From: Methanosaeta sp. PtaB.Bin039
GTDB taxonomy: Archaea; Halobacteriota; Methanosarcinia; Methanotrichales; Methanotrichaceae
DNA length: 25,156 nt
Assembly (NCBI GenBank): GCA_002067795.1
Contig: MVQI01000024.1
Coordinates: 1-25,156 of the forward strand
Direction of reading: 5' to 3'
Shown: positions 1 to 25,156 of the stretch, piece by piece
How the letters are laid out: each line of letters opens with the position of its first letter
Numbering within the stretch: position 1 is the stretch's first letter
Notes under the pieces: generated by a model
What the model was told of the DNA's origin: nothing
The model's input: the letters and a program-made list of their open reading frames with translations, nothing else
Databases searched by the model: none
Program-made: the position numbers and the translations under genes

Positions 1-942
1 AGCGGCGGCGTTGCCGATGGCTGCCACGAGAGCTGTGGGGGTGGCCAGCACAATCACACATGGGCAGAAGACTATGAGCATGGTAATCGCCCTCATGACA
101 TCGCCGCTCCACAGCCAGAGCAGCCCGCCTGAGATCAGAGCCAAAGGCATGTAGATCTTGGCGTATCTGTTGAGAAGACGCTCAATTGGTGGTTTATGAG
201 ACTGCGCCTCCTCGATCAGGCTGCGGATATGGCCAAGAGCAGTATCGCCGCCGATCTTGCTTACCCGTATCTCAAGGGCGCCAACCTCACTAAGCGTTCC
301 GGCATAAACCTGATCTCCCGGCTTCTTCTCAACTGCCAGGCTCTCTCCAGTGATGGCCGCCTGGTTGACCGAGGCAGAGCCGGAGACGACCTCACCATCG
401 ACTGCAATTCTATCGCCCGACCGTACAAGTACAAGGTCGCCGACATCGACATCCTCCAGGCATACCACCAGATCGCCGCCGTTCCTGCGCACTGTAACCT
501 TGTCAGGCAGAAGGCCAGCCAAAGACACCAGGGATTGATTGGCTCGAGCCGCAACGAACTCCTCCAAGAGGCCGCCGATGAGCAGCAAGACCGCCACGAC
601 AGCTGCTGCAGAATATTCGCCAATGGCGATAGCCGCCATTGTGGCGATGGAAACGGGGATATCCGCCGTGAAGTCGCGCTCCCTGATGCCCCGGAGAGCT
701 GACATCCAGATGAAGGATGACCCAACCAAAGCCGCGATCAGATAGAGAACGCTTCCGCCTTCATGAGTCTCGCCATGATACAGTCCTCCAGGGTCGATGA
801 CGACTGCCAGGGTCAAGATCAGGCTGCTGACCACGGTGACGATGGTTCCAGGATCCAGCAGAAACTGGCGGTAACGGCTGAGCCAGTGTATCGTATTGAA
901 TGCAGCGGCGGACAAAGAGTCCTCCCTATCGTCGATGGACAT
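1..942 (-). CDS. Heavy-metal-translocating P-type (P1B) ATPase, N-terminal 314 codons; the gene continues past the left edge of the window
   Basis: This ORF is absent from the track because it is open at the window edge. My reverse-complement translation from the ATG at 942..940 stays in one frame down to base 1. It reads MSIDDREDSL...AAITGESLAVEKKPGDQVYAGT...MLIVFCPCVIVLATPTALVAAIGNAAA. It contains the TGES actuator motif and the CPC membrane metal-site motif typical of P1B ATPases. A GGAG lies about 14 nt upstream of the ATG. Confidence 0.85.
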   Translation of the reverse strand, partial: MSIDDREDSLSAAAFNTIHWLSRYRQFLLDPGTIVTVVSSLILTLAVVIDPGGLYHGETHEGGSVLYLIAALVGSSFIWMSALRGIRERDFTADIPVSIATMAAIAIGEYSAAAVVAVLLLIGGLLEEFVAARANQSLVSLAGLLPDKVTVRRNGGDLVVCLEDVDVGDLVLVRSGDRIAVDGEVVSGSASVNQAAITGESLAVEKKPGDQVYAGTLSEVGALEIRVSKIGGDTALGHIRSLIEEAQSHKPPIERLLNRYAKIYMPLALISGGLLWLWSGDVMRAITMLIVFCPCVIVLATPTALVAAIGNAAA

Positions 943-1132
943 AGTCACATCAATCTCCTACATCTCTGTGCACGGACATCGCCTGATAGCACATGCCATA
1001 GTGTAGGTAGCAATAAATCTTATGATATCTGCATCAAGTACAAATAAAACATGTAAAATAGTACATTATCATCTATGAATGTAGAGTTCAAATTGAAAAG
1101 GTTCTATCGGATAAGATAGTCTCGAACAACGA

Positions 1133-1984
1133 TCACTTCTCCCACCACATCTTCACTCTGGTCGACCATCCAGGCAGCACCAGCGCACCATCTTCCTCAC
1201 GCATGCCCTCCCGAAGGTATTCTCGCAATATCGACTTCTGCGCCTCTGTCTTCGCATCCGCCCGGAAAGCCATGTCCTGAGTGGCCTCATCAAGCGAGGG
1301 GTATCGTTGATCGTGCTCCAGCCTAAATGTCCTGATATGCGGATATATCCCCATCTGATAAAGCACGTTGTAGAGGACGTCGCTCTTCGGGCCAGGACGG
1401 TACTCTCGTCCATGCATGCTCTGCCAGATCCTCTCCCACTGCAGGTCCCAGGACGTCGGCCCGGCGAAATGATAGAGATAGACGTACCTCGAAGAGGCGT
1501 CAGTCATCTTCTGAATTGCCGCCCTGATATCCCTCATTCCAAGAGAGAAGGACGCGATCACCACATCGTATGGCGGATCAAGATCTCGCTCAACATCCAC
1601 ATCCTCCCATCGCTTCTTGACCACGGCGATGTTATGGACGCCGAACTCGGCCATCTTCTCTCTCATCACGCTGCACATGCCGTCGGCAGGCTCGACGGCT
1701 GTGACATGCGCCGCCTTCTGAGCAAAGGGGATTGCAAGCGTTCCAGGTCCCGCTCCGATGTCGAGGACCCGCGACTCTGCCGTGATATCCGTCTCCCAGA
1801 CTGTCTGGTCGATCCTGCTGCGCTCCCTTTGGCACATATCCCAGAAGCGCAGAGCGCTGTCCTTGCTCTCCCAGATGCGGGCACAATTTCGCCCGGGAGC
1901 CGATCCCCGGCTCCTATCAGTCCGGCTCTTCCAGACCTCATTCCAGTCGATTTCGTCACAAATATCGATCATGTCAATACCCAC
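1133..1984 (-). CDS. Class I SAM-dependent methyltransferase (paralogue of 3576..4412)
   Basis: The 283-aa ORF carries the motif I SAM-binding loop VLDIGAGPGTLAIP. It shares a scaffold with the 3576..4412 product: W-E-WK near the N-terminus, VLD-GAG-G-LAIP, DVVI-S-SLG, PGP, YN-L-MGIY and RY-SLDEA. The track start is a GTG at 1984. An ATG at 1972 (MIDICDEIDW...) sits about 26-30 nt downstream of a TATA-like CATAAATC, so it could be a leaderless start. Confidence 0.8.
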   Translation of the reverse strand: MGIDMIDICDEIDWNEVWKSRTDRSRGSAPGRNCARIWESKDSALRFWDMCQRERSRIDQTVWETDITAESRVLDIGAGPGTLAIPFAQKAAHVTAVEPADGMCSVMREKMAEFGVHNIAVVKKRWEDVDVERDLDPPYDVVIASFSLGMRDIRAAIQKMTDASSRYVYLYHFAGPTSWDLQWERIWQSMHGREYRPGPKSDVLYNVLYQMGIYPHIRTFRLEHDQRYPSLDEATQDMAFRADAKTEAQKSILREYLREGMREEDGALVLPGWSTRVKMWWEK

Positions 1985-2332
1985 AGGATTTGAAGCGGAT
2001 TTATGAGGTATCGGCAGCTGCCAAAAAAAGCCGCCTCAGGCGCCCAGCTCCTCGCAAGAATCAATCATCCGATGCGTCAGTGCCGGAGAGCCAATGCAAT
2101 GCCAGAATCATACCTCTCGACTCCGGTCTATCATTCGTCCAAACACCTCAAACAAGGGATGTAATCAATTCCTTATTTAAGAATATTGCCACAACCAGTG
2201 TTACTGGATCCGACGCTAACCATCGATTGATTCCCCCCACTCTGCATATCTCCGAAAGATTCGCTCGATGACCTGAGGCGATAATCATAGTAGGCGAAGG
2301 ACATCTTGTCGATACGTCTATTAACAAAAACT

Positions 2333-2340
2333 CTTAAATA
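2333..2340 (+). promoter_or_regulatory. Candidate archaeal TATA box for the binding-protein/ABC operon
   Basis: CTTAAATA is preceded by an A-rich stretch (AACAAAAA) in the AT-rich divergent intergenic region 1985..2432. It lies about 95 nt upstream of the ATG at 2433, which has its own GGTGAG Shine-Dalgarno site 8 nt upstream. Confidence 0.3.
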
Positions 2341-2432
2341 TTTCAATACTATTAACATCTAAATCGTAATTGATCATGAATCAGTGTGATGTGACGTATT
2401 GACAACCATCTGAGACAATTGGTGAGCTATAT

Positions 2433-3572
2433 ATGCATAAATCCTGTTTGCGAAATAAAACTCTGGCGGTAATATTGGTATGCTCTTTATTTGTTATTGG
2501 CATAACGGCAACGGCATCTTATCCTAAGGTCTTTACCGATACTCAAGGCCGGTATGTAATCCTGGATAAGCCCATCGAGAGGATAATCACCCGATCCCCG
2601 GACGAGGCCAGGATAGTCATAGCCCTGGGCTGCGGAGACAAGCTTGTTGCAGGAGAGCAGGCCACGAAATCCTGCCTGTGTCCCATGACATTCGGCAACA
2701 CCGAAGAAGGATGCAAGAGGTGTTTCGATGACATTATCGACGGACGCATGGCCTCCCTGCCAGAGATAAGCACCAGGTACGACATATATTTCGAGAAGAT
2801 AGCCCAGCTCAAGCCGGACCTGATCTTCTGCGGAAATCTGAAGGACGCAGAGGCCTTTGAGGACAAGATCGGCTGCCCAGTTGTTGTGCTGGGTGGACAG
2901 GGATGGAACTTAGGGGATGAGGGGTACTTCGAGAGCATACGCGTGGCTGGCCAGGCTCTGGATGCAGAAGATGAGGCAGATGATCTGATTGACTTTGTAA
3001 AGGGCAAGATAGACCTGGTAAAGACGAAAACGGATAACATGAAGCCCGAAGACAAGCCGCGTGTCTACTTTGCCTCACGCGGCGCAGGAGCGGGCTTTTA
3101 CGATCCGAAAGAGGGAAGGGATTTCACCAGAACCGAGCCCAAATACGACCCCCTGAAGATCGCCGGAGGCATCAACGTGGCCTCTGAGATCAATGGCTCG
3201 ACAGTCAATGTCGCCCTTGAGCAGATCATTGCCTGGAATCCGGACTTCGTATTCATATCGAACAGCGCAGCTAAAAACAGCACCGCATTGAATTTCATCA
3301 AGGGCAGTCCTGAGCTCTCCTCGGTCAATGCCATCAAGAACGGAGATGTGTACAACTGCTTCTATCCACACTGCCGCGGCACGCCTCCGGACAGAAACCT
3401 CATCAATATGATGTACATGGCCAAGCTGCTGCATCCCACAGAGTTCAGAGATCTGGACCTTGAGAAGGAGGGCAATGAGATATTCAAGGCCTTCTTGGGG
3501 GTTGACGGCGTCTTTTCCGAATACGCCGACTACCTCATCTGGCCCAGAGAGTACCTGGACAGCCTGAAGTAG
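2433..3572 (+). CDS. ABC transporter substrate-binding protein, FecB/BtuF-like (iron-chelate/corrinoid class), membrane-anchored or secreted
   Basis: The 379-aa ORF has an N-terminal hydrophobic anchor (LAVILVCSLFVIGITATA). Its layout is typical of class III periplasmic binding proteins (RIITRSPDEARIVIALGCGDKLVAG..., LKPDLIF, WNPDFVFIS). It is the first gene of a run that also holds a FecCD permease and a FecE-type ATPase. Confidence 0.85.
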   Translation: MHKSCLRNKTLAVILVCSLFVIGITATASYPKVFTDTQGRYVILDKPIERIITRSPDEARIVIALGCGDKLVAGEQATKSCLCPMTFGNTEEGCKRCFDDIIDGRMASLPEISTRYDIYFEKIAQLKPDLIFCGNLKDAEAFEDKIGCPVVVLGGQGWNLGDEGYFESIRVAGQALDAEDEADDLIDFVKGKIDLVKTKTDNMKPEDKPRVYFASRGAGAGFYDPKEGRDFTRTEPKYDPLKIAGGINVASEINGSTVNVALEQIIAWNPDFVFISNSAAKNSTALNFIKGSPELSSVNAIKNGDVYNCFYPHCRGTPPDRNLINMMYMAKLLHPTEFRDLDLEKEGNEIFKAFLGVDGVFSEYADYLIWPREYLDSLK

Positions 3573-3575
3573 TGA

Positions 3576-4412
3576 TTGATCATGCCAGGAATCGTAAACT
3601 GGGACGAGCTTTGGAAGGCCACACATTTCAGGGGCTTTCACCACCATGATCCAGACCTGATCTCCTACTGGGACAGAAAGGCAGAGCTGTTCAATAGAAG
3701 GGTCATGAGGCACAGGGAGAGGGCTGAAATCCAGGTGGCAAGTCTTGGGCTGCGTTCCTACGAGACCGTCCTTGATGTGGGTGCTGGAACCGGAAGGCTG
3801 GCGATCCCCATGTCCAAAGTGGCCAGTAGCGTTACAGCTCTCGACCAATCAGGAGGCATGCTGGCCTGCCTTAAGGAAAATATGCGCGCTGATGGGATAG
3901 AAAATATCCGGTGCATCCAGAAGAGCTGGCAGGATTTGGCGGTAGACGAGATAGAGCAGCATGACGTCGTCATATCCTCAAACTCCCTGGGTGTCTATGA
4001 ATTGAGAGAGGCGCTGGCCAAGATGGATTCGCTGGCCAAGAGCAGGGCTTACATATTCATCTTCACCGATCATAAGAGGGACGACGGTTTTTCGGATTTC
4101 TTAAGGAGAGATGTGGCGGTTAAGAATGCGCCCGGACCTGCGGATTATCTGGTGATCTACAATCTGCTCGCCGAGATGGGCATATACGCCGACATAGAGA
4201 TGGTTGACTGGCTGTACAAAGAGCGTTACTCCAGCCTCGACGAGGCAGCGTCCGAATGGATGCAGATGCATGACATCGCAGCCGATAAGGAGCCTGATCT
4301 GCGGGAATTCCTCTCTTTAAGGCTGGTGGGGGACGAGTCCGGAGTGTGCATGGTCCGCCACTACAAATCGGCCACGATCTCCTGGCGGAAAGGCAAGCTG
4401 GTTCGTGACTAG
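3576..4412 (+). CDS. Class I SAM-dependent methyltransferase (paralogue of 1133..1984), embedded in the ABC operon
   Basis: The 278-aa ORF carries the SAM motif I VLDVGAGTGRLAIP and the conserved blocks it shares with 1133..1984. It starts 4 nt after the binding-protein stop, at TTG 3576 or ATG 3582. Confidence 0.8.
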   Translation: MIMPGIVNWDELWKATHFRGFHHHDPDLISYWDRKAELFNRRVMRHRERAEIQVASLGLRSYETVLDVGAGTGRLAIPMSKVASSVTALDQSGGMLACLKENMRADGIENIRCIQKSWQDLAVDEIEQHDVVISSNSLGVYELREALAKMDSLAKSRAYIFIFTDHKRDDGFSDFLRRDVAVKNAPGPADYLVIYNLLAEMGIYADIEMVDWLYKERYSSLDEAASEWMQMHDIAADKEPDLREFLSLRLVGDESGVCMVRHYKSATISWRKGKLVRD

Positions 4413-4422
4413 GTGGGCGTGA

Positions 4423-5202
4423 ATGGTCTCCATAACCATTTTGGCCGGATCTGTCCTTTTGCTGGGTCTTTTGGCAGCATCGATAAGGGTGGTGAGGCAG
4501 TATGAACGGGCGGTCGTATTTCGTTTGGGAAAGCTGAAAGCCGAGAGAGGTCCTGGCCTCTTCCCACTCGTTCCGCTGGCGGATAATATGGTGCGGGTCG
4601 ACATGAGGGTGAGAGAGCTCGACGTCCCCAAGCAGACCGTGATCTCCAGAGACAATGTCACTCTTGAGGTGGACGCGGTCATATACTACAAGGTGACGAG
4701 CGCCTCGAAAGCCATTGTAGAGGTAGAGGACTTTGAGGCGGCCACGCTTCTGCTGGCCCAGACCACACTTCGTGATATCCTTGGACAAAACGAGCTGGAT
4801 ACTATACTATCAGACCGAGACGACCTCAACCAGAGGATCAAGGAGATATTGGATTTCACAACGGAGCCCTGGGGAATGCATGTGGTGATGGTGACAATGA
4901 GAGACGTCTCACTGCCCGAGAATATGCTGCGTGCCATCGCCCGCCAGGCGGAAGCAGAGCGCGAGAAAAGGGCACGCATAATACTGGCAGAAGGAGAGCT
5001 TCAGGCATCCAGGATGATGAACGAGGCTGCTGATATGTACGAGAACAAGCCCAGTGCTTTGAAGCTGCGTGAGTTTCAGACCTTAAATGAGATCGCCAAG
5101 GAGAAGAACCTCATCGTGGTATCGACTGGAGAGAGAGACGGCCATTGGGCATCAGACCTCCCATGTCTCATGGGTCTGGCCAGGGCGGCTGCTGATAAAT
5201 GA
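4423..5202 (+). CDS. SPFH/band-7 (stomatin/prohibitin-like) membrane protein
   Basis: The 259-aa ORF has an N-terminal TM segment followed by the SPFH core (VRQYERAVVFRLGKL, VISRDNVTLEVDAVIYYKV, TTLRDILGQNELDTILSDRD). A coiled-coil tail follows (AIARQAEAEREKRARIILAEGELQAS). Its stop overlaps the permease start in an ATGA. Confidence 0.85.
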   Translation: MVSITILAGSVLLLGLLAASIRVVRQYERAVVFRLGKLKAERGPGLFPLVPLADNMVRVDMRVRELDVPKQTVISRDNVTLEVDAVIYYKVTSASKAIVEVEDFEAATLLLAQTTLRDILGQNELDTILSDRDDLNQRIKEILDFTTEPWGMHVVMVTMRDVSLPENMLRAIARQAEAEREKRARIILAEGELQASRMMNEAADMYENKPSALKLREFQTLNEIAKEKNLIVVSTGERDGHWASDLPCLMGLARAAADK

Positions 5203-6329
5203 TGAGCGGAAAGGCGCTATTCTTCCGGGCCAAGACACGTGCAGAAATGTCCCAATCCAGGAGAGCTGGCAAGAGAAGCGCTATGCAGACGGCTCACGAT
5301 AGATTCAAGCTCGTCAGGATCTTCTTCGTGCTGGGCATCGCCGCCCTGCTGGTCTTTTTAACAGGCTTAATCATAACGCTTGGACCACTGGAGATTTCCG
5401 TGGCCGATGCCTATTCTGCTCTTCTGGCCCGCTTTTTGCCAGATCACTTCCAGTCGGAGGCGCTTACATCACGAGTCGTCTGGAATATCCGGTTTCCCCG
5501 CATACTGGGCGGGATGATGGCTGGATTTGGACTTGGGATATGCGGATGCGTCATGCAGGCAGTCCTCAAAAATCCGCTGGCCAGCCCCTTTACGCTGGGA
5601 ATCACCGCCGGCGCCCAGTTTGGCATATCAATGGCAGCCGTCATTGGATTTTCGGTTCTTGGCGGGCCTTATTTCATAATCGGCAATGCCTTCCTCTGCG
5701 CCCTGCTCTGCTCATTCTTCATCATAGGCCTGGCTGCCATCAAGGGCGCAACCTCTGAGAACCTGGTCTTAGCAGGCATAGCTGTCAACTACTTCTTCTC
5801 AGCCATCAGCCAGCTTCTCAAGTATTTCGCCAGCGATGAGCAGCTTCGACTCATGACCAACTGGGGAATGGGCGACCTGGCCGCCTTCTCCTGGGCGAAC
5901 TCCCAGCTGCTCCTTGCGGTATTCGTCATATGCGTTCCGCTGCTCATGTCCAAATGCTGGGACCTGAACATCATGACCGCCGGCGACGATACCGCCAAGA
6001 GCATCGGGGTAAATGCAGAGAATACCCGACTGTTCATCATGGCAACAAGCAGCCTGCTTGTGGCAGTTATCGTCTGCTTCATGGGAATTATCGCCTTCGT
6101 TGGCCTTGTGGCTCCTCATATGGCACGCATGGTGATCGGCGGAGATCACAGGTTTCTGATACCGGCATCCGGAGTGCTGGGCGCACTTGTCCTCATGTCG
6201 GCTGATGCCGTGGGAATGAATCTGATGGCACCTACCATCATCCCCACAGGGATCATGACATCCATTGTGGGCGTCCCATTCTTCATGTACCTCATGATGA
6301 AGGGAAAGAGAAAGGAGTTCTGGACATGA
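5199..6329 (+). CDS. FecCD/BtuC-family ABC transporter permease
   Basis: The 376-aa polytopic membrane ORF matches FecCD-family sequence character (RFPRILGGMMAGFGLGICGCVMQAVLKNPLASPFTLGITAGA..., IIPTGIMTSIVGVPFFMYLM). Its start overlaps the upstream stop. Internal ATGs at 5247 and 5283 are alternative starts. Confidence 0.9.
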   Translation: MMSGKALFFRAKTRAEMSQSRRAGKRSAMQTAHDRFKLVRIFFVLGIAALLVFLTGLIITLGPLEISVADAYSALLARFLPDHFQSEALTSRVVWNIRFPRILGGMMAGFGLGICGCVMQAVLKNPLASPFTLGITAGAQFGISMAAVIGFSVLGGPYFIIGNAFLCALLCSFFIIGLAAIKGATSENLVLAGIAVNYFFSAISQLLKYFASDEQLRLMTNWGMGDLAAFSWANSQLLLAVFVICVPLLMSKCWDLNIMTAGDDTAKSIGVNAENTRLFIMATSSLLVAVIVCFMGIIAFVGLVAPHMARMVIGGDHRFLIPASGVLGALVLMSADAVGMNLMAPTIIPTGIMTSIVGVPFFMYLMMKGKRKEFWT

Positions 6330-7114
6330 TGATCAAGCTGCAGGCCAAAGAGATAGTCTTCGGCTACGACAGCAATCCCGTTCTGGACAGCGTGAGCTTC
6401 GAGATAGCCCCCTCAAAGCTTGTGACAATCGTCGGGCCCAATGGTTCTGGCAAATCGACCCTGATCAAGTGCATAAACAAAATAGTGTCTCCGCAGGGAG
6501 GAAGCATCCTGATCGACCGAAGAGAGGTAGCGAAGATGACCAGGATGGAGGTAGCCAGATATCTCTCCTATGTCCCGCAAAGCTCGGTGCGCATCTTTCC
6601 CACCAATGTCTTCGACACGATCCTGATGGGCAGAAGGCCCCATATCGGTTGGCTGGGCAGCGAGCGGGATGAAGAGAAGGTCTGGGATGTCTTGCAGCTA
6701 TTGAATATCGAGAGGCTTGCCATGAACAACTTCAGCGAGCTTTCAGGCGGCCAGCAGCAGAAGGTGCTCATTGCCAGAGCGCTTGTTCAGGAAGCGGAGG
6801 TGATGCTTCTTGACGAGCCCACCAGCAACCTGGATATCTGGCACCAGCTGGACGTCATGAACATAATTCGGGACGTCGTCAAGAAGAAGGAGATCACTGC
6901 AATTATGGCCTTGCACGACCTCAACCTGGCGTCATACTACTCGGATCGCATCATAATGATGAAGAGGGGAAAGATCGTGGCAGTCGGCGATCCGCACTCA
7001 GTGATCACAGAGGAGAACATAGCTTCCGTATATCGGGTGCAAGCGGCAGTGCGAAAGCTATCCGATAGGCCGATGATCATGCCACTTCGGCAGATACGTG
7101 GATCCAAGGCCTAA
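6326..7114 (+). CDS. ABC transporter ATP-binding protein (FecE/BtuD-like)
   Basis: The 262-aa ORF has Walker A GPNGSGKST, the signature LSGGQQQKVLIARAL, Walker B MLLDEPTSNLD and an H-loop (ALHD). Its start overlaps the permease stop in an ATGA. Confidence 0.9.
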   Translation: MMIKLQAKEIVFGYDSNPVLDSVSFEIAPSKLVTIVGPNGSGKSTLIKCINKIVSPQGGSILIDRREVAKMTRMEVARYLSYVPQSSVRIFPTNVFDTILMGRRPHIGWLGSERDEEKVWDVLQLLNIERLAMNNFSELSGGQQQKVLIARALVQEAEVMLLDEPTSNLDIWHQLDVMNIIRDVVKKKEITAIMALHDLNLASYYSDRIIMMKRGKIVAVGDPHSVITEENIASVYRVQAAVRKLSDRPMIMPLRQIRGSKA

Positions 7115-7205
7115 AGATCAATCGCAAGCTACTAGCCCGCGGCCGTCCAGCAAAAAAAGTTGCCAGGAAGCACCAATCTGGCACTGTCCCACTGACCCAA
7201 TTTTT

Positions 7206-8306
7206 CTACATCACGCCTGCTACCTTGAGCGGATGTACGCCTGCGCTCTGGAGCAAAGCCAGCCTCTCTGAGTCCACTTCGAACTCCTTTATGACCGAAA
7301 CAACGAGCTGTGGCTGGTTCCAGTACTCCATGAGCCGCACATCCTCGACCAGCTTGGCAGCCCACGACGGCCCCTTGAAATCGGCTGATCCGTCCAGCTC
7401 CCTGGCCCTTGTCCAGTTGAACCCAAGGACCAACGCATCACCCTGCTTGGCAGTCTGGTTCCAGCGAATGTAGATGCCTGCCACATCGCTCTGGTTGTAC
7501 CTGGCTCTCAGAGCGCTCTTCTCCGCGTCGGAGAGGGCCATAACGAACATGCTGCTCTTGCCTGGTGTTGCATCCCATCGCATCTGCAATAAGTCGTCCT
7601 TGCACCACTGGGGACAGGCGATCACTCTATAGCTCTGTGCAGAGATATCCTCGATGGGCAGCTTGCCTTCCACGAACTTGGCGAGCATATAGCCGCTTGT
7701 CACTCCTGGGCAGAGATGATCGTGAAACGCAGTGGCCTGCAGGAAGTCAAACGAGGACCCAGGCTGCGCCCAGACATTGGACATGCCCACAAGGGTGAAC
7801 TCGTTTCCACCAAAGGCTCCCTGGAAGGTGGCGTTGCCCTCATCGGTGTGGTTCAGCATGTAGTCCAGGTCCACGTTAGCCCTCGTGATCCTGGTGAATG
7901 CCTGGTCGGCAGGAAGAGAGGCGAGCTTTTGCGCAGACATGCCCACAGCCCGGTTGTCTGCCTGAAGGAAGATCGCCTCCCCCGTCTCCTTATCGAAGAA
8001 GTAGAACCACAGCGGCTTCCAGTATGGCCGCAGCACCTGAAGCAGGTTGCCGTCGCCGACGCTGCACCCGCTGGCCTCTGTCAGGCCTTTTAAGGCAGCC
8101 TGGGTGGTCTGGCCCTCCACGATGGCATGACCGGCATTTGTGAGTGCCAGTATGTCTTTGTCACCGCTCTGAAATCCCAGTTGAGCCATGGCCTCCTTTG
8201 CAGCCTTTGATCCAATTTCCTCCATAGCAGAGCCCTGCGCATGGACTGCGCATGGCATCGTGGCCAGCAGCAGCGCCAAAGCCACCAACCCAATCGCTTT
8301 AAACAT
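7206..8306 (-). CDS. Secreted FmdE/FwdE-family protein
   Basis: The ORF contains the FmdE hallmark FHDHLCPGVTSGYML. An upstream segment (ILALTNAGHA...ASGCSVGDGNLLQV) also looks FmdE-like. The signal peptide MFKAIGLVALALLLATMPCAVHA begins at ATG 8306, which has a GAGGT 8 nt upstream. The track ORF extends to 8330. Confidence 0.75.
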   Translation of the reverse strand: MFKAIGLVALALLLATMPCAVHAQGSAMEEIGSKAAKEAMAQLGFQSGDKDILALTNAGHAIVEGQTTQAALKGLTEASGCSVGDGNLLQVLRPYWKPLWFYFFDKETGEAIFLQADNRAVGMSAQKLASLPADQAFTRITRANVDLDYMLNHTDEGNATFQGAFGGNEFTLVGMSNVWAQPGSSFDFLQATAFHDHLCPGVTSGYMLAKFVEGKLPIEDISAQSYRVIACPQWCKDDLLQMRWDATPGKSSMFVMALSDAEKSALRARYNQSDVAGIYIRWNQTAKQGDALVLGFNWTRARELDGSADFKGPSWAAKLVEDVRLMEYWNQPQLVVSVIKEFEVDSERLALLQSAGVHPLKVAGVM

Positions 8307-8663
8307 CTTGATACCTCTCATACAAGCCAAAATCTCTTCGTCTATGACAGATGGCTTAACCGACCTCGTGATATCGGTTCAGTGCCAATATCCGGGCCTT
8401 GGCCAATACGATAATTGAAGCTGCGCCCAACATTTATGAATGTTTCTATATTTAGTAGCACAAAGAATTAATATACGAGAATTGTCTGTGACTGGAGCAG
8501 ATGAAACAGCTGCCAAGATCACATCTGAAATAAGAAATAGCATAGCTGCAATTCGATTCAGATATGTGTCTTCGTTTTCGCCGGGCTGCAAAATCGCCTG
8601 GCGAAAAAAAAGAGACAGAAGATCCCTGCTGTTGACTGGGGAAATGGGAGATGCAAGAGATCG

Positions 8664-9926
8664 ATGAGACTTGACCCCCCGATAGAGAGCATGCTTGTGG
8701 CATCCAACAGCTACGCCAATAAGGTGAGGCGCTTCAGCTCCAATGCCAGATTGTATCTGGCCTTCCATCTCCTGACCACCGTAAACGCAGGGATCTACGG
8801 GGTTATATTCAACCTCTATATCCTGAGCCTTGGTTTTCGTGAGGACTTCTTAGGTCTGATATTATCCATCTCATCCTTATCGGTCGGACTTTTCGCGATG
8901 CCATCGGCCTTCGTATGCGATCGTCTTGGAAGAAAGAGGACGCTGCTGCTCTCATCGGTTCTCCTTGCAGTATCGCTCCTGTTTCTCTACAACACAACGT
9001 CTCAGGTGCTGCTAGTGGCCTTCAGCATAGCGTTTGGGATGGCCTCAAGCTTGAGCCTGATAACAGGATCGATATTTCTGCTGGAGAATTCCTCAGCTGA
9101 GGAGAGAATGTACCTCTTCTCTATGTCCTCTCTGATCTACACCATCTCTGCATTATCCGGAAATATGATCGGAGGCTTTTTGCCGGGCATTCTTTCGGAT
9201 ATGTTCACACTGGATGCCGACAGTATCGTTGCATACAGAATTACCCTCTATGTTTCATTGACAGCGATAATAATCTCGATGCTGCCGCTGGCATATATGA
9301 GAGAGGAGCGCCGCATGGAAATGGCGATCTCAAGCGGCCAGCTTCTGGCCTATAAATCGGTGTTTGGGTCCAAGAACGCCAGAAGGATGGTCCTATTCTT
9401 TTGCCTTTTCGGCATAGGATGGGGCATGTCGCTTCCCTACTTCAACGTGTATCTCGATTCTTTCTTGGGTGCGAGTGCAAGCCAAATCGGCATGATCTTT
9501 TCTGCGTCTCAGGTGTTCATGGTGGTCGGATACTTCCTGGTGCCCATCTTCGCAGAGAGGGTCGGAAAGATAAGGCTGGCCTCCTCTGTTCAGATACTGT
9601 CCATACCGTTCCTGCTTATGTTCACCTTTGCCTCCAACCTGCTTGTGGCAGCAACTGGATTTGTGATGCGCTACATGCTGATGAACATGGCAAATCCGGT
9701 ATTGAACAGCTTCAAGCTGGAGATCGTCCGTCCAAACGAGAGATCGATGATCAACAGCATCACCTGGATGGCCTGCCATACCTTTGTGGGAGTTGGGACC
9801 TATGCGGGAGGAATGATGATGGCTAATGGATGGAACAGCATGCCGTTTCTGGTGACAGGCGTATTTTATGCGGTCTCCGCCGCATATTATTATATATGCT
9901 TCAATAAGCTTGAAGAGACGGCATGA
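8664..9926 (+). CDS. MFS-family transporter
   Basis: The 420-aa ORF has about 12 hydrophobic segments and the MFS loop motif DRLGRKRTLL between predicted TM2 and TM3. ATG 8691 is an alternative start. Confidence 0.8.
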   Translation: MRLDPPIESMLVASNSYANKVRRFSSNARLYLAFHLLTTVNAGIYGVIFNLYILSLGFREDFLGLILSISSLSVGLFAMPSAFVCDRLGRKRTLLLSSVLLAVSLLFLYNTTSQVLLVAFSIAFGMASSLSLITGSIFLLENSSAEERMYLFSMSSLIYTISALSGNMIGGFLPGILSDMFTLDADSIVAYRITLYVSLTAIIISMLPLAYMREERRMEMAISSGQLLAYKSVFGSKNARRMVLFFCLFGIGWGMSLPYFNVYLDSFLGASASQIGMIFSASQVFMVVGYFLVPIFAERVGKIRLASSVQILSIPFLLMFTFASNLLVAATGFVMRYMLMNMANPVLNSFKLEIVRPNERSMINSITWMACHTFVGVGTYAGGMMMANGWNSMPFLVTGVFYAVSAAYYYICFNKLEETA

Positions 9927-10217
9927 TAGCATGCACCCGAGTCAATGGAAATGCGATCAACAAGGCTGGGACCGAAAAACAAATGCATCCTGCCAGTGAC
10001 AAACCTATCACTTTGAACCACCCGCTTCTGTGTCCCCGGCTTTTCCGTCTCTCCCTTCCTGCTCCTTATCATCTGGTCTGCCGGCATCCTCCGCGTGGCC
10101 GTACCTCTCTGGAAGCTCCTCAGGAAGATCAGCGCCGCACACAGCTCTTCACAGCTGTATGACTAATCGCCACCAGAATTAAACCGTATCGATTCGTCCG
10201 GCCTGCTACCACAAGGG

Positions 10218-10225
10218 CTATTATC
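10218..10225 (+). promoter_or_regulatory. Candidate TATA box placing the transcription start at or near ATG 10248 (leaderless mRNA)
   Basis: CTATTATC is centred about 26 nt upstream of the ATG. No Shine-Dalgarno-like purine run lies between it and the ATG; that stretch is CT-rich. Confidence 0.25.
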
Positions 10226-10247
10226 CCAAGGGCCCTCCTCCCCACCC

Positions 10248-11204
10248 ATGCCAAACCTCAACGTGGTGGTCCTGGGTCCAGCCGGCTACTCCAAGGAGCT
10301 GGGAAAGACGGGAACCACTAGCGATATGACCTTTTACAATCTGAAAAGGGGCGAGGATACCGTCACCTTCATAGAGCCCACCCGCTACCCGGAACGTCTG
10401 GCACCCCTCTTTTACGCAGCAACTCTTGCCAGGATGGCGGTTTTGGTGGTGGAGAAGATCGATCCGGCATTCGGAGAGTGCGTCCTGATGCTCGACTGCC
10501 TGGGCATATCCTCCGGCTATCTGATCCTCCGCAACTTCATCCAGAAGGAGCAGGTCTTGCCGCTCATCAAGGGAACGGTCGCAGAGGGCTATGAGCTGCT
10601 GGCAGACGATCCCATTGTCCTGCGTGAGCGCCTGCTGGAAGAGGCGACAAAGGAGAATCCGGCCTTAGACGCTCCCGTTGGCAGCATGCCTGTGGACCAC
10701 TTCTTCAGCGTCCGCGGCGTCGGCACGGTTGTCCTTGGTGCTGTCACCCGGGGCAGCTTAAAGAAGCACGACTCGTTGCGAATCCTGCCGGGCGAAAAGA
10801 CCGCCCAGATCCGCTCGATTCAGAAGCACGACCAGGATTTCGATGCGGCTGGTCAGGGTGAGAGGACCGGACTTGCGCTGAAGGGAATAGAGGTGGACGA
10901 CCTTGACCGCGGCGTTGTGCTCACCACTGATCCGTCCATCAAGGTCAGCAGCTCTGTGCAGGCAAAAGCGCGGCTGGTAAAATACTGGCCATCGCCGCTG
11001 AAGGAAGGCATGGTGCTGCACCTGGGCCACTGGATGCAGTTCGTGCCTGCCAGGGTCGAGTCGGCCAGCGGAGACGACTGGCACAGGCCACTTCTTCAGC
11101 TATCCCTCGACAAGCCACTCGTGCATCCGCCAGGCGCCTCTGGAGTGCTCACCTATCCGGAAGGAGGCAAGCTTCGAGTCGTGGGGACGGTAGAGCTGCC
11201 CTGA
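10248..11204 (+). CDS. EF-Tu/SelB-like protein with a degenerate G domain and an intact EF-Tu domain 2
   Basis: The 318-aa ORF has a middle region typical of the EF-Tu domain 2 beta-barrel (FSVRGVGTVVLGAVTRGSLKKHDSLRILPGEKTAQIRSIQKHDQDFDAAGQGERTGLALKGIEVDDLDRG). The N-terminal ~130 aa align positionally with a G domain. The P-loop reads GPAGYSKELGK instead of GHVDHGK(S/T). I can find no DxxG or NKxD motif. Confidence 0.7.
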   Translation: MPNLNVVVLGPAGYSKELGKTGTTSDMTFYNLKRGEDTVTFIEPTRYPERLAPLFYAATLARMAVLVVEKIDPAFGECVLMLDCLGISSGYLILRNFIQKEQVLPLIKGTVAEGYELLADDPIVLRERLLEEATKENPALDAPVGSMPVDHFFSVRGVGTVVLGAVTRGSLKKHDSLRILPGEKTAQIRSIQKHDQDFDAAGQGERTGLALKGIEVDDLDRGVVLTTDPSIKVSSSVQAKARLVKYWPSPLKEGMVLHLGHWMQFVPARVESASGDDWHRPLLQLSLDKPLVHPPGASGVLTYPEGGKLRVVGTVELP

Positions 11205-11256
11205 GAGGATCGGGGAACTCTAATCCCTCAGGGCCAGCCCCAAACACCACGCACTT

Positions 11257-11290
11257 ACACGCTTTTTCGGAAAAACCTGAAAAAGCGTGT
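11257..11290. terminator. Perfect 11-bp inverted repeat between convergent genes, a candidate bidirectional terminator
   Basis: ACACGCTTTTT (11257..11267), a 12-nt loop, then AAAAAGCGTGT (11280..11290). Because of the palindrome, each strand presents a T5 run. It lies between the stop at 11204 (+) and the stop at 11441 (-). Confidence 0.45.
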
Positions 11291-11440
11291 TTCTCATGGG
11301 GCAGGTCTGAAAAGCCTGTCAGATTTTGCCAGGGAACCGAAAGATCGGATAAGAAAAGGAAAGGTCGAAGAGGATTGCGATAGGGAATTTGGTCCGGCCG
11401 AACACCTGCGGCCGAAACCGTCCTGTTGCCCATCTCCGTC

Positions 11441-12283
11441 TCACTGGGTCAGCCCTGCCCTCCACTTCAGCATCCTCTCCTCAACCACGTAGCGGAAGGC
11501 CCTGTCGATGAACAGGCCCAGCAATCCCAGGACTATCATGTAGAGGAGCACGTACTCCATCTTGTGCAGGTAGTAGTACGACCAGATGCGGTAGCCCAGC
11601 CCGCTGGTGCTGACACCGAACATCTCTGCAGCTACAAGGCACATCCAGGATATGCCCATGGCGATCCTTACGCCTCCGGCTATTGAGGGCAGGGCGTACG
11701 GGAAAGCCACGTAGCGGATAAGGTCTCGATTGCTTGTAGCACCCAGCACCTTGGCCGACTCCACGAATACCCGAGGCAGGCTTCTAAATCCCACATAGGT
11801 GTTGATCAGTATGGGAAAGACCGCTCCGACAAATACGATGAACCCGGCGGACTCGTGAGTCAGGCCGAACCAGACGATGGCGAACGGTATCCAGGCCAGC
11901 GGAGGTATGGGCCGTATCACCTCCACCATGGGGTCGATCAGCCGGTCCATGTGCCTAGACCATCCCATTCCCATGCCCAGTGGAAGGGCGAGGAGCACTC
12001 CGGCTCCCATGCCCAACCCGAAGTGAAGCAGGCTTATTGGCAGATCCTGAAATATCAGGGTCTTCCAGCTTGCCTCGAGGGCGACGAGGACCTGCAGAAA
12101 GCTGGGCAGGATCAGGGTGTCGCCCACGAGCATTGCCACGGCCTGCCATACAAGGACCAGGCTGGCAAGGGAGAGGGCGGAAATCCACTCCCTGCGAAGC
12201 GTCTTCGCCCAGTCGCCGTTCATCTTCGACTCCTGCCTGAGCCTGGTATCGCGATCCAGCTCATCAGGCCTTCGCCCTGTCAA
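11441..12283 (-). CDS. ABC transporter permease, NitT/TauT (SsuC/TauC-like) family
   Basis: The 280-aa ORF has six hydrophobic segments and sequence character of binding-protein-dependent permeases (VIRPIPPLAWIPFAIVWFG, ESAKVLGATSNRDLIRYVAFPYALPSI). ATG 12223 is an alternative start with a GGAG upstream. The track start at 12283 overlaps the upstream gene by 20 nt. Confidence 0.85.
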   Translation of the reverse strand: MTGRRPDELDRDTRLRQESKMNGDWAKTLRREWISALSLASLVLVWQAVAMLVGDTLILPSFLQVLVALEASWKTLIFQDLPISLLHFGLGMGAGVLLALPLGMGMGWSRHMDRLIDPMVEVIRPIPPLAWIPFAIVWFGLTHESAGFIVFVGAVFPILINTYVGFRSLPRVFVESAKVLGATSNRDLIRYVAFPYALPSIAGGVRIAMGISWMCLVAAEMFGVSTSGLGYRIWSYYYLHKMEYVLLYMIVLGLLGLFIDRAFRYVVEERMLKWRAGLTQ

Positions 12284-13241
12284 AGAAGCTGGTGTCGAAG
12301 AGCTCCTCCTCAGACAGCTCCTTTTGGGTGTAGTTCATCTGATAGTCCACCTTGGCATACTCCAGGGTAGAGGGGATCTGGATGTGGGGATCGCTCACCC
12401 ACTCGCCGTCCCAGTTCTTGACGGAGTGCATGACCGTCTTGAGATCCTGCTTGGTGCGGTTGGCGTAGATCTCCGCAGCCTCCTCCGGATGGGAGTTAAC
12501 ATACTCGGTTGCCTTCAGGTGGGTCTTGACGATCTGAGCCACCAGCTCCGGATTGTCCCGGATCAGCCGGCCGCTGACAACAAGGCTGCAGCAGGCGTGG
12601 TTGGGCCACATCTGGCCGGAGGGCAGCGCCTCCTGTCCTTTGCCCTCCAGGATGACTATCGACGGCGACGGTGCAGGCAGGAAGACCCCATCGACCTTGC
12701 CGGCGGAGATGGCAGTAACTGCATCTCCCGGCCCCATGGGCAGGATCCTTACCTTGTCGATGTCAACTCCGTTTTCCTGCAGCCACTTCTTCATCACAGT
12801 GTCCTGGATTGACCCAGGCGGAAATGTGCCGATGCTCATCCCTTCAAGTGAGGACGGTCCCAGATAGGCTTTATCTGGCCTCAGGACAAGGTCGGAGCCG
12901 TTGGTATTGACGGCGGCCACGATCTTGGCATCCAGGCCGCTGGCAATTGCCGAGATCGGCGGGGCTGTTCCTACGTAGGCCACATCAAGGCTTCCGGCCA
13001 GCATGGCCTGCATCTCAGGCGGACCGGAGGGAAATTCGAACTCCTTTATCTCGGTAATTCCGAAGGGCTTCAAGTCCTCCAGCCACCATCCTTTCTCCAT
13101 GGCCACCATCTCGGCGATCTGGTGGGTGCTGGGCTGGTAACCTATGTTCAATGTGGTCACCTCGGCCTTCTTCTCCGAGATGCAACCCAGCGTAGCAACC
13201 ACTGCCAGGGCAACAACAGCAATAATTATCTGGCTTCTCAA
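12264..13241 (-). CDS. ABC transporter substrate-binding (lipo)protein, NMT1/THI5-SsuA/TauA-like
   Basis: The 325-aa ORF has a TTG start preceded by GGGGTGAT at 5-nt spacing. Its signal peptide ends in a lipobox-like TLGC. The body is typical of NitT/TauT-family binding proteins (LNIGYQPSTHQ..., GSLDVAYVGTAPPISA, IVAAVNTNGSDLV). Confidence 0.85.
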   Translation of the reverse strand: MRSQIIIAVVALAVVATLGCISEKKAEVTTLNIGYQPSTHQIAEMVAMEKGWWLEDLKPFGITEIKEFEFPSGPPEMQAMLAGSLDVAYVGTAPPISAIASGLDAKIVAAVNTNGSDLVLRPDKAYLGPSSLEGMSIGTFPPGSIQDTVMKKWLQENGVDIDKVRILPMGPGDAVTAISAGKVDGVFLPAPSPSIVILEGKGQEALPSGQMWPNHACCSLVVSGRLIRDNPELVAQIVKTHLKATEYVNSHPEEAAEIYANRTKQDLKTVMHSVKNWDGEWVSDPHIQIPSTLEYAKVDYQMNYTQKELSEEELFDTSFFDRAKA

Positions 13242-13301
13242 ATGGCATCACCCCGATGATACTTACGGATCGGATGAATCCATGACTCTGCTCGGTCGGT
13301 T

Positions 13302-13310
13302 TGTATAAAG
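13302..13310 (-). promoter_or_regulatory. Candidate TATA box for the binding-protein/permease operon
   Basis: The minus strand reads CTTTATACA, about 65 nt upstream of the TTG at 13241. The predicted leader would include the GGGGTGAT Shine-Dalgarno site. Confidence 0.3.
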
Positions 13311-13675
13311 TTCTTTCCCGCCAGGCAGCCTATTGTTCCTTTTCGGGCAAATCATCTCTTTGATTTGGACAAAAATATCTCGTATAGAGGTGCAAGCGGC
13401 ATAGATGGTCGCGAAAGGCGATCTGCAGCAAAGCAGATATCCTAAGAGAGCGAACTTGGGGCGAGGCCAGTGGATGCGATTGAGTCATTTTAGGATATGG
13501 CCTTCCGAGGAGACCAGGAGAGAACAGGATGCCTGAAATCCCAAAGGAAAAGAGACGTCTTATCCAAGGACCATGCAGCTCCTGCCAGAAAACTGTTCGA
13601 CGAGACGCAATTTTCGGCAAGATTAGATCCATTTCGCAGGCCAGGGATTCGCATCTACAAGGTTGCAGGTGAATA

Positions 13676-14932
13676 ATGAGATCGGCTTTCGAGATCTCGG
13701 AGAAGATAAGAAGAGGCCACGGAGTGGTGATGACAGTCGGCGAGCTCCAGCATCTGGCCGAGAGCGGAGACGGAGAGGGGATCGAGGAGGTTGACGTCAT
13801 AACCACAGCTACCCGTGCGGTCATGAGCGGAACTTATGCCGTTCTATCCTTTCCGGCAGCCTGTCCGGGCGCGTTCATCAGGGCCAGGTCTGCCAGGCTC
13901 AACGGCGTCTTGGCCAATGTGGGCCCATGCCCCAACGAGCGGCTGGGTGTGCTCGATCTGGTGGTGTTCGGCACCGGACACAGGGATGCCAGATATGGCG
14001 GCGGGCATCTATTCCGGGACCTGGTTGAGGGAAAAGGGGTGACAGTGGAGATCGAGACGTCAGATGGCCGAATCCTGAAGGACGAGACCTCCCTTGCACG
14101 GATGCAGTCCGCGCGGCTATTCGGAAGCCGCCACTGCTTCAAGAACTACTCCGCCTTCGTCAATCCGGGATGCCAGGATGTAAGGACCATATTTCATGCG
14201 GTCGGCTTTCCGCCGAACCTGGCTGCAGCCACCTTCTCCGGATGCGGCCGCTACAGCCCGCTGCAGTGCGATCCTCTTTTAGAGGGCATCGGCGCAGGCA
14301 GCCGAATACTGATGAACGGCGCAACAGGCATGGTAATTGGGCCCGGCACACGCAGCAGCAAACAGCGCCCGAACCTTAGCGGATTTGCCGATATGGCTGG
14401 AATGGACCCGCAGCTGATGGGCGGCTTCATCACGTCGGCAGGCCCGGAATGCATCTGCTCCTGGGCTGTGGCAATCCCTGTTGTCAGCCCATCCATTTTG
14501 CAGGCTGCCCTGACCCCTGACCGGGATATCCACATGCCTGTGATGGACGTCGTAGAGCGCAGGCCACTGGGAGAGGCAGACTACGGCCAGGTCTGGGACG
14601 ATGTGGACCTGGCGGTGCGATTCTCACCTCAGGCGTGCCGAGGCTGCCAGGCCTGCCAGGCAGAGGAGAGCTGTCCCACCCAGGCGATTGGCCGGGATAA
14701 AGGGATAAGGATTGACCGCAGCCTGTGCTTCAACTGTGGGCTTTGTTCTACGATCTGTCCGGACGTCTTCGCCGCCAGGCTGGGATCGATCGGGCTTGCA
14801 GGAAGACAGGTGCCGGTGGCCATGCGCCAGTCTGACCGGGCCAGGGCCCAGAAGATGGCTGCTGACCTGAAACGGCGAATACTCGACGGCTCTTTCCAGA
14901 TAACTCCGATGATCGATGCTATCCGGTTCTAG
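13676..14932 (+). CDS. comF: DUF39/COG1900-domain protein with a C-terminal 2x[4Fe-4S] ferredoxin domain; candidate coenzyme M synthase (ComF/MJ1681-type)
   Basis: The 418-aa ORF has AGGTGA 5 nt upstream of its ATG. The N-terminal ~330 aa read as the DUF39 family (ISEKIRRGHGVVMTVGEL..., VDVITTATRAVMSG, KNYSAFVNPG, GSRILMNGATGMVIGPGTRS). The C-terminus has two Cys clusters, CRGCQACQAEESCP and CFNCGLCSTICP. It is adjacent and convergent to comE and comD. The functional call comes from family knowledge plus context, not from sequence alone. Confidence 0.7.
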   Translation: MRSAFEISEKIRRGHGVVMTVGELQHLAESGDGEGIEEVDVITTATRAVMSGTYAVLSFPAACPGAFIRARSARLNGVLANVGPCPNERLGVLDLVVFGTGHRDARYGGGHLFRDLVEGKGVTVEIETSDGRILKDETSLARMQSARLFGSRHCFKNYSAFVNPGCQDVRTIFHAVGFPPNLAAATFSGCGRYSPLQCDPLLEGIGAGSRILMNGATGMVIGPGTRSSKQRPNLSGFADMAGMDPQLMGGFITSAGPECICSWAVAIPVVSPSILQAALTPDRDIHMPVMDVVERRPLGEADYGQVWDDVDLAVRFSPQACRGCQACQAEESCPTQAIGRDKGIRIDRSLCFNCGLCSTICPDVFAARLGSIGLAGRQVPVAMRQSDRARAQKMAADLKRRILDGSFQITPMIDAIRF

Positions 14933-15449
14933 TGGGGAGACAAGAGGTGAACCGGTCCCGGATCTGAAGAGGGGAGAGTGGGATGATCGGTACTTCGGCG
15001 TTTCCAGGCTCTACCCGGACAACCAGGACGCCGGATCGGTCAAGGCTGCGTCGCAGTTCCTCCGAAGTGGCGGCCTGGCCGACCTCCTCCACGCCGGCTG
15101 CCCTTGCCATCTGGACGAGATCGGTCTTCTGGGCTGTGCAGGTCAGCTGGCAGCCTGTGGAGCCGTAAGAGCAGTTATCAAGGATTATCAGCAGGTAGCC
15201 AGAAGGCGCATGGTGAGCGATCGTGGCCAGGGTGCCCAGGTTCATGAGGACTGAGCCGTCGCCGTCGATGACGAAGACCCGGCGTCCGCTGGCCAGCGCA
15301 AGCCCGAGGCCGATTGAAGAGGCGAGCCCCATCGAGCCCAGCATGTAGAAGTTCTCAGGCCGGTCGTAAACAGCGTAAAGCTCCCTGCTGGGATAGCCGA
15401 TGTTGCAGACGAGCAGGGCTTTCTGCCTCACAGCCTGCCCCGCCACCAC
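14919..15449 (-). CDS. comE: Sulfopyruvate decarboxylase beta subunit (TPP-binding)
   Basis: The 176-aa ORF has the thiamine-diphosphate motif VIDGDGSVLMNLG...IILDN and the conserved NIGYPSRELY and FYMLGSMGLASSIGLGLA blocks. The track start is GTG 15449. The frame stays open upstream to 15485 (see findings). Confidence 0.85.
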   Translation of the reverse strand: MVAGQAVRQKALLVCNIGYPSRELYAVYDRPENFYMLGSMGLASSIGLGLALASGRRVFVIDGDGSVLMNLGTLATIAHHAPSGYLLIILDNCSYGSTGCQLTCTAQKTDLVQMARAAGVEEVGQAATSEELRRSLDRSGVLVVRVEPGNAEVPIIPLSPLQIRDRFTSCLPTRTG

Positions 15450-15493
15450 CTCGATAGCCTCGATGCGTCTCGTATACAGGCCTCCTCAGCTCT

Positions 15494-16072
15494 TCAGATC
15501 CCCTTCCAGAAGTCCAGGTCGAGGAGCACTGCCGCCAGAGTACCCCTTTCCCATGCTGCTGCAGCGGCATGGGCCACGAACGACCTGGCCTGCTGCGGCC
15601 GTGGTGTCCAGCTTGGTATGCCCAGAGCATCCAGCAAGGGCGCGGTCAGCCGGCCCATCGGGATCTGGCCGGAGATCTTCTCCCCACTGGACCCCCTGTG
15701 GCTTATTATCATCAGCAGGGGCAGCCCGTAGAGCTGATCCAGCGAGGCAAGGGCGTTGATGCTATTTCCCAGGCCGGAGTTTTGCATCAGAAGTGCAGGA
15801 CGGAGGCCTCCCAGGAAAGCTCCGGCGCAGATCCCTACCCCCTCCTCCTCCCTGGTGACCGGGACGAAGCGTATCTCAGGATCTGCCTCGACCATAGTCA
15901 GCAGCTCCTGTAGGTTGATGCAGGGGACGCTGGCCGCAAAGTCGATCCCGCCATCCTTCATCCCCATGAAGATCCAATGGCTTGGGCTCGCAGGATGCTG
16001 GCCAAAAGTGGCCGAATGTCCATCAGAATCGGCTTGCCTGGGCGTTGGCGGCTTGATGTCCATCACCTTCAT
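15494..16072 (-). CDS. comD: Sulfopyruvate decarboxylase alpha subunit
   Basis: The 192-aa ORF resembles a TPP-enzyme PYR domain (GIDFAASVPCINL, VTREEEGVGICAGAFLGG, LLMQNSGLGNSINALASL, PLLMIISHRG). It lies immediately upstream of comE on the same strand. A GGAGA lies 13 nt upstream of the ATG. Confidence 0.85.
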   Translation of the reverse strand: MKVMDIKPPTPRQADSDGHSATFGQHPASPSHWIFMGMKDGGIDFAASVPCINLQELLTMVEADPEIRFVPVTREEEGVGICAGAFLGGLRPALLMQNSGLGNSINALASLDQLYGLPLLMIISHRGSSGEKISGQIPMGRLTAPLLDALGIPSWTPRPQQARSFVAHAAAAAWERGTLAAVLLDLDFWKGI

Positions 16073-16128
16073 CTGCTGCAGCTTCTCTCCTGTTTTTCAG
16101 TGGATAAGCGACACCATCGTGGAGGATT

Positions 16129-16575
16129 TCAACGGCTGATGTTTCCGCCGCTGGCCTGGCCGCCCCTCAGATCTGCAGAGCCGGAGAGCTGTTCTTCAAG
16201 CAGAGTGATCATCCAGTTGTAGGCATCCTTAAGCCCCTGCACGTAGCCGGCCTTATACCCCTCCTGGTATCCCCGCAGATAGTCTTCCTGGACATCGGCA
16301 GATGGAGCGGTCCCTGCGAAGCGGCTCGATTGCGATCCTGCCATCCCGTATCCGGATGTGGCCGCGGTCCCTGTCGAGTGAGCCGAAGCAGACTTCTCTG
16401 AAGAGGAGGTCTTGCTCTGCAGCTCGGATCTCGTTGTCGAGGACCCATTGCCGATCGGATTTTGGCCTTCGGCCTCGTCAGGTCCAAAATCCTCGTCCCA
16501 TGGCTGGGATATGCCTGATGATCCTCCCACCACGGCAGCCCCCAGCACGATCAGAAGTAGCGCCAATCGCATCAT
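16129..16575 (-). CDS. Small secreted or membrane-anchored low-complexity protein, hypothetical
   Basis: The 148-aa ORF has GGAGAGG 7 nt upstream of its ATG. It has an N-terminal hydrophobic segment (MMRLALLLIVLGAAVVGG), a Ser/Thr/Gly-rich middle and a Tyr/Gly-rich C-terminal block (YLRGYQEGYKAGYVQGLKDAY). It ends 56 nt upstream of comD on the same strand. Confidence 0.55.
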   Translation of the reverse strand: MMRLALLLIVLGAAVVGGSSGISQPWDEDFGPDEAEGQNPIGNGSSTTRSELQSKTSSSEKSASAHSTGTAATSGYGMAGSQSSRFAGTAPSADVQEDYLRGYQEGYKAGYVQGLKDAYNWMITLLEEQLSGSADLRGGQASGGNISR

Positions 16576-16937
16576 GATTTATCCTCTCCAGGAAGTGCTG
16601 GCCTCTCCTGCCTGCCAGCATATTGATCCACCGCTATGCCCTCTTTGGGCACCCAGCAGATATAATTTAGCCTGCTCTTCCGCATGGCCTGAAAGCCAGC
16701 TGCCTAAATAGAACATCTCACCCGCGGCTGCACAGCAGCTCTATTTCTTCTCTTCGTCGGCGCGTCTCATCCACTTAAGCAATATCCCGATCAGAGCCTG
16801 CGGTTGATGGACGCTTTACTGTCTGGACGAGGGGGCTATCCATCAGCCGAAAAGCAGGTGCCTGGACGGCATGACGGATGAAATAGCTGCTGGCGGCCCT
16901 CTGCATGGACTCAGCGAAATTGTCCAGCCATAGCAAA

Positions 16938-16945
16938 GATATAAA
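16938..16945 (+). promoter_or_regulatory. Candidate TATA box for the secreted-protein gene
   Basis: GATATAAA lies in the divergent intergenic region. It is only about 10 nt upstream of ATG 16956. A transcript from this box would start downstream of that ATG, which favours the in-frame TTG at 16995, itself preceded by GGTGAGG. Confidence 0.3.
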
Positions 16946-16955
16946 TGGATTTAAC

Positions 16956-17819
16956 ATGACAAATTATATTAGAGATTCGTTTGGGGTGAGGCAATTGAGA
17001 AAGTTCGCTGTAGCTATGCTGGCGTGCCTTATGGTTTTATTACTTGCCACTCAGGCATCGGCCAGCCTGGATCAGTTCGCCGGACGCTGGGTCAACGCGG
17101 ACTCAGCCACAAGGGGAGTAACCACACTGGAGATAACCGTATCGGATAGCGATGCAACCGTCCAGGCCTGGGGCAGCTGCGTGCCGACCGACTGCGACTG
17201 GGGAGCGGTGCAGGCCGTGGCCTACGCGCCGGACGTATCTTCGGATATTGCCAGCACCGCCCTGGCCCTGACAGCTGGGTTTGATCCCGGATTTGCAGAG
17301 ACATTGATGGTAATCAGGCCAGACGGCGATCAGCTGTCGGTTCAGACCTTCACAAGGTTCAAGGACAGCAGCGGCCGCAGCAACTACGCTGCCGAGTACA
17401 GCTTCGTCAAAGAGGCGGGCGTTGTGCCCGAAGGACAGACTCCTGAGGGTGGCCTGCCCCCAGAAGGACAGACGCCTGAAGGCGGGCTGCCTGAGGTTGC
17501 CTTGCCAGCCCCAAGGCTGATCTCGCCGGTCGATGGGGTCGTATTCTACCACTACCCCAGGACAACTACATTGGCCTGGGAGCCGGTGGAGGGAGCCGAT
17601 ATCTATGGAGTTGAGATCGACTGCTTCCACTGCTGCCAGTCAGGCCAGTGGTGCACCGATGTCGGAGACACTTATCGGGTAGTGGACTTGCTGAACACAA
17701 CCAGCTACACCTTCGACTTCGTCGGTGCTCAGCCAGGTCGGTGGAGAGCCTGGGCCATCAGCCCGTCTGGAGAGATCGGTGAGAAATCGGCGTGGTGGGG
17801 ATTCGAGTACACCCAGTGA
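16956..17819 (+). CDS. Secreted hypothetical protein with a tandem-repeat linker and a Cys-rich C-terminal beta-domain
   Basis: The track ORF is 16905..17819. Plausible starts are ATG 16956 or TTG 16995, the latter giving MRKFAVAMLACLMVLLLATQASA, a classical signal peptide with an AxA site. The PEGQTPEGGLP linker occurs twice. The C-terminal domain contains CFHCCQSGQWC. I recognise no family. Confidence 0.65.
   Translation: MTNYIRDSFGVRQLRKFAVAMLACLMVLLLATQASASLDQFAGRWVNADSATRGVTTLEITVSDSDATVQAWGSCVPTDCDWGAVQAVAYAPDVSSDIASTALALTAGFDPGFAETLMVIRPDGDQLSVQTFTRFKDSSGRSNYAAEYSFVKEAGVVPEGQTPEGGLPPEGQTPEGGLPEVALPAPRLISPVDGVVFYHYPRTTTLAWEPVEGADIYGVEIDCFHCCQSGQWCTDVGDTYRVVDLLNTTSYTFDFVGAQPGRWRAWAISPSGEIGEKSAWWGFEYTQ
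17427..17492 (+). repeat. Two tandem 33-nt in-frame repeats encoding PEGQTPEGGLP
   Basis: Unit 1 is 17427..17459 and unit 2 is 17460..17492. The units differ only at third codon positions (ccc/cca, act/acg, gag/gaa, ggt/ggc, ggc/ggg, ccc/cct). Confidence 0.9.
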
Positions 17820-17842
17820 CATAGGCAGAGACTAAGGGCTGC

Positions 17843-17885
17843 TTTTTTTTCCGAAAGAGAATTTGGCCGGAAAATTTTTCCGGCC
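17843..17885. terminator. T8 run plus GGCCGG/CCGGCC hairpin between convergent genes
   Basis: TTTTTTTT at 17843..17850 lies 24 nt after the stop at 17819. The palindrome GGCCGGAAAATTTTTCCGGCC at 17865..17885 presents T-runs on both strands. The convergent gene ends at 17992. Confidence 0.5.
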
Positions 17886-17991
17886 CCATATTTTCCTGTC
17901 GTTTCCCACACAAACCGACTTGGGCGGAGGTGAAGGGCCAATCATCCGGATCGTGCAGGATTGCTTTTCAGATCACGGATTGATTCGGACC

Positions 17992-18651
17992 TTACCAAAC
18001 CTTCAGGTCTATCCCCTCAATCCTCACCATCCGACCCTCGGAGTGCACAACCACTCCGGAATGCACCTTCTGCATCATGCAGTGCTCAGGCAGGAAACGG
18101 ACGGTCTGGCCCACAGACGGGATACTGCCACGGACCACCAGGCCTTCAAATGCTGCCACCATGCAGACGCCAAGGTCGTTGTATTCGGCCTGCTGTCCCA
18201 GCAGGTGCAGCGGGCCTACCATATGAACGGTCAGAATGCCGTGCTCCCATCCAAGCACCCGGGCGAAATGGGTCACCGGACAACCAAGTGGGCGATAGCG
18301 GATAAGGTCGCCTGGGCAAAATGTGAGACTTCGATCGAATGGAAATAGGTCCTCACGACAGGAGGGCTCGCCAGGCAGCGGCCCCAATGAGAAGTCAGCC
18401 AAAAGGCCGTCTATAACTCCCCGAACAGTCTCCTCCGACGCGGCCCTATTGCCGGAGAGGACTTCTCGGATGCCTTCTGCATGTCCTGCAAAGCGCTCCT
18501 GCCCAAGATAGGGACACTGCCCCGTATCGCCGCCACCGCTTGCCAGCAGCTGAGCGAAATTTTGGCAGCTCCTCTGGCCGCACTCTCCGCAGTTGAATCC
18601 GGGAAGCAGCCGCTCCACCTGTTCTGATAGGTTCAAGGCCTTGGTCCTCAC
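17992..18651 (-). CDS. Fe-S cluster domain protein (RnfB/CdhE-N-terminal-type 4Fe-4S motif) with an uncharacterised C-terminal domain
   Basis: The 219-aa ORF has the N-terminal motif C-x2-C-x4-C-x16-C ([31 protein letters not shown]). I do not recognise the C-terminal ~140 aa; it appears beta-rich. The GTG start overlaps the upstream stop in a GTGA. Confidence 0.7.
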
Positions 18652-19346
18652 TCACCGGAGTATTCCATAAATCCGTCCATATGCCTGAGAACACCCCGGT
18701 GATATCGCTTGGAGACTCGCAGCTCGCCGCTGCAAAGAGTGCAGACGGCCAGCGGCGGATTGTGGCGGAGCATCATATTCTCTGCGGCAGGCGGAAGCGC
18801 CCGGATTATCTCTGCCAGATCGCTCCCGCCCTTCCCGGTAAGTCCATTGGCCTCAACTATCCTGCAATGCGGATTGGCCTCGAGCACCCTCTCTCTGAAA
18901 ACCTCGCGCTCGGCCTGCGATACCAGATCGCATTTGGTCGTGACCACCACGTCTGCGGTGGTCAGAAGCGGTCCAACCTTGAGCGGGGTGTTGGGTCCGG
19001 TCGTAACATCGATCACGCAGACGGCCAGGCAGTGGTCGGGATAGGGGGCGCACCTGAGACACAGCCCGGCAGTCTCGTTGAGCAGGACATCTGCATCCTG
19101 CTTCTTTGCCCATTCGAGCATCTCGTCCACGTTATATATGGAGAAGTGATCGGGACACATGTCCCTGGAGAGCGCCACATGTACCGGAATTCCCAGGCGG
19201 CCGATGCGCTTGTCGTCCTCAGTCCACAGGCAGTCCACCTTTACAACTGCTGGCCGGCTGCCGGATCCCTCAAGACACCTGGCCGCATGCATCAGGACCG
19301 ATGTCTTGCCTGATCCGGGGGTGCCAGCTATCACCACAAGCTTCAC
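18648..19346 (-). CDS. G3E-family P-loop GTPase (HypB/UreG/CobW-like), Cys-rich
   Basis: The 232-aa ORF has Walker [10 protein letters not shown], a switch region [12 protein letters not shown] (compare the ExxG-plus-Cys metal sites of HypB and COG0523) and the guanine-specificity motif TKCD. It also has a C-terminal CTLC. The GTG start overlaps the upstream stop in a GTGA. Confidence 0.75.
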
Positions 19347-20104
19347 AGGGCCGCCTCCGCGGCGCTGACGGTCTCACCCCTGCGAATGGCCTCCCGCAGG
19401 TTGATCAGCCACCGGTCCACACGGCTCAAGCTGTTACAGACCTTTTGCTCCTCCTCGCTTGTCTGGATTACCCGGACCATATTTCCCTTCTTCATGACCA
19501 CACGCCGAGAGGTCATAAGGGCCAGGACCGGATCATGGGTGACCACCACCACGATCTTGCCCTCGCCTGCCAGGAGCTTGAGAGCCTCTTGCTTCTTGAT
19601 CCCGGCATTTTCTATCTCGTCGATGAGGACAATTGGAGAGTCGCTGATAACCGCTATATCGGCTGTCATCAGGGCCCGCGACTGGCCTCCGCTCAGAGCG
19701 GTCAGGTGGTGCTCCGGGTGTATGGGCTCGCCGGTCAGGGTGTTGGCGAGATCTATCACCTTTGCGATCAGGTTCTCCTCCCTACCACGGCTCTTTGCAT
19801 GCATTGCCAGGAAGTCCGAGACCGTCATATCTGCCAGGAAATGCATATTCTGGGAGAGCTGAGCCACAGGCTTTCTGCGCGGATCTGCCCTGACCTCTGC
19901 ATCTGGAGGCTGGCCATCGATGAGCACCTGGCGGCGGGATTCCGTATCTCTTTGGGCAAACTGCTCCAGGTCGGATATCAGCGTGCTCTTCCCTGACCCG
20001 GTTGGCCCAACGATTCCGACGATCTCGCCGCTATCGATATGTAGTGTCTCTATGTGATCCGCACATCCATCTTTGTCCACGCCACCCAGAATTGTAAGCC
20101 TCAA
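19343..20104 (-). CDS. Atypical soluble ABC-type ATPase with no adjacent permease
   Basis: The 253-aa ORF has Walker [10 protein letters not shown], the signature LSGGQSRAL, Walker B and D-loop [12 protein letters not shown] (not the transporter-type DEPTxxLD) and an H-loop VTHD. It has a ~40-aa C-terminal extension. The TTG start lies 6 nt after the cysteate synthase stop, with an AGGAG inside that gene's 3' end. Confidence 0.8.
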
Positions 20105-20110
20105 TTTTCG

Positions 20111-21409
20111 TCAACTCCTGATGAACTCCAGTACCTGCTTCTCCAGGTCGTCGGCCGGATGCCCCGGCCTGACCTTCATCTGGCAGGGAAGGATCGACGG
20201 CCCTAGTTCTTCCCAGGACCGCTTGACACCGCCTCCTGTGATGTTTAGGAGGACCATCTCTTCCTTTCTTACCGCCCCATCCTCCATTGCTTTCAGAAGC
20301 GCTGCAACTGCCACTGCTGGCGCCGGGAGGATGTCTATGCCTTCGCTGGACTCAAACAGCTGCCTGGCAGCTTCAGCCTCATCGTTGGCGACCCCCAAAA
20401 CAGCTCCGCTCGTCTCACGCAGGGCCTGCTCAACCCCCCCAGGAATGGCGTAGGGTGGATTTCTGTTGAACAGGACATCGTCATACATCTCATCCGGGCA
20501 GCCAAGCCCTTTCCATATCTCCGATAATCCTGACGGGGACTCGCCGCCAGGACCCGTCCATAGCCTATGAATAGGCGCACATGGCAGGTTTTGGGCCAGA
20601 TGCAGCCTGGGGATATTTGATCCGAAGCGGCCGTCTCCCGCCAGCCGCAATGCCGCCTCCCACGCAGCGATACCGCCGGTGCCGCTGCCCACTGCCTGGA
20701 AGTAATGATCTGGGATCACACCTGCGGTTGCGGCTGCCTCCAGCATCACTGTGCCCATCCCGTCACGCCGGGCGATGTTCCTGGCGCCGCCTTCCGGAAG
20801 GAATCCGGGGCGGCTGGCCAGACGGTCGGCCGCCTGTATGGCGTCAAGATAGTCGCCTTCTACTCCTGCCAGGCAGATCCGCCCGGGCTCCACCGTGGTC
20901 CACAGCCTGTGCAGAGAGGACGTCGGTACAAAAAGGACAACGGGTCGACCGGTCAGCGAGGCGGTCTGGGCGAAGGCCCTGGCTGTATTTCCTGCCGATG
21001 CCACAACCAGTACAGGGGCATTGTGCCCTCCCGGCACTCCGGCGACGGGCCTGGCAGTCTCGGATAGGCGCTGCATCGTGGGAGCTGCTTCCAGCTCCTT
21101 GAAGCTGCCGGTGACCATCGATGCTCCCATCTCTGGCCAAAAACCGGAGAAGCTTATAAAGAGCCTCTGAAGGCCTATCTCCCTGGCCAGTCCCTGGCTC
21201 TGATAGCACACCGATCCGGCGCCAGTTCGCATATCAGGGCTCTTTACCGGAAGCCAGGCAAGATGACGCCATACACCCGGCAGGTCCGCTATCTCCAGCC
21301 GCTTCTGGGAATAGACCGCACGCGGCAGCCCAGGATCCAGCCGACAGCTAGTGGCCAGATCATGGAGGACGGAGCCGCAGCCCTGGCAGCATACCTTGTA
21401 ATCTCCCAT
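20111..21409 (-). CDS. Threonine-synthase-family PLP enzyme; called as cysteate synthase from context
   Basis: The 432-aa ORF has an N-terminal Cys pair (VCCQGCG), the PLP-lysine motif TGSFKE and the ASAGNTARAF block typical of the ThrC fold type II family. GAGAGGT lies 9 nt upstream of the ATG. Linkage to comD, comE and a ComF-type gene matches the cysteate route of CoM synthesis in Methanosarcinales. By eye, sequence alone cannot separate cysteate synthase from ThrC. Confidence 0.75.
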   Translation of the reverse strand: MGDYKVCCQGCGSVLHDLATSCRLDPGLPRAVYSQKRLEIADLPGVWRHLAWLPVKSPDMRTGAGSVCYQSQGLAREIGLQRLFISFSGFWPEMGASMVTGSFKELEAAPTMQRLSETARPVAGVPGGHNAPVLVVASAGNTARAFAQTASLTGRPVVLFVPTSSLHRLWTTVEPGRICLAGVEGDYLDAIQAADRLASRPGFLPEGGARNIARRDGMGTVMLEAAATAGVIPDHYFQAVGSGTGGIAAWEAALRLAGDGRFGSNIPRLHLAQNLPCAPIHRLWTGPGGESPSGLSEIWKGLGCPDEMYDDVLFNRNPPYAIPGGVEQALRETSGAVLGVANDEAEAARQLFESSEGIDILPAPAVAVAALLKAMEDGAVRKEEMVLLNITGGGVKRSWEELGPSILPCQMKVRPGHPADDLEKQVLEFIRS

Positions 21410-21450
21410 GATACACAGACCTCTCTCGCGGGGGCATATAATGTTTTCTG

Positions 21451-21458
21451 TTTATATC
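21451..21458 (-). promoter_or_regulatory. Candidate TATA box for the cysteate synthase operon
   Basis: The minus strand reads CGATATAAA within the AT-rich divergent region 21410..21669. The predicted transcription start leaves a ~20-nt leader that contains the GAGAGGT Shine-Dalgarno site. A second TATA-like ATTATATG at 21435..21442 is an alternative. Confidence 0.3.
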
Positions 21459-21641
21459 GATTTTTTATCCTTATTGGGAATATTGACAAATATAAGTTTC
21501 CTTTAATGGATACATTCCGGCCGAAAACATGCCAATTGGACCCGGCGGCAGGGGATGGATGAGTGCCCTTCAGAGCAGTAGCAGCATGCTGGAATGGCCC
21601 TTCTAATTCCCGCGGTTATCAGCATTGGATTCCAAAAGTAC

Positions 21642-21655
21642 AAATATCATAAAAT
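21642..21655 (+). promoter_or_regulatory. Candidate TATA box for the XRE regulator (leaderless start)
   Basis: AAATATCATAAAAT is centred about 20-25 nt upstream of ATG 21670. There is no Shine-Dalgarno-like sequence between them. Confidence 0.3.
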
Positions 21656-21669
21656 CGTAACCCAATAGT

Positions 21670-22188
21670 ATGCCACATACCGACCGGGTGATGAGAGCGG
21701 CCTTCCAGTCAGACGAGGCTTTGCGGGAGGCCATGAAGGCCGTCCTCGGCGAACTGGGCATGAGCGCGCGGGAGTTCTCCAAGCATTCTGGAATACCCCA
21801 GAGCACACTTTACAAGATCTTATCAGGCCATCGGGAGCCGAACATAACCACGCTTCGCCAGATCGTCCGAACAATCAGGCAGCTCGAGGGATCTGACGCC
21901 AAGTTCATAGCCATCATAGCTGCGAGGCCGGTTCTGGACAAGATCGAGGAGAAGAAGATGCGCATCGGCGACCGGATGATGACACTCCGAGAGTACTCGG
22001 CAACCAACATCGAGGAGGCCATTATCGCTGCAGTGCGAGCCGAGGCCGACGGAGCCGCAGCCCTGGTCTGTGCCCCAATCGTCAGCCCAACCGTAGAGAA
22101 GCTGCTATCCATCCCGGTAGCAACAATAATTCCCAGGGAGAGCGTCCTTCGGGCCATCGAGGTGGCTGCGAGAAAGGCGGAGGAATGA
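21670..22188 (+). CDS. XRE/Cro-type helix-turn-helix transcriptional regulator with an uncharacterised C-terminal domain
   Basis: The 172-aa ORF has the HTH segment LGMSAREFSKHSGIPQSTLYKILSGHREPNITTLRQIV. I could not assign the C-terminal ~90 aa (FIAIIAARPVLD..., ALVCAPIVSPTVEKLL). It is transcribed divergently from the cysteate synthase operon. Confidence 0.75.
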   Translation: MPHTDRVMRAAFQSDEALREAMKAVLGELGMSAREFSKHSGIPQSTLYKILSGHREPNITTLRQIVRTIRQLEGSDAKFIAIIAARPVLDKIEEKKMRIGDRMMTLREYSATNIEEAIIAAVRAEADGAAALVCAPIVSPTVEKLLSIPVATIIPRESVLRAIEVAARKAEE

Positions 22189-22281
22189 TGGGCAGCCCAA
22201 GCGACAGCAGTCGGCAAAGATCCATCAAGGACATTAATCATCTCCGTGGCCGCACTTCGAAAGGCTTTTATCGGCACCCGC

Positions 22282-22710
22282 ATGAGAATTAGGCCCATGA
22301 GAAAAATGGCCGGCCTGACGATTTCATCGGGTTTCCTCATGGTATGCCTGACGCTGATCTCGATTGCCGCGCCCTATATCCCAAACCACGATGCACCAGA
22401 CGATCGCTTCCAGAGCGTGAGCGGCAGCTTCGCCAGGCAGTGGCTTTTGGACAACATGGAGAGAAAGCCGGCCACGATCTCCATGCTCTTCAACCAGACC
22501 GCCCAGAACAACTCCAGCCGAGAGGGCGACCTCAAGATGGACCTGTGGAGCTGGGGAAATATCCCCAAAGGAAAGATCCTGCAGGACGGAAAGCTGTTGA
22601 ATGCCAAGAACGCCACATATCGGATCAACAGCTCTGAGTGGCTAGGAGGCATCTGGGATTACCCGCAAAACGCAGATAAGAACACTTGGCGTCCATCTTT
22701 GCAGGGGTAG
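22282..22710 (+). CDS. Hypothetical membrane-anchored protein
   Basis: The track ORF is 22246..22710 with a GTG start. ATGs at 22282, 22297 and 22306 precede a single TM segment (GLTISSGFLMVCLTLISIAAPYI). Third-codon positions are G/C-rich, as in neighbouring real genes. I recognise no family. Confidence 0.5.
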   Translation: MRIRPMRKMAGLTISSGFLMVCLTLISIAAPYIPNHDAPDDRFQSVSGSFARQWLLDNMERKPATISMLFNQTAQNNSSREGDLKMDLWSWGNIPKGKILQDGKLLNAKNATYRINSSEWLGGIWDYPQNADKNTWRPSLQG

Positions 22711-23001
22711 TCATGGTCAGTAATCGAGGTCCGACCTCTCCTGTGCCGTTTGAATATCCAGCCCGGGGTCTGCATATTCTCGTTTCGGCCCTGCACGCGG
22801 CAGCGGACGGCAGAGCGGCCAGAACTATCGCCACCGACCTTGACGGTGCCTTGTCCCTGTATCCATGATGCTTGCATCACATTTGCCAGCTGAAAGAGGA
22901 TGAAAGGTCGATTGGATTTGGCGGTCTTCCATCTATCATCGATTTGCAGATCACTCCAGTCCAGCCAATAGGCGATCTTCAATTTCCAGGAATAGGATAT
23001 C

Positions 23002-23310
23002 ATGTCCATCAATCAGTGGGATGTAGTTGGCGCAGCAGCCGGGATGCTGACGATGTTCGGCTTTTTCCCGCAGATCCTCAAGATGTACAAGACCAAATCG
23101 GTGGCAGATGTGAGCATCACAATGATGGTCCAGTACAGCCTGGGAATCTTCCTGTGGCTCCTTTACGGCCTCTCTCTTGCAAATCCCATCCTCATCATAT
23201 CAAACGGGGTCTCTCTCTTCAGCTTTATTGTGGGAATCGCCCTCTACCTCAGGTACAGGAGAGTCAATTCAGACCAAGGCCGGCCTGGGAAGCGGGCTGT
23301 CCGCGTCTAA
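23002..23310 (+). CDS. SemiSWEET / PQ-loop (MtN3-like) three-helix membrane protein
   Basis: The 102-aa ORF has three hydrophobic helices and the PQ motif in helix 1 (FGFFPQILKMYKTKSVADVS). Confidence 0.75.
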   Translation: MSINQWDVVGAAAGMLTMFGFFPQILKMYKTKSVADVSITMMVQYSLGIFLWLLYGLSLANPILIISNGVSLFSFIVGIALYLRYRRVNSDQGRPGKRAVRV

Positions 23311-23505
23311 TTGCGGCAGGGGGGCAGGAGATAATGCCGATTTGCTGGCGACAGCTAAAGCTTCTTTTTTGCTTCTTTGCGGCAACTTTTCCGAAAAAAG
23401 CCTCGAGGGCTGCCGTGAATGCAGGACTTTTTAGATATCGTCGCTCGGCCAAGTGCCCGAGCCCTTCTGGAGAAAGATATTCAAGTCTTCAAGGCCAATA
23501 ATTAA

Positions 23506-24006
23506 ATGATGACGGGATCGGCTCAGCCTGGAGCAGACATCGAGGAGGTAGCCAAACAGATATTGCAGAGGCTAGAAGGGCTGTTATCCGCCCTTGATGA
23601 GGCTGCAAAGGCGAACTTAGCCCAAGGGCAATTCACGCTTGAAGGAAGAACTGTTGAGATCCGCCGGTCGGAATCCCTGGATGCGTCTGTGGCCTGCTTT
23701 TGGAAGGCCGAGGATTGCCTGGATCTGATGGAGGAGGTGGCCCAGTGCCTGGGATTCGGACTTGAAGCGATGGATGACTTCAGGATCAAGCTGCCTGAGG
23801 TGGAGTTCGAGCCTGATCTGGTGACGGGTTCCTTTGAGTCCTGGCGCGGCATCTCGGTCAAGCGCTGCAATCCGGTGGAGGAGCTGCTCTCGATCCTGGG
23901 CAAGAAGATGAGCCGCAGAGGAATAGAGCTGGGATGCCTGGACATATCCGGCGAGACCTACCTCGTCTTCTCTGTTCCGCGGTATCGGCGGCAAAGAGGG
24001 CCATGA
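23506..24006 (+). CDS. Hypothetical acidic cytoplasmic protein
   Basis: The 166-aa ORF has coding-like codon usage and ends 4 nt before the next gene's start. I recognise no motif. Confidence 0.5.
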   Translation: MMTGSAQPGADIEEVAKQILQRLEGLLSALDEAAKANLAQGQFTLEGRTVEIRRSESLDASVACFWKAEDCLDLMEEVAQCLGFGLEAMDDFRIKLPEVEFEPDLVTGSFESWRGISVKRCNPVEELLSILGKKMSRRGIELGCLDISGETYLVFSVPRYRRQRGP

Positions 24007-24010
24007 ATAC

Positions 24011-24646
24011 ATGAGCCTGTTGTACAACTCAGCCCTGATAGGCATCTACTTCATGGCATTTGCCATGCTTCACAGCACTTTGGCAGGCAGCTGGGCAAAG
24101 GAGTATGCAAGACGAAGATGGTCGCTTTTTGGCAGAAGATACCGCATCCTGTACAACCTGGCGGCTGTGGCAACCGCCATTCCCTTGGTCATGGTGCTGC
24201 TCTTCTTGGAGGACAGAATCCTTTACCTGGCAAGACCACCCTGGCTGTACCTGGCACTGGCAATCCAGGCTGGAGCTATGCTGAGCATGGCCTATAGCCT
24301 GAAGCAGATGGGCGCAAGCCAGTTCCTGGGCCTAGCCGAGGAGGCTGCAGGGGAGGGGCTGGTGGTCAGAGGTTTGTTTTGCCGAGTTAGAAATCCGCTA
24401 TTTCTCTTCGCCACGATCCTGATCTGGGCCACGCCGGTCATGACCTGGAACCTGCTGACCATGAACCTGCTGATAACAGCTTACTTCTACCTGGGATCGG
24501 TCCTCGAGGAGAGGAGGCTCTCTGTGCAGCTTGGTGGGGATTACCAGGATTATCGCCGCTCTGTTCCCCGCTTCATACCCAGGCCTGGCAGATGCTACCG
24601 TCAAGACGCCCACTTTCCGTCAAGCAGGGGGCCGTCCAGACGGTGA
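24011..24646 (+). CDS. Membrane methyltransferase of the ICMT/PEMT (isoprenylcysteine carboxyl / phospholipid methyltransferase-like) family
   Basis: The 211-aa polytopic ORF has a C-terminal block typical of this family (GLFCRVRNPLFLF...LEERRLSVQLGGDYQDYRRSVPRFIP). Confidence 0.65.
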   Translation: MSLLYNSALIGIYFMAFAMLHSTLAGSWAKEYARRRWSLFGRRYRILYNLAAVATAIPLVMVLLFLEDRILYLARPPWLYLALAIQAGAMLSMAYSLKQMGASQFLGLAEEAAGEGLVVRGLFCRVRNPLFLFATILIWATPVMTWNLLTMNLLITAYFYLGSVLEERRLSVQLGGDYQDYRRSVPRFIPRPGRCYRQDAHFPSSRGPSRR

Positions 24647-25156
24647 AACCGCCGATGTCCTGGGTGCCATCTGCATCATAATTGATTTCTACTGGCCGAA
24701 AGCTACGGACTGTGAAAATGATTACTCAAGATAGAGATAACCGCAACAGTTCTCGTGGATATATTTTATAAATGTTACGAATCAATTCTTCTTATACCCT
24801 GCTGCTCTGCTGCGGGGATAAAGTGCATACGATCTAATTCAAGGGATTGTTCATTACGTTATTTGCTGTCATATGTATGCTATGGCGTCTACGCATAATT
24901 CGCAGCATGCGAGACGGGATGCGCCGTTACGGGTGACTTATTTCTTGCCTGAATGTAAAATCTGCAATAGAAGATGGATTTTAGCTATAGTATTATCACT
25001 CGAGGATTACGATCAACGTTGGATTCTGAGACCTACATGAAACTATAGTTTTTGATTTTGAGGTCTTATGTCATGTAATTCTTTTTGGCGCTCAATTGTC
25101 GCAATTTACTTCCAGATTTTGCTAGCTTCCGCTAGGTCAGATGACTCCGGCTCTTC

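Follow-up and report, generated by a model that had tools for sequence, protein, structure and literature searches.

What does a FecCD/BtuC-type importer take up when its operon encloses a SAM-dependent methyltransferase and a stomatin and is flanked by a second methyltransferase and a secreted FmdE-family protein? We addressed this question in the window, by which we denote the whole analysed stretch of 25,156 nucleotides, and in related archaeal and bacterial loci. The locus had originally been read as an import-and-modify module. We retain the tie of methyltransferase and FmdE to the transporter, which gene linkage and a gene fusion bear out, and depart from that reading on the cargo, which was taken to be an iron chelate, a haem or a corrinoid, and on tetrapyrrole methylation. 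We propose with moderate confidence that the system serves to acquire Mo/W and combines a type II (FecCD/BtuC-like) importer with metal handlers of the FmdE family and a SAM-dependent processing step. The cargo is most likely Mo/W, not iron chelates or tetrapyrroles, because bacterial relatives of the operon are under Moco/Tuco riboswitch control.

Gene content and junctions of the operon

All seven genes of the original prediction coincide, exactly or within a few bases, with open reading frames whose domain searches match the labels it gave (Table 1), including the FmdE-like gene that converges on the operon end with its FHDHLCPG motif and signal-like segment. The gene order and the ATGA overlaps were likewise found as described, the latter from ORF coordinates at 5199–5202 (stomatin stop, FecCD start) and 6326–6329 (FecCD stop, ATPase start). 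The start of MT2, however, had been placed at 3576, and ATG 3582, 9 nt past the SBP stop, is likelier than this TTG because homologues begin MPGI... With a 10-nt gap ahead of the stomatin gene, all operon junctions are tight (≤10 nt or overlapping) and, as judged from the sequence, leave no intergenic space for internal promoters or terminators. The promoters of both transcription units would lie in the divergent MT1/SBP intergenic region, which contains an AT-rich stretch near 2320–2380. This region matched no Rfam family and contained no Moco aptamer, and a sigma-70 scan, whose consensus is not applicable to an archaeon, gave no enrichment there. The reported absence of NfeD was borne out by a Pfam search of the small unassigned ORFs, which returned neither NfeD nor any other domain, and NfeD was also not found in the Pfam-annotated homologous loci. 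The window additionally carries an MFS gene to which related loci have no counterpart.

Table 1. Positions of the operon genes and their flanking features in the window.
Feature	Position	Strand	Remarks
MT1, class I SAM-dependent methyltransferase-like	1133–1984	-	283 aa; Pfam Methyltransf_25 and others
MT1/SBP intergenic region, 448 bp	1985–2432		Divergent; promoters of both units presumed here
SBP, class III (Peripla_BP_2)	2433–3572	+	Pfam E 6e-31; N-terminal signal/anchor
MT2, operon-embedded class I SAM-dependent methyltransferase-like	3582–4412	+	276 aa from ATG 3582; ORF opens TTG 3576
Stomatin (SPFH/Band_7)	4423–5202	+	Pfam Band_7 E 9e-39; N-terminal membrane segment
FecCD/BtuC-type permease, type II ABC importer	5199–6329	+	Pfam FecCD E 1e-83
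Importer ABC ATPase	6326–7114	+	Pfam ABC_tran E 1.8e-33
Secreted FmdE-family protein	7206–8306	-	366 aa from ATG 8306; ORF opens TTG 8330; PF02663 E 2.7e-16

Conserved linkage and the methyltransferase family

We found the order SBP–MT–stomatin–FecCD–ATPase again in 11 other, independent archaeal loci (L001–L004, L008, L081, L083, L086, L087, L093 and L094, the duplicates L081/L082 and L083/L084 each being taken as one) at methyltransferase identities down to 45%, and a twelfth locus, L085, has the same order lacking the stomatin only. The operon of Methanothrix is a conserved, uncharacterised system. In the neighbourhood comparison proposed with the original prediction, linkage of both the methyltransferase and the FmdE-like gene to the transporter was kept across Methanotrichales and Methanomicrobiales, and that of the methyltransferase also in Bathyarchaeota, Chloroflexi and Desulfatiglandales. 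This conservation supports a functional tie of the methyltransferases and the FmdE-like protein to the transporter.

The divergent gene MT1, described as a second methyltransferase with the same conserved blocks, is indeed a paralogue of MT2: the two are 29–31% identical and have invariant, family-specific residues outside the SAM-binding core in common. Orthologues of MT1 in the Methanothrix loci L001 and L081 show 70–72% identity, the methyltransferase closing the FmdE–SBP–FecCD–ATPase–MT–CbiA operon of Methanospirillum (L088) is 44% identical to it, and MT1-like genes come after the ATPase gene in L085 and L086. Archaeal and bacterial methyltransferases, the latter embedded in SBP–FecCD–ATPase operons, form one family over their full length (HHalign E 1.3e-44) at about 25% identity. 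A homologous radical SAM protein recurs with the methyltransferase, together with an uncharacterised protein of about 400 aa. The SAM-binding motifs are intact, and the fold gives no clue to the substrate. An assignment as CbiT or CpaM was rejected, since the likeness does not extend beyond the SAM-binding core and the NCBIfam scores, 40 against a cut-off of 78 and 46 against 180, respectively, are far too low. We know of no established role of a methyltransferase in Mo/W uptake.

FmdE-family protein, transporter components and stomatin

The FmdE-like protein of the window carries the invariant motifs H-x-H-x-C-P-G and W-C-K-D/E-D behind the N-terminal signal-like segment MFKAIGLVALALLLATMPCAVHA. 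Its gene lies downstream and convergent in the window and L093, upstream and divergent in L001, L002 and L081, and a secreted FmdE-like protein is encoded by the first gene of the Methanospirillum-type operons FmdE–SBP–FecCD–ATPase–MT(–CbiA) in L088 and L089. Adjacency of methyltransferase and FmdE was also seen in L011 and L013, and in L089 an ATPase orthologue (44% identity to the window ATPase) is fused to FmdE and a zinc-ribbon domain. Independent evidence also links FmdE with Mo/W: proteins in which it is fused to PF00994, a molybdopterin-binding domain, are known and the majority of FmdE genes adjoin metal transporters (PMC2954224), while by locus tag the fmdE gene of M. maripaludis (MMP_RS02690) adjoins the mod cluster MMP_RS02670–02685, which includes a DUF364 gene.

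The binding protein belongs to a clade with a specific four-Cys insertion (C-L-C-P...C-x2-C) and the motifs FYDPKEGRDFTRT and FYPxCRGxPPDR, which 8 orthologues share and which SBPs of other methyltransferase-linked systems lack. Its sequence matches in the PDB were 2etv (5.6e-26), 4hn9, 4ovk and MolA HI_1472 (3.8e-9), the match to BtuF being marginal and partial only. MolA, which binds Mo/W oxyanions, is also the best match among characterised SBPs to the bacterial SBPs under riboswitch control (8e-17, 1e-13). Across methyltransferase-linked systems the SBPs are 19–27% identical, no closer than unrelated paralogues, and are not orthologous across lineages; the cargo could therefore differ between lineages. 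L085 and L086 contain arrays of 6–7 divergent SBPs. For the permease, the NCBIfam matches BtuC, FhuB, FecC and FecD all fell under their equivalog cut-offs (BtuC 211 against 461).

The stomatin matches solved stomatins at E 1.5e-60 and the Pyrococcus PH stomatin at 1.4e-48. It is the best-conserved member of the operon (70–88% identity, where the methyltransferase reaches 45–63% and the SBP 31–79%) and was found only in the Methanothrix-type branch, being absent from the Methanomicrobiales, Bathyarchaeota and bacterial versions.

Evidence for a probable Mo/W cargo

Directly upstream of 11 of the 22 assessable bacterial operons, we found RF01055 Moco/Tuco aptamers (47–78 bits; gathering score 36), while no riboswitch was detected in the other half. 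At four further bacterial loci (L128, L133, L130 and L145) the aptamer lies directly ahead of the methyltransferase gene. Both P3-containing and P3-lacking forms are present, the latter corresponding to the Tuco type (PMC2408646). An Rfam scan returned no cobalamin riboswitch in 30 related bacterial loci of the methyltransferase family, transporter-linked ones included. Genes for XdhC, a Moco chaperone family, directly follow the methyltransferase gene in L092, L097, L098, L102, L103 and L116, and in L016 the methyltransferase ends an operon of a CoxMSL-type molybdenum hydroxylase, XdhC and CoxG.

No Moco/Tuco aptamer was found in the window or any archaeal locus, as is expected for archaea, and no Moco-biosynthesis or Mo-enzyme genes were recognisable in the window or the archaeal loci examined. 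Since the riboswitch and XdhC evidence is wholly bacterial, the archaeal cargo assignment runs through the methyltransferase family and FmdE only. An archaeal MT–rSAM–SBP–MT–FmdE cluster (L011) contains DUF364, a documented partner of Mo/W transporters (PMC2954201, 10.1101/2024.03.05.583561), and expression of tungsten/molybdenum formylmethanofuran dehydrogenases is documented for Methanothrix, as are extra, scattered fwdE genes (PMC3349665).

We propose a model in which a Mo or W species would be captured outside the cell by the cysteine-rich, clade-specific SBP and the secreted FmdE-like protein, which has a His2Cys2-type site, and would be imported by permease and ATPase. MT2 and MT1, members of one dedicated SAM-dependent family, may then take this species or its ligand as substrate, a step that would serve metal entry into molybdopterin-cofactor synthesis. 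In relatives, a cytoplasmic FmdE, a CbiA/ParA-like NTPase, a flavin reductase, radical SAM, DUF364 or XdhC would join in. The stomatin, which is translationally coupled to the permease, may plausibly form an oligomeric scaffold in the membrane that surrounds the transporter or lies next to it.

Alternative explanations

Could the same transporter architecture carry a Ni/Co species or another thiophilic metal complex in archaea? In that case the His/Cys proteins of the FmdE family and a CbiA/CooC-like NTPase would serve as metallochaperones for Ni/Co enzymes such as CODH/ACS, MCR-F430 or corrinoid proteins. The need of Methanothrix for Ni and Co is unusually high, and the system is accompanied by CbiM/CbiN or CbiQ/CbiM in L089 and L006, Nik/Opp-like SBP_bac_5 and permease (BPD_transp) genes in L081 and L093, CobN in L083 and CbiA/ParA-family NTPases in L081, L087, L088, L093 and L094. 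The nickel-binding chains 4ino and 4ls3 are among the PDB matches to the bacterial SBPs, and the lack of SBP orthology between lineages also fits. We nevertheless consider this unlikely: the adjoining Ni/Co genes form separate or divergent transcription units that differ by locus, methyltransferase family and FmdE each have several independent links to Mo/W and none to Ni/Co, and neither NikR-type nor cobalamin regulatory elements turned up. A low probability is also assigned to a pathway in which the methyltransferases make, with radical SAM, DUF364 and other partners, a SAM-derived metallophore instead of modifying the cargo; it would be exported via an adjacent ABC-2 or MFS protein and re-imported as metal complex through the FecCD system, and the metal could again be Mo/W. 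Chelates are the classical cargo of FecCD-type importers, and the SBP arrays of L085 and L086 suggest several related chelates as cargo. In L030 the system is flanked by ExbB/TonB genes together with a decarboxylase/ATP-grasp/GNAT set, pairs of ABC-2 exporters lie next to it in L001, L002, L087, L088, L093 and L094, MFS genes lie near it in the window, L022, L087 and L091, and the homologous radical SAM and ~400-aa proteins recur with the methyltransferase. Moreover, VioH, a class I methyltransferase-like protein, and the sole DUF364 enzyme characterised so far cyclise SAM derivatives instead of methylating (PMC12930334). However, the window has no radical SAM, DUF364 or operon-conserved exporter, its MFS gene being without counterpart, the SAM-binding motifs are intact, and a single methyltransferase-like enzyme as the only constant partner is thin for a biosynthetic pathway.

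The original suggestion, that an iron chelate, a haem or a corrinoid is imported and that this chelate or tetrapyrrole is then methylated in the cytoplasm, appears improbable. Permease and ATPase do resemble BtuCD, FecCDE, FhuBC and haem systems at the domain level, CpaM and CbiT are the top sub-threshold matches of the methyltransferase, and some related loci contain Flavin_Reduct, PNPOx, CobN, Oxidored_nitro or extra O-methyltransferase genes. Yet every NCBIfam equivalog score is far under its cut-off, the CbiT/CpaM likeness is core-only, the SBP–BtuF match is marginal, and the scan of 30 related bacterial loci found no cobalamin riboswitch, whereas Moco/Tuco aptamers are frequent. Regulation and neighbours point instead to Mo/W-cofactor metabolism. 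That methyltransferase, stomatin and FmdE are mere neighbours of an ordinary chelate importer with no function in common is already disfavoured and very improbable. While gene order around the core shuffles among Methanothrix genomes, with FmdE varying in side and the stomatin confined to one branch, the methyltransferase gene sits between transporter genes at gaps of ≤10 nt, its linkage spans two domains of life despite ~25% identity and that of FmdE two archaeal orders, an ATPase–FmdE fusion exists, and the bacterial riboswitch governs transporter and methyltransferase jointly.

Comparison with known systems

The Mo/W acquisition module that we favour resembles several known systems in part. 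With FmdE/FwdE of formylmethanofuran dehydrogenase operons (PF02663; structures 2gvi, 2glz, 3d00) the window protein has the HxHxCPG and Cys motifs in common (Pfam 60 bits, cut-off 22.9), but it has a signal peptide for secretion, is roughly twice as large, carries additional N-terminal sequence, lacks the C-terminal zinc ribbon and is encoded outside any fmd/fwd operon. Similarly, the stomatin is a genuine one, in which the SPFH domain comes after an N-terminal membrane segment as in the stomatin–NfeD (STOPP) operons, e.g. Pyrococcus PH1511/PH1510, but is translationally coupled to an ABC permease in place of an NfeD partner; a survey of prokaryotic SPFH evolution makes no mention of transporters or permeases (PMC2636767). 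Bacterial homologues of the operon have bona fide aptamers of the Moco/Tuco riboswitch regulon (RF01055) directly upstream; as described in Regulski et al. 2008, this regulon comprises mod/tup/wtp-type transporters, Moco biosynthesis genes and Moco/Tuco enzymes; in a word search of that paper, "methyltransferase" and "periplasmic" were absent and "siderophore" occurred in the reference list only. MolBC-A (HI1470/HI1471/HI1472), the type II molybdate/tungstate importer of Haemophilus influenzae, which has a Mo/W connection (PMC4031551), likewise combines a class III Peripla_BP_2 SBP with a FecCD permease and an ABC ATPase. Between MolA and the window SBP, for which a Mo/W cargo is predicted, the relationship is a distant one, and the latter carries the clade-specific four-Cys insertion. 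To our knowledge, neither a methyltransferase nor a stomatin is embedded in the MolBC-A operon, and no FmdE partner accompanies it. BtuCD-F, FecBCDE and FhuBCD share the domain architecture and the translationally coupled permease–ATPase gene pair, whereas the window proteins score under every NCBIfam equivalog cut-off and no cobalamin riboswitch turned up in the relatives (30 loci); these systems exclude methyltransferase, stomatin and FmdE, while that of the window includes all three.

Results

The Peripla_BP_2 substrate-binding protein (SBP), the FecCD permease and the ABC ATPase of the window are encoded together and contiguously and thus constitute a type II (FecCD/BtuC-type) ABC importer. 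Every gene which the original prediction had listed for positions 1133-8330 is present, with domain assignments matching its labels (see table). Within the operon, stop and start codons overlap at 5199-5202 and 6326-6329 and the other gaps measure 9-10 nt, so that the intergenic space is nil. Homologues of MT2, the operon-embedded methyltransferase, begin at a position matching ATG 3582, which is probably the true start and corrects the coordinate proposed earlier. MT1, its divergently transcribed paralogue, shares only 29-31% identity with MT2, yet family-specific residues are common to both.

Features of the window with coordinates, strand and assignment
Feature	Position	Strand	Assignment or match
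SBP	2433-3572	+	Peripla_BP_2, Pfam E 6e-31
MT2	3576/3582-4412	+	class I SAM methyltransferase-like protein
Stomatin	4423-5202	+	
FecCD permease	5199-6329	+	Pfam E 1e-83
ABC ATPase	6326-7114	+	Pfam E 1.8e-33
MT1	1133-1984	-	divergent paralogous methyltransferase
FmdE-family protein	7206-8306	-	secreted, convergent
MFS gene	8664-9926	+	MFS_1
318-aa protein	10248-11204	+	EF-Tu domain 2 (sole match)
PF04060 protein	17992-18651	-	'putative Fe-S cluster' protein
GTPase	18648-19346	-	CobW/HypB/UreG-type
ATPase of three-gene run	19343-20104	-	ABC_tran
Left-edge ORF	196-702	+	
Left-edge ORF	261-725	-	

Protein matches assign the window to Methanothrix. No Rfam family and no tRNA was found within it, and a promoter and terminator scan gave no enrichment over shuffled sequences, its consensus being bacterial and uninformative for an archaeal host. 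For the MFS gene just past the FmdE-like gene, none of the related loci offers an equivalent, and it is therefore not counted in the system; the MFS genes in the vicinity of the system in L022, L087 and L091 are not homologous at the level tested. Further downstream, the 318-aa protein displays sub-threshold SelB/EF-1alpha similarity over residues ~130-260, with no Pfam GTPase domain detected, and the three-gene run at 17992-20104, by position unrelated to the operon, may be a metallocentre-maturation set. At the left edge, ~1.1 kb (1-1132) with long overlapping ORFs gave no Pfam match and does not resemble the genes on either side of MT1 in its Methanothrix relatives; the stretch may not code for protein or may represent a decayed gene.

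For the conserved-order search, a genome scan seeded with the methyltransferase (MT) family was combined with look-ups of annotated contigs. The order SBP-MT-stomatin-FecCD-ATPase is identical in L001-L004, L008, L081, L083, L086, L087, L093 and L094, with identities as low as 45% for the MT and about 31% for the SBP, and L085 displays the same order minus the stomatin. The neighbourhood comparison proposed with the original prediction thus turned out in its favour, adjacency of the MT to SBP and FecCD genes being conserved across related loci. In Methanothrix loci, the gene set around the core is constant and its order shuffled, comprising one to two secreted FmdE-like genes, an MT1-type gene, a CbiA/ParA-like NTPase, a flavin reductase and an ABC-2 exporter pair. 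Of this set, the compact version in the window has MT1 and a single FmdE-like gene only. Our literature search returned nothing specific describing a stomatin with an ABC importer, or an MT with FecCD and FmdE. The system is regarded as a conserved, uncharacterised and accessory-rich variant of the type II ABC importer, which is real and not ordinary.

Tandem arrays of mutually divergent Peripla_BP_2 genes precede the MT in L085 (seven, 1059-9989) and L086 (six, 423-8430), where apparently many binding proteins serve one permease. After these arrays and MT-FecCD-ATPase follow MT1-like genes, a Methyltransf_2 O-methyltransferase, PNPOx, cupin and Oxidored_nitro (nitrogenase-like) genes.

The identity of the stomatin could be confirmed, and it is conserved better than any other protein of the set, with 70-88% identity across loci. 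As noted in the original prediction, there is no NfeD partner; none was found among the window ORFs, including small ORFs without any other domain, nor in those homologous loci that carry annotation. The stomatin, whose coupling to the permease is tight, represents an addition specific to its clade.

The MT belongs to the class I SAM-dependent methyltransferase superfamily, showing the Rossmann-like fold, GxGxG and the acidic residue after strand 2, and its structure model is of high confidence and generic fold. Assignment as CpaM (NCBIfam score 46, cut-off 180) or as CbiT (40, cut-off 78) was rejected, both matches covering only the SAM-binding core at residues ~50-139; alignment with CbiT from the PDB is likewise limited to residues 51-125. 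No paper was found for PDB 9hrj and related entries. Bacterial MTs form a large family with 1,443 matches, and HHalign aligns them with the archaeal ones with a probability of 100% and E 1.3e-44 over 271 columns; judged by this sequence comparison, both are one family over their full length. P0344, a 381-aa bacterial member on a 1.6 kb contig, is annotated with an additional PF13531 (SBP_bac_11), which we take to be the ModA/TupA-type oxyanion-binding fold; either a genuine fusion or an error of gene calling may account for it.

In six loci, the gene immediately after the MT encodes XdhC, the molybdenum cofactor (Moco) chaperone family, and in Thermogemmatispora (L016) the MT is the last gene of a CoxMSL-type molybdenum hydroxylase-XdhC-CoxG operon. 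In the Ktedonobacteria loci L014, L016 and L021 a CoxG (SRPBCC)-MT pair is conserved (CoxG 74-79%, MT 53-59% identity) apart from any transporter; it is joined to the CoxMSL-XdhC operon in L016 only. The genes flanking the MT-family members in L005 and L010, which are likewise not linked to a transporter, were uninformative. A radical SAM protein (~335 aa) and a ~400-aa protein without Pfam domain recur with MT and transporter in L022 (4806-6955), L030 (6793-8936), L102, L113, L126 and L164, the two proteins being 45% and 41% identical, respectively, between Anaerolineales and Desulfatiglandales. In several more loci, the radical SAM gene adjoins the MT without this partner.

The secreted window protein belongs to the FmdE family (PF02663), scoring above the Pfam gathering cut-off and having the alpha+beta core fold and the His/Cys motif, and its AlphaFold model (pLDDT 86.6) has no structural match other than the three solved FmdE structures. 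Across the FmdE-like family, HxHxCPG and one further Cys are invariant, and the secreted branch accounts for 238 matches, mostly from Methanothrix and also from Methanomicrobiales. In L088 (Methanospirillum stamsii) and L089, operons of the order FmdE-SBP-FecCD-ATPase-MT(-CbiA-like) begin with its gene; the L089 ATPase forms a fusion with a cytoplasmic FmdE and a zinc-ribbon domain, and the L088 MT is the orthologue of MT1 (44% identity versus 28% to MT2). In the Methanoregulaceae loci L011 and L013, a cytoplasmic FmdE gene follows immediately after the MT gene. Given these conserved operons and the ATPase-FmdE fusion, the suspected linkage of MT and FmdE genes to the transporter is borne out. 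Archaeal type IV pilin (Pilin_N) gene clusters adjoin the FmdE/MT systems of Methanospirillum (L088, 7767-8911) and Methanoregulaceae (L011, 6214-9265).

In L022 (Anaerolineales), two tandem Moco-motif aptamers lie directly upstream of the genes SBP-FecCD-ATPase...SBP-FecCD-MT-ATPase. With a covariance model derived from the first five aptamers, the census was extended to three further contigs and 80 metagenome loci, yielding 16 matches in 12 re-scanned loci, all confirmed by the curated Rfam model at 47-75 bits (gathering score 36). Of the 22 transporter-MT operons with an available 5' region, half (11) have an aptamer directly upstream, as a tandem pair in three of these 11 (L022, L103 and L106). 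In four further loci, L128, L133, L130 and L145, the aptamer sits immediately before the MT gene. Both P3-lacking and P3-containing aptamers were found, forms which Regulski et al. associated with the tungsten cofactor (Tuco) and with Moco, respectively (PMC2408646). The Moco/Tuco aptamer RF01055 was detected in neither the window nor the archaeal loci, so that membership in this regulon applies to the bacterial homologues.

Additional Moco-motif aptamers lie near MT operons before other genes in L090 (14149-14281, -), L096 (13038-13169, -) and L155 (9099-9222, +), that of L090 preceding a small ORF and then an aldehyde dehydrogenase-family gene. This pattern points to a local grouping of the Moco/Tuco regulon around MT operons. 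In L090 (7351-8931), L092 (6580-8166) and L022 (320-2896), the riboswitch-controlled bacterial SBPs are extended N-terminally by ~200 aa, with a weak, sub-threshold resemblance to the molybdopterin-binding domain PF00174 in two of the three.

Discussion

The original prediction had named an iron chelate, haem or a corrinoid as cargo, which our data do not favour. Every NCBIfam score for a BtuFCD, FecBCDE, FhuBCD or haem equivalog stays below its cut-off (BtuC 211/461, FecC 176/396, FecD 162/406, haem ATPase 230/261, FecE 215/375; best match of the window SBP 45/325), and a cobalamin riboswitch was found by Rfam in none of 30 related loci, with Moco/Tuco riboswitches present in the bacterial relatives instead. 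Orthology of the SBPs does not lead to the cargo, since those of MT-linked systems are 19-27% identical, the same as unrelated paralogues, and the four-Cys insertion and other SBP motifs are specific to the Methanothrix-type clade.

We propose, with about even confidence, that the system serves molybdenum or tungsten acquisition, with FmdE proteins as metal handlers and with the cargo or its ligand as the target of a dedicated SAM enzyme family. MolA, the binding protein of a molybdate/tungstate importer, gives the bacterial SBPs their best match among functionally characterised PDB entries (8e-17 and 1e-13) and is also matched by the window SBP (3.8e-9). Most FmdE genes adjoin metal-transporter genes, only 13 of 208 family members sit in fmd/fwd operons, and fusions of FmdE with the molybdopterin-binding domain PF00994 are among the published architectures (PMC2954224). 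In M. maripaludis, the locus tag of fmdE is next to that of a modABC-DUF364 cluster, which is cofit with nifH; DUF364 also lies inside a Methanoregulaceae cluster MT-DUF364-radical SAM-SBP-MT...MT-FmdE, and its published context is transport of Fe, tungstate, vanadium and molybdate (PMC2954201, 10.1101/2024.03.05.583561). Methanothrix does require these metals: Fwd/Fmd occurs in all three of its sequenced species, of which M. thermophila has the tungsten type only, and scattered extra fwdE genes are found on their chromosomes (PMC3349665).

Support for Mo/W from riboswitches and XdhC comes from bacterial loci only. CbiMNQ, Nik-like or CobN genes lie in some archaeal neighbourhoods, for which reason we keep Ni or Co as a cargo of the archaeal branch, albeit an improbable one. 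Equally unlikely in our view, but retained on account of its neighbours, is a metallophore system, in which the ligand would be synthesised by the SAM enzymes instead of being processed by them. Here, the radical SAM and ~400-aa proteins recur with the MT, the sole characterised DUF364 enzyme is a SAM-derivative cyclase (PMC12930334), and the flanking genes on the Desulfatiglandales contig L030 include ExbB/TonB and a metallophore-like biosynthetic set.

We give a similarly small probability to an importer of pre-formed or complexed Mo/W species usable by anaerobes only, with SAM-dependent processing of sulfur ligands. The cargo may then be a labile Mo/W cofactor or molybdopterin, a form of cofactor salvage by analogy with B12 uptake under B12 riboswitch control, or a thiomolybdate or thiotungstate of sulfidic habitats. 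The SAM enzyme would S-methylate, for example, dithiolene or sulfido groups, whereupon the metal would be handed over or released. Hints in this direction are a BtuCD-like importer controlled by a cofactor-sensing RNA, XdhC co-operonic with the MT, the conserved four-Cys insertion of the archaeal SBP, the occurrence of the system solely in strict anaerobes from methanogenic or sulfidic environments, and the weak, sub-threshold resemblance to PF00174 (E 2.6e-4 and 9.5e-4) within the extended N-terminus of the bacterial SBPs. We know of no prokaryotic Moco importer.

If Mo/W acquisition is indeed the function, the system represents a widespread, uncharacterised route of metal uptake, the Moco/Tuco riboswitch regulon gains an MT-bearing FecCD-type importer, the long-unexplained FmdE family gains a concrete role as metal handler on both sides of the transporter, and genetic coupling between a stomatin and an ABC importer has a naturally occurring example. 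Many annotations as 'iron complex' or 'Fe3+-siderophore ABC transporter' in anaerobes may then misname the metal. Mo/W supply in sulfidic habitats, where oxyanions convert to thio-forms, matters for Methanothrix, a globally dominant acetoclastic methanogen, as well as for Anaerolineae, Bathyarchaeota and Methanomicrobiales as its anaerobic partners.

Compared with known arrangements, the window differs from the stomatin-NfeD operon in having a stomatin without NfeD, and from the formylmethanofuran dehydrogenase operon, where catalytic subunit genes stand beside FmdE, in encoding no fmd/fwd subunit. The closest known system is MolBC-A, the type II molybdate/tungstate importer of H. influenzae, to which the likeness lies at the sequence level of its binding protein MolA.

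Follow-up and report, generated by a model that had tools for sequence, protein, structure and literature searches.

The window analysed here is the entire 25,156-bp contig of the metagenome-assembled genome 'Methanosaeta sp. PtaB.Bin039', an uncultured methanogen that uses acetate (Methanotrichaceae). The following genes and sites were located in it:

11441–12283, minus strand: ssuC-like ABC permease, NitT/TauT family (Pfam BPD_transp_1, 80 bits)
12264–13241, minus strand: ssuA-like substrate-binding protein (TIGR01728 SsuA family, 164.6, barely above the cutoff of 163.5; Pfam NMT1_2, 132.7 bits)
13676–14932, plus strand: comF, methanogenesis marker 16 (MMP16) metalloprotein (TIGR03287, 483.5 against a cutoff of 363.95)
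14919–15449, minus strand: comE, sulfopyruvate decarboxylase beta subunit (TIGR03846, 225.9, barely above the cutoff of 221.5; Pfam TPP_enzyme_C)
15494–16072, minus strand: comD, sulfopyruvate decarboxylase alpha subunit (TIGR03845, 199.3 against a cutoff of 147.95; Pfam TPP_enzyme_N)
16129–16575, minus strand: 148-aa protein, hydrophobic at its N-terminus, that includes a Ser/Gly-rich region
16905–17819, plus strand: 304-aa protein with a signal-like segment, a linker of PEGQTPEGGLP repeats and a C-terminal domain rich in Cys
17865–17885: hairpin with a perfect 9-bp stem, GGCCGGAAA(A/T)TTTTCCGGCC, between two convergent units
17989–18072: 84-bp segment at the 3' end of the COG2000 gene, delimited by blastn against related contigs
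17992–18651, minus strand: COG2000 Fe-S protein (PF04060), last gene of the cs operon
18648–19346, minus strand: Cys/His-rich G3E-family P-loop GTPase, CobW/HypB/UreG-like (Pfam cobW, 51 bits)
19343–20104, minus strand: stand-alone ABC-type ATPase (Pfam ABC_tran, only 59.8 bits)
20111–21409, minus strand: cs, cysteate synthase, first gene of the cs-ATPase-GTPase-FeS operon (TIGR03844, 545 bits against a cutoff of 324.9)
21436–21479, minus strand: cs promoter region, from an alignment of 33 HTH-cs intergenic regions
21670–22188, plus strand: XRE-type regulator, divergent from cs (HTH_3)

Profile searches confirmed that the six gene types named in an earlier note on this DNA are intact ORFs at the positions given there and belong to the families assigned to them, but the gene list of that note had missed the ATPase, GTPase and Fe-S protein genes between comD and cs. 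Judged against public gene calls, four of the longest ORFs probably begin too far upstream. The TIGR03845 alignment begins at comD residue 33, and the probable start at 15967 gives 157 aa (157 or 192 aa in public calls, depending on the assembly); the true start of the permease is probably near 12223, which gives 260 aa as in public calls. For MMP16 an alternative start lies at 13730 (400 aa in public calls), and the COG2000 protein is called at 214 aa.

The ThrC-like product proved to be a cysteate synthase rather than a threonine synthase, as the earlier note had proposed. It matches the solved 'Cysteate synthase' (PDB code 9k3c) with 292 bits (E = 1e-85), compared to at most 50 bits (E = 3e-12 or worse) for threonine synthases in the PDB, and the NCBIfam thrC models give no more than 78 bits, short of their cutoffs (39.6 bits on TIGR00260, cutoff 167; 78 bits on PRK08197, cutoff 303). 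Cysteate synthase was reportedly first described for Methanosarcina acetivorans MA3297. The comF gene is convergent with comE, with an overlap of 14 bp, and an identical ComF protein is present in nine further contigs. Its Pfam HcyBio domain spans residues 17–409 and contains Fer4 motifs at 314–366, and the translation carries the cysteine motifs CxxCxxCx5CP and CxxCxxCx3CP (residues 321–333 and 351–361). MMP16 and L-ASST proteins are told apart by the nested ferredoxin domain and the absence of a CBS domain (PMC12068725). Having a ferredoxin domain within COG1900 and lacking CBS, the DUF39 protein of the earlier note is indeed of the MMP16/ComF type and not of the L-ASST type. L-ASST (MA1821/MA1822; MJ0100; COG1900a) shares the COG1900/HcyBio superfamily and an analogous aldehyde-to-thiol chemistry, but has C-terminal CBS domains and a separate small ferredoxin. 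MJ1681, the ComF of M. jannaschii (COG1900d/TIGR03287), likened here via the equivalog model, has the same build of COG1900 with an inserted 2×[4Fe-4S] ferredoxin, whereas the present host uses the cysteate route and not the ComABC route.

The three genes downstream of cs are translationally coupled to it. The ATPase starts 7 bp past the end of cs, and the ATPase/GTPase and GTPase/Fe-S junctions overlap by 4 bp each. The order cs-ATPase-GTPase-FeS is kept in 51 of the 64 species-representative loci with enough flank, and median identities are 71% for the ATPase, 75% for the GTPase (across Methanotrichaceae) and 60% for the Fe-S protein, each above the 56% of cs. In some ANME-2 loci the Fe-S gene adjoins comD, and the ATPase and GTPase genes are not nearby. 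The translated ATPase has a Walker motif, the signature LSGGQ, a Walker B motif LIDE and an H-loop VTHD; it matched no NCBIfam equivalog, and no transmembrane partner is encoded within the cs operon. The GTPase carries GxxGxGKT, ETAG and TKCD motifs, resembles HypB and UreG in the PDB (E = 1e-6 to 1e-5), and reaches 54.9 bits on the hypB model TIGR00073, under the cutoff of 121.2. In the COG2000 protein, an N-terminal four-cysteine domain resembling RnfB and CFeSP domains precedes a β-rich C-terminal domain with invariant Cys124, His128, Cys191 and His197, for which no structural relative was found. An ATPase, a 'Ni2+-binding GTPase' and a COG2000 protein, of the same families and with no difference in kind, are described as 'often colocalized, role unknown' with CoM synthesis genes (PMC12068725, Fig 2B). 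We would guess that the trio forms a nucleotide-driven metalloprotein module, aiding the synthesis of cysteate or the reductive reaction of ComF, for instance through metal-site maturation or the supply of electrons or sulfite.

The earlier note had also nominated neighbouring uncharacterized genes as pathway accessories. This suits the trio, which the note overlooked and PMC12068725 flags, but fails for the ORFs at 16129–16575 and 16905–17819. Neither product has a Pfam, NCBIfam or PHROG match; both look like secreted proteins from their sequences and probably lie outside the CoM pathway. Among the related loci compared, the 148-aa protein is confined to the same species, and a homologue of the 304-aa protein (49–52%) adjoins comD in one other lineage; outside close relatives, the two do not accompany CoM genes. 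The hairpin at 17865–17885 looks like a bidirectional terminator in a consensus scan that applies bacterial rules to an archaeal host.

The permease reaches 114–160 bits on the NCBIfam SaoP, NtrB, TauC and SsuC models, below every equivalog cutoff, and its gene comes after ssuA in 43 of 53 related loci. Among 48 ssuA loci from related metagenomes, ssuA-ssuC is divergent from comD-comE-MMP16 in 16, and ssuA is divergent from an HTH regulator in 10. As in bacterial SsuABC/TauABC and in MA0063-65, an SsuA-family binding protein is combined with a TauC/SsuC-like permease, the link to CoM being one of context; unlike in the bacterial systems, ssuA-ssuC is accompanied by comF or an XRE regulator and not by ssuDE-type desulfonation genes. 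No NitT/TauT-type ABC ATPase gene adjoins the permease in the window, and the importer is therefore incomplete here; its ATPase would be encoded elsewhere. The M. acetivorans ssuA/ssuC transporter is reported to be CoM-specific and induced upon CoM starvation (PMC12068725). From this one statement and the gene context, we infer that ssuA-ssuC imports CoM or a related sulfonate, with the ssuA product as the candidate CoM/sulfonate-binding subunit.

Family assignments and gene order, which are established directly, make it very probable that the region serves to supply CoM (2-mercaptoethanesulfonate) in a Methanotrichaceae archaeon using the phosphoserine/cysteate ('type 2') route. The type 2 reading of the earlier note holds: three of the four steps are encoded here, together with a sulfonate-type transporter and a regulator; the missing step, as the note had said, is the aminotransferase, for which profile searches found no gene within the 25,156 bp. 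Catalytic functions are drawn from published work on orthologues, by which cysteate synthase would convert O-phospho-L-serine and sulfite to L-cysteate, and a general aminotransferase encoded at an unlinked site would yield sulfopyruvate. The split thiamine-diphosphate enzyme ComD/ComE would decarboxylate this to sulfoacetaldehyde, and ComF (MMP16) would then exchange the aldehyde for a thiol, with electrons arriving via the inserted two-cluster ferredoxin domain. The predicted transcription units are cs-ATPase-GTPase-FeS, transcribed from a leaderless promoter; the regulator, which diverges from it; comD-comE, perhaps preceded by the 148-aa ORF; and comF divergent from ssuA-ssuC.

Two other functions for the locus were weighed against CoM supply. 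An amino-acid locus for Thr/Met, with an ordinary threonine synthase and a homocysteine-forming L-aspartate-semialdehyde sulfurtransferase, is suggested by the superfamilies, since both include such enzymes (PALP/ThrC-like; Pfam 'Homocysteine biosynthesis enzyme', HcyBio), and L-ASST partly replaces ComF in M. acetivorans (PMC12068725). The family scores effectively refute this reading, which retains hardly any probability: cs passes the cysteate synthase equivalog and prefers the solved cysteate synthase over threonine synthases by the margins given above, while the DUF39 protein scores above the MMP16 equivalog cutoff, contains the inserted ferredoxin, is without the CBS domains characteristic of L-ASST and is encoded convergently with comDE. 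It is also highly improbable that the genes serve sulfonate scavenging or degradation instead of cofactor synthesis, with SsuAC taking up taurine, cysteate or alkanesulfonates, the sulfopyruvate decarboxylase and cysteate enzyme being catabolic or sulfur-assimilating, and the regulator responding to sulfonates. Bacterial sulfonate degradation also uses sulfopyruvate decarboxylase, which counts in favour of scavenging. Bacterial SsuA/TauA-family transporters likewise work in sulfur scavenging (NCBIfam names; PMC6491703). However, the host lineage uses MCR, needs CoM and has no alternative CoM route (PMC12068725, S1 Table), and MMP16 is confined to archaea that metabolise alkanes and correlates with the synthesis of sulfoacetaldehyde (PMC12068725). 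The same genes in M. acetivorans respond to CoM starvation and are repressed by 1 µM CoM (PMC12068725), and profile searches of the window found no enzyme for desulfonation, whether of the SsuD, Xsc or sulfite-lyase type.

With CoM supply as the preferred reading, the composition of the trio and the integrity of the contig were also considered. The ATPase at 19343–20104 could be the missing SsuB of the SsuAC importer, leaving the 'trio' as a transporter gene with two unrelated neighbours: it has a full set of ABC motifs, and ssuC lacks a neighbouring SsuB-type gene both in the window and in the other lineage where the 304-aa homologue adjoins comD (L091/L092). We regard this as unlikely, as the protein scores about 50–60 bits on all transporter ATPase models with no TauB/SsuB-type match, whereas true NitT/TauT ATPases beside ssuAC in other lineages reach 123 bits on ABC_tran. 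Translational coupling ties it to the GTPase and Fe-S protein and not to ssuC, and its arrangement is kept in 54 of 71 loci, with ssu genes nearby or not. Two ANME-2 contigs (L020/L023) hold the trio with no ssu gene on the contig, and other ANME-2-related contigs (L173/L176) carry a complete ssuA-ssuC-ssuB operon. A misjoining of the comD and cs halves inside the COG2000 gene, as an assembly artefact, is suggested by seven same-species contigs (L001–L006 and L093) that are 99.7% identical to the window until 18072 and then enter unrelated AT-rich DNA, stopping within about 1.1–1.3 kb. The junction is nevertheless spanned in the window's order by two independent Logan assemblies (L007, 12 kb, and L008), and four contigs from the same JGI samples (L179–L182) run HTH-cs-ATPase-GTPase-FeS and then into a tyrosine integrase. 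Since the gene order of L007 is identical and sub-blocks of the window recur in dozens of related genomes, the arrangement is neither chance nor chimera, and we assign the artefact a negligible probability.

The two contig sets meet in the 84-bp segment at 17989–18072: L001–L006 lose their match to the window after 18072, the match of L179 starts at 17989, and the shared 84 bp lie at 1864–1946 in L179 and 14314–14397 in L001. In the other strains the segment is duplicated, flanking an AT-rich element with an integrase (PF00589), which adjoins it in L179–L182. Its presence on both contig sets therefore indicates site-specific insertion (attL/attR) at the 3' end of the COG2000 gene in those strains; the attachment site in the window is empty.

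A cluster for CoM synthesis and import is ordinary, as it has already been described. Chadwick et al. 2025 (PMC12068725) showed by genetics that MMP16 is the ComF of M. acetivorans, whose cs, comDE and MMP16 genes lie side by side (MA3297-99), and saw clustering of MMP16 with CoM genes across six orders. Deletion of cs or comDE makes growth dependent on CoM, the MMP16 deletion mutant is a CoM auxotroph without sulfide, and CoM starvation induces cs, comDE, ssuA and ssuC; Methanotrichaceae are scored there as positive for cs, comD, comE and mmp16 and negative for comABC. The link that the earlier note drew between the ComF-type gene and the cysteate route is thus correct but no longer new, as adjacency, genetics, clustering and transporter are all reported in that study. 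The M. acetivorans cluster MA3297 (cs)-MA3298 (comDE)-MA3299 (MMP16/comF) holds the same three type 2 enzymes, with the aminotransferase unlinked in both. In the window, however, comD and comE are separate genes and not fused as in MA3298, three divergent/convergent units replace a single run, cs shares its operon with the trio, and transporter and regulator lie within the same 11 kb, whereas ssuBCA of M. acetivorans is at MA0063-65.

The single new lead of the locus looks to be the regulator, as a possible CoM sensor. It is divergent from cs in 30 of 43 loci, with a median identity of 83% across Methanotrichaceae. An N-terminal HTH_3 domain is followed by an alpha/beta domain whose fold resembles PrpR_N or a single lobe of a LacI-type binding protein; no curated family covering this C-terminal domain was found. 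Compared to the PrpR N-terminal sensor (2pju, 2q5c) it is a single lobe only, of ~95 residues, and the protein differs from PrpR and XRE-family one-component regulators in being archaeal and having no AAA+ or sigma-54 module. The cs promoter has a TATA box (TTATAT, 21436–21441) with a purine-rich BRE-like stretch; the box ends 26 nt upstream of the ATG, a spacing that implies a leaderless mRNA. In relatives, a conserved palindrome abuts the BRE/TATA elements (consensus TCACAATTAGGACAAAATTTGTCCCC; PWM of 26.7 bits from the 33 aligned regions). The window carries a 26-nt operator-like site at 21454–21479, which owing to a degenerate right half-site scores 16.7, compared to 20.5–40.7 in relatives, and the palindrome itself has zero matches in the window at ≤3 mismatches. 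Among 55 unique regions upstream of ssuA the motif is mostly missing, reaching at least 12 bits in four, two of them independent.

Homologues of the regulator are divergent from ssuA-ssuC(-ssuB) on ANME-2-related contigs and in Ca. Methanofastidiosum, which has MCR yet none of the CoM synthesis genes (PMC12068725, S1 Table); ssu genes are absent from two of the four regulator contexts of ANME-2 type. Its position beside cs and that of its homologues beside ssuA-ssuC(B), including in this CoM-synthesis-free lineage, make the protein a candidate CoM-homeostasis regulator. Its C-terminal domain might sense CoM status and so control the cs promoter, and in other genomes the regulator may control ssuABC. 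In M. acetivorans, MA0067, annotated as an 'HTH domain-containing protein' and possibly a member of this family, lies beside ssuBCA.

All six genes named in the earlier note, both com genes included, are present as open reading frames at the coordinates assigned to them, and they belong to the families that had been claimed. Three further genes, which the note had missed, lie on the same strand as the cysteate synthase gene (cs) and directly downstream of it. The window proteins, from the whole 25,156-bp contig, carry the accessions OPX79605-OPX79613; going by public gene calls, the longest-ORF starts of several genes are probably too far upstream. The features are as follows, with model scores given against their cutoffs.

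11441-12283, minus strand: TauC/SsuC-like permease (ssuC), below all equivalog cutoffs, a family-level likeness only
12264-13241, minus strand: SsuA-family binding protein (ssuA), TIGR01728 164.6 against 163.5 (borderline), NMT1_2 132.7 bits
13676-14932, plus strand: methanogenesis marker 16 protein (MMP16, ComF), TIGR03287 483.5 bits against 363.95, aligned over its full length (18-409)
14919-15449, minus strand: sulfopyruvate decarboxylase beta subunit (comE), TIGR03846 225.9 against 221.5, a marginal pass
15494-16072, minus strand: sulfopyruvate decarboxylase alpha subunit (comD), TIGR03845 199.3 against 147.95
17992-18651, minus strand: COG2000/PF04060 Fe-S protein, PF04060 38.6 against 23
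18648-19346, minus strand: GTPase of the G3E family, a distant relative of HypB and UreG
19343-20104, minus strand: ABC-type ATPase with every nucleotide-binding motif, ABC_tran only ~60 bits
20111-21409, minus strand: cysteate synthase (cs)
21670-22188, plus strand: XRE-family regulator with an HTH_3 DNA-binding domain

The proposal that the ThrC-like protein is a cysteate synthase is supported by its match to TIGR03844 (545 bits, cutoff 324.9), which stands above the thrC-type models, the best of these reaching 78.4 bits against a cutoff of 303. Residues 21-400 align with the PDB entry ‘Cysteate synthase’ (PDB code 9k3c; E = 1e-85, 292 bits), and no solved threonine synthase exceeds 49.6 bits. 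The predicted activity, from sequence, is the formation of cysteate from phosphoserine and sulfite. Among the proteins looked up there is no record of the exact window cs and GTPase sequences, and near-identical copies were obtained via the proteins P0001 and P0402. ComD and ComE carry the Pfam domains TPP_enzyme_N and TPP_enzyme_C, and reach 98-132 bits on the phosphonopyruvate decarboxylase model, under its cutoff of 312.5. An aminotransferase gene is absent from the window, as the earlier note had stated.

The DUF39 protein had to be distinguished from L-ASST, its homocysteine-forming relative (MA1821/MJ0100). L-ASST possesses a C-terminal CBS pair and a separate ferredoxin subunit, whereas the window protein has an internal ferredoxin domain and no CBS. 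Its Fer4 domain (residues 314-366), with the eight Cys residues of a ferredoxin domain, is nested within the HcyBio (COG1900) domain (residues 17-409), and the four-Cys motifs CRGCQACQAEESCP and CFNCGLCSTICP can be seen in the translation. A search for CBS domains gave no match at E ≤ 0.01, and the pair found in the L-ASST type (COG1900a) is not present. A ferredoxin placed inside COG1900 is the architectural mark that separates MMP16 from L-ASST (Chadwick et al. 2025, PLoS Genet, PMC12068725), and with the equivalog passed the assignment to the MMP16/ComF type holds. A PDB sequence search with MMP16 returned matches to ferredoxin domains alone, and no COG1900 structure. The conversion of sulfoacetaldehyde to coenzyme M (CoM) by ComF is known from expression of MJ1681 in E. 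coli and from M. acetivorans genetics (PMC12068725), and by analogy the window protein is predicted to catalyse the same step. In the window, MMP16 is convergent with comE; at least 16 related loci contain a comD-comE-MMP16 run.

The claim that this locus ties a ComF-type gene to the cysteate route outside Methanococcales is correct, and genetic evidence for it has already been published (PMC12068725). In M. acetivorans, cs (MA3297), comDE (MA3298) and MMP16 (MA3299) are adjacent, and deletion of MMP16 results in CoM-dependent growth and in CoM auxotrophy without sulfide, from which MMP16 was identified as the primary ComF (PMC12068725). Across GTDB, the presence of MMP16 correlates with that of sulfoacetaldehyde-synthesis genes, with physical clustering in six orders, and Methanotrichaceae are listed in S1 Table as positive for cs, comD, comE and mmp16 and negative for comABC (PMC12068725). 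The interpretation of the locus is therefore supported, and the locus adds one more example, this one in a MAG of an uncultured member of the Methanotrichaceae from an anaerobic bioreactor, to a type of CoM biosynthesis locus that is already published. As the genes, their clustering and the ComF assignment were all published in 2025, the cluster itself adds little, and its value is that of comparative material. What is worthwhile beyond this is a candidate CoM regulator, the link of the three additional genes to the cs operon, and an integration site in the COG2000 gene.

The three additional genes follow cs closely: 7 bp separate the end of cs from the start of the ATPase gene, and both the ATPase/GTPase and the GTPase/Fe-S junctions are 4-bp overlaps. 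No transporter equivalog was matched by the ATPase, which is a soluble ABC protein. The GTPase scores 51 with Pfam cobW (cutoff 20.7), 54.9 with the hypB equivalog (cutoff 121.2) and 29.8 with ureG (cutoff 204); judged by these scores, it is a distinct subfamily within the metallochaperone class and falls into none of the named subfamilies. In the COG2000 protein, the N-terminal four-Cys cluster motif (Cys21, Cys24, Cys29, Cys46), of the kind present in CFeSP and RnfB, does not vary among 17-45 homologues, and Cys124, His128, Cys191 and His197 are invariant even among members that are 32-54% identical. Its PDB matches are CFeSP and RnfB only, and no structural relative of its C-terminal β domain was found, though the model is confident. 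The family is small, with 177 cluster representatives in 1.84 billion proteins.

A 10-sequence alignment served as the query for COG2000 loci; 80 species-representative loci were gathered around the homologues, and the window proteins were mapped onto them. The three genes are adjacent in 54 of the 71 loci with enough flank, and cs lies directly upstream of them in 51 of 64. Median identities to the window proteins are 75% for the GTPase, 71% for the ATPase, 60% for the Fe-S protein, 56% for cs and 83% for the regulator; cs is less constrained than the trio. There are ANME-2 loci in which comD comes next after the Fe-S gene and the ATPase and GTPase genes are not nearby. The location of the trio within the cs operon sharpens the question of what these ATPase, GTPase and Fe-S genes do. 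Our guess is a nucleotide-dependent metalloprotein module that would serve cysteate synthesis or the reductive ComF step. In a further reading, weaker than the one proposed below for the regulator, the trio would form a nucleotide-driven metalloprotein that has a 4Fe-4S domain and an invariant 2Cys-2His site and would deliver sulfite or reducing power to the pathway; a part in sulfite supply would fit the close coupling of the trio to cs, whose product catalyses the step that consumes sulfite.

Contigs nearly identical to the window (99.7%) were found in metagenomes of anaerobic digesters, and also in two NCBI MAGs that carry the label Methanotrichaceae; the host is accordingly an acetoclastic methanogen of the Methanothrix/Methanosaeta lineage. 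Seven contigs of the same species match the window up to position 18072 only, within the COG2000 gene, then continue into AT-rich DNA and end, and a mis-join of the window at this point was considered. Two independent assemblies (L007, L008) cross position 18072 in the gene order of the window. Moreover, four contigs from the same JGI samples (L179-L182) carry the regulator, cs, ATPase, GTPase and Fe-S genes, and immediately after these a gene for a tyrosine integrase in DNA of 38% GC; 84 bp of the window (17989-18072) occur on both sets of contigs (L001 14314-14397; L179 1864-1946). These crossing assemblies and the attL/attR evidence rule out a chimera. From the split matches and the doubled 84 bp it follows that in other strains an element has integrated into the COG2000 gene at its 3′ end. 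An 84-bp direct repeat flanks this element and keeps the gene intact, and in the window the site is empty. The element (regions L001 14314-15692 and L179 1-1946) is AT-rich (35-38% GC) and encodes a tyrosine integrase, and the contigs break inside it; a gene of the CoM cluster, by its 3′ end, serves a mobile element as integration site. Scanning the window for Rfam families and tRNAs gave nothing, neither a riboswitch nor a tRNA att site.

The suggestion that neighbouring genes of unknown function are pathway accessories may hold for the trio, and does not extend to the two ORFs between comD and the cs operon (16129-16575 and 16905-17819). Both have hydrophobic N-termini and low-complexity linkers, neither matched a family, and they recur in close relatives only; we do not regard them as accessories of the pathway. 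The larger ORF encodes a secreted-looking protein of 304 residues with PEGQTPEGGLP in tandem as its linker and a C-terminal domain rich in Cys, and a homologue with 49-52% identity adjoins comD in another lineage (L091/L092). A PHROG scan of the ORFs and of an ORF in the inserted element yielded nothing useful.

The XRE-type regulator is divergent from cs, at a distance of no more than 700 bp, in 30 of 43 loci. Its identity is 76-88% across Methanotrichaceae and 61-66% in ANME-2-related contigs, and its C-terminal part contains the invariant motifs FIAxIAARPVLD, REYSAT, LVCAPIVSPTVEK and IPVATIxP. Homologues with 44-80% identity are divergent from ssuA-ssuC(-ssuB), and not from cs, in Ca. Methanofastidiosum (L142-L151, L155, L160), in ANME-2-related contigs (L173, L174, L176) and in the locus L128. 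In two ANME-2-type contexts the regulator faces a complete ssuA-ssuC-ssuB operon, and in two others the ssu neighbour is lost and the opposite flank kept. The Ca. Methanofastidiosum homologues, 44% identical, stand beside ssuA-ssuC together with a convergent NitT/TauT ATPase. Methanofastidiosum is listed as MCR-positive and lacking comA/B/C/D/E, cs, mmp16 and cog1900 (S1 Table, PMC12068725), and is thus a predicted CoM auxotroph. In some of its contigs (for example L146, 7344-7880), the regulator frame is open for ~175 codons and the first ATG, GTG or TTG gives only 82 residues, which suggests an unusual start codon or recent start-codon loss; the copy in contig L142 has a normal ATG.

In metagenome loci with an ssuA homologue, ssuC is the next gene in 43 of 53. 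Of the 48 loci with a long enough upstream flank, 16 have MMP16, backed by comE-comD, divergent from ssuA, 10 have a regulator homologue in that place and 22 have neither, so that comF or the regulator is the partner of ssuA in 26 of these 48. The permease scores 160 with SaoP (cutoff 295), 126 with TauC (342) and 114 with SsuC (347). A NitT/TauT-type ATPase gene was found neither beside ssuC in the window nor in L091/L092, and one is present beside the ssu genes in ANME-2-related and Methanofastidiosum loci. CoM starvation of M. acetivorans induces ssuA and ssuC (PMC12068725). Gene context makes CoM the candidate substrate of the ssuA-ssuC importer.

For the cs promoter, 33 regulator-cs intergenic regions were aligned, the cs-upstream regions being those of loci L010-L088. 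An invariant AAAYAGAAAAC-RTTATAT (BRE/TATA), strongly conserved across Methanotrichaceae, ends 23-26 nt before the ATG of cs, which implies a leaderless cs transcript. It is preceded directly by a 26-nt element, also conserved, that contains the palindrome AGGACAAA-N-TTTGTCC. With the weight matrix of this element (26.7 bits), the cs promoter is recovered from nearly every Methanotrichaceae locus, and there are few other matches. The window promoter (21436-21479) scores 16.7, as it has only the left half of the palindrome, the right half having decayed. The full palindrome had no match in the window within three mismatches, and the half-site is not enriched there (7 observed, 4.9 expected). 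Upstream of ssuA the motif is rare: it was found in 4 of 55 unique regions, two of them independent, against 0.2% of shuffles. This was not counted as support, and an operator common to cs and ssuA is not established.

Based on the ssu and cs contexts and on its fold, the regulator family is a good candidate for a regulator of CoM homeostasis. We would put at slightly less than even the chances of a more specific proposal, in which the regulator is a member of a highly conserved archaeal family, as yet undescribed, that uses a PrpR_N-like C-terminal domain to sense CoM status and controls both arms of CoM supply. CoM itself, or else a sulfonate of the pathway, would be the ligand. In CoM producers (Methanotrichaceae), the protein would control the cs operon via the ACAATTAGGACAAA-N-TTTGTCC palindrome abutting BRE/TATA; in other lineages, including Ca. 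Methanofastidiosum, it would control the ssuABC importer. The same might apply to MA0067 of M. acetivorans, annotated as ‘HTH domain-containing protein’ and located beside ssuBCA (MA0063-65). CoM supply limits methanogenesis, and the inhibitor bromoethanesulfonate enters the cell through the importer; studies of methanogen physiology and work on methane mitigation would therefore profit from a defined sensor and operator. If the proposal is true, the regulator is the factor behind the CoM-starvation response of the M. acetivorans MMP16 deletion strain. No regulator is named in PMC12068725, and literature searches for a CoM-responsive one, and also for COG2000 and MA0067, gave nothing beyond that paper.

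Beyond the CoM genes, those that respond most strongly to CoM starvation in M. acetivorans are MA4558, for a cobalamin-dependent protein (log2FC 8.4), MA4562, MA4561, MA4556 (GTP-binding protein) and MA4165 (methylcobalamin:CoM methyltransferase) (S4 Table, PMC12068725). These genes are without homologues in the window. MA4558 is mtsH, a methylsulfide methyltransferase gene. The induced MA4556 belongs to the MA4556-62 group beside the induced MA4558, outside the CoM cluster.

Past ssuC, the gene at 10248-11204 encodes a 318-residue protein with EF-Tu domain 2 (SelB/EF-1alpha-like middle domains) and no match to a GTPase domain. Its homologues (66-70% identical) lie just past ssuC in the Methanotrichaceae loci L010, L091 and L126, and synteny is thus conserved. 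The 374-residue protein at 7206-8330 has an FmdE domain in its C-terminal part only (residues 202-269), the N-terminal 200 residues having no family match. A FecCD-type ABC importer occupies 2433-7114, with a binding protein (2433-3572), a permease (5199-6329) and an ATPase (6326-7114) that bears the NCBI name BtuD-like, and it is split by a SAM-methyltransferase gene (3576-4412) and a band-7/slipin gene (4423-5202).

Follow-up and report, generated by a model that had tools for sequence, protein, structure and literature searches.

What does an ABC importer carry, and which ATPase drives it, when its operon holds only a binding-protein gene and a permease gene and stands beside a gene of coenzyme M (CoM) synthesis? 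Such a pair occupies positions 11,441 to 13,241 of a 25,156-nucleotide stretch of Methanothrix (Methanosaeta) DNA, the whole of which is called the window here. Among the methane producers that live on acetate, Methanothrix is one of the most important, and BES and other CoM analogues, which enter cells via CoM uptake systems, are standard inhibitors of methanogenesis. The pair beside ComF is a candidate for the entry of BES and CoM in Methanothrix, with a related transporter in Methanofastidiosum. We consider it probable that the pair is a salvage importer for CoM or another C2-sulfonate and that its SsuB-type ATPase is encoded at another locus. The finding raises a testable question, namely which ATPase powers the transporter.

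The binding protein

The first gene of the operon (12264..13241, minus strand) encodes an SsuA-like, lipoprotein-type substrate-binding protein of 325 aa. Its product has the NMT1/SsuA fold and matched Pfam NMT1_2 with 132.7 bits, and its score against TIGR01728 (SsuA_fam) was 164.6 bits, marginally reaching the cut-off of 163.5. The gene starts with TTG at 13241 (minus strand), and a Shine-Dalgarno-like GGGGTGAT lies 5 nt before the start (13247..13254, minus strand). An earlier note on this DNA had described this start and ribosome-binding site and had assigned both proteins of the pair to the NitT/TauT family, and the sequence and the Pfam and TIGR01728 matches agree with it on these points. 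The translation opens with a signal peptide and lipobox (residues 1-20, ..ATLGC20; 13182..13241, minus strand), and the LGC motif of the lipobox is kept in orthologues.

The gene has an archaeal promoter (BRE/TATA, GGGAAAGAACTTTATACAAACCGA) of its own at 13296..13319 on the minus strand. Of 24 distinct intergenic regions from Methanotrichaceae, 22 have a related element, GGAAACTGCTTTATACCGATC, ~46-125 nt (mostly ~55) before the start codon; the window's own copy of the extended motif is more diverged. In a scan of the window, nothing upstream of the other CoM genes fitted the extended transporter motif with 3 mismatches or fewer. A scan for sigma-70 promoters and intrinsic terminators gave background counts only, and such a scan is not meaningful for an archaeal host.

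The binding protein is 99% identical to a protein of the MAG Methanosaeta sp. PtaU1.Bin028. Its best solved relatives by sequence are SsuA proteins (X. citri, E 2.4e-13; E. coli, E 5.6e-10), and with its AF2 model (pLDDT 86.7) SsuA took Foldseek ranks 1-5, with TauA next. X. citri SsuA holds the sulfonate by Gln36, Gly68, Gly86 and Ser141 (PMC3839906). In the HMMER alignment, Q36, G73 and G91 of the window protein are identical to the first three of these ligands, and the region of X. citri Ser141 falls at S144/I145, with the Ser one position off. A representative search and cluster look-up with the binding protein gave unnamed metagenomic proteins as the nearest clusters, with no Methanosarcina orthologue among them.

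The protein also carries the motif H215-A-C217-C218 (12588..12599, minus strand), which in the predicted structure lies where strand 215-223 begins. The surrounding MWP[NDG]HACC is unchanged in ~60 archaeal orthologues and paralogues, with FATV in its place in 24%-identical relatives. H-x-C-C is common to a large branch of the SsuA_fam representatives and can serve as a marker motif for an SsuA branch. The occurrence of several orphan paralogues of the binding protein hints that there is more than one ligand.

The same matches bear on a thiamine-precursor role, which the earlier note had thought equally compatible with the sequence: a ThiXYZ-type importer of HMP or FAMP would serve the TPP-dependent ComDE. 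The binding protein does match Pfam NMT1/THI5 (61 bits), and the ThiY-type structures 3IX1 and 4NMY are detectable relatives. However, 3IX1 was matched at E 1.2e-5 versus 2.4e-13 for SsuA, ThiY ranked 11-12 by Foldseek, and no TPP riboswitch or any other Rfam match is present. The gene linkage described below also extends to ComF, cysteate synthase and comA/comB contexts, beyond a TPP enzyme alone. With ThiY the weaker match in both sequence and fold and no TPP riboswitch, equal standing was not sustained; a thiamine-precursor role is unlikely, and to a ThiXYZ-type importer as the explanation of this locus we would give hardly any probability.

The permease

The ssuC-like permease gene (11441..12223, minus strand) encodes 260 aa from an ATG at 12223, with a Pfam BPD_transp_1 match of 80.4 bits. 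The open reading frame spans 11441-12283 (minus strand), and a TTG at 12283, the other possible start, would give a 20-nt overlap with ssuA; the ATG is the likely start, as chosen by the gene caller on an identical contig. The best NCBIfam match was SaoP (160.4 bits, cut-off 295), followed by NtrB and TauC, and the closest solved structures were NrtB and CmpB (E ~4e-31).

The EAA loop or coupling helix (VESAKVLGATSNRDLIRYVAFPYALP; 11681..11764, minus strand), the docking site of the ATPase, is conserved in orthologues and intact in the window, with VESAKVLG...FPYALP kept. Against orthologues with an SsuB-type ATPase next to them, the identity of the EAA region was 0.46-0.68 versus 0.50-0.56 for the whole permease. 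A single cysteine, Cys195 (11639..11641, minus strand), lies in the TM helix motif G-I-S-W-M-C-L-V-A-A-E-M-F-G and is invariant in archaeal orthologues; the position holds G, M or R in distant relatives and Ala in NrtB/CmpB.

There is a slim chance that the ligand is a soft metal, an organometallic or an inorganic sulfur compound, as in SaoX/SaoP/SaoA. SaoP leads the NCBIfam matches of the permease, SaoA those of the ATPase found beside an ANME-1 orthologue, a vicinal CC motif is common to the binding protein and SaoX, and the permease has its conserved Cys. The Sao scores are, however, far under the equivalog cut-offs (SaoX 78.2 versus 300, SaoP 160.4 versus 295, SaoA 294 versus 360), homologues of SaoB, SaoL, SaoT, SaoE and SaoC are absent from the annotated neighbouring genes, and H-x-C-C is widespread in SsuA_fam. 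The idea that the permease Cys occupies the selenocysteine gate position of SaoP was dropped: by motif alignment the Cys falls about one helical turn earlier, ~4 residues before the equivalent of MetI Met163 (Sec in SaoP), which suggests a different site.

Absence of an ATPase gene at the locus

The permease stop (11441) is separated by 236 nt from the stop of a convergent EF-Tu-domain-2 gene (10248-11204, plus strand), and this gap is too short for an ATPase gene downstream of the permease. It holds a perfect 12-nt inverted repeat (11257..11290). The hairpin and the convergent EF-Tu-like gene had been described in the earlier note, and nothing else is there. By tblastn with a canonical SsuB-type query, only two nucleotide-binding domains were found in the window, at 6326-7114 and 19343-20104. 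The former is a FecE-type ATPase whose partners are a BtuC-type permease and a binding protein of its own, and the latter is, as had been claimed, the only unpaired ABC ATPase of the window.

The absence extends beyond this contig. Binding protein and permease occur in 29 species-representative genomes of Methanotrichaceae without an adjacent ATPase, and never with one; this recurrence shows that the arrangement arose neither by chance nor through an assembly error. The window scan, the 236-nt gap and the 29 genomes together bear out the claim of an operon without a cognate ATPase. Among ~110 Methanothrix loci examined, none contained an SsuB-type ATPase. A profile search with four SsuB-type ATPases was uninformative, the 120 matches listed being all from ANME-1, Methanofastidiosum or Methanomicrobiales, and a literature search on Methanothrix NitT/TauT ATPases and MA0063-65 gave nothing useful. 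In two loci (L079 and L081), an ATPase that looked canonical lies with a permease upstream of cysteate synthase; judging by the ORF translations, the two form an unrelated ProVWX/OpuA-type osmoprotectant system beside ectoine genes.

With the ATPase gene absent, the pair might be what is left of a decaying transporter that has no ATPase any more and has ceased to work. This is highly improbable: both reading frames are intact and 64-78% identical among the orthologues of the 29 Methanotrichaceae species, and the promoter, the lipobox, the EAA loop and the motif residues are conserved. The intact orthologues, the conserved promoter and an EAA loop as conserved as the rest of the permease point instead to a maintained function. 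If an SsuB-type ATPase is encoded at an unlinked locus, the Methanotrichaceae would have lost the gene linkage and not the function.

Coenzyme M genes and gene order

Divergent from the transporter lies the gene for ComF (methanogenesis marker 16, CoM synthase; 13676..14932, plus strand; TIGR03287, 483.5 bits), whose function has been demonstrated in M. acetivorans (PMC12068725). The two units had been called back-to-back; they are head-to-head, with a 434-nt intergenic region. Beyond ComF are the genes of sulfopyruvate decarboxylase, comE (14919-15449, minus strand; TIGR03846, 225.9 bits) and comD (15494-16072, minus strand; TIGR03845, 199.3 bits). The pair was divergent from ComF in 21 of the 29 Methanotrichaceae genomes, 19 of which also showed ComD-ComE, and in three species (L012-L014) it lies away from CoM genes.

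Orthologues at 50-58% identity, with a canonical SsuB/SaoA-like ATPase adjacent, were found in ANME-1, ANME-2, Methanoculleus and Methanofastidiosum. In ANME-1 GoMg1 the order on one strand is comA-comB-comDE-binding protein-permease-ATPase, and the ATPase is the one with SaoA as its best match. ANME-1 GoMg1 thus has the same transporter with the other CoM pathway (comA/comB). Methanofastidiosum has mcrABG and is missing comA-E, cysteate synthase and marker 16 (PMC12068725 S1 Table); without these CoM synthesis genes it still has the orthologous transporter and its ATPase.

A regulator of the HTH_3 type is encoded divergently from cysteate synthase in the window (21670..22188, plus strand), and homologues stand in the same place in 39 loci, some of which are near-identical contigs. 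In Methanofastidiosum a homologue (44-45% identity) is divergent from the orthologous binding protein-permease pair, and the same was seen in a Methanosarcinales MAG (48% identity, E 7e-53). This regulator context appears to link the transporter to the CoM gene set.

The ATPase of the cysteate synthase operon

The earlier note had suggested that the transporter might borrow the atypical ABC ATPase at 19343-20104, 6 kb away; the importer's parts would then come from two operons, both belonging to the CoM gene set. This protein is the sole unpaired ABC ATPase of the window; it has Walker A, the Q-loop Gln, LSGGQ, Walker B and the H-loop, a canonical ATPase was absent from all of the ~110 Methanothrix loci, and the regulator family beside its cysteate synthase operon also adjoins the transporter in other lineages.

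The operon itself (17992-21409) argues against the loan. In 80 of 80 metagenomic loci the ATPase gene stood between cysteate synthase (where that flank was on the contig) and genes for a CobW/HypB-like GTPase and an FeS protein, and complete Methanotrichaceae and Methanolobus genomes show the same neighbours. It was never found beside a binding protein or a permease, and in the window the end of its reading frame and the start of the GTPase gene share 4 nt. Its identity to the SsuB-type ATPases that work with orthologous permeases is only ~26%, its best solved matches were MacB and LolD (59 bits), and the EP..ALD segment that usually follows Walker B is missing. Those permeases, whose EAA loops are near-identical, pair with canonical SsuB/SaoA-like ATPases. 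Given the fixed operon and the low identity, the suggested borrowing did not hold up, and we regard it as improbable that this ATPase energises the transporter.

A wider version of the idea is equally doubtful. Here no SsuB-type ATPase would exist, and the importer would be driven by the strongly conserved ATPase encoded beside cysteate synthase, which would work with the CobW-like GTPase and a two-site Fe-S/Cys-His protein as well, so that a single ATP-driven module would serve both the uptake of CoM and the first step of its synthesis; H-x-C-C would then mark a thiol-recognising SsuA subfamily. For the FeS-domain protein, a profile search against the PDB matched only the N-terminal CoFeSP/RnfB-type 4-Cys domain, and a single-sequence AF2 model was discarded (pLDDT 36).

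Substrate and proposed mechanism

Salvage import of a sulfonate, for instance CoM, one of the roles put forward at the outset, is the best-supported function. The evidence consists of the conserved association with CoM genes, seen in two lineages that are unrelated, the retention in Methanofastidiosum, the shared regulator family, the SsuA-like ligands and the induction of ssuA and ssuC in Methanosarcina. The last comes from M. acetivorans, in which SsuABC (MA0063-MA0065) has been described as a CoM-specific ABC transporter and CoM starvation co-induced ssuA and ssuC, but not ssuB, with cs and comDE (PMC12068725). The substrate is most likely coenzyme M (2-mercaptoethanesulfonate) or a close C2-sulfonate analogue. 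The CoM pathway of Methanothrix is complete, so import would be salvage only.

It is rather unlikely, with somewhat more in its favour than the chances above, that the pair takes up another sulfonate (taurine, isethionate, sulfoacetaldehyde, cysteate or sulfoacetate) from which CoM is made or sulfur is obtained. The SsuA/TauA-like fold and ligand residues would suit such compounds, the pockets of bacterial SsuA proteins are broad (PMC3839906), and the adjacent ComDE and ComF could use sulfopyruvate or sulfoacetaldehyde-type intermediates. Against this, Methanofastidiosum has kept the orthologue and the regulator but has neither ComDE nor ComF nor cysteate synthase, through which a precursor could be used, and no desulfonating enzymes were found among the annotated neighbours.

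The two genes encode parts of a NitT/TauT-class ABC importer of type I. On the preferred reading, salvage of CoM or of a C2-sulfonate, the SsuA-like lipoprotein would capture the ligand outside the cell and deliver it to a homodimeric SsuC-like membrane channel. After the model of bacterial SsuA, the sulfonate group would be held by the dipole of conserved Gln36/Gly73/Gly91/Ser144, and the thiol end may be recognised by His215-x-Cys217-Cys218 together with the single permease Cys195. ATP would be hydrolysed by an SsuB-type ATPase from an unlinked locus, and the transporter would be expressed together with other genes that respond to CoM, the cysteate synthase operon among them. That the ATPase gene is missing is an oddity of gene order in a transporter of known type and no new mechanism.

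Comparison with known systems

ABC importers with an unlinked or shared ATPase are known from sugar (CUT1) systems, with MsiK in Streptomyces and MsmX in Bacillus. No archaeal NitT/TauT system is known to use a shared ATPase. The window pair resembles the importers served by MsiK and MsmX in that the operon consists of a binding protein and a permease only, and its ATPase, too, would come from another locus.

With the cyanobacterial NrtBCD and CmpBCD transporters of nitrate and bicarbonate (PDB 8W9M, 9U9Z), the permease shares the TM core and EAA loop. Those systems differ in having NrtA/CmpA-type binding proteins, fused regulatory ATPase subunits and Ala in place of the conserved Cys. The SAO transporter SaoX/SaoP/SaoA (Haft preprint, 10.1101/2022.07.06.499078) is the nearest named NCBIfam family of the permease and of the ATPase in the orthologous ANME-1 system, and is similar in the CC motif of the binding protein and the Cys/Sec of the permease, but the window has no selenocysteine, MerB-like lyase or other SAO genes, and its context is CoM and not organometallic chemistry.

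Bacterial SsuABC (E. coli; X. citri SsuA, PDB 2X26, 3E4R) is alike in the fold of the binding protein, for which the TIGR01728 cut-off was reached. It differs in that identity is ~20% and the window has no adjacent ssuB. The pocket residue Trp185 of X. citri SsuA is replaced in the window protein, which has the extra invariant H-x-C-C. SsuD/SsuE desulfonation enzymes were found neither among the window neighbours nor in related loci. As a strict anaerobe, the host cannot desulfonate with oxygenases.

The pair can also be likened to SsuABC of M. acetivorans, which belongs to the NitT/TauT class, comes from a close relative in the same class Methanosarcinia and has the same proposed role. The M. 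acetivorans cluster includes the ATPase gene and lies far from cs, comDE and marker 16, whereas the window pair abuts ComF and has no ATPase gene next to it.

Binding-protein and permease genes

The binding-protein ORF (12264-13241, minus strand) encodes 325 aa from a TTG start with GGGGTGAT 5 nt ahead of it, and the product carries a signal peptide terminating in the lipobox ATLGC20, which bears out the Shine-Dalgarno-type site and lipoprotein described in the earlier note. The protein matched Pfam NMT1_2 (132.7 bits) and, barely over the cut-off of 163.5, TIGR01728 SsuA_fam (164.6 bits), and was 99% identical to a protein from the MAG Methanosaeta sp. PtaU1.Bin028, which fits the Methanothrix (Methanosaeta) origin of the window. 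The permease ORF (BPD_transp_1) spans 11441-12283 on the minus strand; its likely start is ATG 12223 (260 aa), as set by a gene caller on an identical contig. The binding-protein gene carries its own archaeal BRE/TATA element, typically ~55 nt 5' of the start; most species have GGAAACTGCTTTATACCGATC there, the window GGGAAAGAACTTTATACAAACCGA (13296-13319). Both proteins were intact across Methanotrichaceae at 64-78% identity, which argues that the pair is kept by selection; this conservation speaks against a decaying remnant.

Absence of a linked ATPase gene

The permease stop is followed by 236 nt, in which a perfect inverted repeat of 12 nt lies at 11257-11290, and then by the stop of a convergent gene. 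Searching the window by tblastn with a canonical SsuB query gave only two nucleotide-binding domains, a FecE-type ATPase (6326-7114) and an atypical ATPase (19343-20104). As the earlier note had claimed, the pair has no cognate ATPase gene here, and the atypical ATPase is the sole unpaired ABC ATPase in the window, since the FecE-type protein is part of a complete BtuCD-like system. The ComF gene (13676-14932; TIGR03287, 483.5 bits), described there as back-to-back with the transporter, lies head-to-head with it.

The complete FecB/BtuC/FecE-type system (2433-3572, 5199-6329 and 6326-7114, within 1133-8330) appears, from translations read only, to be interleaved with two methyltransferase-like ORFs (1133-1984, 3576-4412) and likewise with a band-7-like ORF (4423-5202) and a secreted ORF with an HDHLCPG motif (7206-8330). 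The convergent gene (10248-11204, plus strand) encodes a 318-aa protein in which only EF-Tu domain 2 was recognised, with weak SelB/EF-1alpha similarity over residues ~130-260. It is 70% identical in L005-L007, loci of one Methanothrix lineage where an SBF-like gene (bile acid:Na+ symporter family) is inserted between it and the permease (at ~12132-13056 of those loci).

With the binding protein as query, a scan in which each GTDB species was represented by one genome yielded 59 loci, all of which were searched with the window's proteins. Binding protein and permease occurred together in 29 Methanotrichaceae species genomes, and no ABC ATPase was found 3' of the permease in any of the 29. The pair was divergent from marker 16 in 21 of them, with ComD-ComE also visible in 19 of those 21; in three species (L012-L014) it lay elsewhere, flanked by genes for an M20 peptidase and an adenine deaminase, and there too no ATPase was present.

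Orthologous transporters in other archaea

Orthologues adjoining a canonical NitT/TauT ATPase were found in five lineages: ANME-1 (L051), ANME-2c (L158), a Methanosarcinales MAG (L159), Methanoculleus (L055) and Methanofastidiosum (L054, L056, L057, L061). Their binding proteins were 52-58% and their permeases 50-59% identical to those studied here. The ANME-1 ATPase had SaoA as its top NCBIfam match (294 bits), followed by NtrCD and TauB. The ATPase beside these orthologues suggests that the ancestral system was a normal three-component importer whose gene linkage was lost in Methanotrichaceae. Identity between the Methanothrix permease and the ATPase-linked orthologues was 0.46-0.68 in the EAA coupling loop and 0.50-0.56 over the whole protein, as would be expected if the Methanothrix permease still docks an SsuB-like ATPase.

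The transporter operon of L159 (2474-7615) holds two binding proteins and an enzyme, in the order binding protein, permease, 88-aa ORF, radical-SAM-like protein, second binding protein, ATPase. At L051 (ANME-1 GoMg1, 1-7000), comA, comB, fused comDE, binding protein, permease and SsuB-type ATPase form an apparent single operon. It continues with a 247-aa membrane protein, whose only match is a weak one to PRK10621, an NCBIfam family of uncharacterised function, and with an MFS transporter; one unit apparently serves both the synthesis and the uptake of CoM.

The atypical ATPase and the cysteate synthase operon

On the minus strand, cysteate synthase (20111-21409) ends 6 nt upstream of the atypical ATPase (19343-20104), whose stop shares 4 nt with the start of a CobW/HypB-like GTPase gene (18648-19346); an equal overlap joins the GTPase gene to that of an FeS-domain protein (17992-18651). 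This order was repeated on identical contigs, on a 3.26-Mb Methanotrichaceae contig and in a complete genome of Methanolobus, with cysteate synthase on one side of the module and comD-comE on the other. It was also found, as far as the flanks were present, in 80/80 metagenomic loci (L078-L157), as well as in L076 and L077, and no binding protein or permease of this transporter type was near the ATPase in any of the 80. The constant order and tight gene coupling indicate that the atypical ATPase is part of the cysteate synthase operon. Borrowing of this ATPase by the SsuC-like permease, as had been proposed, is improbable.

The atypical ATPase, identical to a protein of Methanosaeta sp. PtaB.Bin039, belongs to a highly conserved family (68-78% identity among Methanothrix, Methanolobus and Methanosalsum) and has the usual ABC motifs, with an unusual segment after Walker B; its best solved matches were only MacB and LolD (59 bits). 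It is most likely a soluble ABC-type ATPase acting with the GTPase and FeS protein. At its N-terminus the FeS-domain protein resembles the 4-Cys domains of the CoFeSP large subunit and RnfB; its C-terminal ~150-aa domain has invariant C98, C124, C191, H128, H149 and H197, and no solved relative of this domain was found by sequence. None of the three accessory genes matched an NCBIfam equivalog; they may act in the CoM pathway as yet uncharacterised factors, metal or sulfur delivery being one option. This module is more unusual than the transporter itself.

In some strains with an identical atypical ATPase (L070, L071; ~10400-11370), a phage-type integrase follows the cysteate synthase operon, replacing the ComDE/ComF/transporter block and marking a rearrangement breakpoint at ~17900 of the window.

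Substrate of the transporter

Among solved relatives, X. citri SsuA was the best sequence match to the binding protein (E 2.4e-13), followed by E. coli SsuA (5.6e-10); TauA, NrtA and ThiY were far weaker. The fold order of the AF2 model (pLDDT 86.7) agreed: SsuA took ranks 1-5 and TauA 6-7, while 11-12 were ThiY and a thiamin-binding protein. In X. citri SsuA, Gln36, Gly68, Gly86 and Ser141 coordinate the sulfonate (PMC3839906); their counterparts in the alignment are Q36, G73, G91 and S144/I145, the serine being displaced by one position. Together with the CoM-gene context, these results support the predicted role in sulfonate or CoM salvage. Import of a thiamine precursor, which the earlier note had weighed equally, is weakly placed: ThiY similarity was low, no riboswitch was found, and the gene linkage extends beyond the TPP enzyme.

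The ANME-1 GoMg1 locus has comA (TIGR03849, 314.7 bits), comB and fused comDE ahead of the complete transporter on one strand, which ties it to the alternative CoM pathway in a lineage that is unrelated. Methanofastidiosum genomes contain mcrABG, with zero comA-E, cysteate synthase, marker 16 and COG1900 (S1 Table, PMC12068725), and retain the transporter. The HTH_3 regulator at 21670-22188 (plus strand; 172 aa, C-terminal domain uncharacterised, no NCBIfam match) is divergent from cysteate synthase, and so are its homologues in 39 loci that were fetched, a set that includes some near-identical contigs. Homologues are divergent from the transporter in Methanofastidiosum (44-45% identity) and L159 (48%, E 7e-53); the protein is a candidate CoM-responsive regulator. 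The ComF/ComDE pairing, the ANME-1 operon, the Methanofastidiosum retention and this shared regulator family narrow the substrate toward CoM. A less likely alternative is uptake of another sulfonate as a precursor, which agrees poorly with the lack of any enzyme for its use in Methanofastidiosum. According to a review, ssuABC occur as CoM transporter genes in almost all methanogens (PMC10658910).

Distinctive residues and comparison with known systems

The motif MWP[NDG]-H-A-C-C (here H215, C217, C218) was present in every archaeal orthologue and paralogue, the H-A-C-C lying at the beginning of strand 215-223 in the model; relatives at 24% identity have FATV in its place. H-x-C-C is also typical of a large uncharacterised branch among SsuA_fam representatives. 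In the permease a single Cys, C195 (..WMCLVAAEMFG..), is invariant; NrtB and CmpB have Ala there. Hypothetically, H215, C217, C218 and C195 would recognise the thiol end of CoM.

Two representative proteins, P0363 (759 aa) and P0410 (1133 aa), carry a binding domain of the H-A-C-C type as part of a far longer fusion. Orphan binding-protein paralogues, 55-67% identical and with H-A-C-C kept, occur in Methanothrix and ANME-2/Methanosarcinales (L002-L004, L033, L034, L037, L039, L041, L042, L045; second group L044, L046-L050, L052, L053, L059), and neither a permease nor an ATPase gene lies within 10 kb of them. The L002 orphan is near ThiS-like, O-acetylhomoserine sulfhydrylase-like, CBS-containing alpha/beta-hydrolase and rhodanese genes.

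The H-x-C-C of the binding protein recalls the CC motif of SaoX, from the ABC transporter of SAO, a system of organometallic context. SaoP has Sec at the position equivalent to MetI Met163; by motif alignment, permease C195 lies about one helical turn before it, so the two sites were not equated. Import of an SAO-like metal ligand is improbable, the pair falling outside SAO by every membership criterion tested. The pair is best described as a further member of a known transporter kind, whose ATPase is presumably encoded at an unlinked locus across Methanotrichaceae.

What the first reader, a model, noticed from the sequence alone, without database searches (positions are those of the whole stretch)
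17992..20104. Uncharacterised three-gene module (soluble ABC-type ATPase, Cys-rich G3E GTPase, Fe-S domain protein) translationally coupled to cysteate synthase
Seen in the sequence:
- Four minus-strand genes run 21409 to 17992 with almost no spacing. The cysteate synthase stop is at 20111, then a TTG start at 20104 with an AGGAG inside the upstream coding end.
- Two GTGA stop/start overlaps follow, at 19343-19346 and 18648-18651. All three downstream genes use non-ATG starts.
- None of the three has a hydrophobic segment, and no permease is adjacent.
- The ATPase has Walker [10 protein letters not shown] and the signature LSGGQSRAL. Its Walker B and D-loop read [10 protein letters not shown], which resembles the non-transport SufC style (DExDSGLD) more than the importer DEPTxxLD.
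- The GTPase has [22 protein letters not shown] and a terminal CTLC. That is a G3E metallochaperone layout with an unusual Cys arrangement.
- The third protein has the C-x2-C-x4-C-x16-C cluster motif known from the RnfB and CdhE N-termini, fused to a domain I cannot place.

Established knowledge: the cysteate route to CoM is described with four activities (cysteate synthase, an aminotransferase, ComDE and a ComF-type enzyme). None of them is an NTPase.

Inference: the trio may be a nucleotide-driven maturation or delivery module serving this pathway. Candidate roles are metal or Fe-S cluster insertion into the ComF-type enzyme, or handling of the sulfite or sulfide substrate. I know of no described function for such a module.
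Basis: partly seen in the sequence, partly recalled or inferred. Interest (0 to 1): 0.8.

Follow-up and report, generated by a model that had tools for sequence, protein, structure and literature searches.

The report
Conserved ATPase–GTPase–FeS trio beside sulfonate synthases
Three tightly coupled genes after cysteate synthase form a conserved module of unknown function that sits next to sulfite-using enzymes in both archaea and bacteria, so it is a testable candidate for how strict anaerobes supply sulfite for coenzyme M.

Summary
The genes run cysteate synthase, ABC-type ATPase, HypB-like G3E GTPase and a COG2000 Fe-S protein on the minus strand. They are joined by a 6-nt gap and two GTGA overlaps, and none has a membrane segment.

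The co-localisation with CoM genes is already in print. Chadwick et al. 2025 (PMC12068725, Fig 2 legend) say the "putative role remains unknown".

New here:
- **Autonomous module.** The trio also occurs in bacteria.
- **Archaeal context.** It lies within 5 kb of cysteate synthase in 50 of 59 Methanosarcinales-type loci. In Methanomicrobiales-type loci it heads an ABC-GTP-FES-ComF-CS-ComDE operon.
- **Bacterial context.** In Clostridia-like spore formers it follows ComA, or ComA plus ComB, which make sulfolactate. No ComF-type gene is present there.
- **GTPase.** It keeps the HypB G-domain metal ligands and adds two invariant CxxC motifs.
- **Fe-S protein.** It joins a CFeSP/RnfB-type [4Fe-4S] domain to a beta-barrel. 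The barrel has no structural match and carries invariant Cys/His residues.

Best reading: a nucleotide-driven metalloprotein module serving the sulfite-dependent sulfonation step. This is inferred, not shown. ComF maturation is less likely, and a transporter role is rejected.

The parts
20111..21409 (-). Cysteate synthase, first gene of the four-gene unit. It uses sulfite plus O-phosphoserine.
   Evidence: TIGR03844 at 545 bits against a cut-off of 324.9, and PF00291 PALP.
20115..20119 (-). AGGAG ribosome-binding motif inside the 3' end of cysteate synthase, 10 nt upstream of the TTG start of the ATPase.
   Evidence: Read directly from the sequence.
19343..20104 (-). Soluble ABC-type ATPase, 253 aa. 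It has Walker A, Q-loop, LSGGQ, Walker B with catalytic Glu, and H-loop. The D-loop is replaced by an invariant ENAGI, the helix after LSGGQ is about 6 residues shorter, and there is a C-terminal extension of about 45 aa.
   Evidence: PF00005 at 59.8 bits. Best PDB sequence matches are MacB/LolD nucleotide-binding domains, with a gap after LSGGQ. Invariant residues across archaeal and bacterial trios are in alignment A6. No TM segment.
19343..19346 (-). GTGA stop/start overlap between the ATPase and the GTPase.
   Evidence: Junctions of 0 to 4 bp are conserved in other loci.
18648..19346 (-). HypB/UreG-like G3E GTPase, 232 aa. Invariant features are C64-P-D-H67, E91xAGLC96xRC99xPY, TKxD and a C-terminal C202-T-x-C205...H216 tail.
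   Evidence: PF02492 at 51 bits. TIGR00073 hypB at 54.9 bits, below its cut-off of 121.2. Profile alignment to M. jannaschii and A. fulgidus HypB. The AF2 G-domain matches HypB/UreG at TM 0.68-0.78, and the tail 197-232 has pLDDT below 50. It is 74-82% identical across Methanosarcinales. Invariant residues are in A5.
18648..18651 (-). GTGA stop/start overlap between the GTPase and the Fe-S protein.
   Evidence: The same 4-bp overlap is seen in L001, L004 and L172.
17992..18651 (-). COG2000-type Fe-S protein, 219 aa. The N-terminal domain is a CFeSP/RnfB-type [4Fe-4S] domain (C21, C24, C29, C46). The C-terminal domain is a beta-barrel with family-wide invariant R120, C124-P125, H128, C191 and H197.
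21410..21669 (.). AT-rich divergent intergenic region with TATA-like elements. It is the probable promoter region for the cysteate synthase/trio operon and the HTH gene.
   Evidence: Sequence reading. Not tested functionally.
21670..22188 (+). HTH_3 (XRE-type) regulator, transcribed divergently and conserved with the operon.
   Evidence: PF01381. It is 80-86% identical and in the same divergent position in Methanotrichaceae loci. Homologues at 39-42% identity lie upstream of the trio operon in Methanomicrobiales-type loci.
15494..16072 (-). ComD, sulfopyruvate decarboxylase alpha subunit (pathway context).
   Evidence: TIGR03845 at 199.3 bits against a cut-off of 147.95.
14919..15449 (-). ComE, sulfopyruvate decarboxylase beta subunit (pathway context).
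   Evidence: TIGR03846 at 225.9 bits against a cut-off of 221.5.
13676..14932 (+). ComF / methanogenesis marker 16 (COG1900 plus ferredoxin domain), the CoM synthase (pathway context).
   Evidence: TIGR03287 at 483.5 bits against a cut-off of 363.95. PF01837 plus Fer4. Role taken from PMC12068725.

Best explanation
The three genes encode one self-contained, cytoplasmic, nucleotide-driven metalloprotein module. It moves as a unit through archaea and bacteria.

**Components**
- A HypB-type G3E GTPase that keeps the HypB dimer-interface metal ligands and adds two invariant CxxC motifs.
- An ABC-type ATPase with no membrane partner.
- A small Fe-S protein. It joins an electron-transfer [4Fe-4S] domain of the CFeSP/RnfB type to a novel beta-barrel with an invariant Cys/His site.

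**Proposed role.** In this window the module is translated together with cysteate synthase. The most likely role is at the sulfite-dependent C-SO3 bond-forming step. The module would make, or hand over in protected form, the S(IV) species. Cysteate synthase consumes it in archaea, and ComA consumes it in bacteria.

**Proposed working order (inferred)**
1. The GTPase dimer loads or gates a metal or cluster at the Cys/His site of the Fe-S protein.
2. The [4Fe-4S] domain moves electrons.
3. ATP hydrolysis by the ABC dimer drives the conformational or low-potential step.

**Shown:** gene structure, conservation, domain identities, invariant residues and neighbourhood statistics.

**Inferred:** complex formation, the metal, the sulfite chemistry and the division of labour.
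For: **The trio is a unit**
- It has the same order and 0 to 4-bp junctions in Methanotrichaceae, ANME-2, ANME-1, Methanomicrobiales, Clostridia-like bacteria, Bacteroidota and a 6-Mb bacterium.
- All 41 metagenome loci with enough flank carry all three genes.

**Neighbours**
- Cysteate synthase lies within 5 kb in 50 of 59 GTDB loci.
- An ABC-GTP-FES-ComF-CS-ComDE operon is present in 14 of the 41 metagenome loci with enough flank.
- ComA (PF02679, 306.7 bits) lies directly upstream in 9 bacterial loci whose ComA sequences are 47-77% identical. Three of these also carry ComB (PF04029, 238.5 bits).
- By established enzymology, cysteate synthase and ComA share only sulfite as a substrate.
- No COG1900/ComF hit was found in any bacterial locus.

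**Metalloprotein character**
- HypB ligands are retained and the G-domain has the HypB/UreG fold.
- Five Cys and two His are invariant in the GTPase.
- The Fe-S protein has four cluster Cys plus C124, H128, C191 and H197 invariant.

**Not a transporter**
- None of the three proteins has a TM segment, and no permease is conserved next to the trio.

**Open question it would answer**
- The source of sulfite for CoM synthesis is stated to be unclear (PMC6286981).
- The trio's role is stated to be unknown (PMC12068725).
Against: - The domains resemble no known sulfite-forming enzyme. There is no siroheme, no PAPS/APS-reductase fold and no molybdopterin signature.
- 17 of 41 distant-clade loci have no sulfonate gene within reach.
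- In glycan clusters the partner is a generic 4,6-dehydratase-like SDR, not UDP-sulfoquinovose synthase.
- In Methanomicrobiales-type loci the Fe-S gene abuts ComF. In ANME-1 the trio is convergent with a COG1900 gene.
- Other bacterial neighbours (NifU, Mrp/NUBPL, Cys/Met PLP enzymes) fit a broader sulfur or Fe-S trafficking role.
- ANME-2c genomes keep the Fe-S gene next to ComD without an adjacent ATPase or GTPase.
- There is no expression, interaction or biochemical evidence.
Confidence: 0.4

Rival explanations
1. The trio matures ComF/MMP16 or supplies it with electrons or sulfur. The GTPase and ATPase would insert a metal or Fe-S centre into ComF, and the Fe-S protein would donate electrons for reductive thiolation of sulfoacetaldehyde.
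For: - In Methanomicrobiales-type loci the Fe-S gene ends where ComF starts (for example L108, L111 and L118).
- In ANME-1 the trio is convergent with a COG1900 gene.
- ComF lies 3 kb away in the window.
- The electron and sulfur donors of ComF are unresolved (PMC12068725).
Against: - Bacterial loci carry the trio with ComA and ComB and no COG1900 gene, and sulfolactate synthesis has no thiolation step.
- In Methanotrichaceae the trio is coupled to cysteate synthase, while ComF is on the other strand and often outside the flank.
- ComF already carries its own ferredoxin domain.
Confidence: 0.2
2. The trio is a general metal or Fe-S homeostasis and trafficking module of anaerobes, with no dedicated link to sulfonate synthesis. 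Its position next to CoM genes would reflect co-regulation or ancestral synteny.
For: - It stands alone or next to a two-component system, NifU, Mrp/NUBPL, DUF364 or ChrA in several bacteria.
- The GTPase is a HypB-type metallochaperone.
- 17 of 41 loci have no pathway neighbour.
Against: - The adjacency to sulfonate-pathway genes recurs independently in at least four archaeal orders and in Clostridia-like bacteria. It does so with different gene orders and with two non-homologous sulfite-using enzymes.
- The family is very small and patchy for a housekeeping function: 177 representatives.
Confidence: 0.22
3. The ATPase is the missing nucleotide-binding subunit of the SsuA/SsuC-type sulfonate transporter at 11441-13241.
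For: - That transporter has no ATPase gene next to it in the window.
- The trio ATPase has a Q-loop and its best matches are transporter nucleotide-binding domains.
Against: - The ATPase is always linked to the GTPase and the Fe-S protein, including in loci with no Ssu genes and in bacteria.
- No NCBIfam transporter model comes near its cut-off. The best is 59.7 bits against a cut-off of 254.85, and SsuB/TauB are not among the top 25.
- It has an invariant non-canonical D-loop and a shortened signature helix.
Confidence: 0.03

Closest known systems
HypB / UreG G3E metallochaperone GTPases (Ni insertion into hydrogenase and urease)
   Same: - It has the same fold (Foldseek TM 0.68-0.78), Walker A, ExxG and (N/T)KxD.
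- The Cys/His and Cys positions align with the M. jannaschii HypB dimer-interface metal site.
   Different: - It scores below the HypB and UreG equivalog cut-offs.
- It has no N-terminal high-affinity or His-rich site.
- It has an extra Cys that makes CxxC after Walker B, and an invariant C-terminal CxxC...H tail.
- It is never next to hydrogenase or urease genes in the loci examined.
- It is partnered with an ABC ATPase and a COG2000 protein, not with HypA/SlyD or UreDEF.
ATPase, Ni-binding GTPase and COG2000 Fe-S genes noted by Chadwick et al. 2025 (PLoS Genet, PMC12068725, Fig 2B legend)
   Same: This is the same three gene families, co-localised with CoM biosynthesis genes in methanogens. 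The window is one more instance.
   Different: That paper gives no function ('putative role remains unknown') and discusses only MCR-encoding archaea.
N-terminal [4Fe-4S] domain of the corrinoid iron-sulfur protein large subunit (AcsC/CdhE) and of RnfB
   Same: PF04060 with the C-x2-C-x4-C-x16-C motif. The best sequence and structure matches are CFeSP and RnfB.
   Different: Only the first 50 residues or so match. The rest is a beta-barrel with no TIM-barrel/corrinoid domain, no further ferredoxin domains and no membrane anchor.
Soluble ABC ATPases that drive metallocofactor chemistry (MCR activation component A2; SufC)
   Same: It is an ABC-type nucleotide-binding domain without a permease, encoded with Fe-S and metal-handling partners. 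This analogy rests on established knowledge and was not tested here.
   Different: It has a single nucleotide-binding domain of 253 aa, whereas A2 has two. No SufC or A2 model appears among its best profile matches. The D-loop is ENAGI, and the signature helix is shortened.

Membership tests
ABC ATPase superfamily (PF00005) | Profile score above the Pfam gathering threshold | tested here: met
   59.8 bits against 25.
ABC ATPase superfamily (PF00005) | Walker A, Q-loop, LSGGQ signature, Walker B with catalytic Glu, and H-loop | tested here: met
   GPTGSGK[ST], Q85, LSGGQ[ST]R, L(I/L)DE and VTHDP are invariant in 8 archaeal and bacterial members.
ABC ATPase superfamily (PF00005) | Canonical D-loop (SALD) and a full-length helix after the signature | tested here: not met
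   The D-loop is ENAGI. HMMER places a 6-residue gap after LSGGQ relative to MacB.
ABC transporter nucleotide-binding subunit (including SsuB for 11441-13241) | A conserved adjacent permease, or a match to a named transporter ATPase model above its cut-off | tested here: not met
   No permease is conserved beside the trio in 170 loci. The best NCBIfam score is 59.7 against a cut-off of 254.85.
SufC (Fe-S assembly ABC ATPase) | A match to a SufC model | tested here: not met
   SufC is not among the 25 best of 160 NCBIfam hits, which are exporter and importer nucleotide-binding domains. The PDB best matches are MacB and LolD.
G3E GTPase family (PF02492 cobW/HypB/UreG) | Profile above threshold and a G3E fold | tested here: met
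   51 bits against 20.7. The top six Foldseek hits are HypB or UreG.
G3E GTPase family (PF02492 cobW/HypB/UreG) | Metal-binding Cys/His motif between Walker A and Walker B, and a Cys after ExxG | tested here: met
   C64-P-D-H67 and C96/C99 are invariant and align to the HypB CH motif and to Cys of ENVGNLICP. Metal binding itself was not tested.
HypB proper (hydrogenase Ni insertion) | Equivalog score and hyp/hydrogenase gene context | tested here: not met
   TIGR00073 scores 54.9 against a cut-off of 121.2. No hyp or hydrogenase genes are in the window or the loci.
PF04060 Fe-S domain (CFeSP / RnfB N-terminus) | Four-Cys motif and a profile above threshold | tested here: met
   38.6 bits against 23. 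C21, C24, C29 and C46 are invariant in 20 diverse members.
RnfB or CdhE/AcsC as whole proteins | A full-length match to the family model | tested here: not met
   Only residues 3 to about 70 match, with scores of 23-34 bits against cut-offs of 68-450.
Coenzyme M biosynthesis gene set (functional membership) | Conserved genomic linkage to CoM genes across lineages | tested here: met
   50 of 59 and 14 of 41 loci. Also L085, L172 and L174. PMC12068725 Fig 2 legend.
Coenzyme M biosynthesis gene set (functional membership) | Restricted to CoM-producing organisms | tested here: not met
   It is present in bacteria with only ComA and ComB, in glycan clusters, or alone.
Coenzyme M biosynthesis gene set (functional membership) | Loss causes CoM auxotrophy, or the protein has an in-vitro activity in the pathway | not testable with these tools
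   This needs genetics or biochemistry.
UDP-sulfoquinovose synthase (for the SDR inserted in the bacterial trio) | A match to the SqdB/SQD1 equivalog | tested here: not met
   NF041015 scores 27.9 against a cut-off of 575. The best match is dTDP-glucose 4,6-dehydratase at 95.5 bits, and SQD1 is not among the PDB hits.

The most novel reading that the evidence does not exclude
The trio is a previously unrecognised enzyme or carrier system driven by ATP and GTP. It would generate or channel sulfite (S(IV)) inside strict anaerobes that live on sulfide. It would feed cysteate synthase in Methanosarcinales and Methanomicrobiales, and ComA in spore-forming Clostridia. This would answer where the sulfonate sulfur of coenzyme M and sulfolactate comes from.
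Probability: 0.25. Interest if true: 0.85.

Novelty: new variant of a known kind. Interest (0 to 1): 0.62.

Why it matters
Coenzyme M is indispensable for methanogenesis and anaerobic alkane oxidation. Its sulfonate group needs sulfite, which is toxic to methanogens, and its intracellular source is unresolved (PMC6286981).

A conserved, compact module that travels with two unrelated sulfite-consuming enzymes in two domains of life is a concrete, clonable candidate for that missing step. At the least it would be a new accessory system for sulfonate biosynthesis.

It would also add a new client class to the G3E metallochaperone family, and another case of an ABC ATPase working away from membranes. 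If the module is required for CoM synthesis it becomes a possible target for methane mitigation.

Tried and rejected
1. **SqdB idea.** I asked whether the SDR between the Fe-S gene and the ATPase in bacterial glycan clusters is UDP-sulfoquinovose synthase, which would be a third sulfite enzyme. Rejected: NF041015 scores 27.9 against 575 and there is no SQD1 hit.

2. **MA4556.** This 'GTP-binding protein' is up 3.4 log2 in the CoM-starved delta-MMP16 strain (paper S4 Table). I considered it as the M. acetivorans orthologue. It lies between RuBisCO and the strongly induced 'cobalamin-dependent protein' MA4558, with no ABC or Fe-S neighbours in the table. I could not fetch its sequence, so I do not use it as evidence. 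Whether Methanosarcina has the trio remains unknown.

3. **ATPase as the Ssu transporter subunit.** Rejected (see rivals).

4. **Fold of the Fe-S protein's C-terminal domain.**
   - Foldseek gives nothing at E of 0.001 or better.
   - A profile search of PDB sequences matches only the Fe-S domain.

5. **Unavailable or failed runs.** The afdb50 library was not available. The genome scan with the very diverse alignment A2 failed for lack of a conserved stretch.

6. **Saturated scan.** The scan with A3 was saturated by Methanotrichaceae. Other orders had to be reached through a second homology search, single look-ups and a metagenome scan.

7. **Three-dimensional clustering of C124, H128, C191 and H197.** This could not be checked because model coordinates are not exposed.

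8. **Bacterial loci without sulfonate genes.** A census of their neighbours found no dominant partner.
Full report
**1. Observation**

Four minus-strand ORFs run 21409 to 17992. Read from the sequence:
- The cysteate synthase stop TGA is at 20113-20111.
- AGGAG lies at 20119-20115.
- The ATPase starts at TTG 20104. This is the first start codon after the in-frame TGA.
- GTGA stop/start overlaps lie at 19346-19343 and 18651-18648.

Profile searches confirm the four identities:
- TIGR03844 cysteate synthase, 545 bits.
- PF00005 ABC_tran, 59.8 bits.
- PF02492 cobW/HypB/UreG, 51 bits.
- PF04060 FeS, 38.6 bits, on residues 16-48 only.

None of the three downstream proteins has a hydrophobic segment. 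The maximum Kyte-Doolittle value over 19 residues is 1.15-1.48, against 2.07 for the SsuC-like permease.

The window also carries:
- ComD, ComE and ComF/MMP16, all above their NCBIfam cut-offs.
- An SsuA/SsuC-type sulfonate transporter pair at 11441-13241 with no ATPase gene beside it.
- A divergent HTH_3 gene at 21670-22188.

The organism is a Methanotrichaceae archaeon. The GTPase is 100% identical to a database entry of that name.

**2. Prior knowledge**

Full-text searches found one paper that mentions these genes. [quoted passage not shown]

The same paper establishes MMP16 as the main CoM synthase (ComF). It also says that the sulfur donor and the electron supply of that step are unresolved.

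So the co-localisation is already in print as a remark, and the function is open.

**3. The proteins**

GTPase:
- It is unusually conserved, at 74-82% identity across Methanosarcinales, and all members are 232 aa.
- Across archaeal and bacterial members the invariant residues are AGxPxxGKT, D-x-C64-P-D-H67, E91-x-A-G-L-C96-x-R-C99-x-P-Y, T-K/R-x-D, S-Q-A-E, C202-T-x-C205-x-G and H216.
- In a profile alignment to M. jannaschii and A. fulgidus HypB, C64/H67 fall on the HypB Cys-His motif. C99 falls on the Cys of ENVGNLICP. These are the HypB dimer-interface metal ligands.
- The AF2 model of residues 1-196 matches HypB and UreG best, at TM 0.68-0.78.
- The invariant Cys-rich tail 197-232 is predicted with pLDDT below 50. 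It probably needs a metal or a partner to fold.
- It is not a HypB equivalog: 54.9 bits against a cut-off of 121.2. It is never seen beside hyp genes.

ATPase:
- It has all catalytic ABC motifs.
- It has an invariant D-E-(I/V)-E-N-A-G-I where Walker B and the D-loop sit, and a gap of about 6 residues after LSGGQ relative to MacB.
- Its best matches are MacB/LolD/MJ0796-type nucleotide-binding domains. There is no SufC signal.

Fe-S protein:
- Its family is tiny, with 177 representatives at 50% clustering among 1.84 billion.
- Family-wide invariants are the four cluster cysteines plus R120, C124-P125, H128, C191, H197 and G199. C98 and C163 are invariant only in the Methanosarcinales clade.
- In the AF2 model (pLDDT 86.5) the C-terminal 140 residues form a beta-barrel.

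**4. Neighbourhood census in archaea**

A scan of one genome per GTDB species returned 80 loci, dominated by Methanotrichaceae and ANME-2. Mapping the window proteins onto them gave these counts for the 59 loci with at least 3.5 kb upstream:

| Feature | Loci |
|---|---|
| Complete trio | 53 |
| Cysteate synthase within 5 kb | 50 |
| ANME-2c-type: Fe-S gene without adjacent ATPase or GTPase | 6 |

- The usual Methanotrichaceae order is HTH(-) | CS-ABC-GTP-FES.
- Of the six ANME-2c-type loci, three have the Fe-S gene directly before ComD and three show no pathway gene within reach. In L068 it is clearly solitary.

Other archaeal loci:
- A Methanogenium genome has Mdh-ABC-GTP-FES-CS-ComDE.
- A Methanophagales (ANME-1) contig has the trio convergent with a COG1900 gene.
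- An AT-rich archaeal contig has PALP-ABC-GTP-FES.

A metagenome scan with the distant clade gave 41 loci with enough flank, and all 41 carry the trio. Fourteen of them are contiguous ABC-GTP-FES-ComF-CS-ComDE operons, often with an HTH_3 gene upstream.

**5. The trio in bacteria**

The distant clade of the Fe-S family includes bacterial entries, and so does the clade nearest the window.

| Context | Loci |
|---|---|
| Clostridia-like spore formers: ComA (PF02679, 306.7 bits) directly upstream, ComA sequences 47-77% identical | 9 |
| Of those, also ComB (PF04029, 238.5 bits), giving ComA-ComB-ABC-GTP-FES | 3 |
| Pseudaminic-acid-type glycan clusters: PseG-x-FES-SDR-ABC-GTP-acetyltransferase-NeuB | 8 |
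| Two ChrA-type anion transporter genes directly upstream | 4 |
| HisKA_3/GerE two-component pair upstream (Bacteroidota MAG and a 6-Mb bacterium) | 3 |

- ComA plus ComB is a sulfolactate pathway with no later CoM steps. GerA-type germination genes lie nearby in these loci.
- Other loci have NifU, Mrp/NUBPL, DUF364 or Cys/Met PLP enzymes nearby.
- No bacterial locus has a COG1900/ComF gene.

**6. Interpretation**

The trio is an autonomous module, not an appendage of one pathway enzyme.

Its recurrent partners in independent lineages are cysteate synthase and ComA. These two enzymes are unrelated. By established enzymology, all they share is sulfite, which each adds to a carbon skeleton.

ComF is a neighbour only where the whole CoM pathway is fused into one operon, and it is absent from the bacterial loci. 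This favours a role at the sulfite-dependent step over ComF maturation.

The literature states that the intracellular source of sulfite for CoM synthesis is unclear (PMC6286981).

The protein features point to a redox-active metalloprotein system driven by nucleotide hydrolysis:
- a HypB-type metal site plus extra CxxC motifs in the GTPase;
- an electron-transfer [4Fe-4S] domain joined to a Cys/His-bearing barrel;
- a permease-less ABC ATPase.

The chemistry cannot be decided here. It could be oxidation of sulfide or persulfide, reduction of an oxidised sulfur species, or carriage of S(IV) as a protein adduct. The domains resemble no known sulfite-forming enzyme, which is the main weakness of the idea.

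Neighbours such as NifU, Mrp and COG1900 keep a broader 'sulfur/Fe-S trafficking' reading alive.

**7. Rejected ideas**

- The SDR in the glycan clusters is not UDP-sulfoquinovose synthase.
- The ATPase is not the Ssu transporter subunit. It is always linked to the GTPase and the Fe-S protein, it lacks any transporter-model score, and it has a non-canonical D-loop.
- MA4556, a GTP-binding protein induced by CoM starvation in M. acetivorans, sits in a different cluster and could not be tied to this family.

**8. Verdict**

The claim of an unrecognised association is not new, but the function is still unknown.

- the bacterial distribution;
- the ComA/ComB linkage;
- the invariant residue sets.

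Together these turn 'unknown role' into a specific, testable hypothesis about sulfite supply. I rate it a new variant of the G3E metallochaperone-type accessory systems. Interest is moderate to high, with roughly a one-in-four chance that it is a new kind of sulfite-providing system.

Noticed in passing
window 21670-22188 (+), and L001-L083 upstream of cysteate synthase: The divergent HTH_3 (XRE-type) protein is 80-86% identical across Methanotrichaceae, while the adjacent cysteate synthase is only 53-59% identical. A homologue at 39-42% identity sits upstream of the ABC-GTP-FES-ComF-CS-ComDE operon in Methanomicrobiales-type loci. It is a likely dedicated regulator of CoM biosynthesis. Its C-terminal 100 residues have no Pfam match.
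   Followed up: partly
window 11441-13241 (-) and 10248-11204 (+): The SsuA-family binding protein and an SsuC/SaoP-like permease have no ATPase gene adjacent. Next to them is a 318-aa protein with only an EF-Tu domain 2 (weak SelB/EF-1alpha/CysN similarity). The same gene is conserved beside SsuC in L006.
   Followed up: partly
L086, L089, L092, L094-L097, L088: In bacterial pseudaminic-acid-type clusters (PseB, PseC, PseG, Pse methylase, NeuB/PseI-like) the trio is split by a dTDP-glucose-4,6-dehydratase-like SDR (FES-SDR-ABC-GTP). Two 328-aa proteins lie upstream, one PseG-like and one with no family match. What the trio does in a glycan pathway is unexplained.
   Followed up: partly
L043, L050, L058, L060, L065, L066 and L068 (ANME-2c / Methanogaster): The COG2000 Fe-S gene occurs without an adjacent ATPase or GTPase. 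It lies either directly upstream of ComD or alone. Whether the other two genes are elsewhere in these genomes is unknown.
   Followed up: partly
L056 8102-8629, L072 11384-11722, L081 13922-14449: Some Methanothrix loci carry a second, diverged copy or fragment of the Fe-S gene (53-59% identity) 1-4 kb downstream of the trio.
   Followed up: no
L149, L153, L155, L159 (about 7147-8300): Two tandem ChrA-type (chromate/sulfate-analogue) transporter genes lie immediately upstream of the trio in a high-GC bacterial lineage.
   Followed up: partly
L090, L091, L173: In a 6-Mb bacterium and a Bacteroidota MAG the trio directly follows a HisKA_3 histidine kinase and a GerE-type response regulator. That position is usually occupied by an ABC-2 transporter.
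   Followed up: no
Supplementary S4 Table of PMC12068725 (M. acetivorans MA4556-MA4562): A cluster is among the most induced genes in the CoM-starved delta-MMP16 strain (log2 3.4 to 8.4). It contains a 'GTP-binding protein' (MA4556), a hypothetical gene, the 'cobalamin-dependent protein' MA4558 and a hydantoinase/oxoprolinase-family protein. Its relation to the trio GTPase was not resolved.
   Followed up: partly
L049, L064, L078: Contigs carrying the archaeal trio plus cysteate synthase and ComDE are filed under Anaerolineales, WOR-3 and Methanomassiliicoccus MAGs. The first two look like binning errors.
   Followed up: no
window 14919-14932: ComF (+) and ComE (-) converge, and their 3' ends overlap by 14 nt.
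   Followed up: no
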